A stretch of DNA of 64,000 nucleotides from contig NIVC01000628.1 in assembly GCA_002269645.1 (NCBI GenBank), positions 62,001-126,000 of the forward strand, given 5' to 3'. A program made the translations under genes and the position numbers. The stretch is from Macrostomum lignano. Lineage: Eukaryota. Each line of letters begins with the position of its first letter. Positions within the stretch are counted from its first letter, which is position 1. Below the pieces are notes generated by a model. The model was given only the letters and a program-made list of their open reading frames with translations. It was not told the origin of the DNA and did no database searches. Positions 1 to 64,000 of this stretch are shown piece by piece.

Positions 1-1332
1 CTTCATTCGGTTTGACGGTTTGACACGACTTATTTTTACCCATTCACGTGTGTCCCTGCTCAGAGCCAGAAGCAATTCCATTTGCCCAATCTGCAATTCA
101 TATTCATAATTTCACATGCCGAAAGTAGAGAACAGAAAATTTTCGGCGTCAGCCGTCATAATAATTAATGCCGCTAGCAGCCGACTGCTTCCGCAGTTGC
201 GCTCTGTTTCAATAAGCATATGCAAGTGTCCGATATACCAAGTGGACAGCCCTGATTCAACAAGCCCGTAATGCCTGCTCTCCAGTCTACCGGTAATTTG
301 GCAGTTGAATAGAGTGACTTTTCCTACTCAACAAAGCTGTATGACTCATATCGTGCCGATATAATTGTTTCTCTGTTGCCAGGCGCAAGTTGAAAGCTCA
401 ATTTGTACAACATAGTCGAGGAAATACAACACGAAGCAAAAAAAGCAGCACAGAGCTGCTAATTTAGCAGAGGAAATCGAGCTTTCTGGAGATATGAGAC
501 TCCATAGAACAGGTGAACTCCACCCCACCTTTGGCTTGGATACCAAAAATCTGCATTTAGCCACGCACGAGTGCCCCTCCGAGCCATAGACATCTCGCAT
601 TTGTTTCGGACGCGCGGGGACCCAATCGGTGGACAATGTCGCCTATATTACAGTCGAGCCGAGGAAACAGCAATCAGACGAATAAAAGCGCGGGGGGGGG
701 CCATTCAGACCAGGAAATATATGGGCGCCTTGTGCAATAAAATGTAATTGGCAAAGTAGCGAATTTCTGGCAAAAGAGCGGAAAGTCGTTTCAAGCAGAG
801 AGATCGAGAGGATGGGTAGAAATACGACCTAATGTGTCTGTCTCCTTTTGCAGCCACGGTAAGAGATGGAATTCCAAGGACCGAGCACAATGGATACTGT
901 CTCCTGCAGCCAGATAGTTAGCCCCCGCTTTAGGCAGCCTCTTGTGACAAGAGACGAAAATTGATATAAGTTGAAAAAAGACAACAGAGGAACTGAAAAA
1001 CACACTGGTGGATGCTCTGCTGTGTCAGCATCAACTGCCGGTAGCGAGCCAACAAGTTTAAACTTCGCCGCCAGAAGGCACGCATCATTTTGCCTCTCCG
1101 CGAGCGGCTGCTCCTAGTGAAGTATTTTTTCTTCAGCGGCTCTTTAAACCTGAAACAATGTAGCGAACTGGTGGCGGGACCGCTCTGATCTCGACGGTTC
1201 TCTGCATTCCCTTTTTTTATATTGGCTGACCGACTTCACGGGTGTTTCACGAGTCGCTCCGAGCGCGCCGGGAGGCCCCGCGCGGCTTATTGCCAATTAT
1301 AACCATCGGGGGCCCCCGCTCTTCCGCACGGG

Positions 1333-1515
1333 CTATGCGTATAAATATACTGTATATATATATAAATAGTCTTTTGAATTTTTACGCTCCAACTTCATGT
1401 TGCTTGTCCCCAAATCGGGTTCATCATCTGCTACTATGCCGGGCCGATGCATTGTGTTGAACCAATAAGGCGCTTCACCAGGCCACGGCAGTCCAAAACC
1501 CATGGGAGCGGAAGC
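1333..1515 (-). CDS. Candidate terminal exon of the zinc-finger/DUF3504-like gene (ASAPMGFGLPWPGEAPYWFNTMH...LYA*)
   Basis: Acceptor CCCCCAG|GCT at 1516/1515 is phase 0, matching the phase-0 donor at 3271. YWFN loosely recalls the WFxN motif that follows LG..SP in DUF3504 proteins. Weak; the true next exon may lie outside the window. Confidence 0.3.
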   Translation of the reverse strand, partial: ASAPMGFGLPWPGEAPYWFNTMHRPGIVADDEPDLGTSNMKLERKNSKDYLYIYTVYLYA

Positions 1516-2867
1516 CTGGGGGACCGCGGGGGGCGCAATAAACCTTCGCTCAGGTGGCTTCAATAAATGCTGCGATTTTTCTCTTTTTTATACAATTTTA
1601 TTATTTCATTTTTTACACTGCACAAAATAAGCGGTCCTTTATACTCCGGAAGAATTGGGAAATGCGACCACATTGCTCCCGGTGTAAATTCTGTCTGGAG
1701 AATCTGTTATCTAAACAAATTGCCCCATGTCCAAGAGAATTAATAGTGTGCTTGCACAGGAAATCCTGACTGGCCCGCTTTCGCCCCAAATTCAGGGCGG
1801 AACCGCCGCTGACCCATTAAAGATTTAAGAGATTTGTTTCCGTAATTACCTGCTGCAACCCCGGCGCAGCTGACAAACAATTTCAGATTGACAAGCTCAG
1901 GTGGCGTGTGAAAATTGCTGTACTTCGCTAAAAGCTCAACCAAGTGATCCGAAAAAGGATGCCGATCAGTGCAAGATCATCTTTTCTTCGGTTCGTTTAA
2001 TCCTTCCCTGTACAGCATGTTGCTTATGAAAATTTTGAATTCGGAATTACACTCCCCCCCGACCTATTTTGATTATTTCATCCTCCATTTTTTTATATTA
2101 TTACAAGCCGCGGCGTCGTTCGCAATAATGATACGAAGTTTGCCGCGATGCGGCTTCAGCCTCTGCCTTACCCCAGCAACCTCCTGATGCCCTCCTGAGC
2201 TTTCTTCTTTCCCCTTTGCTGCTGCGTCTTTCGCAGGTATAAAAGTTTAATAAAACACGGGCGGGGTTGCGGTGTGGATTTTTGGGTCGTTCTCCTTTTC
2301 TTTTTAAATTCGCAACCATCTCTGGCTAGGAGCAGAAAATCGGGAGAAACTGCGAAGCGCGGGACAGTAAATTGGCTTGAGAGGCGGAAGCAGAGATGAC
2401 ACATCGCGAAGGCTTGGGACCAGCCAACTACTTGGGGTTGGCTAGTAGCTTCGAATGCTGGAAGAAAAACTTTTGCTTGTCAAAATCAAGAAGAAACGGA
2501 TATTTCTGCTTCTGAATGTCGCGCGTAGCCGCCCCGCTAATTTAACGATGCGATCTTTCTATCACTAATGCATTTTGCCTGTATACAGTTTGGTCTGTTC
2601 AATGAAAGAATTCAATTTTGATAGAGTTGCTACCAGCCTATCTCAAGAACTACCGGATATTCTGCTCGCTTCATTGACTAAGTACTGGAACAGCTGTTTT
2701 CGATTCCATCCTTGAGTTGCCAGCTATTTTTTAAATCATTTTTAAACAGCATTGTAACTGTAAGATTGCGGGTATCGGCGCGTCACACTTTCCATCTTTC
2801 TTTCATCATCTGCCGAAAATTACTTGATTAATCATTTAATGTTACATTTGCTGCCATTTTACAGCCA

Positions 2868-3214
2868 CATATTCCGCTGTGGTACATCTTCCGCCATGCT
2901 ACATCTTCCGCTGTGTTACATCTTCCGCCATGCTACATCTTCCGCTGTGCTACATCTTCCGCCATGCTACATCTTCCGCTGTGCTACATCTTCCGCTGTG
3001 GTACATCTTCCGCTGTGCTACATCTTCCGCTGTGGTACATCTTCCGCTGTGTTACATCTTCCGCTGTGTTACATCTTCCGCTGTGTTACATCTTCCGCTG
3101 TGCTACATCTTCTGCTGTGTTACATCTTCCGCTGTGCTACATCTTCCGCTGTATTACATCTTCCGCTGTGCTACATCTTCCGCTGTGGTACATCTTCCAC
3201 CATGCTACATCTTC
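2868..3214. repeat. 17-bp minisatellite (CATCTTCCGCTGTG[C/T/G]TA)n, about 20 copies, intronic
   Basis: Tandem units read directly; starts about 56 bp past the minus-strand donor at 3270. Confidence 0.95.
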
Positions 3215-3270
3215 CTATTATCAGCCCCAATCTCATCAAAGAAGCAATTAAACCCCATTCGGACTCTCAC

Positions 3271-3453
3271 CTGCGGACTGTCTGTACCGAGCAGGCCAGA
3301 ATTGAATAGATGCGCCGCGTGTTCAACCGACAAGCTCTTTGGCACCGCCGTTGTCCTGGAGATCGCCCGCAACTCCTGCAGCCTGGCATTCATGGCGGTC
3401 CTCGTGCCAACGAATGCGGCGTCACGCAGAACCGAGCCGTTGTAGTTGTAGGT
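3271..3453 (-). CDS. Zinc-finger/DUF3504-like gene, coding exon 4 (TYNYNGSVLRDAAFVGTRTAMNARLQELR...LFNSGLLGTDSPQ)
   Basis: Acceptor CCTCACCGCGCAG|ACC and donor CAG|GTGAGA, 183 bp, phase 0/0. Continues the KIAA1958/ZMYM-type pattern (RHLR..Y..S...D..F......L..K..EL.....G......S....LLG..SP). Confidence 0.85.
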
Positions 3454-3747
3454 CTGCGCGGTGAGGATGGGGATGGGGAGTGACTGTCGGTCCTTCAAAT
3501 CGTCTGCACGAATGAGGACACTAGAACAGAGCAAGGTGCGCAATGCAAGGTGTAGTCGGTGAGCTAGCACCTCCTCCCTGTACACTTTAAGCTAAGATCG
3601 AGCCTCACAAAAGCGATAAGCTCTGCGAGGCCATCCTGAGAATTCTCAACTTTTGTTTCTCGTCTTTACTTCTTTGCAAAATAAATGGCAACTTCTCTGT
3701 AAATTTGCCATTCATGATCTAATAATGACTGTCAGAAAATCTGACGC

Positions 3748-5320
3748 AGGCACTGAGACAGGCACTGAGACAGGCACTGAGACAGGCACTGAGACAGTCA
3801 CTGAGACAGTCACTGAGACAGGCACTGAGACAGGCACTGAGACAGGCACTGAGACAGGCACTGAGACAGGCACTGAGACAGGCACTGAGACAGGCACTGA
3901 GACAGTCACTGAGACAGTCACTGAGACAGGCACTGTGACAGGCACTGAGACAGTCACTGAGACAGGCACTGAGACAGTCACTGAGACAGGCATTGTGACA
4001 GGCACTGAGACAGGCACTGAGACAGGCACTGAGACAGGCACTGAGACAGTCACTGAGACAGTCACTGAGACAGGGCACTAAGACAGGCACTGAAACAGTC
4101 ACTGAGACAGGCACTGAGACAGGCACTGAGACAGGCACTGAGACAGGCACTGAGACAGGCACTGAGACAGGCACTGAGACAGGCACTGAGACAGGCACTG
4201 AGACAGGCACTGAGACAGGCACTGAGACAGGCACTGAGACAGGCACTGAGACAGGCACTGAGACAGGCACTGAGACAGGCACTGAGACAGGCACTGAGAC
4301 AGGCACTGAGACAGGCACTGAGACAGGCACTGAGACAGGCACTGTGACAGGCACTGTGACAGGCACTGAGACAGGCACTGAGACAGGCACTGAGACAGTC
4401 ACTGAGACAGGCACTGAGACAGTCACTGAGACAGGCACTGAGACAGTCACTGAGACAGTCACTGAGACAGGCACTGAGACAGGCACTGAGACAGGCACTG
4501 TGACAGGCACTGAGACAGGCACTGAGACAGGCACTGAGACAGTCACTGAGACAGTCACTGAGACAGGCACTGAGACAGTCACTGAGACAGGCACTGAGAC
4601 AGGCACTGAGACAGGCACTGAGACAGGCACTGAGACAGGCACTGAGACAGGCACTGAGACAGGCACTGAGACAGGCACTGAGACAGTCACTGAGACAGGC
4701 ACTGAGACAGGCACTGAGACAGGCACTGAGACAGGCACTGAGACAGGCACTGAGACAGGCACTGAGACAGGCACTGAGACAGGCACTGAGACAGGCACTG
4801 AGACAGGCACTGAGACAGGCACTGAGACAGGCACTGAGACAGGCACTGTGACAGGCACTGAGACAGGCACTGAGACAGGCACTGAGACAGGCACTGAGAC
4901 AGGCACTGAGACAGGCACTGAGACAGGCACTGAGACAGGCACTGAGACAGGCACTGAGACAGGCACTGAGACAGGCACTGTGACAGGCACTGAGACAGGC
5001 ACTGAGACAGGCACTGAGACAGTCACTGAGACAGTCACTGAGACAGGCACTGAGACAGTCACTGAGACAGTCACTGAGACAGGCACTGAGACAGGCACTG
5101 AGACAGGCACTGAGACAGGCACTGAGACAGGCACTGAGACAGGCACTGAGACAGGCACTGAGACAGGCACTGAGACAGGCACTGAGACAGTCACTGAGAC
5201 AGGCACTGTGACAGGCACTGAGACAGGCACTGAGACAGGCACTGAGACAGGCACTGAGACAGGCACTGAGACAGGCACTGAGACAGGCACTGAGACAGTC
5301 ACTGAGACAGGCACTGAGAC
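3748..5320. repeat. 12-bp minisatellite (G[G/T]CACTGAGACA)n, about 130 copies, intronic
   Basis: Tandem units read directly; lies in the intron 3454-6689 of the minus-strand gene; produces spurious TETG/VSVP ORFs. Confidence 0.97.
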
Positions 5321-6548
5321 CATACGGTTCGAAAAGACCGGGGTCTTTGCGTCACGACCCAGAAAAATCCCTCCAATCCAACAGCAGAACCGCTATGCAT
5401 GCCTTTTTCCCCAACGCCCATTTAGTTTGCATTAATCCATCTGAAACTCGCGACAGGGAGTTTTCCTCCAAGCCTAGATATCTGTTCTCTTATTCCTGTG
5501 CTGGCCAAATATTGAAGCAGCGATATGAGAGGCTTGAAGGTGAGTAGGAGGGCGGGGAGGTCTCTAGGCCCGCGGCTTATCACAGAAATCTCAAACATGA
5601 ACTTGCCAGCTACGTAATCTGCCAGTTGCTGCTGCATCCGCAGCCCAGCATCCACGCGCGCGCGCGCCATAATTTAATTAGCTGCGCCCCTCAAGAGCGG
5701 CCGGAGCCCCCCTTTTTTCTGCGCTGCCTTACATGATATGAAAATATCAATGAAATATTGACTTTGCCACCAAGGTTTGGACCAATAGTGCCTGATGAAG
5801 CCGAACTATTGCATGTATTGCGGTTGCTTTCAGCTGCGCTAAGTGTAAAACCTTGTCATGATGTTTGGATGCAGAATAACTGGGAATTTGGTGTTTTAAA
5901 TGCCAACCTGCTGAGTTTACTGGGATACTTGCTAGAAATTGGTTGTTACTAAGATGATGGTTGAGCAATGTGCTCAGCAGACGGACGGGCTGCTCAGCTG
6001 AAGTATTTTCCTAGAAAGCATCAAAACAGCGGCCAGTGAATGCGATTCCGCCTGCTCAAAACCACAGCACATGAAGGCATCGCTTATGAAAGGAAATCGA
6101 TTGGATAAAATTCGATTCGAACTGATGGCCGGAGTAGGGAAATAATTGTGCGAAGGGTCGATGGGGATTAGGGACAGATGCCCGTTGGATCGACGCGCCG
6201 CTGTTAGAACAATCCCTCTTGAGACCCGGCAGTGCCGGCCGTCTGCAATCTGTCTTGGGAATTTCTACTCAGAAGCAATTATTGCAAACTACTGAAAATT
6301 TGCTGCAGAAGAAATAATTAACAAAATGAGTTCAGACTGGGAGGGATTAACGGAGGGTTGCTCTCGGGTATTGGTAAATCTGACGATAAGCTTTGCTAGG
6401 CCGCTTGCCCAGTTCTCTAAATTGAGCCGGCTGAGCTGCGAGTCGCCACCGAGACCCATGCTGTCATTTCTCCAACACAGTTTCTTGTCAGTGACACCTT
6501 CTTTGCGAAACCTTTGCTAGGCCTGTTCTAGTAAGGAATGTGCTCGGG

Positions 6549-6673
6549 CAGACAGGCACTGAGACAGGCACTGAGACAGGCACTGAGACAGTCACTGAGA
6601 CAGTCACTGAGACAGGCACTGTGACAGTCACTGGAACAGGCACTGAGACAGTCACAAAGACAGGCACTGAGAC
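6549..6673. repeat. Short second block of the same 12-bp minisatellite, about 10 copies
   Basis: GGCACTGAGACA units start about 16 bp after the donor at 6689. Confidence 0.92.
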
Positions 6674-6689
6674 GCCACAGCAGACTCAC

Positions 6690-7123
6690 TCTGAGATGCC
6701 GCTCCAGCGAGTGGATGAAGGCCTTGAGGCTCTCGGGCTCATACTCTTGGCCGTCCTTCTTCCTGGCCTGACTGACGAACTCCCGCAGGTGCTCGTCCAG
6801 CTCATCGGGCGGAATGCTCTGAACATCGCGCTGGTCGCCGCGCACCTGCTGAATAAAGCGGCAGATGACCTTCATATCCGACTTGGTCTTTCGCATCGTG
6901 TTGTGCACCCCGACGACTCCGGCGGCGCCGATGCCTCCCCCGCCCGGGCTGTTGTTGTTGGCGGCGTCGGCTGCGGCGGCAGCGGCTGCGGCGGCGGCGG
7001 TGACGGCAGCGGATGAAGAAGTCGACGAAGATGAAGAATTGTTGCTGACAGGGTTCAGCGGCTGGCCGTCCCGGAGCTGCTGAGGCCGAGCTCGGGGGCT
7101 GTGAGACGACTTGGCGACGCCTC
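6690..7123 (-). CDS. Zinc-finger/DUF3504-like gene, coding exon 3 (Ser/Ala linker then NTMRKTKSDMKVICRFIQQVRGDQRDVQSIPPDELDEHLREFVSQARKKDGQEYEPESLKAFIHSLERHLR)
   Basis: Acceptor CTTCAACAACAG|GA (phase 1), donor AGA|GTGAGT (phase 0), 434 bp open. IPPxELDxxLxxF...RKKDGxEYEPxSL is the recalled hallmark of KIAA1958/QRICH1/ZMYM Crypton-derived domains. Confidence 0.9.
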
Positions 7124-7766
7124 CTGTTGTTGAAGCAATGAGTGATTTGAGATTAGGATGAAAGTGGCAGAGTCCAACCCGAACTCTAACACTGGTTTCA
7201 GTATATGGATTCAGGCCATCTTCAGGCTGTCCTGGATGCTGACAGCGGGGCTATGGGAGCGGCTTGGGCGCAAACAAGTCGGGAGCAACTGGGTCCCGCT
7301 TATTCTCACTTAATCGCAATCGAACTTTTTTCAACTGACAAAAATAACAAAAAACACAAGCGATTTTAAGCTAGCGAGGCTCCATAAAGCTGAAAGGAAG
7401 CGACTCGGAAGTCCGTGATGCAGCTGATAGACAGTCGATGCAAATGACAAAGGGAAAAAGCTGACACAACAATATTTCGGCCTGAGCAGACAGCCGGGCA
7501 CCAGCAGTTTCCCCATTCAACTCAGTCAGAGGGATTTTCTACTTTTTCGGGAAAGTCATCAGCTTCATCAGGTTTCCCAGATTTTTTAGAAACTAATCAA
7601 CACTACCTGGAAGCCAGGGGGTGCTTGAGCTGCTGCGAATTGGTTGATAGGACAACTGCAAGGTGCGGATCGGAGACTGAGCCCTCCCGCTATGATATAA
7701 AACCCTAGGGTAGAAAAAGCCGAGCAGAGCAGCCGGAAATTCCCCGGAAATTCCCCGCAGGCTCAC

Positions 7767-8562
7767 CGAGCAGCGGAGCAGCCGGCGGAGCGGCGCCACC
7801 CGCTGACGCGTCTCCGCCAAGTCCGGACTCGGAGCCCGCCGGGCTGTCCACCGCCTGTGGCTCCAGCGGCGGTGGCGGCAGCGGCGGCGGTGGCGGGACT
7901 GGCAGCTGCGGCTGAGGCGGCAGTGACGGGAGCGAGGCCGGTTTTCTACCTTCCGCAGCGGCCGCGGCGGCGGCAACCGCGGAGGGCCCGAAGCCGTGCG
8001 CGGCGGTCATGTGGGCCTCCAGCTGGCGCAGGCTGCGGGCTGGCGAGCCGCAGATCAGGCACTGGAAGTCAGGCAGGACGCCGCCTCCTCCGCTGGCTGC
8101 CGCGGCGGCCGCCGCCGCTGCCATCAAGCCGAAATGCGGCGGCGGCGGCGGAGGAGGCGGCGGCGGAGGCGGCGGTGGTGGCGGCCCGAGCGGTGGCGGG
8201 TGCGCATGCTGGGGGAACCCGGACGCGCCGCCCGATGTGACGGCGGCAGCGGCGGCAGCAGCGGCAGCGGCGGCAGCAGCAGCGGAGACTGGGACGGGGC
8301 GGCTCAAGCCAGCGGCTGCGGCGGCCATGTGCGACATCGGAAAGTGCAGGACCTGGATGTGGGTGCTGAGGTCCTCGGAGCACTGGCACAGCGCCTTGCA
8401 CAGGGGGCAGGCGATCCCGCGCAGCTCCTGACAGGCGTTGGCGGCCTTCTGGTGCTGCAGCAGCTGCTGGTGCCACGCCTTGTCCAGCTGGGTCCCGTTC
8501 GCCAGGCCCGGCCGCCCGGTGAACTTGCGCACCGTGTCGCAGCACTCGATGATGTTGGCGTG
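7767..8562 (-). CDS. Zinc-finger/DUF3504-like gene, coding exon 2 (two C2H2 fingers, poly-Ala/Pro/Gly linkers)
   Basis: Acceptor TTCATTCCAG|CAC (phase 0), donor CTCG|GTGAGC (phase 1), 796 bp. Fingers CPLCKALCQCSEDLSTHIQVLH and CLICGSPARSLRQLEAHMTAAH. Confidence 0.9.
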
Positions 8563-9934
8563 CTGGAATGAACAAATTTTCAAAGTGGCCCTGAGCACCA
8601 TCTGAAACTCAAGACCATCCTCCTCTTCTTTCTCAACGATATCGCATTCTGTCTGAGAGCTGTTCTCAGTGGCTGTCTGAGTGTTGAATGACAGCAACTG
8701 GTCTGAGCCCGATATTAGTTATCTCTCCGACTTTTTTCTCACCCAGAGCAGTCGTTTCCTATCGCATCAAAAAAGCAAGACAAGGTAAATCAAGCGGCTG
8801 TGTGTTTTTTTTCAGTCAGTGGCAAGAACAAAAGAGGGATCAAAGAGGGACTCTGGTCCCCTTTGAGTCGGGCATTTGATACTTTGAGTTGCCATCTCTT
8901 CCATTTGGTTTTTGTCGATTATTCAATTGAGCAACCTGAGCTGATGAAGGAACTCCCCCTTCCACCAAATTGGAGATTTGAGGATAAATTAACAAAAACA
9001 ATTTCGGGCTGGGGTGGAGGGTCAAGTTCTGTTTTGAGTTTGCGGATCAATGGAACAGGCCGTGAAATCTCGGGAGCTCTGAAGCTGCAGCAATATCGCC
9101 CCAATTATTTGATAGAGAAATCAACCGCTAGGAAGCGGAATGCGAAAAGCTGCTTGCTCCCCAGCCTCTTCCCCATCGGTTCAGTTTTTGTTGCTTCAAA
9201 TTTTTGATGCAGACCCCCCTCCCCTCTATCTCCGCTTCCCGGTCGCGTTTAATTGGGAGAAGAAGCTGGAGGAGCCTTATTAGAGCCTCATCAAGACACA
9301 GGAGAGGGTTGGAAGCAACGAGACGAGACTTGGGCAGTTTAGTGAGGAACTGAGCCCGATCCGGGGGGAAACAATGCATTGTACGGCCCAGCTTTGCGAG
9401 AACAAAAACTGAAGGAACTTGGGGGGCTCACAGCTCAAGAATGAGAAAAGGAAGGAGACAACTTCCTTGCAAGCCCCATCACCCCAGCTTCCTTGGTCGC
9501 GGGGGGTGGTGGGAATAATACGGAGATGAGAGTTTGTAGGGGATCACGCGATGTAGAACAGACAGAGAGTCCCGGGGCAGATATGGCTTTTCAGTTCTCA
9601 AGCCCGCTGTTGTCAATCAGTCTCACACAGGGCAGTGGGGAAGCCGCCGCATCCAACAAATAATTTGCAAAGCATCTGTGGTAGTAGAAAGATGGCGACC
9701 CGAAATTCTTCTAACTAATGGCCGCCACACCTTTTATAGCACCGGCTGCTCCTCGGCATCAGTGCTAATGGCCCCCCGTATTCACCTGCTCATTTATTCA
9801 CCCACCATCTATGCTCAGATTATTGTAGTGACGGCCCGAATTCGCTGGAGAATAATTTTGATGCGATCTCACATTGAAGGGCTAGTCAATTCACTGTAGG
9901 CTCTATAGGCTGTGAGGTCTATCGGCTTTAGAGT

Positions 9935-10226
9935 CTAAAGGCTCTGACGGTCACTGAAGGTCTACTTGGAGCTCTAAAGGCTCTGACGGTCACTGAAGGT
10001 CTACTTGGAGCTCTAAAGGCTCTGACGGTCACTGAAGGTCTACTTGGAGCTCTAAAGGCTCTGACAGTCACTGAAGGTCTACTTGGAGCTCTAAAGGCTC
10101 TGACGGTCACTGAAGGTCTACTTGGAGCTCCAAAGGCTCTGACGGTCACTGAAGGTCTACTTGGAGCTCTAAAGGCTCTGACGGTCACTGAAGGTCTACT
10201 TGGAGCTCCAAAGGCTCTAACGGTCA
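9935..10226. repeat. 39-bp minisatellite (AAGGCTCTGACGGTCACTGAAGGTCTACTTGGAGCTCTA)n, about 7.5 copies, intronic
   Basis: Tandem units; begins about 36 bp after the donor at 10262. Confidence 0.95.
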
Positions 10227-10262
10227 TTGAGAAGGTTTTGGTCCCTTCCACGTGGCACTCAC

Positions 10263-10474
10263 CTTGACTTTCCTATGGTAGATCTCACGATGGTCCTCCA
10301 TGATCTCCCGGCTGGTGCTGATAGCCTGGCAGACGCTGCAAACGTACGTGAAGTACTTTGGCGGCTCATCCCGCAGGCTGCACGGAAAATGAGTCTCGAA
10401 CTTGTGCAGGTTCAGCGTGGTGTAGGCGCATTCCGGACAGCGGACGAAGTGCACCCAGGGCTGCGACTGTGGCT

Positions 10475-10514
<40 letters not shown>

Positions 10515-10565
10515 TTGTTGGGGCGACGACGGCGGCGGCTGCTGAGCCTGCGGCTGCTGCTCCAT
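10263..10565 (-). CDS. Zinc-finger/DUF3504-like gene, first coding exon (MEQQPQ...poly-Q, CPECAYTTLNLHKFETHF, CSVCQAISTSREIMEDHREIYHRKVK)
   Basis: ATG in ACAACGATGG context at 10565; donor AAG|GTGAGT phase 0 matches exon 2. A candidate acceptor TTTCAG| at 10755 suggests 10566-10755 is spliced 5' UTR. One atypical and one canonical C2H2-type finger. Confidence 0.82.
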
Positions 10566-12774
10566 CGTTGTTGCTAAGCTTGAGTAGGCGGGAATTGGCA
10601 GGAGCAGGCCGAGAGGTGCTGCGCCGAACTGCAGTGGGAAGTTTGCTGCTGCTGCTGCTGCTCCCGGAGTCGCTTGTAACTGTAGCTGATCCACTCTGCA
10701 GCTCTTGGCCTTGCTCTGCCGGTCGAGTCGGTGGCGCTGGCGCTGGCGGAGTTATCTGAAACGGTTCAAGTGCAGACGCGCTGCAGCAGCCTTGAGCCCG
10801 TCACTGGGGGGGGGGGGGCAGAGGCGGTAGTGAAGGGGACGCGGAGAGTGAAGGAGGCTCTGGGGGAGCAATAACAGAGTCGTGCATTATTCAAATTATC
10901 GGATCGGGTCCGGCGCGCACCGCAACCCCCGGGCGGCTGATGGTTACAAAACAGTCCCCACCAGTTCCTTCTTCCTTCGCCTCACACCTGGCCCATCATC
11001 ATAAAGAAAAGGGAGGCTGAACAGTAAGAACAGTAGGAGCCTTGAACAGGACCGCGAGGCGTGTTGGCTCAGCAAAGTTTTCCTAGCATTAATTCTATAT
11101 CGCGGCGCTGGACTTAGAGAGGGATGGGGAAATAACTCCCGCCTGGAGTGGGCATTGATTTTTCAAGACTCCGCTTTTGACACCTCTGCTGCAACAGACC
11201 CCTGTGCTTGCCGACTTCTCCTAGAGGCCGCACCGCCGCTCAGGTCAATACAGGCAGGCTGCTGGTTACGCAATCAAACAATTGAGCAGCCGGGAGCTTG
11301 CAAAACAATGCGCAAGTTTTTCTCTGCTTCCTGCTGAATGCAAAGTTTCCTTTTTTAAACAGCAGACAAGCTTTTTTTCCGTGTGAGATATGCTCCTTCT
11401 AGGAGGAAGCCAGGAAACCCAGCTGGTCCTGCAGAGACCCAACTAACTACACCCAATTTATTCTCCCAGCGCCTATTCCATTTTCACGGGTAATTCAAAA
11501 TTCATGGACAAATGAATTGGTGGCTCTGCTGTCTCCCCACCTCTCTTCTCTCCTCTGCAGTCTTGTTCAAGTTTTTCCATGCCTTGGCCTCTCCTTTCAT
11601 TATCGTTAAGGATTTTGCGGCTCTGATACGAGAGACTGCTGGGGGCTTGAGAACAGAGGAAGCTGCGGACAAAACACCCCGCTGCTATCCCTCCTCCCGA
11701 CCCCACAGCCCGGCTCAGGCTGGCTCCGCCTTGAAATTCTTTTATTCTATTCTCGGGGCTCTTCCTAAGTCGCTTCCTCCTTCTCTGTGGTGTCTTTGTA
11801 TTCATGTGTGGGTGTGCAGTCCCTCCGCCACCATTCAGGCCGGAGTTGAATGCTGCTGCTGCTGCTGCTGCTGCTGCTATGATGATGTCGATGTTAAAGT
11901 AAGTTGCTTGCCAATGAGGAGTGTAAAAAACTGACTTTAAAACCAATTTCTTTCTTTCCGCCTCTTTCTGGGGCTCCTAGCATTGCTGGGCGGCCCGCTC
12001 CGCTCCTTTCCCCTCCCCACACACCGGGGTCTCCTTGACGCGGGTCTCCTGCGGAAGCGGGGGTCTCACTACTCACCACTCACTCACTCACCGCAGGAGA
12101 GGGCCCAGAGGCAGCGCAGACAACAGACTGGGCCATGCAGAAAATGGCATAAAAAATTAACTAATAATTTTCTATCAATTCACCAACCATCGGGCCAACC
12201 CCAATTACAAATTTTGCTCAGCGCAAAAGCAGAAAATGCCTTCTATAGTTTACTCTCTTTTTTCACCTCAATACAATTCAAGCTTTTTCAGGCGCTGCGC
12301 TGCACAAGGCATGTCTTGACAAAGCCACTGACAGAACGTGATACACAATAAGCGCAGCCCCACGCAGTGACGCCGATTACACTCTGTCGGAGTTGTTGAG
12401 ATGCTCCACTGTGGTTGGGGGCGAATGCTATCAGGAATACAACCCGGATAAATGTTCGTACCCCCCCCCCCAGTAACCATCTGTTTTATCAAGTGGATCG
12501 ATTCTGTTAGTCAAGTTGACGCAAAAGTTGTGGCCAACCCTTAATGGATTGGTTTGACAGTCCTCTTGCGAAAGTTATCTTCTGTGCCCGGCTTTTATCT
12601 TTCAGTGACAAAATTGACTCTTTGCCTCCCAAGCAGATTGAAGCTTGCAGACGTGAATAATATTTTCATATCTGTCTGGCTAAAGCAAGCAATGCGCTTC
12701 TTCCCATTATATTTTGGGCAGCGAATCGCTACCGCAAATTCCTCCTCCGAAGAAGGGATCAGCCCGCAATCGCT

Positions 12775-12806
<32 letters not shown>

Positions 12807-13902
12807 GCGATCGTTGCTCTCCCCTGGCTATGATAAAAAATTGAAGCAGCAGACTGGCCTGAACAATTCGCAGGGACGCACAGAGACAGGATGGGGGACG
12901 CTGGGGGGGTTGCCAACCTGCCTGCTTGATGCGAAGCTGTGATAACAAAAATATTCCTTCTGTGTGTGTGTGTTATGTGACGTTTTTTCTGCTGCTACCG
13001 GGGAACTGCGGTTTAATCTGCGCTCCGGTCGTGTAAGTTGGCCTTAAGTCTGCAGAAGGGGGCCTGTAGGGGTGGGCGCTAAATGTCATAGCAGGTTGCT
13101 GGGACCCAAATATATATATAGCGGCTTTAGAAATCCCAGATCATGCTTATATTGGGGCAGCTGATGATGTCTGATACGAATGTCACAGAGCTGCTTCTGT
13201 GCCGCCAGTTCCTGCAGCCATGCGAGGCTTTCGCGACCAAAATCTACCTGGAAAGGTGCGCACAGACTGTGTGCGCGCTTCTTTCGGGGTTAATTTGAAT
13301 TGAAAGAAAATGCTTTATTTCTGTTTGCTTACAATCGGGGCCCAGTATCTATAGCACACGCGCCAAGCATAGCGTACTCAGTCACGCTCTGCTAAAATAA
13401 AGATTTTGTGTCGCAAACAACTTATCAGAGCCCCATATCTGCTAGCAGCGACTCATTCTATATTTCTCTTGCTCATTAAAAAAAGAAGTAAAAGAAAAAT
13501 AATAAAAAATGTTCCAATCGCAAGAAACTAGAAGAAGACTTGGTTTGCCTTCCTCGCTAGTCAAAAGTAGTGAATTATAGATTATTTGGTGCAATACTGG
13601 CCAATGAAGGACTGCAAAAAGGTGCAGTCTGATAAGATCACCTGGTCGATGCCCTATCTGCATGGCTCTCTGCACCCGCCAGACAGCCGCGGCTGGCCGC
13701 AGGCGAGAGGCGCCCTCTGTTATGCCCGACCCTCCGGTAATCGTCAGATTAGCCCAGCAACTAGTTAGCGTCTCAAGGAGGCTATTATAACACTATTTGC
13801 CGTTGTGCTCAGCCAGTGTGTGACTTTTTGTTGTTGCTATTTAGAATTATTCTGAGCTCTGCACCACCTGCCCCACCTTCTGAGTGCTGCGGAGGTTAAC
13901 TT

Positions 13903-14572
13903 GGCAGGTCACTGAAGGAGCGGAGGTTAACAGTGGCAGGTCACTGAAGGAGCGGAGGTTAACAGTGGCAGGTCACTGAATGAGCGGAGGTTAACAGTGG
14001 CAGGTCACTGAAGGAGCGGAGGTTAACAATGACATGTCACTGAAGGAGCGGAGGTTAACAGTGGCAGGTCACCTGAAGGAGCGGAGGTTAACAGTGGCAG
14101 GTCACTGAAGTCACTAAGTCACTGAAGGAGCGGAGGTTAACAGTGGCAGGTCACTGAAGTCACTAAGTCACTGAAGGAGCGGAGGTTAACAGTGGCAGGT
14201 CACTGAAGTCACTAAGTCACTGAAGGAGCGGAGGTTAACAGTTGCAGGTCACTGAAGTCACTAAGTCACTGAAGGAGCGGAGGTTAACAGTGACAGGTCA
14301 CTGAAGTCACTAAGTCACTGAATGAGCGGAGGTTAACAGTGGCAAGTCACTGAAGGAGCGGAGGTTAACAGTGGCAGGTCACTGAAGTCACTAAGTCACT
14401 GAAGGAGCGGAGGTTAACAGTGGCAGGTCACTGAAGAAGCGGAGGTTAACAGTTGCAAGTCACTGAAGTCGCTAAGTCACTGAAGGAGCGGAGGTTAACA
14501 GTGGCAGGTCACTGAAGGAGCGGAGGTTAACAGTGACAGGTCACTGAAGTCACTAAGTCACTGAAGGAGCGG
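13903..14572. repeat. 32-bp minisatellite (GTCACTGAAGGAGCGGAGGTTAACAGTGGCAG)n with a variant carrying an extra GTCACTGAAGTCACTAA
   Basis: Two unit lengths interleaved, read directly. Confidence 0.93.
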
Positions 14573-17292
14573 ATTATTAAAACAGCATTTGAAAGTGTAA
14601 AAATGCTGATAAAAAGTATTGATAACATTCCCGAATGCCGGATAGAATCGCGGTAAACAGAGGAACTTACCGCTTGAGTTTGACGCAGAATTTTGCCAAA
14701 CTCTAGACAGCTAATCGAAGTTTAGATTTTTAGCGTTGAAACTGGCCGCCTCGGATTGTAACAAATGAATAACTGAATGAGTAGCACTCGTGGCTTTTGG
14801 AGAGAGAGAGTAGGGCCCCGTTATCGCTGCGGTGTCTAACTTTTAAAAACTTCGGGCCGGAGTGAGGCATGGGGAGAGGAGGGGACGGAGGTGTGGGAGG
14901 GCCCCCAGTCGCTGCGGCTGGCGGAAGTTGGCGAACACTGGGCAGTCTCCATTGGCCAGCAGAGGGTTGGGGGGAGGGGTGCCCGAGGGTAGCCCATGCT
15001 GTTGAGGTACTACTGACACGGATGATACTACTGAGACAGCGCTTTCAGACCAGAATCTGCAACTGAAACTCCCAGATCGACAGCGCAAATAAACACTAAT
15101 AGTTGAGCACAGATTATCTTCCCTATGGGATAGCAGGAGTGGCACCCAGGATACTGCTGCACTGGGGAAGTGATGTTGCCTCTTCTCTCCCCCCCAACCA
15201 GAAGGCCTCACGAACCTTTGGCAGCTTTAGCTCAACACTTCCCCTCTCTGCTGTCCCATCTCCCCTTCTCCGCTATTATGGAGAGGATAAAACACCGGAC
15301 TGCGAGCTCGCTTTGTGTTTTCGTTTTGGAGATCTGGGCGTTGGGTCTGCAGCCCGCACTGGGGTCCCGGCCGGAAGCTGGGGCGCCAAGTCACTTTTCT
15401 CCCCCTCCCAGCATCCAGCCTCGCTCTCTCAGCACCTCAATGGGATAATACAGGGAAGCTGGGCAGGGGATATGCTCCGCCCCTCCCAGCTCAGGCCTTG
15501 GGTCGTTGAAGTTGTGGCCCTCCTCAGCTCCCGGACACCGCTTGTAAAACCAGCTTTTTGTATGCAGCAGCCCAGCTTTTTCAAGGGAAGTAGCCAGCGC
15601 ACGGGGTCTTCCTTCTGCCTTCTCCATCCGTGCAAGTTGTTTCCTTTCTGGTGCCTCCTCTGCTCCTCCCCTCCAAGCAGTTATATCTGGGGCAATAAGC
15701 TTCATCTGCTCAAAAAATTCTCCTCAATAGAATCTTCAGCACCGCACACTCTGGGTGCTCCGAGACCGCAGTCCGGGGCTGGGGGGGTTAGGCGCTACGG
15801 GGGGCGGATGGGTGAAACAATGGGAATCTTCCAGTGGGAGTTGCTGCGCTCCCTCATCTAGTTAGAAGAAGCTTTTTGGCTAATTTCTCAATTTAAGTAA
15901 TAAGAAGTTTCGCTGGACCCACTTGAGGCCCCGTTGAGACCTAACTGGAGACTCAAGCTGCTTCTCTCTTGGGTGTCAAGTTCTGAAAAATTTAAAGAAG
16001 TGCCAGCATCTTCTCGGCTGCACAGCACATGGGGATGTTTTCTAATTCTCTGCTTCTGGAGTCTGTCGGGTGCTCATTATGCCGGACTGTCCCCATATTC
16101 ACCTGGTCACTACAGGGATTATTACCTTGCAAAAATATCAACACTGAAACACACGGAGAGAATTCTCAGTAGTTGCCAAAATAGCAACAGGGCAGTGAGC
16201 ACTGCTCACGGCAAGACGGTGTTTCACCGTGGAGCAGGCAAAGCTACAGAACAGAGAGGCAGAGGCGTCAGTCAGGGGATCCGTGGCAGCAGTCTCGGTA
16301 ATTAGAAGGCATATACGGTTTATCAGCACAAGTCGAGCATGAACAATGCGGCGATAACGGAGCCGGGGGGCCGTATCTCAGGAGCTCTGGAGCCCGCACC
16401 CCCTTCCCCCGGGGGGCTAACGATGTCCGCGTCCAGACTAAAGAAAGCAAAGAGAAGCAAAAGAAGAAGGAGAGGAGCAGCTCAGCAAAAGGTGATCGCC
16501 GCATTCCGCTGGGCAGCCTCCGGTGCGAGCATCTGTAAAAAAATCCCCCCGCCCATGAGCTATTACCCCTTTTCCCATGCCTCTGTTCCCCCAATCCTAA
16601 CAGACTCACCGCACGCACGAGCCCTGAATTTACTGATTACAGGAGTCTTATATTTAGGGGTTGAAAGGCCATTAATTTACAATGGCTGAGCTGTCCGGTC
16701 TCATTCACCCCATCCCAGCCTCCCCAGCCAGTTCCCAGCGCCTCATCAACCAGAAGTTTTTTTGGCAACGCTGGATACGGTGAAGCTGAAATAACAAATT
16801 TGCGCAGAAAAATTAGCGACCAATTCTGCATTGCTTAACAACTGTTAATTTATAAAATTAGTCAGGCCCTTCAGGTGAGTTCCCAGCATGGGGCTGATAA
16901 TATCCTCTCAACTGGGATATCTCAGTCAGTCAGAGAGAGAGGCTGCGATGATGGGGGGCCCAGCCCGAGCAGAACTGATTGAGCTGGAGTGCATTAAACA
17001 ATCCAGGTTGGCCAAGTGTATAGCAGGGCCTAGCAGCGGCTTACTCCAGAGGTGAGAGAGTTATTCAGCATCCCTAGGCCGCCTCATCAAGAGCCTGTGA
17101 GAGCTCGTCGGCGCCCCCGGGGCAAGCAGCTTCCTGTCAGCGGGACTTCGCATCCGCGGCATAAAAAATAATCAAAATAACAAAAGTAGAGGCAGACACA
17201 GAGTTTCACTTGATCTGCGCTAAAATCCCAGCTAATAAACACCCTGACCATGGGATCATCAGCTCTATCAGACTGGAGACAGAGCCTGCTGA

Positions 17293-18075
17293 GAGTGAAT
17301 CACACCGCCAGTAGAGAGTGAATCACAGCATCAGTAGAGAGTGAATCACAGCATCAGTAAAGAGTGAATCACAGCATCAGTAGAGAGTGAATCACAGCAT
17401 CAGTAGAGAGTGAATCACACCGCCAGTAGATAGTGAATCACAGCATCAGTAGAGAGTGAATCACAGCATCAGTAGAGAGTGAATCACAGCATCAGTAGAG
17501 AGTGAATCACAGCATCAGTAGAGAGTGAATCACACCGCCAGTAGATAGTGAATCACAGCATCAGTAGAGAGTGAATCACAGCATTAGTAGAGAGTGAATC
17601 ACACCGCCAGTAGATAGTGAATCACAGCATCAGTAGAGAGTGAATCACAGCATCAGTAGAGAGTGAATCACAGCATCAGTAGAGAGTGAATCACAGCATT
17701 AGTAGAGAGTGAATCACACCGCCAGTAGATAGTGAATCACAGCGCCAGTAGAGAGTGAATCACAGCATTAGTAGAGAGTGAATCACAGCATCAGTAGAGA
17801 GTGAATCACAGCATCAGTAGAGAGTGAATCACACCGCCAGTAGATAGTGAATCACAGCATCAGTAGAGAGTGAATCACAGCATCAGTAGAGAGTGAATCA
17901 CACCGCCAGTAGATAGTGAATCACAGCATCAGTAGAGAGTGAATCACAGCATTAGTAGAGAGTGAATCACACCGCCAGTAGATAGTGAATCACAGCATCA
18001 GTAGAGAGTGAATCACAGCATCAGTAGAGAGTGAATCACAGCGCCAGTGGAGAGTGAATCACAGCGCCAGTGGAG
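17293..18075. repeat. 23-bp minisatellite (AGA[G/T]AGTGAATCACA[GCAT/CCGC]CAGT)n, about 34 copies
   Basis: Tandem units read directly. Confidence 0.95.
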
Positions 18076-19396
18076 TCAGCACTCGCCACTTTGCCAGCCA
18101 ATAATTTTTCTCAATATTCCCCGTCAGATGCCGACTTTCTTTTGTTTTAGCCGCGCGCTCGCGCCCCAGAGTCCCGTCTTCATCCTGCCTTTAATATGCG
18201 CTGCCGCCTAGAAGTGGCGCCACTGATTGCATTTAAAAAAACTGAACCTGGTCTCATGGTTCCTCTTATTTCGTCCCCCTCCTCCCTCACTCTCTCGGAC
18301 TCTCGTATTGCTAAAAAATCAATTTCCTCAAAAGCGAAGTGGTGAGTTCAGCCAGGCAGCCAGCCACCCCGGGTATTATCCCCGCAAGGCCCAGTTTTCA
18401 ACCCCCCCCTTTCCCCGAGGATTTTCAAGCCTCCAATCTTCAATCCCAGCCAAGGGGCCAAGTGGCTTGCAGTTGGCGCCACCACATTTTTATATTTTGG
18501 CCGCAGCGGTAAAGCGCGCCCATATTGACAAATCTCTCTTGTTACACACCTGAAAGATATTGAATTATAACTCCCACACAGGGGGGGGGCAACAGCTCAG
18601 CGCGGACTGCGCGAAAACTTTTTGCAAGCGCGCGTAGAGTTGCTGACTGACTGAGGTCCTGCAGACGGTATTGTGGGCAGGAAGGAAGCGACCTCCTCAT
18701 ATATTGGTCATATTGGCCCTGTGCTGATCCGAGGCGTGCTGAGACCCCCCCCCCGGCTGCGAGACAATGGCCTCGAGAGCATTGGGGAGGGGGTTGGTGG
18801 ATAAGCCGAGATTGCGGTTTATAAGTTTGAGAGCGAGAATGGCGGACATTGCACTGGGATCGGGGCTGGGCGGGGAGGATATTGGGGAACAGCAGCCAGA
18901 TTGCATATCCCCAGAACGGATTGACTAACTGTCAATCTTGAGAGCTTTCTTTCGAAAGTAGCTATATTCTCCCAAACAAAGGGAAACCTTATTCATTATT
19001 GTAGTCTTTTATCCCGATTCTGTGTAACACTACAAATTCGAATATATTAGTCTCGCCTACTACTCATAAGCGTTAGTAGTCAGTCTTTCAGACCCTAGCA
19101 GAGTGGCAAAACAGACTGCGAGATTATGCATGCATTTCAGAACGAACAAACGCTAAGGATATTTCCGTATCTGTCAACAAGCAACTCACCCAATATCCTA
19201 TAATCCTCTTAAGACATTAGCAAAGCCACTCGGCTTCTGAATTGCCCACTGCCTCCAAGCAGCTTTGATCCACATAGAATTCTCTGCCCAACAGTTGTGG
19301 CCTGAGCTGCCCGCAGGTTAACAGCTGGGTACAGCTGAGGTTTTAGCACACTGCTAATACTGACTGCGGTGCGCAGTGCATGCACTGAGATTGACT

Positions 19397-20140
<744 letters not shown>

Positions 20141-20856
20141 AAAAATTGCAATCCAATTGCCCTACTACAAGTAGATTCACGCGGACCGCACTGAATTATT
20201 TACAGCAGCCCCACACGAACTGCTAATCCGACTCTCTTCACGGGAAGGCCAATGAAAATCTATCGAAGTCTCAGGCCTGTTGAACTTTCGCGAGCTCGTC
20301 ATTGAATTTCTGCCCCGGATTAGCGAGCAGTTGGAATCGAATCCCGGACCCTCATCTGTCCATGAATTAATGCACGGGCAACGAGTCTGCTGCTTCATCA
20401 GTTCGGCCGCCGCATGCTGCTCAGGAACTCACATTCTCTCCTCCAAGGTTCTGCCAGCGAATGCCAGAGCACAGATGAGTTGAGGAAGTCAAGAGCCAGT
20501 CTGGCGGCTAAAGTGTGCGGGAGAGAGTGCGCATCGATCGTTTCGTGTGGAGAATTCCTTCTAAAAGAGGTGCAGACAGAGGCGCAACGAATCCACGCAC
20601 CAGATTTGAGCGTCTCCCTGACCTTGAACCGACTCTCGGACAGCAGGCATCAGAAACTTTTTTAATAAATATTTTTATAAAACTTCGGCCGGCAATGCCT
20701 TTACTGGTTTCGGGCTTTTCTGAGCAGGCCGCGAACTCTGCAACTTCCGCCTGGGGCTCCCGCTATGCTTCAGACTATAAATTTTTAATGACCTTGACTG
20801 GCTGGCGAACCCCACCTGCACTGCACCAGCTCAACACTCCTGAGTCTGTCTGCTCA

Positions 20857-21649
<793 letters not shown>

Positions 21650-22457
21650 GTCAGTATCCAGGCCGAGCGCATGTATTGGCTACCTGGTGTTAAAGTGTCG
21701 ATGGTTTCCTACAGTTAATTTCCAGGCTTACCTGTACAGAGACAGGCGCATTGCAAGGCAAGATCCAGCAAGTTTTTATTTGCATCGCTTCCCCTTCCAA
21801 GATTTGCGTCGTAAAAGTTATAAAAAATGACTTCCTGTTTTGATAACGAGGCTCGGGGCTCACCTTAGACTTCAGCCTAGCTTTCGGGCTGGATGGCTGC
21901 AAGGTGAGGAGGGCCGTCGCTGAGCTCGCGTGTCTGCACAGCCGCATTGAGAAAACTCAGGATTTCAACTTTAATCGGCATCCAGTCTGTGGATGCAGGA
22001 CGCCTCATCCTTTTCTTCATCTGTACGGGCCAGAAAAGACCAGAAACTTCATTCACACGAAAGCAGAACTTAGAACGTAGAGACAAGATGATCGGATTGC
22101 TCAATTCAAAAATTCCAACTTGACAGCTTTGAAATTTGAAGCGACATTTCATCGCGGATTTCTTGGCTAAGTTTCAAGTCACGAGCACTTTGATAAACTC
22201 AAATAGTGGGTGCCGGAAAAGTACAAGCAGTCAAACACCTGGGACATTTTGGGATAATTTTTATTAAACACAGAGGTTTTCCTTTGGTTAACAGAATTTG
22301 AAGGACTTCGCTCGGCATCCTGCTCAACCAAGGACAAAATGGAGTGGCGACTGCGATGGAGTGCGAATCTGGATACACAGCAAATGAATTTAGTGTTGAG
22401 TAATAGTTCCTCAAAAGCCACAGAGCATCCTGGTGAACTGCTCATTGTCGATCGATC

Positions 22458-23246
22458 TTATTCATAGTTGATCGGGTCGAAGTATCCGCCCCTCGATTGA
22501 TAGTAGGCCCTCTTCTTGCCGTAGTTGATGGGATCAAAGTAGGCCCTCTTCTTGCCGTAGTTGATGGGATCAAAGTAGGCCCTCTTCTTGCCGTAGTTGA
22601 TGGGATCAAAGTAGGCCCTCTTCTTGTCGTAGTTGATGGGGTCAAAGTAGGCCCTCTTCTTGCCGTAGTTGATGGGATCAAAGTAGGCCCTCTTCTTGCC
22701 GTAGTTGATGGGGTCAAAGTAGGCCCTCTTCTTGCCGTAGTTGATGGGGTCAAAGTAGGCCCTCTTCTTGCCGTAGTTGATGGGATCAAAGTAGGCCCTC
22801 TTCTTGCCGTAGTTGATGGGATCAAAGTAGGCCCTCTTCTTGCCGTAGTTGATGGGGTCAAAGTAGGCCCTCTTCTTGCCGTAGTTGATGGGGTCAAAGT
22901 AGGCCCTCTTCTTGCCGTAGTTGATGGGATCAAAGTAGGCCCTCTTCTTGCCGTAGTTGATGGGGTCAAAGTAGGCCCTCTTCTTGCCGTAGTTGATGGG
23001 ATCAAAGTAGGCCCTCTTCTTGCCGTAGTTGATGGGATCAAAGTAGGCCCTCTTCTTGCCGTAGTTGATGGGATCAAAGTAGGCCCTCTTCTTGCCGTAG
23101 TTGATGGGGTCAAAGTAGGCCCTCTTCTTGCCGTAGTTGATGGGATCAAAGTAGGCCCTCTTCTTGCCGTAGTTGATGGGATCAAAGTAGGCCCTCTTCT
23201 CTGCATTAACTTCATCTCCATCAGATGACGCATCCTTGATGTCTGT
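22458..23246 (-). CDS. Neuropeptide prohormone, peptide-coding exon: TDIKDASSDGDEVNAEKR-(AYFDPINYGKKR)x18 + one AYFDPINYDKKR + AYYQSRGGYFDPINYE*
   Basis: Acceptor TTGATTTCTCAG|ACA phase 0. Acidic spacer, then 19 in-frame 12-aa units each with Gly (amide donor) plus a KKR convertase site. The recurrent variable position is synonymous GAT/GAC. Confidence 0.9.
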   Translation of the reverse strand, partial: TDIKDASSDGDEVNAEKRAYFDPINYGKKRAYFDPINYGKKRAYFDPINYGKKRAYFDPINYGKKRAYFDPINYGKKRAYFDPINYGKKRAYFDPINYGKKRAYFDPINYGKKRAYFDPINYGKKRAYFDPINYGKKRAYFDPINYGKKRAYFDPINYGKKRAYFDPINYGKKRAYFDPINYGKKRAYFDPINYGKKRAYFDPINYDKKRAYFDPINYGKKRAYFDPINYGKKRAYFDPINYGKKRAYYQSRGGYFDPINYE

Positions 23247-23667
23247 CTGAGAAATCAAGAGGTTAATTTCTCGTCACCCATGGTTTATGATGTCCAAATT
23301 AGGCAAGGAACAGTCGTTAGATTTAATCTGTAGCCCCCTTGTTAGGTCCCCATAAATAATGAAGATTCTCGAAATTTTCCAAATCGTGCTCAACTACCTG
23401 TTCTGAGCCCCGGCTTCAAAGCCAAAGTCATCAGGCCAGCTGACTAGCTGAAGGCGTGGACAAGAATAATTCTGAAGTATCTTAATCGCGCTGGGAGCCG
23501 TTCTTCCTAACCGGGCGTGCAGTTGACTGACTCAGACGGGGTCGCAGGCTTGATGAAAACTGTGCAGCATTGGGAGTTGGACTGTCCGGCTTAGTGGATC
23601 TGGATTGCGGGTTGGATAGCACTGCAGCTCTATTCGAATCTTGTTAGGAAGGAGAAACCTACGTCCC

Positions 23668-24270
23668 AGCTCTCTCAGCTCTCTCAGCTGTCTCAGCTCT
23701 CTCAGCTCTCTCAGCTGTCTCAGCTCTCTCAGCTGTCTCAGCTCTCTCAGCTCTCTCAGCTGTCTCAGCTCTCTCAGCTGTCTCAGCTGTCTCAGCTCTC
23801 TCAGCTGTCTCAGCTCTCTCAGCTGTCTCAGCTCTCTCAGCTGTCTCAGCTGTCTCAGCTGTCTCAGCTCTCTCAGCTCTCTCAGCTCTCTCAGCTCTCT
23901 CTCAGCTCTCTCAGCTATCTCAGCTCTCTCAGCTCTCTCAGCTGTCTCAGCTCTCTCAGCTGTCTCAGCTGTCTCAGCTCTCTCAGCTGTCTCAGCTCTC
24001 TCAGCTGTCTCAGCTCTCTCAGCTGTCTCAGCTCTCTCAGCTGTCTCAACTCTCTCAGCTGTCTCAGCTGTCTCAGCTGTTTCAGCTCTCTCTCAGCTCT
24101 CTTTGTCTTGCCACTTGTCTCTCTCCTCTCCCTCCCTGCCTCTCCTCTCTCCCTCTTTGTCTCTCCTCTCCCTCCCTGCCTCTCCTCTCTCCCTCCCTGC
24201 TTCTCCTCTCTCCCTCTTTGTCTCTCCTCTCCCTCACTGTCTCTCCTCTCCCTCACTGCCTCTCCTCCCT
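23668..24270. repeat. (CTCTCAG/CTGTCTCAG-type)n array followed by a CT-rich tract, intronic
   Basis: Read directly; lies between the two prohormone exons. Confidence 0.9.
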
Positions 24271-24794
24271 CCCTGTGTTTCCACTTTCCCTCTCGTAAAA
24301 AGCCATTCCCGGGAGCAGAGCATTCCGAACGTCACTGCGGTAATGAGAGGCTTTAAGCCTTTTGTTTTCAATTTTGCATTCGACTGCAAAGAGTGAGTAG
24401 GTTTTAGTATCGAATTTCTCTGAACAATACTCGTACAAACTAATAATATGCTTGAAATCGCCCTAGTTTTTCATCAGGCCTAATAGATACCTTTTACGGT
24501 GATGAGGGAGCCAAAAACTTTCTGTTTAGGTGGGGGGGGGATCCAGAAGGGCACTGCTGTGTTGTGTTTGACATGTCTCAAAGATTTTTAGAAGGCCTTA
24601 GAAGTAAATTAAAAGTTCTAATCCCTAACATAAGAATCCTTAGTATCATATGTAAGAAGGGGCAACTTAGAAAATTCCAACATCAAAAGTTTTAAAACTT
24701 GCTCGTCAAGTACTTCGTTTTTTATTTTTAATACGGGCTATGATCAGTTAGGATAACTTGGGTAGAGTTGAGGAAAGAACATGGGTTGGGACAA

Positions 24795-25160
24795 GGACTC
24801 AGGATAGTAGGTGGGATGAGGACTAAGGAGAGTAGGTGGGATGAGGACTCAGGATAGTAGGTGGGATGAGGACTAAGGAGAGTAGGTGGGATGAGGACTC
24901 AGGAGAGTAGGTGGGATGAGGACTAAAGAGAGTAGGTGGGATGAGGACTCAGGAGAGTAGGTGGGATAAGAATTCAGGAGAGTAGGTGGGATGAGGACTA
25001 AGGAGAGTAGGTGGGATAAGAATTCAGGAGAGTAGGTGGGATGAGGACTAAGGAGAGTAGGTGGGATGAGGACTCAGGAGAGTAGGTGGGATGAGGACTA
25101 AGGAGAGTAGGTGGGATGAGGACTCAGGAGAGTAGGTGGGATGAGGACTCAGGAGAGTAG
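24795..25160. repeat. 25-bp minisatellite (GAGTAGGTGGGATGAGGACT[A/C]AGGA)n, intronic
   Basis: Tandem units ending about 53 bp from the donor at 25213. Confidence 0.93.
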
Positions 25161-25213
25161 GTTGGGTACAGAGGGTCAGTGATGGTGAGGCTCATTGACA
25201 ATAGAATTCTCAC

Positions 25214-25300
25214 CCTGGACTCCGCAGCAAAAGCGGTGCAGCCCAGCAACAGCAGGAGCAGTAGAACCAGTGGAGATGTTGAGAAGTTTCGCGAGGCCAT
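25214..25300 (-). CDS. Neuropeptide prohormone, signal-peptide exon MASRNFSTSPLVLLLLLLLGCTAFAAESR
   Basis: ATG in ACTATGG context, poly-Leu h-region, AFA/A small-residue cleavage site; donor AGG|GTGAGA phase 0 matches the acceptor at 23246. Intervening exons are not excluded. Confidence 0.82.
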
Positions 25301-25507
25301 AGTCGGATGCTGAGACAGATGTCGTTTAAAAAAACTCCTAAAACTCAGTCTCCGAGCTGAGAATTCGGCCAGTGAGTCAGTTTGCTGTTTTATGCAGCTC
25401 AGATCAGTCTGACATTCGGCCAGTTGCCGATTGGCTGGCCGATGCGATTGGCTGCACCGCCGAAAATGGCTGGGTTGAGAGTTGGGGGTGTAGGCTCGGC
25501 CTCTCAT

Positions 25508-26117
25508 GGTCTGTCTGATCTGCTGGGTCTGTCTGATCTGTTGGGTCTGTCTGATCTGTTTGGTCTATCTGATCTGTTGGGTCTATCTGATCTGTTGAGT
25601 CTATCTGATCTGCTGGGTCTGTCTGATCTGTTGGGTCTATCTGATCTGCTGGGTCTGTCTGATCTGTTGGGTCTATCTGATCTGGGTCTGTCTGATCTGT
25701 TGGGTCTATCTGATCTGTTGGGTCTATCTGATCTGTTGGGTCTATCTGATCTGTTGGGTCTATCTGATCTGTTGGGTCTATCTGATCTGCTGGGTCTGTC
25801 TGATCTGTTGGGTCTATCTGATCTGCTGGGTCTGTCTGATCTGTTGGGTCTATCTGATCTGGGTCTGTCTGATCTGTTGGGTCAGTCTGATCTGTTGGGT
25901 CTATCTGATCTGTTGGGTCTGTCTGATCTATTGGGTCTGTCTGATCTGTTGGGTCTATCTGATCTGTTGGGTCTGTCTGATCTGTTGGGTCTGTCTGATC
26001 TGTTGGGTCTGTCTGATCTGTTGGGTCTATCTGATCTGGGTCTATCTGATCTGGGTCTATCTGATCTGTTGGGTCTATCTGATCTGGGTCTATCTGATCT
26101 GTTGGGTCTATCTGATC
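25508..26117. repeat. 18-bp minisatellite (TGGGTCT[A/G]TCTGATCTG[T/C])n with 15-bp deletion variants
   Basis: Read directly; source of the GLSDLL ORF. Confidence 0.94.
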
Positions 26118-26761
26118 TTACAGTTCTGATTTAACCAGAGTGACTTTGTAAGAGCAGCGATCGTGTCCAACACGTGCAGGTTAACCACATTTTCAGCAGA
26201 CTTCCATTGCCAAATTGCCAATTTACGATCGGAGGCTAATCAATATTCATGCGGTTGAGGCCAACAGGGAGTAATTAGTTTAGCGCTGCTGTCTTTTGCA
26301 GTACTATTAATAAGAGGACAGCTTATCCAAAATGATATATTCCTGCACGGTCACGAGTGCGGGAATGACATCTGCACGAGTGCGCGCTAGTGCACGAGTG
26401 CACGATGTCCTTCACGCACGAGTGAACGTGAAGGAATTCCATTGTCGGATGATTCATCGTGCAGGAATGCACAAAACCGTGCAGGAATGCATTTCTGCGC
26501 CTAATGCTTTTTCAGTGAGATTTTACCATAGACATCCATTCCTGCACGCAAAAGAGTGCAAGAATGCCATTCTTGCATGGAAAATCAGCCGACAATGAGT
26601 TAATCGAATGCAACTAAAATGCCTGGTTGACTACTGCATGCATCTCAGGATTCTCAATCTACATATGCGCTCGCAGTGGCGTAGAGGCGGAGGGGCAGTC
26701 TGGCTTTTGGCCATAGACAAAAATATATACTAATTAAATGAACTTTCTAAAGTAAGTATCA

Positions 26762-26860
26762 GATTAAACATGCCTTTTGAGGGAGTTATTTGTATAAATC
26801 ACGAGGGCCTGAGGCCCGAGGGATTTATGAAAATAACTCCCGAAAAAGGCATGTGTAATC
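26762..26860. repeat. About 99-bp imperfect palindrome centred on GAGGGCCTGAGGCCCGAG
   Basis: Arms GATTAAACATGCCTTTTGAGGGAGTTATTT... and ...AAATAACTCCCGAAAAAGGCATGTGTAATC pair over most of their length. Confidence 0.8.
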
Positions 26861-27239
26861 TCGTATAAACCATAGACGTAAAGACTTTACGGGATATTAT
26901 TGAATATTACCAAATAAAATCCCGGAGAAGGCAAATATTGTCACGGAAAGTCTTTATTTTTATGGATTATTGACTATTTTAATTGACTCTTTTTGGCACT
27001 TTAATGACGCGATCCGTGGCAACGCTGCATCTTTTAATTTTTGTGCTTGGTCTTGATTTTCTTCACTTTGAGAATTTTGTTTTTTTATTCTTAAAAATTT
27101 TATAAGCGTGATAGGCTATATAGTTACATAAGATGGCACAATAGTAATAGGAATGATTACGAGCATCCTACTGAGTCCTCCGCACATGCAAGCGCCCCAA
27201 TACTGTACGCAGGCACAGCACTTACACACAAGCTCACAC

Positions 27240-28068
27240 TGTTGTTGCTGTAGTAGTAGTTGTTGTTGCTGTAGTAGTAGTTGTTGTTGCTGTAGTAGTA
27301 GTTGTTGTTGCTGTAGTAGTAGTTGTTGCTGTAGTTGTTGCTGTAGTTGTTGCTGTAGTAGTAGTAGTTGTTGCTGTAGTAGTAGTTGTTGCTGTAGTAG
27401 TAGTTGTTGTTGCTGTAGTAGTAGTTGTTGCTGTAGTAGTAGTTGTTGCTGTAGTAGTAGTTGTTGTTGCTGTAGTTGTTGCTGTAGTAGTAGTTGTTGT
27501 TGCTGTAGTAGTAGTTGTTGCTGTAGTAGTAGTTGTTGTTGCTGTAGTTGTTGCTGTAGTAGTAGTTGTTGTTGCTGTAGTAGTAGTTGTTGCTGTAGTT
27601 GTTGCTGTAGTTGTTGCTGTAGTAGTAGTAGTTGTTGCTGTAGTAGTAGTTGTTGTTGCTGTAGTAGTAGTTGTTGCTGTAGTAGTAGTTGTTGTTGCTG
27701 TAGTTGTTGCTGTAGTAGTAGTTGTTGTTGCTGTAGTAGTAGTTGTTGCTGTAGTTGTTGCTGTAGTTGTTGCTGTAGTAGTAGTAGTTGTTGCTGTAGT
27801 AGTAGTTGTTGTTGCTGTAGTAGTAGTTGTTGCTGTAGTAGTAGTTGTTGCTGTAGTAGTAGTTGTTGTTGCTGTAGTTGTTGCTGTAGTAGTAGTTGTT
27901 GTTGCTGTAGTAGTAGTTGTTGTTGCTGTAGTAGTAGTTGTTGCTGTAGTAGTAGTTGTTGTTGCTGTAGTTGTTGCTGTAGTTGTTGCTGTAGTTGTTG
28001 CTGTAGTTGTTGCTGTAGTTGTTGTTGGTGTAGTAGTAGTAGTAGTAGTAGTAGTTGTTGTTGTTGTT
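27240..28068. repeat. Mixed trinucleotide array (GTT)n/(GTA)n/GCT
   Basis: Read directly; on the minus strand it begins (AAC)n(TAC)n directly after the LINE-like fragment. Confidence 0.95.
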
Positions 28069-28293
28069 AATGCCAGCCACCTTTCATCAACGGCTAGGGG
28101 CCTCCTCCCTGGCCTCCCATGGCGGGTGACCTCGCCAGCATTCCTAGTCGTAGTATTTCAGAGCTTCTTCCAGTTGCTCACAAACCGCCCGAAGGCCACT
28201 GCAACACCACGCCCTCCTTCCATCCGTCGCCGGGCAGTCCCAGACATGCTGCATTGTCTCGTCTTCCATGTCGCAACACCGGCGTAAGCTTTC
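28069..28293 (-). mobile_element. 5'-truncated non-LTR retrotransposon (LINE) 3' end: RRCCDMEDETMQHVWDCPA...EEALKYYD*, short 3' UTR, then triplet tail
   Basis: CxxC..ETxxHxxxC(P)-like zinc knuckle typical of LINE ORF2 C-termini (first Cys pair degenerate), stop at 28144-28146, about 75 bp UTR, (AAC)n tail. Confidence 0.5.
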
Positions 28294-29224
28294 CTATCCC
28301 TATCCTCTTCCTGTAGGCCGCCAATTCGATCGAGTGGCCTGTGCGCATCTAAGTAAATCTAAGTAACTTTTTACAGTGTGCCTTATTTATTAACACTATC
28401 ATTAAAGTTTCTGTCTAACTTTTATCGCATAATTGCGATTGCTTGGAAAAAATCAAACCTCTAGTGAACAATTGCTTTACTAATTTTAAATTCAAAGTAG
28501 GTCGACTTTAAATGTCGAATCTGAAGGCACGAGAAAGTTGCGGCTCAAGTGTGAGATGCAGCGACTCCGCCTGATTCAGGTGGTCAGCGCGTTGCTATGC
28601 ACACAGTTTTTTACAGCACTGGCAAAGCTCAGTGTACACCCAGCAGCACCGCACACTCCCCCCCCCCCAGAGAGTGTGCATGCACTCTGCTGTGCCTTTC
28701 ACAAGAGAGGCTGGCACAATGAGCTCGCAGGTAAAGGGCAGGGGCAGGGGCGGGTTTGGGCAGACTGAAAGCATTAAAAAGCAGGTTTTGGCAGACTGGC
28801 GATGCCACAAAGCAGAGTTTTGAGCCTACCTCAATTAATCCACTTCTTCTGCGAAGTGTATCGGTAAGTTTTCGAACCATATTGTCTGTTTGAATCGACT
28901 CTTAAATCGATAATCCATCAAATCTGCATTTGTTCGCACGATTAAAATTATCTAAGTTTGTTCAATGGGAGTTGAATTACACATTTGCTTCATATGACAA
29001 GGTTTGAAAAGACTTCATTAGGCGCTTATGTCTGCACAGTTCTCAATCTGCATTCAGTAATCTGAGCTGTCGAACTTGAGTTCCCTTCCAGTTCGGCTTA
29101 TCTTAACTGCTAGAGTTGCACTTCGCATTTCTTTTGTAGCGGATGTACTCAGTTATGAACAGAAGAACTCACGCATAAGCTTCGCCACGAACTTACTCAT
29201 AAGCTCCCCCATGAAATCACTCAA

Positions 29225-29820
29225 AGCTCCACCATGAGCTCACACATAAGCTCCACCATGAACTCACTCATAAAGCTCCATCATGAACTCACTCATAAAG
29301 CTCCATCATGAACTCACTCATAAAGCTCCACCATGAACTCACTCATAAAGCTCCATCATGAACTCACTGATAAAGCTCCATCATGAACCCACTCATAAAG
29401 CTCCATCATGAACTCACTCATAAAGCTCCACCATGAACTCACTCATAAAGCTCCCCCGTGAACTCACTCATAAAACTCCATCATGAACTCACTCATAAAG
29501 CTCCCCGTGAACTCACTCATAAAACTCCCCCGTGAACCCACTCATAAAGCTCCACCATGAACTCACTCATAAAGCTCCATCATGAACTCACTCATAAAGC
29601 TCCACCATGAACTCACTCATAAAGCTCCACCATGAGCTCACTCATAAAGCTCCACCATGAGCTCACTCATAAAGCTCCACCATGAACTCACTCATAAAGC
29701 TTCACCATCAACTCACTCATAAAGCTCCATCATGAACTCACTCATAAAGCTCAATCATGAACTCACTCATAAAGCTCCACCATGAGCTCACTCATAAGCT
29801 CCACCATGAACTCACTCACA
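29225..29820. repeat. About 25-bp minisatellite (CATGAACTCACTCATAAAGCTCCA[C/T])n
   Basis: Read directly; ends about 25 bp before the ATG at 29845. Confidence 0.93.
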
Positions 29821-29844
29821 AACTCCTACAGCTAACAACCAGCA

Positions 29845-30678
29845 ATGGGTTCCTCGGCTGGCAAGGAAGAGCAGCCGCCGCCGCCGCAGTGGCGGGAGGC
29901 CGGGCGCACCGTGCCGGATCCGCGCGATCCGCCCGACGAAGAAGGCGCCGGTCGGAACTTTGACTTCGGCGATAGGGTCCGGCGCCAGCAGCCGGAACGA
30001 GCGGCGCCAACTGGCGAGCGCGGCATCGGACGCCCGTCCGATCCGTCCTCGGGAGCCGGAGGCGGCGGCGGCGGCAACCGCGAGTTCATCCGGGTCGGCG
30101 ACAGGCTGGAGAACAAGCCGATGGACAAGTTGCAGCACGGCCTGGGCGACCCAAAGCGGGAGAAATTCAAAGCGCCAGTTGACAAGAAGAAGCTGCGAGG
30201 CACCGTGGCGACTGAGAAGCAGCCAGGAGCCACGGCTGGCCGGCAGGTGCTGAACTGGGAGGAGGTGGACAACACCAGCTCCTACGTTGTGATATCGAAG
30301 CCACAGATGCTGGTGGAAGACGCCGAGCCCTACAATAAGAGGCCGTTGCCAACTTTTCGCAGAGGCGCTGACGTGGCCGAACTCGATGAAGAAGAGCTCG
30401 AGGCCAGACGGGAGGCGGAGCTGCTGCCGCTGGAGCAGCAGGTCGACCCGGGCGTCAACATTGACGGCTTGGAGATCGACACTGTCGGCTACCAGGCCAG
30501 GCTGGACCCCCTGCCGCTGCTGCTGCCGCGCAAGGCAAATGTGCCGAGGGAGGACTACCTGGGCACCGCCTGCGGCCAGGATGTCCTGGGCGTGGAGGAC
30601 GACGGCTACGCCAGAGACGTTGGCCGGCTGCCAAATGGGGAGAGAATAAACTTGCTGCGCATCATTAGCCAGTATTGA
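29845..30678 (+). CDS. Uncharacterised 277-aa single-exon protein (family not recognised)
   Basis: Long non-repetitive ORF with strong G/C third positions like the other exons here; ATG preceded by acceptor-like CTACAG/AACCAG; clean stop; bounded by arrays on both sides. Confidence 0.78.
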   Translation: MGSSAGKEEQPPPPQWREAGRTVPDPRDPPDEEGAGRNFDFGDRVRRQQPERAAPTGERGIGRPSDPSSGAGGGGGGNREFIRVGDRLENKPMDKLQHGLGDPKREKFKAPVDKKKLRGTVATEKQPGATAGRQVLNWEEVDNTSSYVVISKPQMLVEDAEPYNKRPLPTFRRGADVAELDEEELEARREAELLPLEQQVDPGVNIDGLEIDTVGYQARLDPLPLLLPRKANVPREDYLGTACGQDVLGVEDDGYARDVGRLPNGERINLLRIISQY

Positions 30679-30721
30679 AGGGCCTGCGCTGATTGGTGAT
30701 TGGTTCTAGTCGGGGCTTAGT

Positions 30722-32052
30722 TGTTCGCTGTGTCAGTGAGGATGTTTGCTGTGTCAGTGAGGCTGTTCGCTGTGTCAGTGAGGATGTTCGCTGTGTCAGT
30801 GAGCATGTTTTCTGTGTCAGTGAGGATGTTCGCTGTGTCAGTGAGGATGTTTGCTGTGTCAGTGAGGATGTTCGCTGTGTCATTGAGGATGTTCGCTGTG
30901 TCAGTGAGGATGTTTGCTGTGTCAGTGAGGATGTTTGCTGTGTCAGTGAGGATGTTCGCTGTGTCAGTGAGGATGTTTGCTGTGTCAGTGAGGATGTTCG
31001 CTGTGTCAGTGAGGATGTTCGCTGTGTCAGTGAGGATGTTTGCTGTGTCAGTGAGGATGTTCGCTGTGTCAGTGAGGATGTTCGCTGTGTCAGTGAGGAT
31101 GTTTGCTGTGTCAGTGAGGATGTTTGCTGTGTCAGTGAGGATGTTTGCTGTGTCAGTGAGGATTTTTGCTGTGTCAGTGAGGATATTCCCTGAGGCCAGT
31201 GAGGATGTTCGCTGTGTCAGTGAGGATGTTCGCTGTGTCAGTGAGGATGTTTGCTGTGTCAGTGAGGATGTTTGCTGTGTCAGTGAGGATGTTTGCTGTG
31301 TCAGTGAGGATGTTCGCTGTGTCAGTGAGGATGTTCGCTGTGTCAGTGAGGATGTTCGCTGTGTCAGTGAGGATGTTTGCTGTGTCAGTGAGGATGTTTG
31401 CTGTGTCAGTGAGCATGTTTGCTGTGTCAGTGAGGATGTTTGCTGTGTCAGTGAGGATGTTTGCTGTGTCAGTGAGGATGTTTGCTGTGTCAGTGAGGAT
31501 GTTTGCTGTGTCAGTGAGGATGTTTGCTGTGTCAGTGAGGATGTTTGCTGTGTCAGTGAGGATGTTTGCTGTGTCAGTGAGGATGTTCGCTGTGTCAGTG
31601 AGGATGTTTGCTGTGTCAGTGAGGATGTTCGCTGTGTCAGTGAGGATGTTTGCTGTGTCAGTGAGGATGTTTGCTGTGTCAGTGAGCATGTTTGCTGTGT
31701 CAGTGAGGATGTTTGCTGTGTCAGTGAGGATGTTTGCTGTGTCAGTGAGGATGTTTGCTGTGTCAGTGAGGATGTTTGCTGTGTCAGTGAGGATGTTTGC
31801 TGTGTCAGTGAGGATGTTTGCTGTGTCAGTGAGGATGTTTGCTGTGTCAGTGAGGATGTTCGCTGTGTCAGTGAGGATGTTTGCTGTGTCAGTGAGGATG
31901 TTCGCTGTGCCATGAGGATATTCCCTGAGGTCAGTGAGGGAGGATATTTCATGAGGTCAGTGAGGATATTCCCTGAGGTCAGTGAGGGAGGATATTCCCT
32001 GAGGCCAGTGAGGATTTTCCCTGAGGTCAGTGAGGACGTTCGCTGTGTCAGT
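30722..32052. repeat. 21-bp minisatellite (GTCAGTGAGGATGTT[T/C]GCTGT)n, about 60 copies, with ATATTCCCTGAG variants
   Basis: Read directly; source of the VSEDVCC/MFAVSVR ORFs. Confidence 0.96.
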
Positions 32053-35000
32053 GACGCAATGCAATGCGGTATCGTGTATTGACTCAAGTAGTACGCGTAC
32101 TTTATAGCATACTGTAAAATACTTCTCCAGTATTGGTATCAATATTTTTCGCTAAATATATACCCAACAATGCGACTGCTTTACAAGAAGCCGCGAAGCA
32201 GAAATTCTCTGAATAAATTTCGTTTCAATGCCATGCACATAGGCTTTACATCGTAAATGGTGAGCTCTCATTCTGAAGAGAATGAACTTACAAGCTTTAC
32301 TGGAGCTGGGACCGGATTCCCGCAGTGACCTGGGGTCGGGGGTCTGCAGTCAGAGGCCTGCAGTAACAACACAGAATTGCTTTCATTTCGTGCTCAAGAG
32401 GACTCCTCAATGGCAGCCATGATTCCGTGCCCTAGGTAGGCAACCTCGCCCCTCCCAGGTCCGGATGGCTGGATCAGAAGTTACCTTTCGCGTGCGGTGG
32501 TCCTCATGGTATTTGGTTTCTGGGGAGAGCATGACAGACTCGGGAAGGATCAAAGCTGGTCTGTCTGTACTCGACTCACTGCGCAGCACCTTGCAGTATC
32601 TTAACTAATTCGCAATTCAGAAATTGTTCCCCACCAAGCTTTCCTTTCTGCCTTCTTCTGGATGATCTGCCTGTCACGCGGCACAGAGCGAGGAATATAA
32701 TGCGAAGATGAATCCTTTCTTATGAAGGCTTTTATAACAATTTTTCATTGCTTACATAATTCAATTAATTCATCGAGTATATTGATTATTCCTAACAAAA
32801 TCGATAAAAGGGGATTGACTTAGCTGGAAACTCTTTCAACACGATACTACTTGCATGATTTACCAATGAATCACTTGGATTACCAATGAATTGCAAGAAG
32901 GAATGCAACTCAGTTAATGCAGACGTTCTGGCCCCGAAGTACGAATTAACGTTCCGAATATTAAAGAGGCACTGAAAGACCACTAGTGGCAACAGCATCG
33001 GAGCAATAAAGAATTAAGCCAATTAGGCTCCAAATTTTGTGCACCTAAGCGGAATCGATCCTCGGATCCTGTCGCGTGAGCCAGACGCGTCACTTCTGAG
33101 ATGCTCTCTGCCTCCCTTCCACAGGATTGGGCTGCTGTCGGTCGCTTTCACAACGTCGAAATCCACTACGGAGATAGGCAATTATGATCGGCATGTATGA
33201 ATTTTCCAATCTCCGCATGGCTTTTTGAGTCATGCCAGCCACAACTGAGGTGCTCTGAATTCTCCGCCTTCAACGTCTACCAGGTGCACGTCTGACAAAC
33301 GGCCAATCGTTTTTTCTGCTACTTGGTTGGCGTAATTACGTCGTAAATCCTAGGAGTACCTTGCGAGAAGTTTACGAACTCACGTCTGGGACATTTAACA
33401 GCTGCTGTCCTTTCCTGGCACGCAATCAACCGTCTGCTCAGACATGCAGTGTCGGCACTACTGGAATTTAAGCATCCCATTGGTGACTGCCGTGCGCCTT
33501 TTTACTCAATTGACAGGTCCACAAACACGGATGTCTCAGGAGTTTCCTATAGGCCTTTTTTAGATGGCTTTAGCGTTTAGGTAGCCCACCCAAGGACGAC
33601 TTAAGTAACGTATATATCTACTTAAGTAGTCCTTGAGCCCAGCCTTAGATACCGTAGCTTAGTGGTCGCCAGAGGGGTTAACGGAATGAAGCCAAATAAA
33701 GTAAGTCCAAGGCCGATCAAAAATAAAAATGTTGATTATTTACAACGGATTGCGGTGTAAACAGAGTATTCATTGCATCAAATGTTTTTGGCGAGTTTTT
33801 CTTCTACAGGACCATAATAAATAAAAATTATTAAGGCGATCATAGCAGGAACGGAGTGCCCCAGCTAATGACTGAAGTTTTACCAATTTGGGCGAGGCAA
33901 AACCACGCATTTTATGCCCGGAACATTAGGCTCGTTTATAGGACTCTGCTGTCTTCCATCCACAGGAAGACTGTCTAATTGCATAGAGGATGACGATAGC
34001 TCATACGTGTCGAATTCGATCGGGACTGCAATTAATTCTGGGGCCGATTAAGCGTCATCAATAAGACTAAAATTAAGGAGGCTGCAGGTTTCACCATGCT
34101 TTCGTGATCAATTTCTGCCTTGAGCTGTGCGATGTTATATAACTTATGCTTGCTTTAGAGCGATTGGAGTGAGCAGTGACAGCAAGAGTGACTGCAGGCT
34201 GGGTGCTTGGGGAAACAAGAGTTAGAGAGAGTTTCTGCGATCTGTCTGAGACTAGCCATGGCCTACTTGATGTATCCGTAAGATTTAACAGGAGTGACAG
34301 TGACCAGTGACGTCGAAGTTGAAGTGGAGTTGAAAATGTTTAAAGTGAGAGTTTTAAATGAGAACAATGGCTTTGAAACCGTTCACGGAGTATAAAACAA
34401 TTTGTAGCGGTATATAGTTATCAAATACTCGTAATATTACGTGGCTAAAACTATATAATAGCTGGAAAGTTGTTATTGGTCTGGTAATTATGAATGTTAT
34501 TCACAATTTATTTATCAAGTGAAGCAATCAATCGCGCGAAAAAGTCGAAGAATATAGAATAAATCTTAAAAAATAATAAGCAGGGAGCAGGGCATTACGA
34601 GTACGACTGTACTGCGATCGAGGCTGGCTATCGTAGAGTTTCTTAGACCTTGAGAAGCTGCATTTATTAATTATCATATTTTCAAAGGCATGCTTGAATG
34701 CTTATTTTGCTACCGTCTCGCTAATTAGAGACGATTGACCTCATAATACTGAATATATAATTCGATTCGTGGAGTCTAGCACTCGAACTCCTTGAAATTA
34801 ACTTGTGGAAAGAAAATGGTTTGACTAAGAAAGTTTCCCAGATCCTTAATCCAATTAAACTTAAGAATTCCTTCCTCTCGCCCTCTTTCCAGTGTGCATT
34901 TTCACAAGTCAATTTGCATGTGGATCTGATTATTATTCAGTAAATATTTCAATCAATCTTCGATGCAAATTCAATTTTTCATCAACCACCAGGCAACAAT

Positions 35001-37847
35001 CACTTATCAATTGCCATATTCTCATTACATGGCCAGTCTGTTCAGGGATTAATTTTTTTAAATGTGACATCACGTACATGTACATGTAATTCAAACAATA
35101 CACAGACATGTGTAAAGGGTTTATTTGTCTATAAATATCGAAAATATCGCTGCGTGGAAAATAATGCAAAAACAAATAATACAGACAGATGCATCGGTTT
35201 GCGCGAGCCCGCGAGGGCTAACCAACCAACCGCCTTAAGGTGCATGAGGGGGGCTGTTTGGGTTGTTGGCTGTCTGGTGGGGGGGGGGGTGATACTTTGT
35301 ACATGTATTTAGGCACTTTGCTTTCGTTAGAATTGTTTCTCGCTAATTTATTAATTTTAAACCTTGTCTATTCCGTTCATTTTAACAATTACATGAAATA
35401 AATACTATCGACTGAACTGGGGTGCATCTCCTAGCTTTTCGCCGCATCCCCGTCGCCACGCCACACTCGGTTTGTCTTTGCCTCCCCTTCACTAATAAAG
35501 TAGAAAAATAACATCCAGCATTCTATTGCATGCACGAATTCACACATTGAGACTGCCTGCTGTATGCATGCTGCATACATGTACATGCATGCGCATTGCA
35601 CATGTTTGTGTTAAAGCCAAGATACGCCATTAAATATAAAGATATAAATGTTACCAATTTAAGCCTAGGTGTAGACATTGATTTCAGTGACGTTAGAGAA
35701 AATAGTACAATTATCTTCTTGTTAAATGCTGCCGGACAGTAGTTCTTCCGGTTTGAAATATTCGCGTCGGGGAAATTTTTTTCTTTCTCACAGTCTAACA
35801 AATCAAGCATGCACACTATTTTAGATTTTTTAAGTTTTTGTTTCTTCTAAAAGCCTAATTTTATTTTTTTATGAGAAAACGTTTTACATTTTTTTATATT
35901 TGAGACAGTAATAAAAACCAAAAAAATTTAAAATATACATAAAAAGGGACAATTAGGAATATATTATTTATCATATGACCAACACCTATTAGTATATATG
36001 CGGTATAGGCTGTATAATTTATATAACTTAGCCTTACTAAACAAGAAATAGAATATAAAACAGCTGTTATTCAATAGACAATAATATATCGATAAAGCCA
36101 TTGATAAGTATTTGATACTATGATTTTAAAAGGCATACATTTTATCACATTTTTGCCTCTCTTCTCATTCATATTAAATTGAGAAGTTTAGAATGAAATA
36201 GAAAGACATAAATCACATACAGGTATATTGATACCTAGGATAAATTAGTAAGTTTTGAGACAGTTATGCCTTAAATCCTACATTTTCTTTTAGGCCTAAT
36301 CTAAAGCATAATTTTGCATGTCTTTTAATGTGAAGCAATTCTTTTATTATTTTTTTATTAGGCTTTGTTTGTCTCATTTGTGAGTTCAATAAACAATTGA
36401 GAATATACAAATTTTAAACTGAAAAATTTGTTTCTAGTTTTAATAAAATACCTCATTTTATATGATATATTATTTAAGTTTTTAAAGCTTTAGACTTTCA
36501 AAACATTGAAATAATAATAATAAAAAATAAAGTAAATAATGATATCTATATTAGTATACTATTAATTATAAGTCTATGATTTAAAAATAATTTAAAGACA
36601 TTGATTTGTTTGCAGATCTATTTTTCCTTTAAATTAGGCCTAATAATATAATTATCAGTATTAATAATTGTATTAAAATTGTTGGGCACTAGTCCATTAA
36701 TAGCTTTATAAACATTAAAATTTTTCATTAACATTATTGGACTGTCATTAATGTTTTTTGCTATAACAAGTTAATAAATTTTCATTAATAATTTTTTGAG
36801 TTAATGCCAATAATAAATTCATGGTTACAATTAATGACAATGCCAATAAGAAAAAAACTAAAATATTAGTCTAATGAGAAGTTACAACATAACAAATATA
36901 TTTTAATTACCAAAGTGCTAATTATTCTATTTTGTTTGTGATGATAATCAAAATCAAACATATAGGCCTATAACAACTTCTTACTTATGAACCTCAATTT
37001 AATGAATAAAAATTATGAACTTTTTGCTTGCATATGAGCATCACTGTGATTCACTTCTTTCCCAATATTTTATATCTTTCTATTGTGCCTGCTAGTGCTA
37101 TTGAAACAACCTTCCTATTCACATTTCTATTAACTAATTGGCTTTGAAGTTTCAAATAAATAAGCTACTTGTTTTATGTTATACTTACAGTATTTTTCAT
37201 TTAATATTTTGCTTATTATTTGTTACTTTTTTACTTTTAACTTCCTTGGATGATCTGTGTCAGCTGGAAATATAGAATAGTAAAGACAGTGTATTATAAA
37301 GTATGTACAAGAAGAAAGTGCAAAATTCCTATATTTTTATGTTAACTTTCATGGATTATCACTTATCAATGATTGTCAATTAACTTTCAATCAATTTAAC
37401 AAAATTAAGAGTTAATAAGTTAAGATTTTTTGTTTTAATGCTAATGCTTTTGTCATTAATGGAAGTTAAGATTTCTATTAAGGGTGCCTAATACTAGTAC
37501 ATATTAAAGTAATATAATTTCTAATAGTGTGGTAGGCATAATTATTTTTTGGCAAAAAGTAGTTAATACCTATATCGACAACAAAAATTTCAATAATATC
37601 AAGCTAAAATTAGACTTTAACTTTGTTTATTAACTTTAACATATTTATAAAATTTGGTTGGGTCATAAATGACATAGTCATACTTTTGCTATGCTGTTGC
37701 TCAATGCTCGTAAAAGCAGACTATTTGTGCTGCCACTGCACACCAATTCTTTTCCTATAAGTTTTCTTACACAGCACTTTGAGCAAGTCTTGAGCACCTA
37801 GGCGCAGTTATCAGCAGCTGCAGTCGCGCACAAACTTCCAGCAGGAC

Positions 37848-38801
37848 ATGCCCGGAACTGGCAGCAGCCGCAAGCTGGACACTGATCTGGCCGCTAAGCT
37901 GGCCCGACGGCTGATGCGCTGCGAGGGCCGGTCTTGTCGGCACGCTTCAACCACCGACAGCGAAGGCGACGAAGACGACATTGATGCGCAGATCCGACGC
38001 CGGCAGCGCCAGGACGGCGGCGGCATCAGCCTCTGTCCGCAGTTGGCGCTGAAGCTGGCCAGCCGGCTGGAGAAGTCCGAGTCCTGCGATAGCGGCGTCT
38101 CCGTGGCCTCGTCCTCCTTCTGTCTGACGGCCGCACCAGCGCCGGCCAGCAGCCTCTGCGACGCCGACGCCAGCCGGTCGCTGCCGGTCAGCCGGCGCGG
38201 CTCCCTGGAGGCCGAGTTTCCCTCCCTGCCACGGCGGGAGCTGCTGCGCCTGCGCGACCTCTTCTCCGCTCAGGCCGCCGACGCCGCCGCGAAAACCGAC
38301 GCCGGCATCAGCAGAGTCAGCGAGCCACGCCTGCCGCCTGAGGCCGTCGGCCGCCTGTTGGAGCAGCTGGGCACGCCGCTGACCCACCTGACGCTGCGCT
38401 CCGCCATGCGCGACCTGGACGCGGCCGGACCGGACGGCCGGATCGGCTTTCGTGGCTTCCTGGCGCTGCTCGGCCGGGCTCGCGCGGTCGCTGCTGCCGC
38501 CGTCGCCGCCGCCGCGGCTGCTTCCGCCGCATCAGCTGACAGCGAAGAGGACGGCCTGATGCCGGCGTGGATCGATGCCAGCGCCGAGGTGACCTCCGTG
38601 CCCGTTGAAGAGGTTGGCGTCCTGGAGGCGCGCAACTTCTTCGAGTCGCAGATCGCCGTTCTGCAGCAGCGCGCCAGCCGGCCGGCCGCTGCTCCGGCTG
38701 CCGCAGCGCGCTCTTTGTCTAGCAGCGAGAGGGCCCGGCGCCGGTTGTCTCCGCTGGCTGGCGCTCGCGACCAGGCGTCAGGGCCGAAGCCGGTTGATTA
38801 A
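37848..38801 (+). CDS. EFHD2-like: Divergent EF-hand domain protein, EFHD1/EFHD2 (swiprosin)-like, intronless
   Basis: EFPSLPRRELLRLRDLF, LLEQLGTPLTHLTLRSAMRDLD..DGRIGFRGFLALL and V.VEEVGVLEARNFFESQI align in order with recalled swiprosin motifs (EFPEFS, MEKLGAPQTHLGLK, DGKLSFREFLLI, GVKGAKNFFEAK). Confidence 0.85.
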   Translation: MPGTGSSRKLDTDLAAKLARRLMRCEGRSCRHASTTDSEGDEDDIDAQIRRRQRQDGGGISLCPQLALKLASRLEKSESCDSGVSVASSSFCLTAAPAPASSLCDADASRSLPVSRRGSLEAEFPSLPRRELLRLRDLFSAQAADAAAKTDAGISRVSEPRLPPEAVGRLLEQLGTPLTHLTLRSAMRDLDAAGPDGRIGFRGFLALLGRARAVAAAAVAAAAAASAASADSEEDGLMPAWIDASAEVTSVPVEEVGVLEARNFFESQIAVLQQRASRPAAAPAAAARSLSSSERARRRLSPLAGARDQASGPKPVD

Positions 38802-38868
38802 TGGATGGGAGCATAGATGAAGGAATTAGTGGATTGCTTAACTCACGGTTCTCGGTGGGCTCAAGCGA

Positions 38869-41120
38869 GGGGTGTGTTTCATAACCTCGATATTTCACAA
38901 GCTACAAACTCCACAAGCTCCAATCTCCACAAGCTCCAATCTCCACAAGCTCCAATCTCCACAAGTTCCAATCTCCACAAGCTCCAATCTCCACAAGCTC
39001 CAATCTCCACAAGCCTCAAACTCCACAAGCTCCAATCTCCACAAGCTCCAATCTCCACAAGCTCCAATCTCCACAAGCCTCAAACTCCACAAGCTCCAAT
39101 CTCCACAAGCTCCAATCTTCACAAGCTCCAATCTCCACAAGCTCCAATCTCCACAAGCTCCAATCTCCACAAGCTCCAATCTCCACTCCAATCTCCACAA
39201 GCTCCAATCTTCACAAGCTCCAATCTCCACAAGCTCCGATCTCCACAAGCTCTAATCTCCACAAGCCTCAAACTCCACAAGCTCCAATCTCCACAAGCTC
39301 CAATCTCCACAAGCTCCAATCTCCACAAGCTCCAAACTCCACAAGCTCCAAACTCCACAAGCTCCAATCTCCACAAGCTCCAAACTCTACAAGCTCCAAA
39401 CTCCACAAGCTCCAAACTCCACAAGCTCCAAACTCCACAAGCTCCACAAGCCTCAAACTCCACAAGCTCCAATCTCCACAAGCTCCAAACTCTACAAGCT
39501 CCAAACTCCACAAGCTCCAAACTCCACAAGCTCCAAACTCCACAAGCTCCAAACTCCACAAGCTCCAAACTCTACAAGCTCCAATCTCCACAAGCCTCAA
39601 ACTCCACAAGCTCCAAACTCCACAAGCTCCAAACTCCACAAGCTCCAAACTCCACAAGCTCCAAACTCCACAAGCTCCAAACTCTACAAGCTCCAAACTC
39701 CACAAGCTCCAAACTCCACAAACTCCAATCTCCACAAGCTCCAAACTCCACAAGCTCCAAACTCCACAAGCTCCAATCTCCACAAGCCTCAAACTCCACA
39801 AGCTCCAAACTCCACAAGCTCCAAACTCCACAAGCTCCAAACTCCACAAGCTCCAAACTCCACAAGCTCCAATCTCCACAAGCTCCAAACTCCACAAGCT
39901 CCAAACTCCACAAACTCCAATCTCCACAAGCTCCAAACTCCACAAGCTCCAAACTCCACAAGCTCCAATCTCCACAAGCCTCAAACTCCACAAGCTCCAA
40001 ACTCCACAAGCTCCAAACTCCACAAGCTCCAAACTCCACAAGCTCCAAACTCCACAAGCTCCAAACTCCACAAACTCCAATCTCCACAAGCCTTAAACTC
40101 CACAAGCTCCAAACTCCACAAGCTCCAATCTCCACAAGCCTCAAACTCTACAAGCTCCAAACTCCACAAGCTCCAAACTCCACAAGCTCCAATCTCCACA
40201 AGCTCCAATCTCCACAAGCTCCAATCTCCACAAGCCTCAAACTCCACAAGCTCCAAACTCCACAAGCTCCAAACTCCACAAGCTCCAAACTCCACAAGCT
40301 CCAATCTCCACAAGCTCCAAACTCCACAAGCTCCAAACTCCACAAACTCCAATCTCCACAAGCTCCAAACTCCACAAGCTCCAAACTCCACAAGCTCCAA
40401 TCTCCACAAGCCTCAAACTCCACAAGCTCCAAACTCCACAAGCTCCAAACTCCACAAGCTCCAATCTCCACAAGCTCCAATCTCCACAAGCTCCAATCTC
40501 CACAAGCTCCAATCTCCACAAGCTCCAATCTCCACAAGCCTCAAACTCCACAAGCTCCAATCTCCACAAGCTCCAAACTCCACAAGCTCCAAACTCCACA
40601 AGCTCCAAACTCTACAAGCTCCAAACTCCACAAGCTCCAAACTCCACAAGCTCCAAACTCTACAAGCTCCAAACTCCACAAGCTCCAAACTCCACAAACT
40701 CCAATCTCCACAAGCCTTAAACTCCACAAGCTCCAAACTCCACAAGCTCCAATCTCCACAAGCCTCAAACTCCACAAGCTCCAAACTCCACAAGCTCCAA
40801 ACTCCACAAGCTCCAAACTCCACAAGCTCCAATCTCCACAAGCTCCAATCTCCACAAGCTCCAATCTCCACAAGCCTCAAACTCCACAAGCTCCAATCTC
40901 CACAAGCTCCAATCTTCACAAGCTCCAATCTCCACAAGCTCCAATCTCCACAAGCTCCGATCTTCACAAGCTCTAATCTCCACAAGCCTCAAACTCCACA
41001 AGCTCCAATCTCCACAAGCTCCAATCTCCACAAGCTCCAAACTCTTGAACTAATTCAAACTTGTGAAATTTCGAGCTTTACGAGCTATAACGTTTCGAGC
41101 TTATGAAACTCGAACTTGGC
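38869..41120. mobile_element. Probable MITE relic of the 56807-57192 family whose interior has expanded into a 16-bp array
   Basis: Left end GGGGTGTGTTTCATAACCTCGATATTTCACAAG; inverted copy CTTGTGAAATTTCGAG at 41060-41075; both match the TCGAAATTTCACAA subrepeat of the 56.8-kb element. Confidence 0.5.
38902..41042. repeat. 16-bp minisatellite (CTCCACAAGCTCCAA[A/T])n, about 130 copies
   Basis: Read directly; unit length is not a multiple of 3. Confidence 0.96.
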
Positions 41121-42073
41121 ATGTAGCTTAGGCCTACTTATGGCGCCTTTATAATATCATCAGCTTTGGCCTTGCACCGAACATTGCTAGGCTATAGCAA
41201 TCCATTACTTCCTTCATCCTGATGGAGCTGGAGCTGGGTCGGAGGCTTTACTTAGAAACAGACAGTGCTGTCGGCTTTTGGTAAAAGAAGCTTTTGACCA
41301 CAAAAATCTCTAACCGAGTTTATTTTTTCTTCATTTTTTGAGAGATTTTTACACTAGGAGAAACTGCCTGCGGTTTTTAAACTCCCATTTCACCAGCGCC
41401 CTGCTGTACTTTTATTTAATTTTCAATTTGCACTCCCAATTCATCAACCAACTGACCTGTTGCTAACCCATGCACTGTTTCACTCTTGCCATTGCGAATC
41501 GTGTGTTTTTGTTGTCCTTAAACTCGTACACTAATCAATGCAGTTCGTTGTGTTTGCGGTGCCTTATTTGAATGCTATATTTTTTGTTTGTTTGCTGCAT
41601 ATATCTTTTATCATTATAATTTTATAACTAAACAGTATTTTTATTTACTATACTTACATGTAAAAACAGTGCGGTAATGTGCAAGCATTTCACCACCGGA
41701 ACTCTTAAAAATAGTAAGATCCGCATGCCCCTGTGTCACAGTTTAGTCTCCAAAGCTTGTCTCCAAAAACTTCCTCTGAATGAGAGACATGTGCAGGAGA
41801 TCTGGGGTCTTACCCATGTTTATAGATGAGTGCTACTCGACGTACCTATAATTAGTAGTATAAAGCGGTTATTAAGATTGAAAGGCACAAGGAACTGTCT
41901 GAATGAATTTATTATGGCTAACCAATTAGATTAGGGCACCTTTAAGGGATCAAATTAAGGGGCGCTAACCACGATCGAAGAGACAGCAAAATTTGGGACG
42001 GGTGCCCCTTAGGGTTGCCCCACAATTACATGTACATGTTACATATGTACGCTGTATAGATAGTACGGTATAT

Positions 42074-42338
42074 TGTAGTCGGTTTTAGAGCGTCGGACTC
42101 ACACGACTAGAAGGTCGGGGGTTCGATTCTTGACCCCACTCGGAACAATTTGTCTCCTTAAGCAAGACACTTACTGTCTTCAGTTCACCCAGCTGTAAAA
42201 TGGGTTTGTGTGTTGGCGACCCCCCAGTCCTTTTGATTGAACAGCCACGCACATACGCAGCCTTCAGATGCGCCTGAGCTGTCGGTACGCGGTTATCTGC
42301 CCGTTAATGCAAGGTGTAATCAATCGTATTATTATAAT
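42074..42338 (+). mobile_element. tRNA-derived SINE with CORE-like central domain (copy 1, with 3' body and ATT-rich tail)
   Basis: B box GGTTCGATTCT, degenerate A box, then CCTTAAGCAAGACACTTA...CTTCAGTTCACCCAGCTGTAAAATGGG; a second copy is at 55094. Confidence 0.72.
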
Positions 42339-43410
42339 AGGTTAGATTGCAGATTACATTTTACGTGTAAAACGCGTTAATTGCAATATACAGCTGCAGT
42401 GTATTATATAATTGCATGCCTGTCTGATCGTGACATACTACTAACTAAACAGTTGGTTGTTTTTTGACCCCAAAGTCTTGCAAGATTTTACATTCATTTT
42501 TTTCCAAGCTGCTTTATATTTGTTGCCGTGGCATTTTCCGTGTTTTGTGTAATATTTTGATCAGTGATTAACCTTTCTATTAACAAAGCGTAATCCATGC
42601 ATATTATAATACCTGCAGTAGTGTTAAAATTTAATTTATAAAATAAATGGTTTTTTCAACAATCCCAGAAGTTTCTTTCAATTTTGATTTTGAAAACCCA
42701 AACACCAATCCCAGTTGACGTGGATCTCAAACCCTGGCAGTTGTGGTGGTTTTGTTGACTTTCTTATTGAATTGAAGCAGTTATGTAGGTCTTTTACTAA
42801 TTAAATTGAAGGCAAACCAGCTGATAGGAAGAAATTAATTAGACTTTCTGCAAACACAACGGCATATGCATAAATGAAGTATATTTCAAATTGCAGGACT
42901 TAGCCCATGCCCAACAGCAGTTATAAATTAAAAACAAAAAATAATATCTAGCTAGCTCTAGAGCAGAGACCTGCCTGGAACCAAGCCAATTCTATTACTG
43001 TTTTCTGCTACGAGTACAGATCACTGACTTGAGCTTATTTAGGATTAATAATTTATGACCTTTCGCATTCTTTTCGAAGGCAAAACAAAATCGAACAAGT
43101 TTTGTTGCGTTGCTACTATTAGTAGCAGTAAAAAACTCGGAATTAACTTTTGAATAAAAATATATAATTTGTCACAGTGGGGGTTTATATCAGCTGATAC
43201 GAATATTGAACAGTGAAAAATTCAATTGAACCGCCCAGTTGCAGGAAACAGGAAAATTATTAATAATTGATAACTGCGACACTTGAAGTAATTAATCAAT
43301 GACGGAGTCGTTACAGTCGTATACTATAACATCGTACATCGTGTCGAATCACATGAACCGCAAATCGTACTACATTATATAACTAGGTATAAAACGTTGC
43401 GTGGTCCAAG

Positions 43411-43416
43411 TTTATT
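43411..43416 (-). terminator. Candidate AATAAA polyadenylation signal of the LC8 gene
   Basis: TTTATT on the plus strand about 97 bp downstream of the stop codon. Confidence 0.55.
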
Positions 43417-43512
43417 ACATGGTTCTAAATTTGCACGAGTATTAAGTTAGACTGGTAGAGTGGCAGACTAGCTTGTCCTGTCCATCTATCAATAGTTACT
43501 AATCTCGACAGA

Positions 43513-43824
<312 letters not shown>

Positions 43825-43937
43825 TTAACCAGGCACAAGTCAAGTTGTGTGTTTTGCCTAGCAAATCCACAGTATGATATACATGCTGTGGGCCGTGGGG
43901 ACGGGGAGGACTATCTTGCTTCATAGCTTCACTCGCT

Positions 43938-44004
43938 ATCTCATTGGCTGATTGCAGGAGTTTACGCGCAAGAGTTTAGCTTCAACTCTTCAGCTATTGG
44001 CTGA
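43938..44004 (-). promoter_or_regulatory. Two NF-Y-type CCAAT boxes upstream of LC8
   Basis: Minus-strand TCAGCCAATGAG (core 43943-43947) and TCAGCCAATAGC (core 43996-44000), 160-220 bp upstream of the ATG. Confidence 0.55.
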
Positions 44005-45084
44005 CGGGTCCTAGGAGTTTTAGCTTCACTGTTCTTTATGCCCAAAATGGTTATTATAGTAAGGGCGGGAAGGAATTTCCACGTCTCCTTGACAGCCGCG
44101 AGCAACCCCCGTTTCTACCCTCCTCCGCTCAAACAGGGGAAGCGAGGGTTGAAAGAAGAGAGGAAGGCCTGCAGGCTGCGGCCCACATTGCCTTTGCTCT
44201 CACACTCCCAAATGGCGTCAATCGGGGCGAATCTTCTTAATTTACAGCTCTGCTCGTCCACGTCTCTCTTAGCTTTCTGTGACTTTCAAGGCAAAGCAGA
44301 TCGATTTATCTCTCTTGTTTACATGCAGCTAGCTAACTTTCTTTACAGCCAAGTCTGAACTCTGAAATGCTTCAGTATTTCTTGAGAATGAATCTAATTC
44401 AATGGAGAATGTTGAAATTAGCCTTTAGGGCTACAGCCCGGGCCAATAAAGGAAGAGACGGGTTTTTTGCCTCGCCAAGTATCTTGTATCTATACTACTA
44501 TAGTAGTTAGACGAATGAACTTGCGCCTATGTATATGTAATTAAATCATAGATTAGAGGATATAAGATGATAGAGATTATAGAGTATTCTCAGTTAGTCT
44601 TGAAAACATTAAATCAAGTCCTAGACTCCTAGTACTAAGTGGTGGTGTAATAAGTAAATGAGAAATATATTTTATATTCGCAGTTGTGTAGCTAAGGCAG
44701 GTAGGTCGTCATGGCTGTCATGACCCCCCCCCCCTCCCAGACAGCAGACCATTCAAATTTTGAATCTATTTTAGTAAAAGTAATCTTTAGTGTAATTAGA
44801 ACTACAAAATTATAAAAATCAGCCTATTATGATTTAGCATGCCTGCTACAAACACGCTACTAACAGTACAAAATGAAGCGTTTCGTAACATATGACTACT
44901 TTTTCCATATCAATCTGAGCTTAGGTTGAAGGTTGGGGGGGAGGCAAGGAGAGCCGCGGACTATCACGATTACTTTTCACGATTTCACAATTCACCACGG
45001 CAAAAACATAAACAATGTAGCACCCCCTGGTACTTTTTTTCTGACACTGGCGCCCACTCCAAATGAAATGGCGCCTATAGTGCC

Positions 45085-45760
45085 GTCTAGTCAACTGAAA
45101 TGCCGTCTTGTCAAATGAAATGCCGTCTTAGTCAAATGAAATGCCGTCTAGTCAAATAAAATGCCGTCTTAGTCAAATGAAATGCCGTCTAGTCAAATAA
45201 AATTCCGTCTAGTCAAATGAAATGCCGTCTAGTCAACTGAAATGCCGTCTTGTCAACATGGATGAATGAATAGAATGGATTGCTATTCTGGCTCTGGCTA
45301 TTTTCGTTTTTGACTCTTTTGCATCCAGTTCCCCCCCGTGCCTTTTCATTGGTTGATGATTGCCATAGACAATTTTCGGCCTTTGCCCCTTTCTTTCGAT
45401 GCACAAGCGCTTTCTTGTTAGTAAATAGAAGTTACTTGTGTTAAAATTGAACTTTGTTGAAATTCTCAGTTCTTTGCGCTTGTGCATTGAAAGAAAGGGG
45501 CGAAGGCCGAAAATTGTCTATGGCAATCATCAACCAATGAAAAGGCACGGGGGGGAACCGGATGCAAAAGAGTCAAAAACGAAAATAGCCAGAGCCAGAA
45601 TAGCAATCCATTCTATTCATTCATCCATGCTTGTCAACTGAAATGCCGTCTTGTCAAATGAAGTGCCGTCTAGTCAAATAAAGTGGCGTCTAGTCAAATG
45701 AAGTGCCATCTAGTCAAATGAAATGCCGTCTAGTCAAATGAAATGCCGTCTAGTCAAATA
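45085..45760. repeat. 20-bp minisatellite (AAATGCCGTCT[A/T]GTCAAAT[G/A])n interrupted by a MITE
   Basis: Same units at 45085-45256 and 45630-45760. Confidence 0.9.
45257..45629. mobile_element. P-superfamily-like MITE, 373 bp, 154-bp TIRs, 8-bp TSD CTTGTCAA
   Basis: Arms 45257-45410 and 45476-45629 are near-perfect inverted copies starting CATGGATGAATGAATAG; CTTGTCAA at 45249-45256 and 45630-45637. Confidence 0.85.
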
Positions 45761-45762
45761 AA

Positions 45763-48730
45763 GGTGTAGCCTACTAGCTAGCAGTCTCAGATGGTGTAGT
45801 CTACTAGCTGGAGTCTCAGATGGTGTAGCCTACTAGCTGACAGTCTCAGATGGTGTAGCCTACTAGCTGACAGTCTCAGATGATGTAGCCTACTAGCTGA
45901 CAGTCTCAGATGGTGTAGCCTACTAGCTGGAGTCTCAGATGGTGTAGCCTACTAGCTGGAGTCTCAGATGGTGTAGCCTACTAGCTAGCAGTCTCAGATG
46001 GTGTAGCCTACTAGCTGGAGTCTCAGATGGTGTAGCCTACTAGCTGGAGTCTCAGATGGTGTAGCCTACTAGCTGGAGTCTCAGATGGTGTAGCCTACTA
46101 GCTAGCAGTCTCAGATGGTGTAGCCTACTAGCTAGCAGTCTCAGATGGTGTAGCCTACTAGCTGACAGTCTCAGATGGTGTAGCCTACTAGCTGGAGTCT
46201 CAGATGGTGTAGCCTACTAGCTGGAGTCTCAGATGGTGTAGCCTACTAGCTAGCAGTCTCAGATGGTGTAGCCTACTAGCTGGAGTCTCAGATGGTGTAG
46301 CCTACTAGCTGACAGTCTCAGATGGTGTAGCCTACTAGCTGGAGTCTCAGATGGTGTAGCCTACTAGCTGGAGTCTCAGATGGTGTAGCCTACTAGCTAG
46401 CAGTCTCAGATGGTGTAGCCTACTAGCTGGAGTCTCAGATGGTGTAGCCTACTAGCTGGAGTCTCAGATGGTGTAGCCTACTAGCTGGAGTCTCAGATGG
46501 TGTAGCCTACTAGCTGGAGTCTCAGATGGTGTAGCCTACTAGCTGACAGTCTCAGATGGTGTAGCCTACTAGCTGACAGTCTCAGATGGTGTAGCCTACT
46601 AGCTGGAGTCTCAGATGGTGTAGCCTACTAGCTGACAGTCTCAGATGGTGTAGCCTACTAGCTGGAGTTTCAGGTGGTGTAGCCTACTAGCTGACAGTCT
46701 CAGATGGTGTAGCCTACTAGCTGACAGTCTCAGATGGTGTAGCCTACTAGCTGACAGTCTCAGATGGTGTAGCCTACTAGCTAGCAGTATCAGATGGTGT
46801 AGCCTACTAGCTGACAGTCTCAGATGGTGTAGCCTACTAGCTGGCAGTCTCAGATGGTGTAGCCTACTAGCTGACAGTCTCAGATGGTGTAGCCTACTAG
46901 CTGGAGTCTCAGATGGTGTAGCCTACTAGCTGGAGTCTCAGATGGTGTAGCCTACTAGCTGGAGTCTCAGATGGTGTAGCCTACTAGCTAGCAGTCTCAG
47001 ATGGTGTAGCCTACTAGCTGGAGTCTCAGATGGTGTAGCCTACTAGCTGGAGTCTCAGATGGTGTAGCCTACTAGCTGGAGTCTCAGATGGTGTAGCCTA
47101 CTAGCTGACAGTCTCAGATGGTGTAGCCTACTAGCTGACAGTCTCAGATGGTGTAGCCTACTAGCTGGAGTCTCAGATGGTGTAGCCTACTAGCTGACAG
47201 TCTCAGATGGTGTAGCCTACTAGCTGACAGTCTCAGATGGTGTAGCCTACTAGCTGACAGTCTCAGATGGTGTAGCCTACTAGCTGGAGTCTCAGATGGT
47301 GTAGCCTACTAGCTGACAGTCTCAGATGGTGTAGCCTACTAGCTGACAGTCTCAGATGGTGTAGCCTACTAGCTGACAGTCTCAGATGGTGTAGCCTACT
47401 AGCTGGAGTCTCAGATGGTGTAGCCTACTAGCTGACAGTCTCAGATAGTGTAGCCTACTAGCTGGAGTCTCAGATGGTGTAGCCTACTAGCTGGAGTCTC
47501 AGATGGTGTAGCCTACTAGCTGGAGTCTCAGATGGTGTAGCCTACTAGCTGGAGTCTCAGATGGTGTAGCCTACTAGCTGGAGTCTCAGATGGTGTAGCC
47601 TACTAGCTGGAGTCTCAGATGGTGTAGCCTACTAGCTGGAGTCTCAGATGGTGTAGCCTACTAGCTGGAGTCTCAGATGGTGTAGCCTACTAGCTGGAGT
47701 CTCAGATGGTGTAGCCTACTAGCTGGAGTCTCAGATGGTGTAGCCTACTAGCTGACAGTCTCAGATGGTGTAGCCTACTAGCTGACAGTCTCAGATGGTG
47801 TAGCCTACTAGCTGGAGTCTCAGATGGTGTAGCCTACTAGCTGACAGTCTCAGATGGTGTAGCCTACTAGCTGACAGTCTCAGATGGTGTAGCCTACTAG
47901 CTGGAGTCTCAGATGGTGTAGCCTACTAGCTGGAGTCTCAGATGGTGTAGCCTACTAGCTGACAGTCTCAGATGGTGTAGCCTACTAGCTGACAGTCTCA
48001 GATAGTGTAGCCTACTAGCTGGAGTCTCAGATGGTGTAGCCTACTAGCTGACAGTCTCAGATGGTGTAGCCTACTAGCTGACAGTCTCAGATGGTGTAGC
48101 CTACTAGCTGGAGTCTCAGATGGTGTAGCCTACTAGCTAGCAGTCTCAGATGGTGTAGCCTACTAGCTGGAGTCTCAGATGGTGTAGCCTACTAGCTGAC
48201 AGTCTCAGATGGTGTAGCCTACTAGCTGGAGTCTCAGATGGTGTAGCCTACTAGCTGACAGTCTCAGATGGTGTAGCCTACTAGCTGGAGTCTCAGATGG
48301 TGTAGCCTACTAGCTGACAGTCTCAGATGGTGTAGCCTACTAGCTGACAGTCTCAGATGGTGTAGCCTACTAGCTGACAGTCTCAGATGGTGTAGCCTAC
48401 TAGCTGACAGTCTCAGATAGTGTAGCCTACTAGCTGGAGTCTCAGATGGTGTAGCCTACTAGCTGACAGTCTCAGATGGTGTAGCCTACTAGCTGACAGT
48501 CTCAGATGGTGTAGCCTACTAGCTGGAGTCTCAGATGGTGTAGCCTACTAGCTAGCAGTCTCAGATGGTGTAGCCTACTAGCTGACAGTCTCAGATGGTG
48601 TAGCCTACTAGCTGACAGTCTCAGATGGTGTAGCCTACTAGCTGACAGTCTCAGATGGTGTAGCCTACTAGCTGGAGTTTCAGGTGGTGTAGCCTATTAT
48701 AGCTAGCAGTCTCAGATGGTGTAGCCTACC
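45763..48730. repeat. 29/30-bp minisatellite (GATGGTGTAGCCTACTAGCT[GG/GAC/AGC]AGTCTCA)n, about 100 copies
   Basis: Read directly; three main unit variants. Confidence 0.97.
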
Positions 48731-49375
48731 ATCAAATGAGCCATCGCATCACGCCAACTGTGCTGAAATTTGCTGTGTGGAAAAGGCTTAAAATTTTGTG
48801 CATTTATAAATAGGCGCCGATGTGGGGATTTCAGTTGATAACACCTGAGCGTACTCTATTGTACACAAGTAATTTTGCTTGGAAATGCAGTGCTGGACTA
48901 ATCGCGTACAGAGAAGTGTCTAACCTTATGGCGAGCGCTTACTCCAGTTTTGGCAGACTTTTTTGGCCTTAGTTGCTGACCTGCGCTGTACTCTTCCAGT
49001 CGTCACCCTGACATTGGAATAGCTTTGCACATTAGAAAGTACTCACATTGAGAGGGCCGTGTAGAGACGAACAACTGACTTTCTACGGTCCGCTGTAGTA
49101 CAGTGCTGCTATTAAATTTTCAACGGAATTATTCTTTTGTCAAGTAGACGGTATAACAAAATCCATAATTCTCGCAAGTTTTAACTTAACCACTCTAAAC
49201 TTAAAAGCGAAATTATTTGTCATTTTTGCGCCTTAAAGTTTCCTGGCGATTATGGCGAGCCTCTTTCAGTACAAGAGTACTGCAACAATTTTCAAAAGTC
49301 AATGATTTCCTCATCTTGTCGTATTCAAGATTCCATTCACTTTTTAGTCCTGATCCCTTTTGCTCACAGATCACA

Positions 49376-49466
49376 ATGCTAGCTGTATTGAATACTCATT
49401 TTTACTGGATCCAGCTGTATACTGCTCTGGTCTGTTTCTTCCATCAGCTCATGGTGGCAGCAGCGG
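49376..49466 (+). CDS. EGF-like type I membrane protein, exon 1 (signal-peptide-like MLAVLNTHFYWIQLYTALVCFFHQLMVAAA)
   Basis: ATG just after acceptor-like TTTTGCTCACAG; donor GCGG|GTACGT phase 1 matches the next exon. Confidence 0.68.
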
Positions 49467-49855
49467 GTACGTATAATTCGTAATTGAAATTTTCATGCTT
49501 TTTGAGATGCATCCATGACAAAAATACCACACTATGGTAATTATTGCTTGTGATCCACTGTTGATTTGTTACAGTTGGATAAAAGTTGAGGGCGTAGTCA
49601 GGTAGAATTTTCATTGGTAAGCTCGTCTTTGGTGGCGTCGATTGAGTTTAAGGGGCCCCTGCCCGCCCTTAATTGGGTACGCCCCGACTAGCGAAGCAGT
49701 CCCTCCGAAAGACTATCGATAGAGTTCCTTGGGTCTTCTAGAATGTGACGACTCAACCTAATTGAGACCTACAAATCCATTTGAAAGTACAGGTAGTTCA
49801 AAACTAGATAATCTGCATGACTTTGAATTCAAATTCATCTCTCCTTCCAATGCAG

Positions 49856-50107
49856 CTGTTGCTTCGGACTGCTGGGATCGGTACAACTACATCAGGCAAT
49901 GCAGCTCCCGTCCCTGCGAGCCAAATCACTACTTTGGCATCAGTTGCCTCTGTAAGCCCTGTCCGTCGAATCTGAGTGGTCGGGACTGCCTGGTTCAGCT
50001 GGGCATCTGTCCGCAGAACCAAATACCGAATAACAGACTGGAGTCGGATGGCAATCGTGCCAGTAGGTCGGGAGACACTATTTCTGCCAACGAGCAGGCC
50101 GCAACAG
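49856..50107 (+). CDS. EGF-like type I membrane protein, exon 2 (8-Cys EGF-like module plus stalk)
   Basis: Acceptor CTCCTTCCAATGCAG|, donor ACAG|GTAAGG, phase 1/1 as is typical of EGF modules; CWDRYNYIRQCSSRPCEPNHYFGISCLCKPCPSNLSGRDCLVQLGIC. Confidence 0.8.
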
Positions 50108-50334
50108 GTAAGGATCGAACGCATATTACATGTCTATACTAATTGATCTTTCCTAACGGTGCAGCAAGCTTTGAATCTGGTACATGTATATTGTATTAAT
50201 TTTTAAGTTGTCTAGCTTTTAGTCTAGGTAGCCTTTACTAGCAATTAACATATAAAATGAAATAGGGCTTTTTGCTAGCCACAGGGTTGGGTAGGTTGGT
50301 AGGTAGAGCCCTTTATTGATGCAGATGGTGAGGA

Positions 50335-50550
50335 TAGATAGATAAATAGATTGATTGATTGACGGACAGATAGAAAGACAGATATAGACAGATAGATGGA
50401 CAATTGTGGCAGATACGTGTAGACAGATAGACAATTAGACAGGTAGACAGATGGACAGATGCAGGGATAAACAGACAGATAGATAAGACAGTATTAGATA
50501 AACAGAAAGACAGACAGTAGATAGAAAGTCGTAGATAGACCCAGATAAAC
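50335..50550. repeat. Degenerate (GATA)/(GACA) microsatellite, intronic
   Basis: Read directly. Confidence 0.85.
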
Positions 50551-50875
50551 GATCAGTAGAATTAGTCTATGCAAACTTTCTACTTTCCATCATCGAGTAG
50601 TCAAGGTGCAGGATTTATACTTCGAATACCTGCATATAAATTGCAATGAAACCAATTAGCATTCACACCTTAAAAGGGCCTTTTCGTTAGCTAGAATTAC
50701 TTGGTTGCAGTGAGCATGCTTTTACTATTATGCTGTGCTTTATCGTATGGATACTATAGACTATAGGCTGTACTGAGTAAGTAGTATAAGAAGTCATGCG
50801 TTTCAATTTCTTTCACTGTTTCAGATAACAGAAATTTATTCTACTTTTTTGACTTTATTCGCTTTTCTCCCTTAG

Positions 50876-51312
50876 AGCTTTCTGCTGGAAAAGTTGCGGC
50901 CATTTGCTGCGCTGTTGTTGTTGTGCTTGCAATCATCGCTGCTGTTGGATTCCTATTCGTTTACAAACGACGGAACAGAGCTAGAAATGGTGACCATGGC
51001 AAACATGGTAGGCCGATAGAAGATTTAGAAGAGAACCATCCTCTGAATGACCTGCAGGATCATAACAACCAGCCGCCGGATCACAACAACCAGCCGCCCG
51101 ATCACAACAACCAGCCGCCCGATCACAACAACCAGCCGCCGGATCACAACAACCAGCCACCGGATCACAACAACCAGCTGCCGGATCACAACAACCAGCC
51201 ACCGGATCACAACAACCAGCCGCCCATGGATCCGATCGCTCGCAATCCTCAGCCGTTCTCCACTTCAGTCCATGATGCCAACGCGCTCGAGTTAGATCGC
51301 AATGTTGCTTGA
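50876..51312 (+). CDS. EGF-like type I membrane protein, exon 3 (transmembrane helix, KRR stop-transfer, tail with 8x DHNNQ[P/L]P)
   Basis: Acceptor TTTTCTCCCTTAG|AG phase 1; VAAICCAVVVVLAIIAAVGFLFVY followed by KRRNR. The three exons total 780 bp (259 aa). Confidence 0.8.
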
Positions 51313-52857
51313 CCTTTACATGCGCGTCTTTTAGTTTGTTAGCAGCTTTTTTTGCTGGACAAACTAAGGCGCAGCGTCTTGTTTATCGTCTTTACACCAT
51401 GTCTCTCGTCTTTTTAGTTAGCTATGCGGGTTAATACGTCGTAATAACAATAGCAACTTGCTGGAGGGCTGTGGCCACTCTGACGCAACGCCTTCGGCGA
51501 ACTCGACCCACAACCAAGCTCTGAATAATTTTGACCATTCCACTGACTCCTGAACACACACAAGTGCGCCAAAACTGTACTCAGGCACGGACTCACGCAC
51601 ACGCTCACACAGGGTGTACAGCAGCCCTGACTTTCCAATCGTCAGGCATGTACACTCTCTGCGTGCCTTGGAGGTTGGGCCTCATCAGTGTGAATCGCAT
51701 GACAACCTCCCGTCCAGTTTCCGTGCACACGAACCCCCAATTGAATGTGGCCACGCAACTGATTCGAATCAAGGGTTTTCCCCTAGCTACGATGATCAAT
51801 AATGTGTTCGAATCAAATTTCAATGCTTTTTTTTCTATCACAGCTGCCTGTTTTTTATCCAGAGTCATGAGAGACATTCCAAGACTTGCTTAAAGTTTTA
51901 ATGTCTACTTTATCGTTTTCTAATAATATTTCTTTTGTTGTTATTCAACTATTTTAGACATCTTAAAGATGAACCACGGCCTGTAACCCCTCGCTGCCTT
52001 CCCAAATGCCTTCATGATAGTGTGCCTGGAGTTGTACTTTCCAACAAGCAAACTTAATTAGCTAGCAATAATTATGTAGAAACTATTCAACATAACAATC
52101 GAGTCTCGATCAACGCTAATCAATTTTTCATTTGTTTGCAATGAATCAAAATGCACCATTTTTAACATCCTATAGTGTTACTGCTATTGAAATCTTGTCA
52201 TTTTATATTATAACAAATGTAACGAAAGACGCTACCAAAATATGAATCAGCAATTTCTTCAGAGAACACTACATAAGCGCATTGTAGCGATAAGACAAAT
52301 TACGCAATCCGGCCCCCAGCCTTTTCTGAGAAAGTCAAGTGTTGCGTCTTTCTCAATTCAGTTGCCGTGTAATGTACTTAAACAAAAATTGGTTCATCTG
52401 CTTTCCGTTTTTCTATCGCGATTTTTAACCCACAGTGTCTAAAATTGGCTTCATGTTTTGTGCATTATTGGATCCACGTTCCTCGAATACTCAAGTAAAC
52501 GTACCTCCCAGAAAAACCTCAGGGTATGCTTTCAGCTAGACTAAATGCAAGTATTATCCGCGTTGCCAGTTTAGCTAATTAAAGCTGCTTGAAGGAGCTA
52601 TTTTTTCCGGACGAGGTTGTACTGACAAAGTTCAATTCGGCTGTATTTTCATACTTTAATTGTGCTTGTCATTTTTTCTCGCATAAAATCTACAATGCGA
52701 GTTCATATCTGGTTTTATTTTGTTATGACAATACAAATTATCCTGAGAGGTTAACCCTCACTGCAGAGCTTGTGTCTATTAATACCATGAGTTGCAGAAA
52801 TATATTTTTGTACAAAATACTAATTCTTTTAATATATTACAATTGGAATGGTCACTC

Positions 52858-53005
52858 AGTCTGCTCACTCAGTCCCTAGTTACCTGCTCACATTCATTCC
52901 CTAGTACCTGCTCACTCTTAGTCCCTAGTACCTGCTCACTCTTAGTCCCTAGTACCTGCTCACTCTTAGTCCCTAGTACCTGCTCACTCTTAGTCCCTAG
53001 TTACC
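52858..53005. repeat. About 24-bp minisatellite (CCTAGTACCTGCTCACTCTTAGTC)n
   Basis: Read directly. Confidence 0.88.
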
Positions 53006-53078
53006 TGTGAAGAGTTTGCTTTAGCACAAAAGAGAGAGAGAGAGTGAGAGCGTCACAATGTAATTCGTGGACGTCGTA

Positions 53079-53755
53079 GTATTCCTCGAGTGCAGAAATC
53101 AATATATTCCTCGAGTGCAGAAATCAATATATTCCTCGAGTGCAGAAATCAATATATTCCTCGAGTGCAGAAATCAATATATTCCTCGAGTGCAGAAATC
53201 AATATATTCCTCGAGTGCAGAAATCAATATATTCCTCGAGTGCAGAAATCAATATATTCCTCGAGTGCAGAAATCAATATATTCCTCGAGTGCAGAAATC
53301 AATATATTCCTCGAGTGCAGAAATCAATATATTCCTCGAGTGCAGAAATCAATATATTCCTCGAGTGCAGAAATCAATATATTCCTCGAGTGCAGAAATC
53401 AATATATTCCTCGAGTGCAGAAATCAATATATTCCTCGAGTGCAGAAATCAATATATTCCTCGAGTGCAGAAATCAATATATTCCTCGAGTGCAGAAATC
53501 AATGTATTCCTCGAGTGCAGAAATCAATATATTCCTCGAGTGCAGAAATCAATATATTCCTCGAGTGCAGAAATCAATATATTCCTCGAGTGCAGAAATC
53601 AATATATTCCTCGAGTGCAGAAATCAATATATTCCTCGAGTGCAGAAATCAATATATTCCTCGAGTGCAGAAATCAATATCTTCCTCGAGTGCAGAAATC
53701 AATATATTCCTCGAGTGCAGAAATCAATATCTTCCTCGAGTGCAGAAATCAATAT
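53079..53755. repeat. 25-bp minisatellite (ATTCCTCGAGTGCAGAAATCAATAT)n, about 27 copies
   Basis: Read directly; nearly homogeneous. Confidence 0.96.
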
Positions 53756-54474
53756 GAGCGATGCGCCCTAATAACAAAGTTAATTCTTTATAACAATAGC
53801 GAGGTACTCCAAAAAGGGCGTCTTCTTCTAGAAATAACGGAATCGGAGTCGTGTGCTCCTATCGGTTTAATTACTTTAGGATAATCCAAATCAATCAATC
53901 GATAATCCTCTAAGGGTATCGGAATCGGTCCGCAGATCCTATCCAATCCCTAAGGAAAAGGGGAGGCCTCAAACTCAATGAACTCGGTTAAATCAACTGA
54001 TCAATAACGGCCGGCAATAAAATCGCTCTTAATCAATCAAATAACAAAGGCTTGAACACGGCTTACCGTACGGTATTAATTCCTCAGAGATGTAGCCTCG
54101 ATTAGCTTCTCCAGCAAGCTTTAAGATCTTTGGAGGCTGCTCCGAGTCTGAGATTTTTAGCTCTGATTTTGGCTTGTATATATCAAAAAATCTTGTGAGA
54201 AACAGGTTATTTTGGGTAGGTGACAGTTTCGCGTTTTGGAAATTTGACCCTTTGAAAATTGAATATAATACGGTACGGTATGGTAATAGATTTCAAGCAT
54301 CCATTACCATATTCGGAGTTCTATATTTAAATGTTGCAAAAGATTATCATTCGTTGTTTTCGTGGTCTTAAAATAGAGTGTGACCACATGGAATTTTTAG
54401 ATTTTGAGTTTTTCGCATTTTTGAGTTACTATACTTATAGTAGTTTACCTTGCACTGTATTTTGGAGATCTCTA

Positions 54475-54620
54475 CACCTGCTCACTCTCAGTCCCTACCT
54501 GCTCACTCTCAGTCCCTACCTGCTCACTCTCAGTCCCTACCTGCTCACTCTCAGTCCCTACCTGCTCACTCTCAGTCCCTACCTGCTCACTCTCAGTCCC
54601 TACCTGCTCACGCTCAGTCC
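54475..54620. repeat. 21-bp minisatellite (CTACCTGCTCACTCTCAGTCC)n
   Basis: Read directly; related to the 52858 array. Confidence 0.9.
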
Positions 54621-54982
54621 CTCGTACCCCTTCCTCCTTCAAACTCGCTTGTTAACCAAAAGATAAAAAATCCATATCAATTTGAAATTTCCCTCGAGAA
54701 TGTCCCAATTTAGCCGAAGACTTTGTTTGCGTAGCCGATCGTGACTTTCTATTAGCCCTTAATAGTACAAACCCAGGGGCCGGTGGGTCAGAGAGGGGAA
54801 CGGAACCAAATATTGTTTTTCATGGCAATTGTCAAAAACAGGATTTGCGCCGGATCAGGGATTCGCTACTGTCAAGTAGAAACTCCTGAGCTCGCATATA
54901 AACTGGAGGCAAATTGCCAACCCTGTTGACAGATTAGAGTTATTTCCTAGCCCCAGGTTGAAGATACAGAATTCTTAAAAAT

Positions 54983-55053
54983 ATGGAAGCCAACAATGAT
55001 GCGACTTGGGAGCACATCGAATCGGACGTGTTGAGTCAGCAATCTCCCACAAG
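54983..55053 (+). CDS. Probable small two-exon gene, exon 1 (MEANNDATWEHIESDVLSQQSPT)
   Basis: ATG in AATATGG context; donor AAG|GTACTG phase 2 matches the acceptor at 55668. Confidence 0.5.
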
Positions 55054-55093
55054 GTACTGGCGCGCCTTTATTTTGCACTTTTATTTTTGTTCA

Positions 55094-55250
55094 GGGGTTG
55101 TAGCCTATAGTGGTTAGAGTGTCAGACTCACAACTGAGAGGTCGGGGGTTCGATTCTCGACCCACTCGGAGCAATTTGTGTCCTTGAGTAAGACGCTTAA
55201 CTCCGCATTGCTTCAGTTCACCACCCAGCTGTAAAATGGGTGCTAGGTGT
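55094..55250 (+). mobile_element. tRNA-derived SINE with CORE-like domain (copy 2, 3'-truncated)
   Basis: A box TAGCCTATAGTGG, B box GGTTCGATTCT, then GTGTCCTTGAGTAAGACGCTTAAC...CTTCAGTTCACCACCCAGCTGTAAAATGGG; colinear with copy 1. Confidence 0.78.
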
Positions 55251-55667
55251 GCTATTTGTGGACTGAATGTTCGCGTATAGAAAATTACAACAAAGGTACG
55301 AATTATGCTTTTATCGGAGAGCAGATCAAATGCTTATATTTTAAAACAACATACCTGTTTTACTGCTCAATTGATATTTTTTAAAGCTTTATTGATAAAA
55401 AATATCTATACATGTATACTGCAAATATTTTAAACCATATATTTCTCTTGAGCCGTAAATTTCTAAAATGCCGGAAAATTACAATTATTTTGTTAATTTA
55501 GTTCAATCATAATCTTGTTAAAGGATTCAGAAGAACTCAGTTTTTTTCGCCATCTAGGAACCTGAAAGCTCCTTAAAAATCATCAAGCTAATTGCGCTCC
55601 TGAAAAGATTTCGTAGTCATGGGATGCCGGATGCGCGATGCAATTAGTCACCCATCGGTCCATTCAG

Positions 55668-55959
55668 GCGTTCAACCGATTCGAGCGAATTTGACGAGCC
55701 GTCGTTCGACCAGCGGCGACAGTCGTGGGAGCGCATCGCAGCAGCAAAGCCGCATTGTGCCGCCAGCGACCCGGAAGCGAGCAGCAGCGGAGCCAGGCGG
55801 TTCCTTGTCCGATTGTCAGCCCTGGGCAGCCGGATCTACGAGACCATTCTCAGTCACTTCTGCTTCGTGTTTGCCGAATACGACGGGCATCGGCGGCCGA
55901 GCCACTACAGCAGCAACTATGGCGACGAGATCGATAGCGATTCGGTTGGAGAGAGTTGA
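55668..55959 (+). CDS. Probable small two-exon gene, exon 2 (RSTDSSEFDEPSFDQRRQSWERIA...IYETILSHFCFVFAEYDG...SVGES*); 120 aa in total
   Basis: Acceptor GGTCCATTCAG|G phase 2; GC-rich open frame in AT-rich surroundings; not in the ORF track because it has no start codon of its own. Confidence 0.55.
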
Positions 55960-56806
55960 ATCAACCGCGGTTTCCTCAAGGACAACTTATTTAAGCCTTT
56001 GGGTAACTTCAAGTGGTCCTTGCGACGGCTGTGCATAAGTCTCATAAGTTTTCTTGTAATCTATAGATTCGATCAGTAGAGAAATCTACAGTTTGAGGTC
56101 AGATGCTTATAAATTCCGCAGGCCCAATCGAACTGATCGCACATACTCGTATTCTGAAATTTTATTTGATTTTCACACCCGCATGTTACTAGTATAATTT
56201 ATATTATATTGTATCATTCCACTCATCCTTACATAAATTTCAAAATTCAGTTTTTTTGCATGGCATATGTGACTCATGGTTCTTTTTAATGCATCGATTC
56301 CATATGCTCGTAGATTAAACGTATGTAAATAAACATGCAATTGATTTATACCTTGCATGCTCAAACCAAACAAGAATATGATAAAAAACGTCATGTCATC
56401 ATCTTAAGCCAATAAAGATATGACAAAAATGGGGATATGACAGCTGAGGGGGGGGGGCATGACCCCCTTTTGCCCCACCCCTGGATCCGCCATTATAGCA
56501 TAGAAAAACATGCTAGTTTGACAATGACACCTGCCGGATATTAATCTGAGTGTCCGTCAAAGAGAGAATCAGCTGTCAATGCGAGACAGTTTACTGCTGA
56601 TCAATACCATTACAATCAGCAGTACACTGTAGATCGAGAAGAGCAGCAGAATTTTTGCTACTGCATTTTTTACAGAATTTCGCAGATCCTACAGGCTACA
56701 GTGTAGTCCAGGCCAGAGAGTACATCCATGTATCAAGAGTGTATTATATACTTTTACAACAAACAATGGATCTTCGACGACAGAGAGAATTCGCGGTAGT
56801 CAGAAT

Positions 56807-57192
56807 GGGGTGCTTTCAGGTCGAAATTTCACAACATCGAAACTTTAGCAAAGGACTTCATAAGTTCGAAATTTCACAAGGTCGAATATTCACAACGTAG
56901 AAAACTCCAAATAGCAGCCACTTTCAAAAGGTCGAAATTTCACAAGATCGAAATTTCATAACGTCCAAAATTTAATATAACAAGAACCATATACAGTAGT
57001 TTTCTACGTTGTGAAATTTCGACCTTGAAGTCTCTTGCTAAAGTTTTCGGTGTTGTGAAATTTCGATCTTGTGAATTTTCGACCTTGTGAAAGTTGCTGC
57101 AGCTGTTTAAGTTTTCTATGTTGTGAAATTTCGACCTTGTGAAAGAAGGTGCTTTCGACGTTGTGAAATTTCGAGTTTGTGAACCGGCCCCC
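56807..57192. mobile_element. Foldback/Mutator-like MITE with modular TCGAAATTTCACAA subrepeats and an 8-11-bp flanking direct repeat
   Basis: GTCAGAAT(GGG) at 56799 and 57193; GGGG...CCCC termini; left half carries GTCGAAATTTCACAA copies, right half their reverse complement. Confidence 0.72.
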
Positions 57193-59109
57193 GTCAGAAT
57201 GGGCGAAAAGCAGATCTAACCGTCGCGATGCCAATTTATCATTGCGGTTTTCACAGCAGTATAAAATCTCAACTTTACTTCTTTACATCAGTGAAAAATT
57301 TGATTGTGTATAGTTTTTAGCCACCCTGGAGAAATTTATACTTTCAGAAACATTAAAATTATGCTAATTCCACCTGCGGGAATTAGCACAATTCCAATTC
57401 GGGTTTGGAATTCTGATTCCAAACCCGAATAGACAGTATGGAGAAACTTCAAGGGAATTCTTGATTCACCTTTAAACTGTAGGCTGCGCTTATTTTTTTG
57501 TGGTCATATAAAGACTAAATGGGCTTATATGCAAACTGTGGTGCCTACTCAGAATTTCTGGATTCCGGTGTTAAATAGGTTGCAAATATTCCTTCATAGA
57601 AATACAAAGAAATGAACAAGAAATTTTCATATTTTGGTGTAAAGCCGAAAAATACGCGCACTTCCCGGCTTGAAAACCAAAAGATACATGTATTAATATA
57701 GCTTTACCTGTAAAGTTGGCTTTGAAAGCCCAACTAATATATTTTAATTCGCACTTATTTAACAAAAGTAAAAAGTAAGACTCATGAGAAACCAGCAAGA
57801 ATATCTTATACGTGTAACACATGTTTCAATGTGTTTTTACTTGAAAATTTGATCTAAAATCAATTCCCATAAGGAAAATCATAATCACTATCCTAAAACC
57901 TTTGACTCCCTATATGGTGCCTTAGTGCCTAGTGGTTCTAAGTCATAGTTTGTTTGAAACAACCTAAAAATGAAACTCAAATTTGAAATTAGGCCTTTAA
58001 TACTATTAAAACCCCTATAAAACAAAATTATGATATTTTCAAACTATAACTATTTTATATCTATCTTAGACTTAAGTTCACAAAGTTCACAATAAGAATT
58101 CTTAGTCCTTATGGTCTATTTTTATATAGGAATTTTAAAATGTTAAGTATATAGTTTTATATACTAATTATAATTATAAAATAATTTTTGTAATATAGGC
58201 CTAATGCTATGTTAAAACCTAATGAACTGAAATTTAAAATAGAGGCCTAGCTAACCTTGTTATAGCTTAATAAAACTATAGTTAAATAACTAAAAAAAGT
58301 TCTTTTTTATTTGTATGAAATAATCTATTGTTACAATCAACCCCCCTCTCCTAATAAAAAATCTTTAACCATAATTTAGTAACAAGAAAATAATAGACTT
58401 TGGCATACAAATTTGACATATCTTCTTTAATAAGAAATATAATATTTCATTATGATTAATTTATGTTTATAAGATTTACATTATCATTACTTTGAAATCT
58501 ATAATTAAAAATAATAAATCATTCCTGTTATAAAATGACATCTGTCTTTAAATTTGAGTTATAGAGTAGAACAAATTCAAGTGAACAAAACAAACCCAAA
58601 GTTGCACTAGGAGCTATTGGCACCCTGTCTAGTATATCAAGCATATGGATACTATATGTAGACATACACACATAGGATTTATAGAGGCTCTGACTTTCTA
58701 ATTGTAGGCCTAATGTAGACACATATGCAACAGAAGGGGCCCAGCCAAGGTAAGTTGCAAAATGCTTCCCAAAAAACAGACCTAGTACTAACTAGATGAT
58801 GAAGCATTTGGCATTAATAATATGGTCATAGCTACTCTAGCCATTTACCCAAAAGTACATTTATTTTGCTTGCATTTCTTTCATAGGTGTTGCATTTTTG
58901 GTCAAAAAGTAAGTCGCACAGCTGGCATAAATTGGGGGGGGGTTGCACATGTATGCTCAGGCTATGTAGAGTCAAACCAGGGGGTCAATGGGTCGTGGTC
59001 TCAGAGTCAGATGCATTCACCATTGAGCTGCTCCAAACACTTGGCTCACCTTACAGCACAACCCACTGCGCTGGCATCCATTCTCTAATCTGCAAGAAAT
59101 TAAAGCAAA

Positions 59110-59472
59110 ATGGATCATTTAAAAAACATGCGGAGCCTCATCACCCGACCTCGCATTGCCATGCTGGCCAGTGCAGCTATCGCCTACTTAGCAACAGCCT
59201 CCATCTGCCTGGCCCTCCTGCTGGCCCTGGCTGGCTACGCTGCCGCAGGCGGCTGGCGGTTCCTTCGCGTGGCTGCTCTGACCGCGCCACGTGATGCCCG
59301 CGGCCTCGTTGTACTGCTCCGCACCCGCTGGATGCTGCGCCAAATGATAGCGCGCCGGCGTGGCATCGCCCAGCTGTTTGGCGCCACTGCAGCTGCAAAC
59401 AGCCATCGGGTTTGCTTCCTGTATGAGGATCAGAGCTGGACATTTCGGCAGGTGGACGAGTACTCGAATAGG
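59110..59472 (+). CDS. SLC27A1/SLC27A4-like: Long-chain fatty acid transport protein / very-long-chain acyl-CoA synthetase (FATP), exon 1
   Basis: N-terminal hydrophobic segment, TAPRDARGL and EDQSWTFRQVDEYSNR typical of FATP1/4; donor AGG|GTGAGC phase 0. Confidence 0.93.
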
Positions 59473-59647
59473 GTGAGCTGCCTTACCTGTCAATTGATTT
59501 GCATCAGTCCGTTTAAATATTGTTCCTACCGTGAGTGTAAGAATCCCATTTTAATCGCCTTAAAATTCGGCCGAAATTATTGCCTTAAAGTCCTTAAAAT
59601 TTGGCTCAATCACCCCGATAATTGCCATCTACAATTGCCTCGGTAAT

Positions 59648-60232
59648 CACCCTAGAGAGTCGCCCTGATAATCGCTTTAGAGATTCGCCCTGATAATCGC
59701 CCTAGAGAGTCGCTCTGATAATCGCCTTAAAGAGTCGCCCTGATAATCGCCATAGAAAATCGCCCTGAGAATCGCCATAGAAAATCGCCCTGAGAATCGC
59801 CATAGAGATTCGCCCTGAGAATCACTATAGAGAATCGCCATAAAGAATCACCATAGAGAATCACCATAGAGAATCACCATAGAGAATCACCATAGAGAAT
59901 CGCCATAGAGAATCGCCATAGAGAATCACCATAGAGATTCACCATAGAGAATCGCCATGGAGAATCGCCATAGAGAATCACCATAGAGATTCACCATAGA
60001 GAATCGCCATGGAGAATCGCCATAGAGAATCACCATAGAGAATCACCATAGAGAATCACCATAGAGAATCGCCATAGAGAATCGCCATAGAGAATCACCA
60101 TAGAGATTCACCATAGAGAATCGCCATAGAGAATCGCCATAGAGAATCACCATAGAGAATCACCATAGAGAATCACCATAGAAAATCACCATAGAGAATC
60201 GCCCTGAGAATCACCATAGAGAATCGCCCTAA
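59648..60232. repeat. 13-bp minisatellite (CATAGAGAATC[A/G]C)n in FATP intron 1
   Basis: Read directly. Confidence 0.93.
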
Positions 60233-60244
60233 ACAATTGCGCAG

Positions 60245-60650
60245 GTGGCCAACCTTCTAAAGGAATCCGGCCACCGTCCCGGCCAAGTGGTGGCCATCCT
60301 GGCCGAGTCGCGGCCCCAGTTCGCCTGCCTGTGGCTGGGTGCAGCTAAAGCCGGGGTAGTCAGCGCCCTGATCAACTCCAATCTGCGCGCCCAGTCTCTG
60401 CTGCACTGCCTGCACGCTGCCGACGCGACCAGCCTGATATTCGGCGCTGAGCTGGCGTCCGCGGTGCTGGAGGTGGCGCCAAGCCTGCCAGCGGGCCTGA
60501 GGCTCTACTGCCTGGGCGGTGGCAACGGCGGCCTGTCCAATGCGGCCGATTTGGATGCCAACCTGCTGCGCGCGTCCACTCTGCAACCGGCCTATCCGGT
60601 TAAACAGGGGCCCAATGCTAAGGATCGACTGTTCTATATCTACACCTCGG
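60245..60650 (+). CDS. SLC27A1/SLC27A4-like: FATP exon 2 (VANLL...DRLFYIYTS)
   Basis: Acceptor GCGCAG|GTG; ends inside the AMP-binding motif IYTSG; donor G|GTTTGT phase 1. Confidence 0.93.
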
Positions 60651-60696
60651 GTTTGTGGCTTGGTGTTGCTGTCCTTGTTTACTTTGTTAATCATTT

Positions 60697-61185
60697 AGAA
60701 CAGCTGTTTACCTGGGATCACCGGTATTTTATGATTGAGAACAGCTGTTTACCTGGGATCTCCGATTGTTTATGATTGAGAACAGCTGTTTACCTGGGAT
60801 CACCGGTATTTTATGATTAATAGTTCAGCTCTTTACCTGGAATCACCGGTATTTTATGATTAAGAACAGGTGTTTACCTGGGATCTCCGATTGTTTAGGA
60901 TTGAGAACAGGTGTTTACCTGGAATCACCGGTATTTTATTATTCAGAACAGCTGTTTACCTGGGATCACCGGTATTTTATGATTGAGAACAGGTATTTAC
61001 CTTGGATGACCAGTTGTTTATAATTGAGAACAAATGTTTACCTGGGATCACCGGAATTTTATGATTTAGAACAGGTGTTTACCTGGGATCACCGGTATCG
61101 TATGTTTGAGTACAGGTGTCTACCGCGTGGGAGCACCGGTATTTTATGATTGAGAACAGGTACTTACCTGGGAGCACCGGTATAC
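60697..61185. repeat. About 41-bp minisatellite (GAGAACAG[C/G]TGTTTACCTGGGATCACCGGTATTTTATGATT)n in FATP intron 2
   Basis: Read directly; diverged copies. Confidence 0.9.
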
Positions 61186-61257
61186 ATGACTGAGATCATA
61201 TATTTGTAATTTTTTATGCTTTATATTTTCTTAAAAATTCTATTCCTCTATATTTAG

Positions 61258-61415
61258 GCACCACCGGCATGCCAAAGGCGGCGGTGATATCGCACCTCAG
61301 ATTCGCCATGATGTCCAACACAATCGGCTTGTTCTTCGGCTTGGGCCTGGGCGACATTCTGTACGACTGTCTGCCACTGTACCACACTGCTGGCGGCATT
61401 CTGGGCATCGGACAG
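61258..61415 (+). CDS. SLC27A1/SLC27A4-like: FATP exon 3 (GTTGMPKAAVISH...CLPLYHTAGGILGIGQ)
   Basis: Acceptor TATTTAG|GC completes YTSGTTGMPKAA; donor CAG|GTGAGT. Confidence 0.95.
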
Positions 61416-61459
61416 GTGAGTCGCAGGGCTTTTTCATTACTCAGGTCCTGTCGCTATTT

Positions 61460-61995
61460 CTGATCCCATTCCCTAAATTCTGATCCAATTCTGCGATTCC
61501 GATCCCATTCCCAAGTTCTGATCCCATTTCCGAATTCTGATCCCATTTCCGAATTCTGATCCCATTCCTAAATCCTGATCCCATTCCTTGAATTCTGATC
61601 CCATTCCTTGAATTCTGATCCCATTCCCTGAATTCTGATCCCATTCCCTGAATTCTGATCCCATTCCCTGAATTCTGATCCCATTCCCTGAATTCTGATC
61701 CCATTCCCTGAATTCTGATCCCATTCCCTGAATTCTGATCCCATTCCCTGAATTCTGATCCCATTCCATGAATTCTGATCCCATTCCTTGAATTCGGATC
61801 CCATTCCCTGAATTCTGATCCCATTCCCTGAATTCTGATCCCATTCCCTGAATTCTGATCCCATTCCCTGAATTCTGATCCCATTCCCTGAATTCTGATC
61901 CCATTCCCTGAATTCTGACCCCACTCCCGAATTCTGATCCCATCCCGAATTCTGACCCCATTCCCGAATTCTGATCCCACTCCCAAATCCCATCC
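61460..61995. repeat. 20-bp minisatellite (AATTCTGATCCCATTCCCTG)n in FATP intron 3
   Basis: Read directly. Confidence 0.94.
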
Positions 61996-62022
61996 TAAGT
62001 TGGAATCCCACCCGCCTCCCAG

Positions 62023-62685
62023 GCGTTCCTCCGCGGCGTGACGGTGGTGATCAAACGGAAATTCTCAGCCTCGGCCTTCTGGGACGACTGCGCCCGCTAC
62101 CAGTGCACGGCGGCGCAGTACATCGGCGAGATCTGCCGCTACTTGCTGGCCCAGCCTGCCAAGCAGTCGGACAGGCGGCACCGGGTTCGCGTCATGTTCG
62201 GCAACGGGCTCCGGCCGCAAATCTGGCGCGAATTTCAGCAGCGATTCGGCGTCGATAAAATGGGCGAATTCTACGGCGCCACGGAGTCCAACTGCAACAT
62301 GGTGAACATTGACAACACGGTTGGCGCTGTGGGATTCCTCAGCCAGATCGCGCCCAGCGTCTACCCGCTCCGGCTGGTCCGGGTCGATCCCGACACTGGC
62401 GAGCCGCTCAGGAACCCGCGGGATCAGCTGTGCGTGCCTGCTGGTCCCGGCGAGCCCGGCGAACTTATCGGCAGTGTTGTGCCCGGCGACGCAATCCGCG
62501 GCATCGACGGCTACGTGTGCAAGCAGGCCACGGAGAAGAAGATGCTGAGAAATGTGCTGCGCCACGGCGATTGCTATTTCTCTACTGGGGACGTGCTGGT
62601 CATGGACGAGCTGGGCTATATGTACTTTAGGGACAGGACTGGGGATACGTTCCGGTGGAAGGGCGAGAATGTGTCCACCTCTGAG
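62023..62685 (+). CDS. SLC27A1/SLC27A4-like: FATP exon 4 (AFLRG...[11 protein letters not shown]...EFYGATE...[21 protein letters not shown])
   Basis: Acceptor CCTCCCAG|GCG; FATP signature [16 protein letters not shown]; ends at a GC donor GAG|GCGAGT. Confidence 0.95.
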
Positions 62686-62739
62686 GCGAGTTGCCGCTTT
62701 GCTTACTGCTTCAGTAGGGGGCGGATTGATACAGACAGT

Positions 62740-63640
62740 CTAGAGTGAGATGAGATTAAGAGGCTAGAGTGAGATTAAGAGGCTGGAGTGAGATGAGGTT
62801 AAGAGTCTAGAGTGAGATTAAGCGGCTAAAGTGCGATTAAGAGGCTGGAGTGAGATTATGAAGCTAGAGTGAGATTAAGAGGCTGGAGTGAGATTATTAA
62901 GCTAGAGTGGGATTAAGAGGCTGGAGTGAGATTAAGAGGCTGGAGTGAGATGAGATTAAGAGGCTAGAGTGAGATTAAGAGGCTGGAGTGAGGTAAGAGG
63001 CTGGAGTGAGGTAAGAGGCTGGAGTGAGGTAAGAGGCTGGAGTGAGGTAAGAGTTTGGAGTGAGATAAGAGTCTAGAGTGAGATTATGATGCTAGAGTGA
63101 AATGAAAAAAGAGGCTAGAGTGAGATTAAGAGGCTAGTGTGAGATTAAGAGGCTAGTGTGAGATGAGAATAAGTCTGGAGTGAGATAAGATTAGGAGGCC
63201 AGATTGAAATGAGAATAAGTCTGGAGTGAGATAAGATTAAGAGGCTAGATTGAGATGAGATTAAGAGGCTGGATTAAGGTAAGATTAGGAGGCTAGAGTG
63301 AGATGAGATTAATAGGCTAGAGTGAGATGAGATTAAGAGGCTAGAGCGAGATGAGATTAAGAGGCTAGAGCGAGATGAGATTAAGAGGCTAGAGCGAGAT
63401 GAGATTAAGAGGCTGGATTGAGATGAGATTAAGAGGCTAGAGCGAGATGAGATTAAGAGGCTAGAGCGAGATGAGATTAAGAGGCTGGATTGAGATGAGA
63501 TTAAGAGGCTAGAGCGAGATGAGATTAAGAGGCTAGAGCGAGATGAGATTAAGAGGCTGGATTGAGATGAGATTAAGAGGCTGGATTGAGATGAGATTAA
63601 GAGGCTAGAGTGAGATGAGATTAAGAGGCTAGAGTGAGAT
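62740..63640. repeat. 19-24-bp minisatellite family (GAG[T/C]GAGAT[GAGAT]TAAGAGGCT[A/G])n in FATP intron 4
   Basis: Read directly. Confidence 0.92.
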
Positions 63641-63698
63641 CCTCACCATTTCTCCCTAATCCTGACCTCCTGTTCCCGCATGTGCCCCCCCCCCCCAG

Positions 63699-64000
63699 GT
63701 GGAGGCCTGCCTGTCCAACGTACTCTCGCTGGCCGACTGCGCTGTCTATGGCGTCGAGGTGCCCGGCAACGAGGGCCGCGCCGGCATGGCGGCTGTGGCC
63801 GATCCCGAGGGCCGCGGTGTTGAAGTGGCCCGGCTGGCCCAGCACCTGCCCCATCTGCTGCCAGCCTACGCCAGGCCGCTGTTCCTTCGAATTGTCCGCC
63901 ACATCGAGGCCACCGGCACCTTCAAGATGAAGAAGACCGAGCTGCGCAAGGACGGCTTCGATCCCGACAGGTGCTGCGGAGATCCCCTCTACTACCTGTG
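63699..64000 (+). CDS. SLC27A1/SLC27A4-like: FATP exon 5, partial (VEACLSNVL...[17 protein letters not shown]...[10 protein letters not shown]...TGTFKMKK...), runs off the window
   Basis: Acceptor CCCCCCAG|GTG restores the conserved NVSTxEVE; C-terminal FATP motifs present. Confidence 0.95.

What the first reader, a model, noticed from the sequence alone, without database searches (positions are those of the whole stretch)
22458..25300. Neuropeptide prohormone camouflaged as a 36-bp minisatellite (AYFDPINY-amide x18)
Seen: a signal-peptide exon splices in frame to an acidic spacer and 19 units bounded by KR/KKR; 18 end in Gly, one has Gly>Asp, and a final divergent GYFDPINYE follows. The recurring difference between units is synonymous (GAT/GAC). 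Established: Gly plus basic residues gives convertase cleavage and PAM amidation. From memory, FDPIMF/FDPIQF/QFDPIMY-amide peptides occur in planarian prohormones, so this may belong to that family (to be verified). Inference: an unusually high-copy precursor that repeat-masking would hide, with copy number probably polymorphic.
Basis: partly seen in the sequence, partly recalled or inferred. Interest (0 to 1): 0.76.

Follow-up and report, generated by a model that had tools for sequence, protein, structure and literature searches.

The report
Flatworm FDPI-type neuropeptide precursor gene
The 36-base tandem repeat is the coding part of a two-exon Macrostomum lignano gene for a secreted prohormone that should release 18 copies of AYFDPINY-amide; it is a new, unusually high-copy member of a flatworm neuropeptide family already proven by mass spectrometry in planarians and schistosomes.

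Summary
Exon 1 (25300-25214) encodes a signal peptide. A GT..AG intron of 1967 nt follows. Exon 2 (23246-22458) encodes an acidic spacer, 19 units of 36 bp (AYFDPINYGKKR) and a diverged last copy, GGYFDPINYE. Eighteen units carry Gly and one has Gly>Asp.

The window comes from Macrostomum lignano. An open frame is not evidence here, because 3 of the unit's 6 frames are open and about 30% of the window is minisatellite. The coding evidence is as follows:
- A profile built only from planarian, schistosome and cestode FDPI peptides hits this ORF alone among 1089 window ORFs.
- This ORF has 18 G[KR][KR] sites, against at most 3 in any other.
- The old edge copy differs from the consensus by 4 synonymous and 0 non-synonymous changes.
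- A second M. lignano copy, buried in a chimeric UniProt model, has the same splice junction and 15 in-frame units.

The family is Smed-spp-15/spp-16 and Schistosoma npp-26. Their peptides are confirmed by mass spectrometry and the genes are expressed in neurons.

I found no transcript or peptide data for M. lignano. My verdict is a real gene and a new member of a known kind, of moderate interest.

The parts
25214..25300 (-). Exon 1 coding part: signal peptide MASRNFSTSPLVLLLLLLLGCTAFAAESR. It has an n-region with Arg4, a Leu-rich h-region and an A-F-A motif, which predicts cleavage after Ala25.
   Evidence: It ranks first in hydrophobicity among 39 phase-0 ATG..GT candidates within 10 kb upstream, and it has the best donor. 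The same exon is present in the M. lignano models P0002 and P0011.
23247..25213 (-). Intron of 1967 nt (GTGAGA...TTTCTCAG). About 49% of it is three unrelated minisatellites: 25 bp x15 at 24787-25162, 19-21 bp x8 at 24119-24275, and 9 bp x48 at 23667-24102.
23193..23246 (-). Start of exon 2: acidic spacer TDIKDASSDGDEVNAE followed by the first KR cleavage site. There is no in-frame ATG in exon 2, so this frame needs an upstream exon to start translation.
22509..23192 (-). Coding minisatellite of 19 units of 36 bp, each AYFDPINY-G-KKR. It should yield 18 copies of AYFDPINY-amide.
22617..22652 (-). Unit 16, with GGC>GAC (Gly>Asp, codon 22626-22628). It should yield non-amidated AYFDPINYD.
22458..22508 (-). 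Decayed edge unit and diverged terminal copy, AYYQSRGGYFDPINYE, followed by the TAA stop. The terminal copy keeps YFDPINY through 4 synonymous changes.
22260..22265 (-). AATAAA polyadenylation signal about 195 nt downstream of the stop codon.
   Evidence: This is a sequence consensus only.
25387..25394 (-). TATA-like CATAAAAC about 90 nt upstream of the ATG. This is a weak, inferred feature.
   Evidence: It was not tested.

Best explanation
This is a two-exon Macrostomum lignano gene for a neuropeptide prohormone of the flatworm FDPI family (Smed-spp-15/spp-16, Schistosoma npp-26).

Proposed mechanism:
1. The 29-residue exon 1 supplies a signal peptide that sends the protein into the secretory pathway.
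2. In dense-core vesicles a prohormone convertase cuts after each KR or KKR site.
3. A carboxypeptidase removes the basic residues.
4. Peptidylglycine alpha-amidating enzymes convert the exposed Gly to a C-terminal amide.

Predicted products per precursor:
- 18 copies of AYFDPINY-NH2 ([M+H]+ 1001.47)
- one AYFDPINYD
- an acidic N-terminal spacer peptide
- a C-terminal AYYQSRGGYFDPINYE, or GGYFDPINYE if the single Arg is also cut.

The near-identical 36-bp units arose recently by slippage or unequal crossing-over. That is the same process that fills this genome with minisatellites. Selection has kept the frame and the peptide.

What is shown: the sequence architecture, family membership by motif and profile, signs of purifying selection, and a second in-frame copy with the same junction. 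What is inferred: transcription, the splice, processing, amidation, neuronal expression and action through a receptor.
For: 1. Architecture and coordinates were verified.
2. Family proof from other species:
- Smed-spp-15 is signal + spacer + FDPIQFGKR x8 + FDPIMFGR. Its peptides were detected by MS and it is expressed in the cephalic ganglia, ventral nerve cords and pharynx.
- Smed-spp-16 gives QFDPIMY and FDPIMY-amide (PMC2953531).
- Sm-npp-26 peptides were seen by LC-MS/MS (PMC9495596), and the gene marks the 'neuron 3' cluster in miracidia (PMC11349301).
3. An HMM built only from non-Macrostomum peptides hits this ORF alone among 1089 window ORFs: E=1e-21 from 20 domains of about 8 bits each, with the next ORF at E=1.3.
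4. BLASTP against the Mesocestoides ortholog gives E=5e-11 and aligns the spacer, KR and three peptides. Other orthologs were found in Echinococcus, Hydatigera, Opisthorchis and Paragonimus.
5. This ORF has 18 G[KR][KR] sites, against at most 3 in any other ORF of the window.
6. The terminal diverged copy shows 4 synonymous and 0 non-synonymous differences across YFDPINY, with P about 6e-4 under neutrality. The GAT/GAC site is synonymous only in this frame.
7. Exon 1 is the best signal-like phase-0 exon within 10 kb upstream.
8. UniProt A0A1I8IE52 (P0011) ends with a second copy that has the identical AAESR|TDIK junction, 15 in-frame units and the same tail.
9. M. lignano paralogs share the layout: AYFDPMGYG (P0001) and QVYFDPIDN x at least 11 (P0159).
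10. M. lignano has a prohormone convertase 2 homolog expressed in the nervous system (PMC4490696).
11. An AATAAA signal lies about 195 nt past the stop.
Against: - No transcript, EST, peptide or in situ data for M. lignano could be reached.
- The correct 291-aa protein is absent from a collection of 5.8 billion clusters.
- The splice junction rests on consensus, frame logic and a computational gene model.
- Each unit scores only about 8 bits against the family profile, and the 20 copies are not independent evidence.
- At database scale, only M. lignano paralogs and unplaced environmental sequences were significant with the single-sequence query.
- The cestode ortholog's intron sits inside the signal peptide, after residue 13, so the intron position is not conserved.
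- The signal peptide was judged by rule of thumb, not by SignalP.
- The older public model P0002 shows frame-shifted units. I read these as assembly indels but cannot prove it.
- No function is known for any member of the family.
Confidence: 0.85

Rival explanations
1. It is an ordinary non-coding minisatellite that happens to be open in this frame. The signal-like ORF upstream would then be a coincidence.
For: About 30% of the window (about 19 kb) is tandem arrays, and many have periods divisible by 3 and ORFs up to 719 aa. The 36-bp unit is open in 3 of 6 frames. No transcript evidence was found.
Against: - It is the only ORF of 1089 that matches a profile of FDPI peptides from other flatworms.
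- It is the only ORF with periodic G-K-K-R sites.
- Its edge copy keeps the peptide through 4 synonymous changes.
- A phase-matched signal exon with good GT/AG sites lies upstream.
- A second copy keeps the frame with a different unit number.
- Paralogs and orthologs share the architecture.
Confidence: 0.03
2. The array is translated in the +1 frame from the ATG at 23233 (ORF 22442-23233, minus strand), or through an alternative acceptor. That would give (GPTLIPSTTARR)n rather than the FDPI peptide.
For: This frame is open for 263 aa, starts with ATG and also has RR sites. The public model P0002 uses an acceptor inside exon 2.
Against: - No homolog has that peptide.
- Both variable sites are non-synonymous in that frame (I/T and A/T).
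- The terminal copy is not conserved in that frame.
- That ATG is not followed by a signal peptide.
- The frame-0 peptide matches an MS-proven family.
Confidence: 0.02
3. It is a silent or decaying duplicate of a genuine prohormone gene. M. lignano carries extensive duplication, and the expressed copy may be another locus, such as the 15-unit one.
For: At least two copies of the whole region exist in public M. lignano data (P0002/window versus P0011). This copy carries one Gly>Asp unit. No expression data were available.
Against: The ORF, the splice sites, the signal peptide, 18 of 19 processing/amidation sites and the poly(A) signal are all intact. The other copy also has one defective unit (GNKR), so one defect per array looks like normal noise.
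Confidence: 0.07
4. It is a real secreted multi-copy peptide gene, but it acts outside the nervous system, for example as a gland secretion, rather than as a neuropeptide.
For: [quoted passage not shown] Smed-spp-15 is also seen in unidentified sub-epidermal cells and the pharynx.
Against: The main expression of both characterised orthologs is neuronal. Amidated short peptides released at dibasic sites are the hallmark of regulated neuroendocrine secretion (established knowledge).
Confidence: 0.05

Closest known systems
Smed-spp-15 (Schmidtea mediterranea secreted peptide prohormone-15, GenBank BK007013; Collins et al. 2010, PMC2953531)
   Same: Both have a signal peptide, a short spacer, KR, tandem identical FDPIx[FY]-Gly-basic units and a slightly different last copy. 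Both give amidated products, which were MS-confirmed in the planarian. The planarian gene is expressed in the CNS.
   Different: - The planarian peptide is a hexapeptide (FDPIQF-amide) with 8+1 copies and 9-residue units.
- Here the peptide is an octapeptide with an Ala-Tyr extension, ends in Asn-Tyr-amide, and has 18(+2) copies, 12-residue units and KKR sites.
- The units here are 98% identical at the DNA level.
Smed-spp-16 (BK007042)
   Same: The core is FDPIMY, one residue away from FDPINY. A copy sits at the very C-terminus of the precursor. FDPIMY-amide was reported at lower confidence.
   Different: It has four copies separated by unrelated spacers, and it is mostly non-amidated with an N-terminal pyroGlu.
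Schistosoma npp-26 (Smp_071050) and neodermatan orthologs (Opisthorchis TGZ67796.1, Paragonimus KAF5404909.1, Mesocestoides, Hydatigera, Echinococcus)
   Same: The octapeptides x-Y/H-FDPI-x-[FY] (SYFDPIIY, AYFDPILF, AYFDPIMF) have the same length and N-terminal extension as AYFDPINY. They have a signal peptide and an acidic spacer. npp-26 is a neuron marker in miracidia.
   Different: They have no Gly before the basic site, and the peptides were detected as free acids. They have 2-6 copies. The cestode gene has its intron inside the signal peptide.
M. lignano paralogs: A0A1I8ITX1 (AYFDPMGY-Gly, auto-named 'Allatostatin') and A0A1I8HWB0/A0A1I8I4A1 (QVYFDPIDN x at least 11)
   Same: They come from the same species, have the same architecture and also form tandem arrays.
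   Different: The peptides differ, and the third paralog is non-amidated. All of them are buried in truncated or chimeric public models with misleading automatic names.
High-copy amidated neuropeptide precursors in general (for example Lingula anatina XP_013401647.1 with 19 x ..DPFN[LM]-Gly-KR, and Tigriopus 'FMRFamide-like neuropeptide 18' with 14 copies)
   Same: They follow the same logic of many tandem Gly-dibasic units after a signal peptide, so they show what this gene works like.
   Different: The peptide sequences are unrelated or not demonstrably related. The hits arise from the shared repeat grammar.

Membership tests
Flatworm FDPI-type prohormones (spp-15/spp-16/npp-26) | Repeated core peptide xFDPIx[F/Y] | tested here: met
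   There are 20 copies of YFDPINY. A profile built only from planarian, schistosome and cestode peptides hits this ORF with E=1e-21 and 20 domains. It is the only hit among 1089 window ORFs.
Flatworm FDPI-type prohormones (spp-15/spp-16/npp-26) | Each peptide is flanked by basic cleavage sites | tested here: met
   KR precedes the first unit and KKR follows each of the 19 units.
Flatworm FDPI-type prohormones (spp-15/spp-16/npp-26) | N-terminal signal peptide followed by a short spacer | tested here: met
   Exon 1 has a Leu-rich h-region (mean Kyte-Doolittle 3.84 over 9 residues) and an A-x-A motif. The spacer has 7 acidic and 2 basic residues. This is a heuristic only, because SignalP was not available.
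Flatworm FDPI-type prohormones (spp-15/spp-16/npp-26) | Statistically supported sequence similarity to members in other species | tested here: inconclusive
   Pairwise BLASTP against Mesocestoides P0005 gives E=5e-11. At database scale, the single-sequence search was significant only for M. lignano paralogs and unplaced sequences. The exhaustive search did recover Opisthorchis (1.1e-9) and Paragonimus (2.1e-6), among many unrelated repeat proteins.
Flatworm FDPI-type prohormones (spp-15/spp-16/npp-26) | C-terminal Gly as amidation signal (spp-15 subtype only) | tested here: met
   18 of the 19 array units have Gly. Unit 16 and the terminal copy do not.
Flatworm FDPI-type prohormones (spp-15/spp-16/npp-26) | Mature peptides detectable by mass spectrometry | not testable with these tools
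   No M. lignano peptidome was available. The expected masses were computed.
Flatworm FDPI-type prohormones (spp-15/spp-16/npp-26) | Expression in neurons | not testable with these tools
   This is known only for the orthologs.
Flatworm FDPI-type prohormones (spp-15/spp-16/npp-26) | Spliced mRNA joining the signal exon to the peptide exon | not testable with these tools
   No transcript data could be reached. The public gene model A0A1I8IE52 has the same junction, but it is computational.
Allatostatin-A (the name UniRef gives to paralog A0A1I8ITX1) | C-terminal Y/FxFGL-amide and a match to the Pfam allatostatin model | tested here: not met
   The peptides end in INY-amide or MGY-amide. A Pfam scan at E<=10 gave no allatostatin hit for the window protein or for P0001.
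Orcokinin / pedal peptide | Peptides of 13-20 residues starting xFD(E/S)I, usually non-amidated | not tested
   Only the N-terminal FDxI resemblance is recalled from memory, and the length does not fit. No paper in the library links them.
Pfam OmdA (PF13376) | A significant domain match | tested here: not met
   The whole-protein score is 40 bits, but no individual stretch is significant. The score is a sum over repeats and therefore an artefact.

The most novel reading that the evidence does not exclude
In M. lignano the FDPI-peptide genes have become true coding minisatellites. The mutational process that fills about 30% of this window with tandem arrays also expands and contracts the peptide-coding units (19 versus 15 between two genome copies, and at least 11 in a paralog). 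If so, neuropeptide dose per transcript is a fast-evolving, copy-number-variable trait held in frame by selection.

The presence of both amidated and non-amidated FDPI paralogs in this early-branching flatworm would then date the spp-15/spp-16 split to before the divergence of macrostomids and planarians.
Probability: 0.3. Interest if true: 0.5.

Novelty: new member of a known kind. Interest (0 to 1): 0.35.

Why it matters
M. lignano is a laboratory model for regeneration, stem cells and sexual selection, but its neuropeptide genes are poorly annotated.

This locus is public only as a garbled 'uncharacterized' model and as the tail of a 2405-aa chimera named after an unrelated domain. Its paralogs carry misleading automatic names ('Allatostatin', 'AMIN domain', 'GPCR domain'). 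About 80% of the coding sequence would be masked as a tandem repeat.

A correct model has three uses:
- It gives a concrete peptide to synthesise, an antibody and probe target, and an RNAi target in a tractable free-living relative of parasites in which npp-26 is a neuron marker of unknown function.
- It extends the family to the deepest-branching flatworm lineage examined here.
- It gives a clean example of a coding minisatellite with apparent copy-number variation.

It does not change how prohormones are thought to work.

Tried and rejected
- Literature search for the exact peptide: 'FDPINY' occurs in no paper of the library. No paper links Macrostomum to spp-15 or npp-26. McVeigh 2009 and Koziol 2016 are not held, so I cannot exclude that a Macrostomum ortholog was listed there.
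A profile of 4-unit rows was used instead. The schistosome rows were synthetic concatenations with assumed KR flanks.
- The Pfam hit to OmdA (40 bits) was rejected as a repeat-summing artefact.
- Most of the 240 exhaustive-search hits are unrelated repeat proteins and were ignored.
- The run and assembly accessions of the unplaced LPFDSMNY/LPFETLNY-amide precursors could not be traced to an organism.
- Intron-position conservation was tested in Hydatigera and is not conserved.
- Rfam and tRNA scans of the window found nothing.
- There is no second FDPI-type gene in the window.
Full report
**1. The observation**

I read the region on the minus strand and rebuilt the proposed coding sequence.

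- Exon 1 runs from the ATG at 25300 to 25214 and encodes MASRNFSTSPLVLLLLLLLGCTAFAAESR.
- The next bases are GTGAGA.
- At 23248-23247 there is an AG preceded by a pyrimidine-rich tract (ctcttgatttctcag).
- The reading frame continues in phase 0 from 23246 to a TAA at 22460-22458.
- The spliced product is 291 residues. It consists of a signal-like N-terminus, an acidic spacer (7 acidic and 2 basic residues), KR, 19 units of exactly 36 bp (23192-22509) that encode AYFDPINYGKKR, and the tail AYYQSRGGYFDPINYE.
- Eighteen units carry Gly. Unit 16 has GGC>GAC (Asp) at 22628-22626.
- The only other variable site is GAT/GAC (12 versus 7), and it is synonymous.
- Tandem Repeats Finder gives 22502-23200 with period 36, 19.4 copies, 98% matches and no indels.

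**2. Is it more than chance?**

An open frame alone means nothing here.

- The 36-bp unit has no stop codon in three of its six frames.
- The window holds about 25 further mini- and microsatellite arrays, about 19 kb of 64 kb at TRF score 200 or more.
- Many of those arrays give ORFs of 150-700 residues.

I therefore looked for properties the other arrays lack.

1. Among all 1089 stop-to-stop ORFs of at least 30 residues, this one has 18 G[KR][KR] sites. The next best has 3.
2. A profile HMM built only from peptides of other flatworms (planarian spp-15/16, Schistosoma npp-26, cestode orthologs; no Macrostomum sequence) hits this ORF with E=1e-21 and 20 domains, and nothing else (next E=1.3). 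Each domain is only about 8 bits and the copies are not independent. What counts is that this is the single best match in the whole six-frame translation.
3. The terminal copy lies outside the homogenised part of the array and is therefore older. It differs from the consensus YFDPINY codons at four positions, and all four are synonymous (TTT>TTC, GAT>GAC, CCC>CCG, TAC>TAT). Only 16% of possible single-base changes in these codons are synonymous, so P is about 6e-4. In the two other open frames this copy is not conserved, and the GAT/GAC site changes the residue.
4. It is by far the most hydrophobic and has the best donor (AGG|GTGAGA).
5. Exon 2 has no in-frame ATG, so this frame needs such an upstream exon.
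6. An AATAAA lies about 195 nt past the stop.

**3. Origin of the window**

A protein search with the spliced product returned UniProt A0A1I8FFM9 of Macrostomum lignano (P0002). P0002 contains the identical signal exon and maps colinearly to the window at 30.5, 28.3, 25.4, 25.3 and 23.2 kb on the minus strand. The window is therefore M. lignano.

That public model is a chimera. It joins antisense ORFs of a neighbouring gene to the signal exon and then to a few frame-shifted repeat units.

The exhaustive search found a better witness, A0A1I8IE52 (P0011). It is 2405 residues long and is auto-named 'MMS1_N domain-containing protein'. Its last 243 residues are a second copy of this precursor.

- It has 15 units instead of 19 and the same tail.
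- It differs by Val13>Leu, by one Asp>Glu in the spacer and by one GNKR unit. It has no Gly>Asp unit.
- Its upstream exons are 99% identical to window 30627-29838, so it comes from an allele or a very recent duplicate of the whole region.

Two points follow. An independent annotation pipeline chose the same splice. The unit number differs between copies while the frame is kept. An assembly collapse in the older assembly cannot be excluded.

**4. What family it belongs to**

- Collins et al. 2010 (PMC2953531) cloned Smed-spp-15. It has a signal peptide, a 22-residue spacer, FDPIQFGKR x8 and a final FDPIMFGR. FDPIQF-amide, FDPIQFG and FDPIMF-amide were detected by mass spectrometry. Expression is in the cephalic ganglia, ventral nerve cords, pharynx and sub-epidermal cells.
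- The same paper cloned Smed-spp-16, which gives QFDPIMY peptides. FDPIMY-amide was detected at lower confidence.
- Their Table 3 equates spp-15 with Schistosoma npp-26 (SYFDPIIY, SYFDPILF, EHFDPIIY, NFDPILF).
- The npp-26 peptides were later seen by LC-MS/MS in cercariae as free acids (PMC9495596).
- NPP-26 (Smp_071050) is the specific marker of the 'neuron 3' cluster in the miracidium atlas, with weak signal in the apical gland cell (PMC11349301).

My searches added orthologs in several other flatworms:

| Species | Peptides |
|---|---|
| Mesocestoides | AYFDPILF, YFDPIIY |
| Hydatigera and Echinococcus | YFDPIRF, YFDPILF |
| Opisthorchis felineus | xHFDPIMF x4 + AYFDPIMF |
| Paragonimus | SHFDPIMF x4 |

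All are annotated as hypothetical or uncharacterised. BLASTP of a shortened window protein against the Mesocestoides protein aligns the acidic spacer, KR and three peptides (E=5e-11 for the pair).

AYFDPINY has the same length and N-terminal extension as the neodermatan octapeptides, and it has the Gly amidation signal of planarian spp-15.

M. lignano has at least two paralogs with the same layout:
- AYFDPMGY-Gly (A0A1I8ITX1, auto-named 'Allatostatin'). My Pfam scan found no allatostatin match for it.
- QVYFDPIDN x at least 11, non-amidated (A0A1I8HWB0 / A0A1I8I4A1).

There is no second FDPI gene in this window.

**5. How it most likely works**

The steps below follow from established knowledge of the regulated secretory pathway. 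None of them was shown here.

1. The signal peptide is removed, probably after Ala25 in ..TAFA|AE.
2. A prohormone convertase cleaves after KR/KKR. M. lignano has a PC2 homolog expressed in the nervous system, and its knock-down is lethal (PMC4490696).
3. A carboxypeptidase E-type enzyme trims the Lys and Arg residues.
4. Amidating enzymes convert the C-terminal Gly to an amide.

The expected products are 18 x AYFDPINY-NH2 ([M+H]+ 1001.4727), one AYFDPINYD (1117.4837), the spacer peptide (2108.9214) and a C-terminal free-acid peptide (1942.8606, or 1174.5051 if the single Arg is used). By analogy with spp-15 and npp-26, I expect expression in a subset of central and pharyngeal neurons and action through a G-protein-coupled receptor. 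No function or receptor is known for any member of the family.

**6. Origin of the array**

The units are 98% identical at the DNA level. The edge unit (AYYQSR..) is decayed and the last copy has drifted at synonymous sites. This is the usual picture of an array homogenised by slippage or unequal exchange in its interior.

The C/T pattern along the array (TTCTTTCTCCTTCCTCTTT) contains a repeated T-C-C-T block at units 8-11 and 12-15, which suggests multi-unit duplications.

The intron is itself 49% minisatellite, and about 80% of the coding sequence lies inside the TRF array.

**7. Limits**

- I could reach no transcript, EST, peptide or expression data for M. lignano.
- SignalP and NeuroPred were not available.
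- The intron position is not shared with the cestode ortholog, whose first intron lies inside the signal peptide.
- Two key flatworm neuropeptide papers (McVeigh 2009, Koziol 2016) are not held. A Macrostomum ortholog may already have been listed there.

**8. Verdict**

It is a new, previously mis-annotated member of a known flatworm neuropeptide family. It has the highest copy number seen in that family, but that number is matched by unrelated precursors elsewhere (Lingula 19, Tigriopus 14).

It is useful for M. lignano neurobiology and for annotation practice. It would not surprise a specialist.

- Confidence that it is a functional FDPI-type prohormone gene: 0.85.
- Interest: 0.35.

Noticed in passing
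window 1-64000 (for example 3747-5320, 17291-18065, 30722-32054, 38896-41044, 45763-48729, 53080-53755): About 19 kb of the 64 kb (about 30%) is mini- or microsatellite arrays with periods of 4-130 bp. There are about 25 separate arrays, and many give long spurious ORFs on both strands.
   Followed up: partly
window 59110-62748 (+): Exons of an AMP-binding enzyme gene (acyl-CoA synthetase or fatty-acid transport type; Pfam PF00501, E=8e-17 and 6e-14). Its introns are filled with minisatellites at 59645-60228, 60693-61183 and 61458-61984.
   Followed up: partly
window 50923-51312 (+), repeat at 51057-51224: An ORF starts with a transmembrane-like segment (MLAIIAAVGFLFVYKRRNR) and continues with a 21-bp coding repeat (PDHNNQP x8). 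It may be a second coding minisatellite, in the cytoplasmic tail of a membrane protein. It has no Pfam match.
   Followed up: no
window 7705-8697 (-) and 10224-10694 (-): ORFs with weak C2H2 zinc-finger matches and long poly-Ala, poly-Pro and poly-Gln tracts. They are probably exons of one transcription-factor-like gene.
   Followed up: no
window 29838-30627 and public proteins P0002 / P0011: The public M. lignano models A0A1I8FFM9 and A0A1I8IE52 translate the antisense strand of the ORF at 29845-30678 (+) and fuse it to the neuropeptide gene. In P0011 the fusion also includes minisatellite ORFs and other long stretches that have no close match in this window. Both are chimeric models with misleading names.
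   Followed up: partly
proteins P0003, P0004, P0030, P0127 (loci L001-L003): These form a family of precursors with LPFDSMNY-Gly-KR or LPFETLNY-Gly-KR repeats and a Cys-containing N-terminal domain. They come from unnamed environmental, RNA-seq and assembly records (ERR63496xx, GCA_041447055.1). They end in ..NY-amide like the M. lignano peptide, but the source organism could not be identified.
   Followed up: partly
protein P0013 (Lingula anatina XP_013401647.1): This uncharacterised brachiopod protein has 19 copies of ..SMDPFN[LM]-Gly-KR. It looks like an unannotated high-copy amidated neuropeptide precursor. It was recovered only through the shared repeat grammar.
   Followed up: no
window 6528-6908 (-): This ORF has a sub-threshold QRICH1-domain match (27 bits against a cut-off of 30.8) and runs into a minisatellite. 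Its significance is unknown.
   Followed up: no
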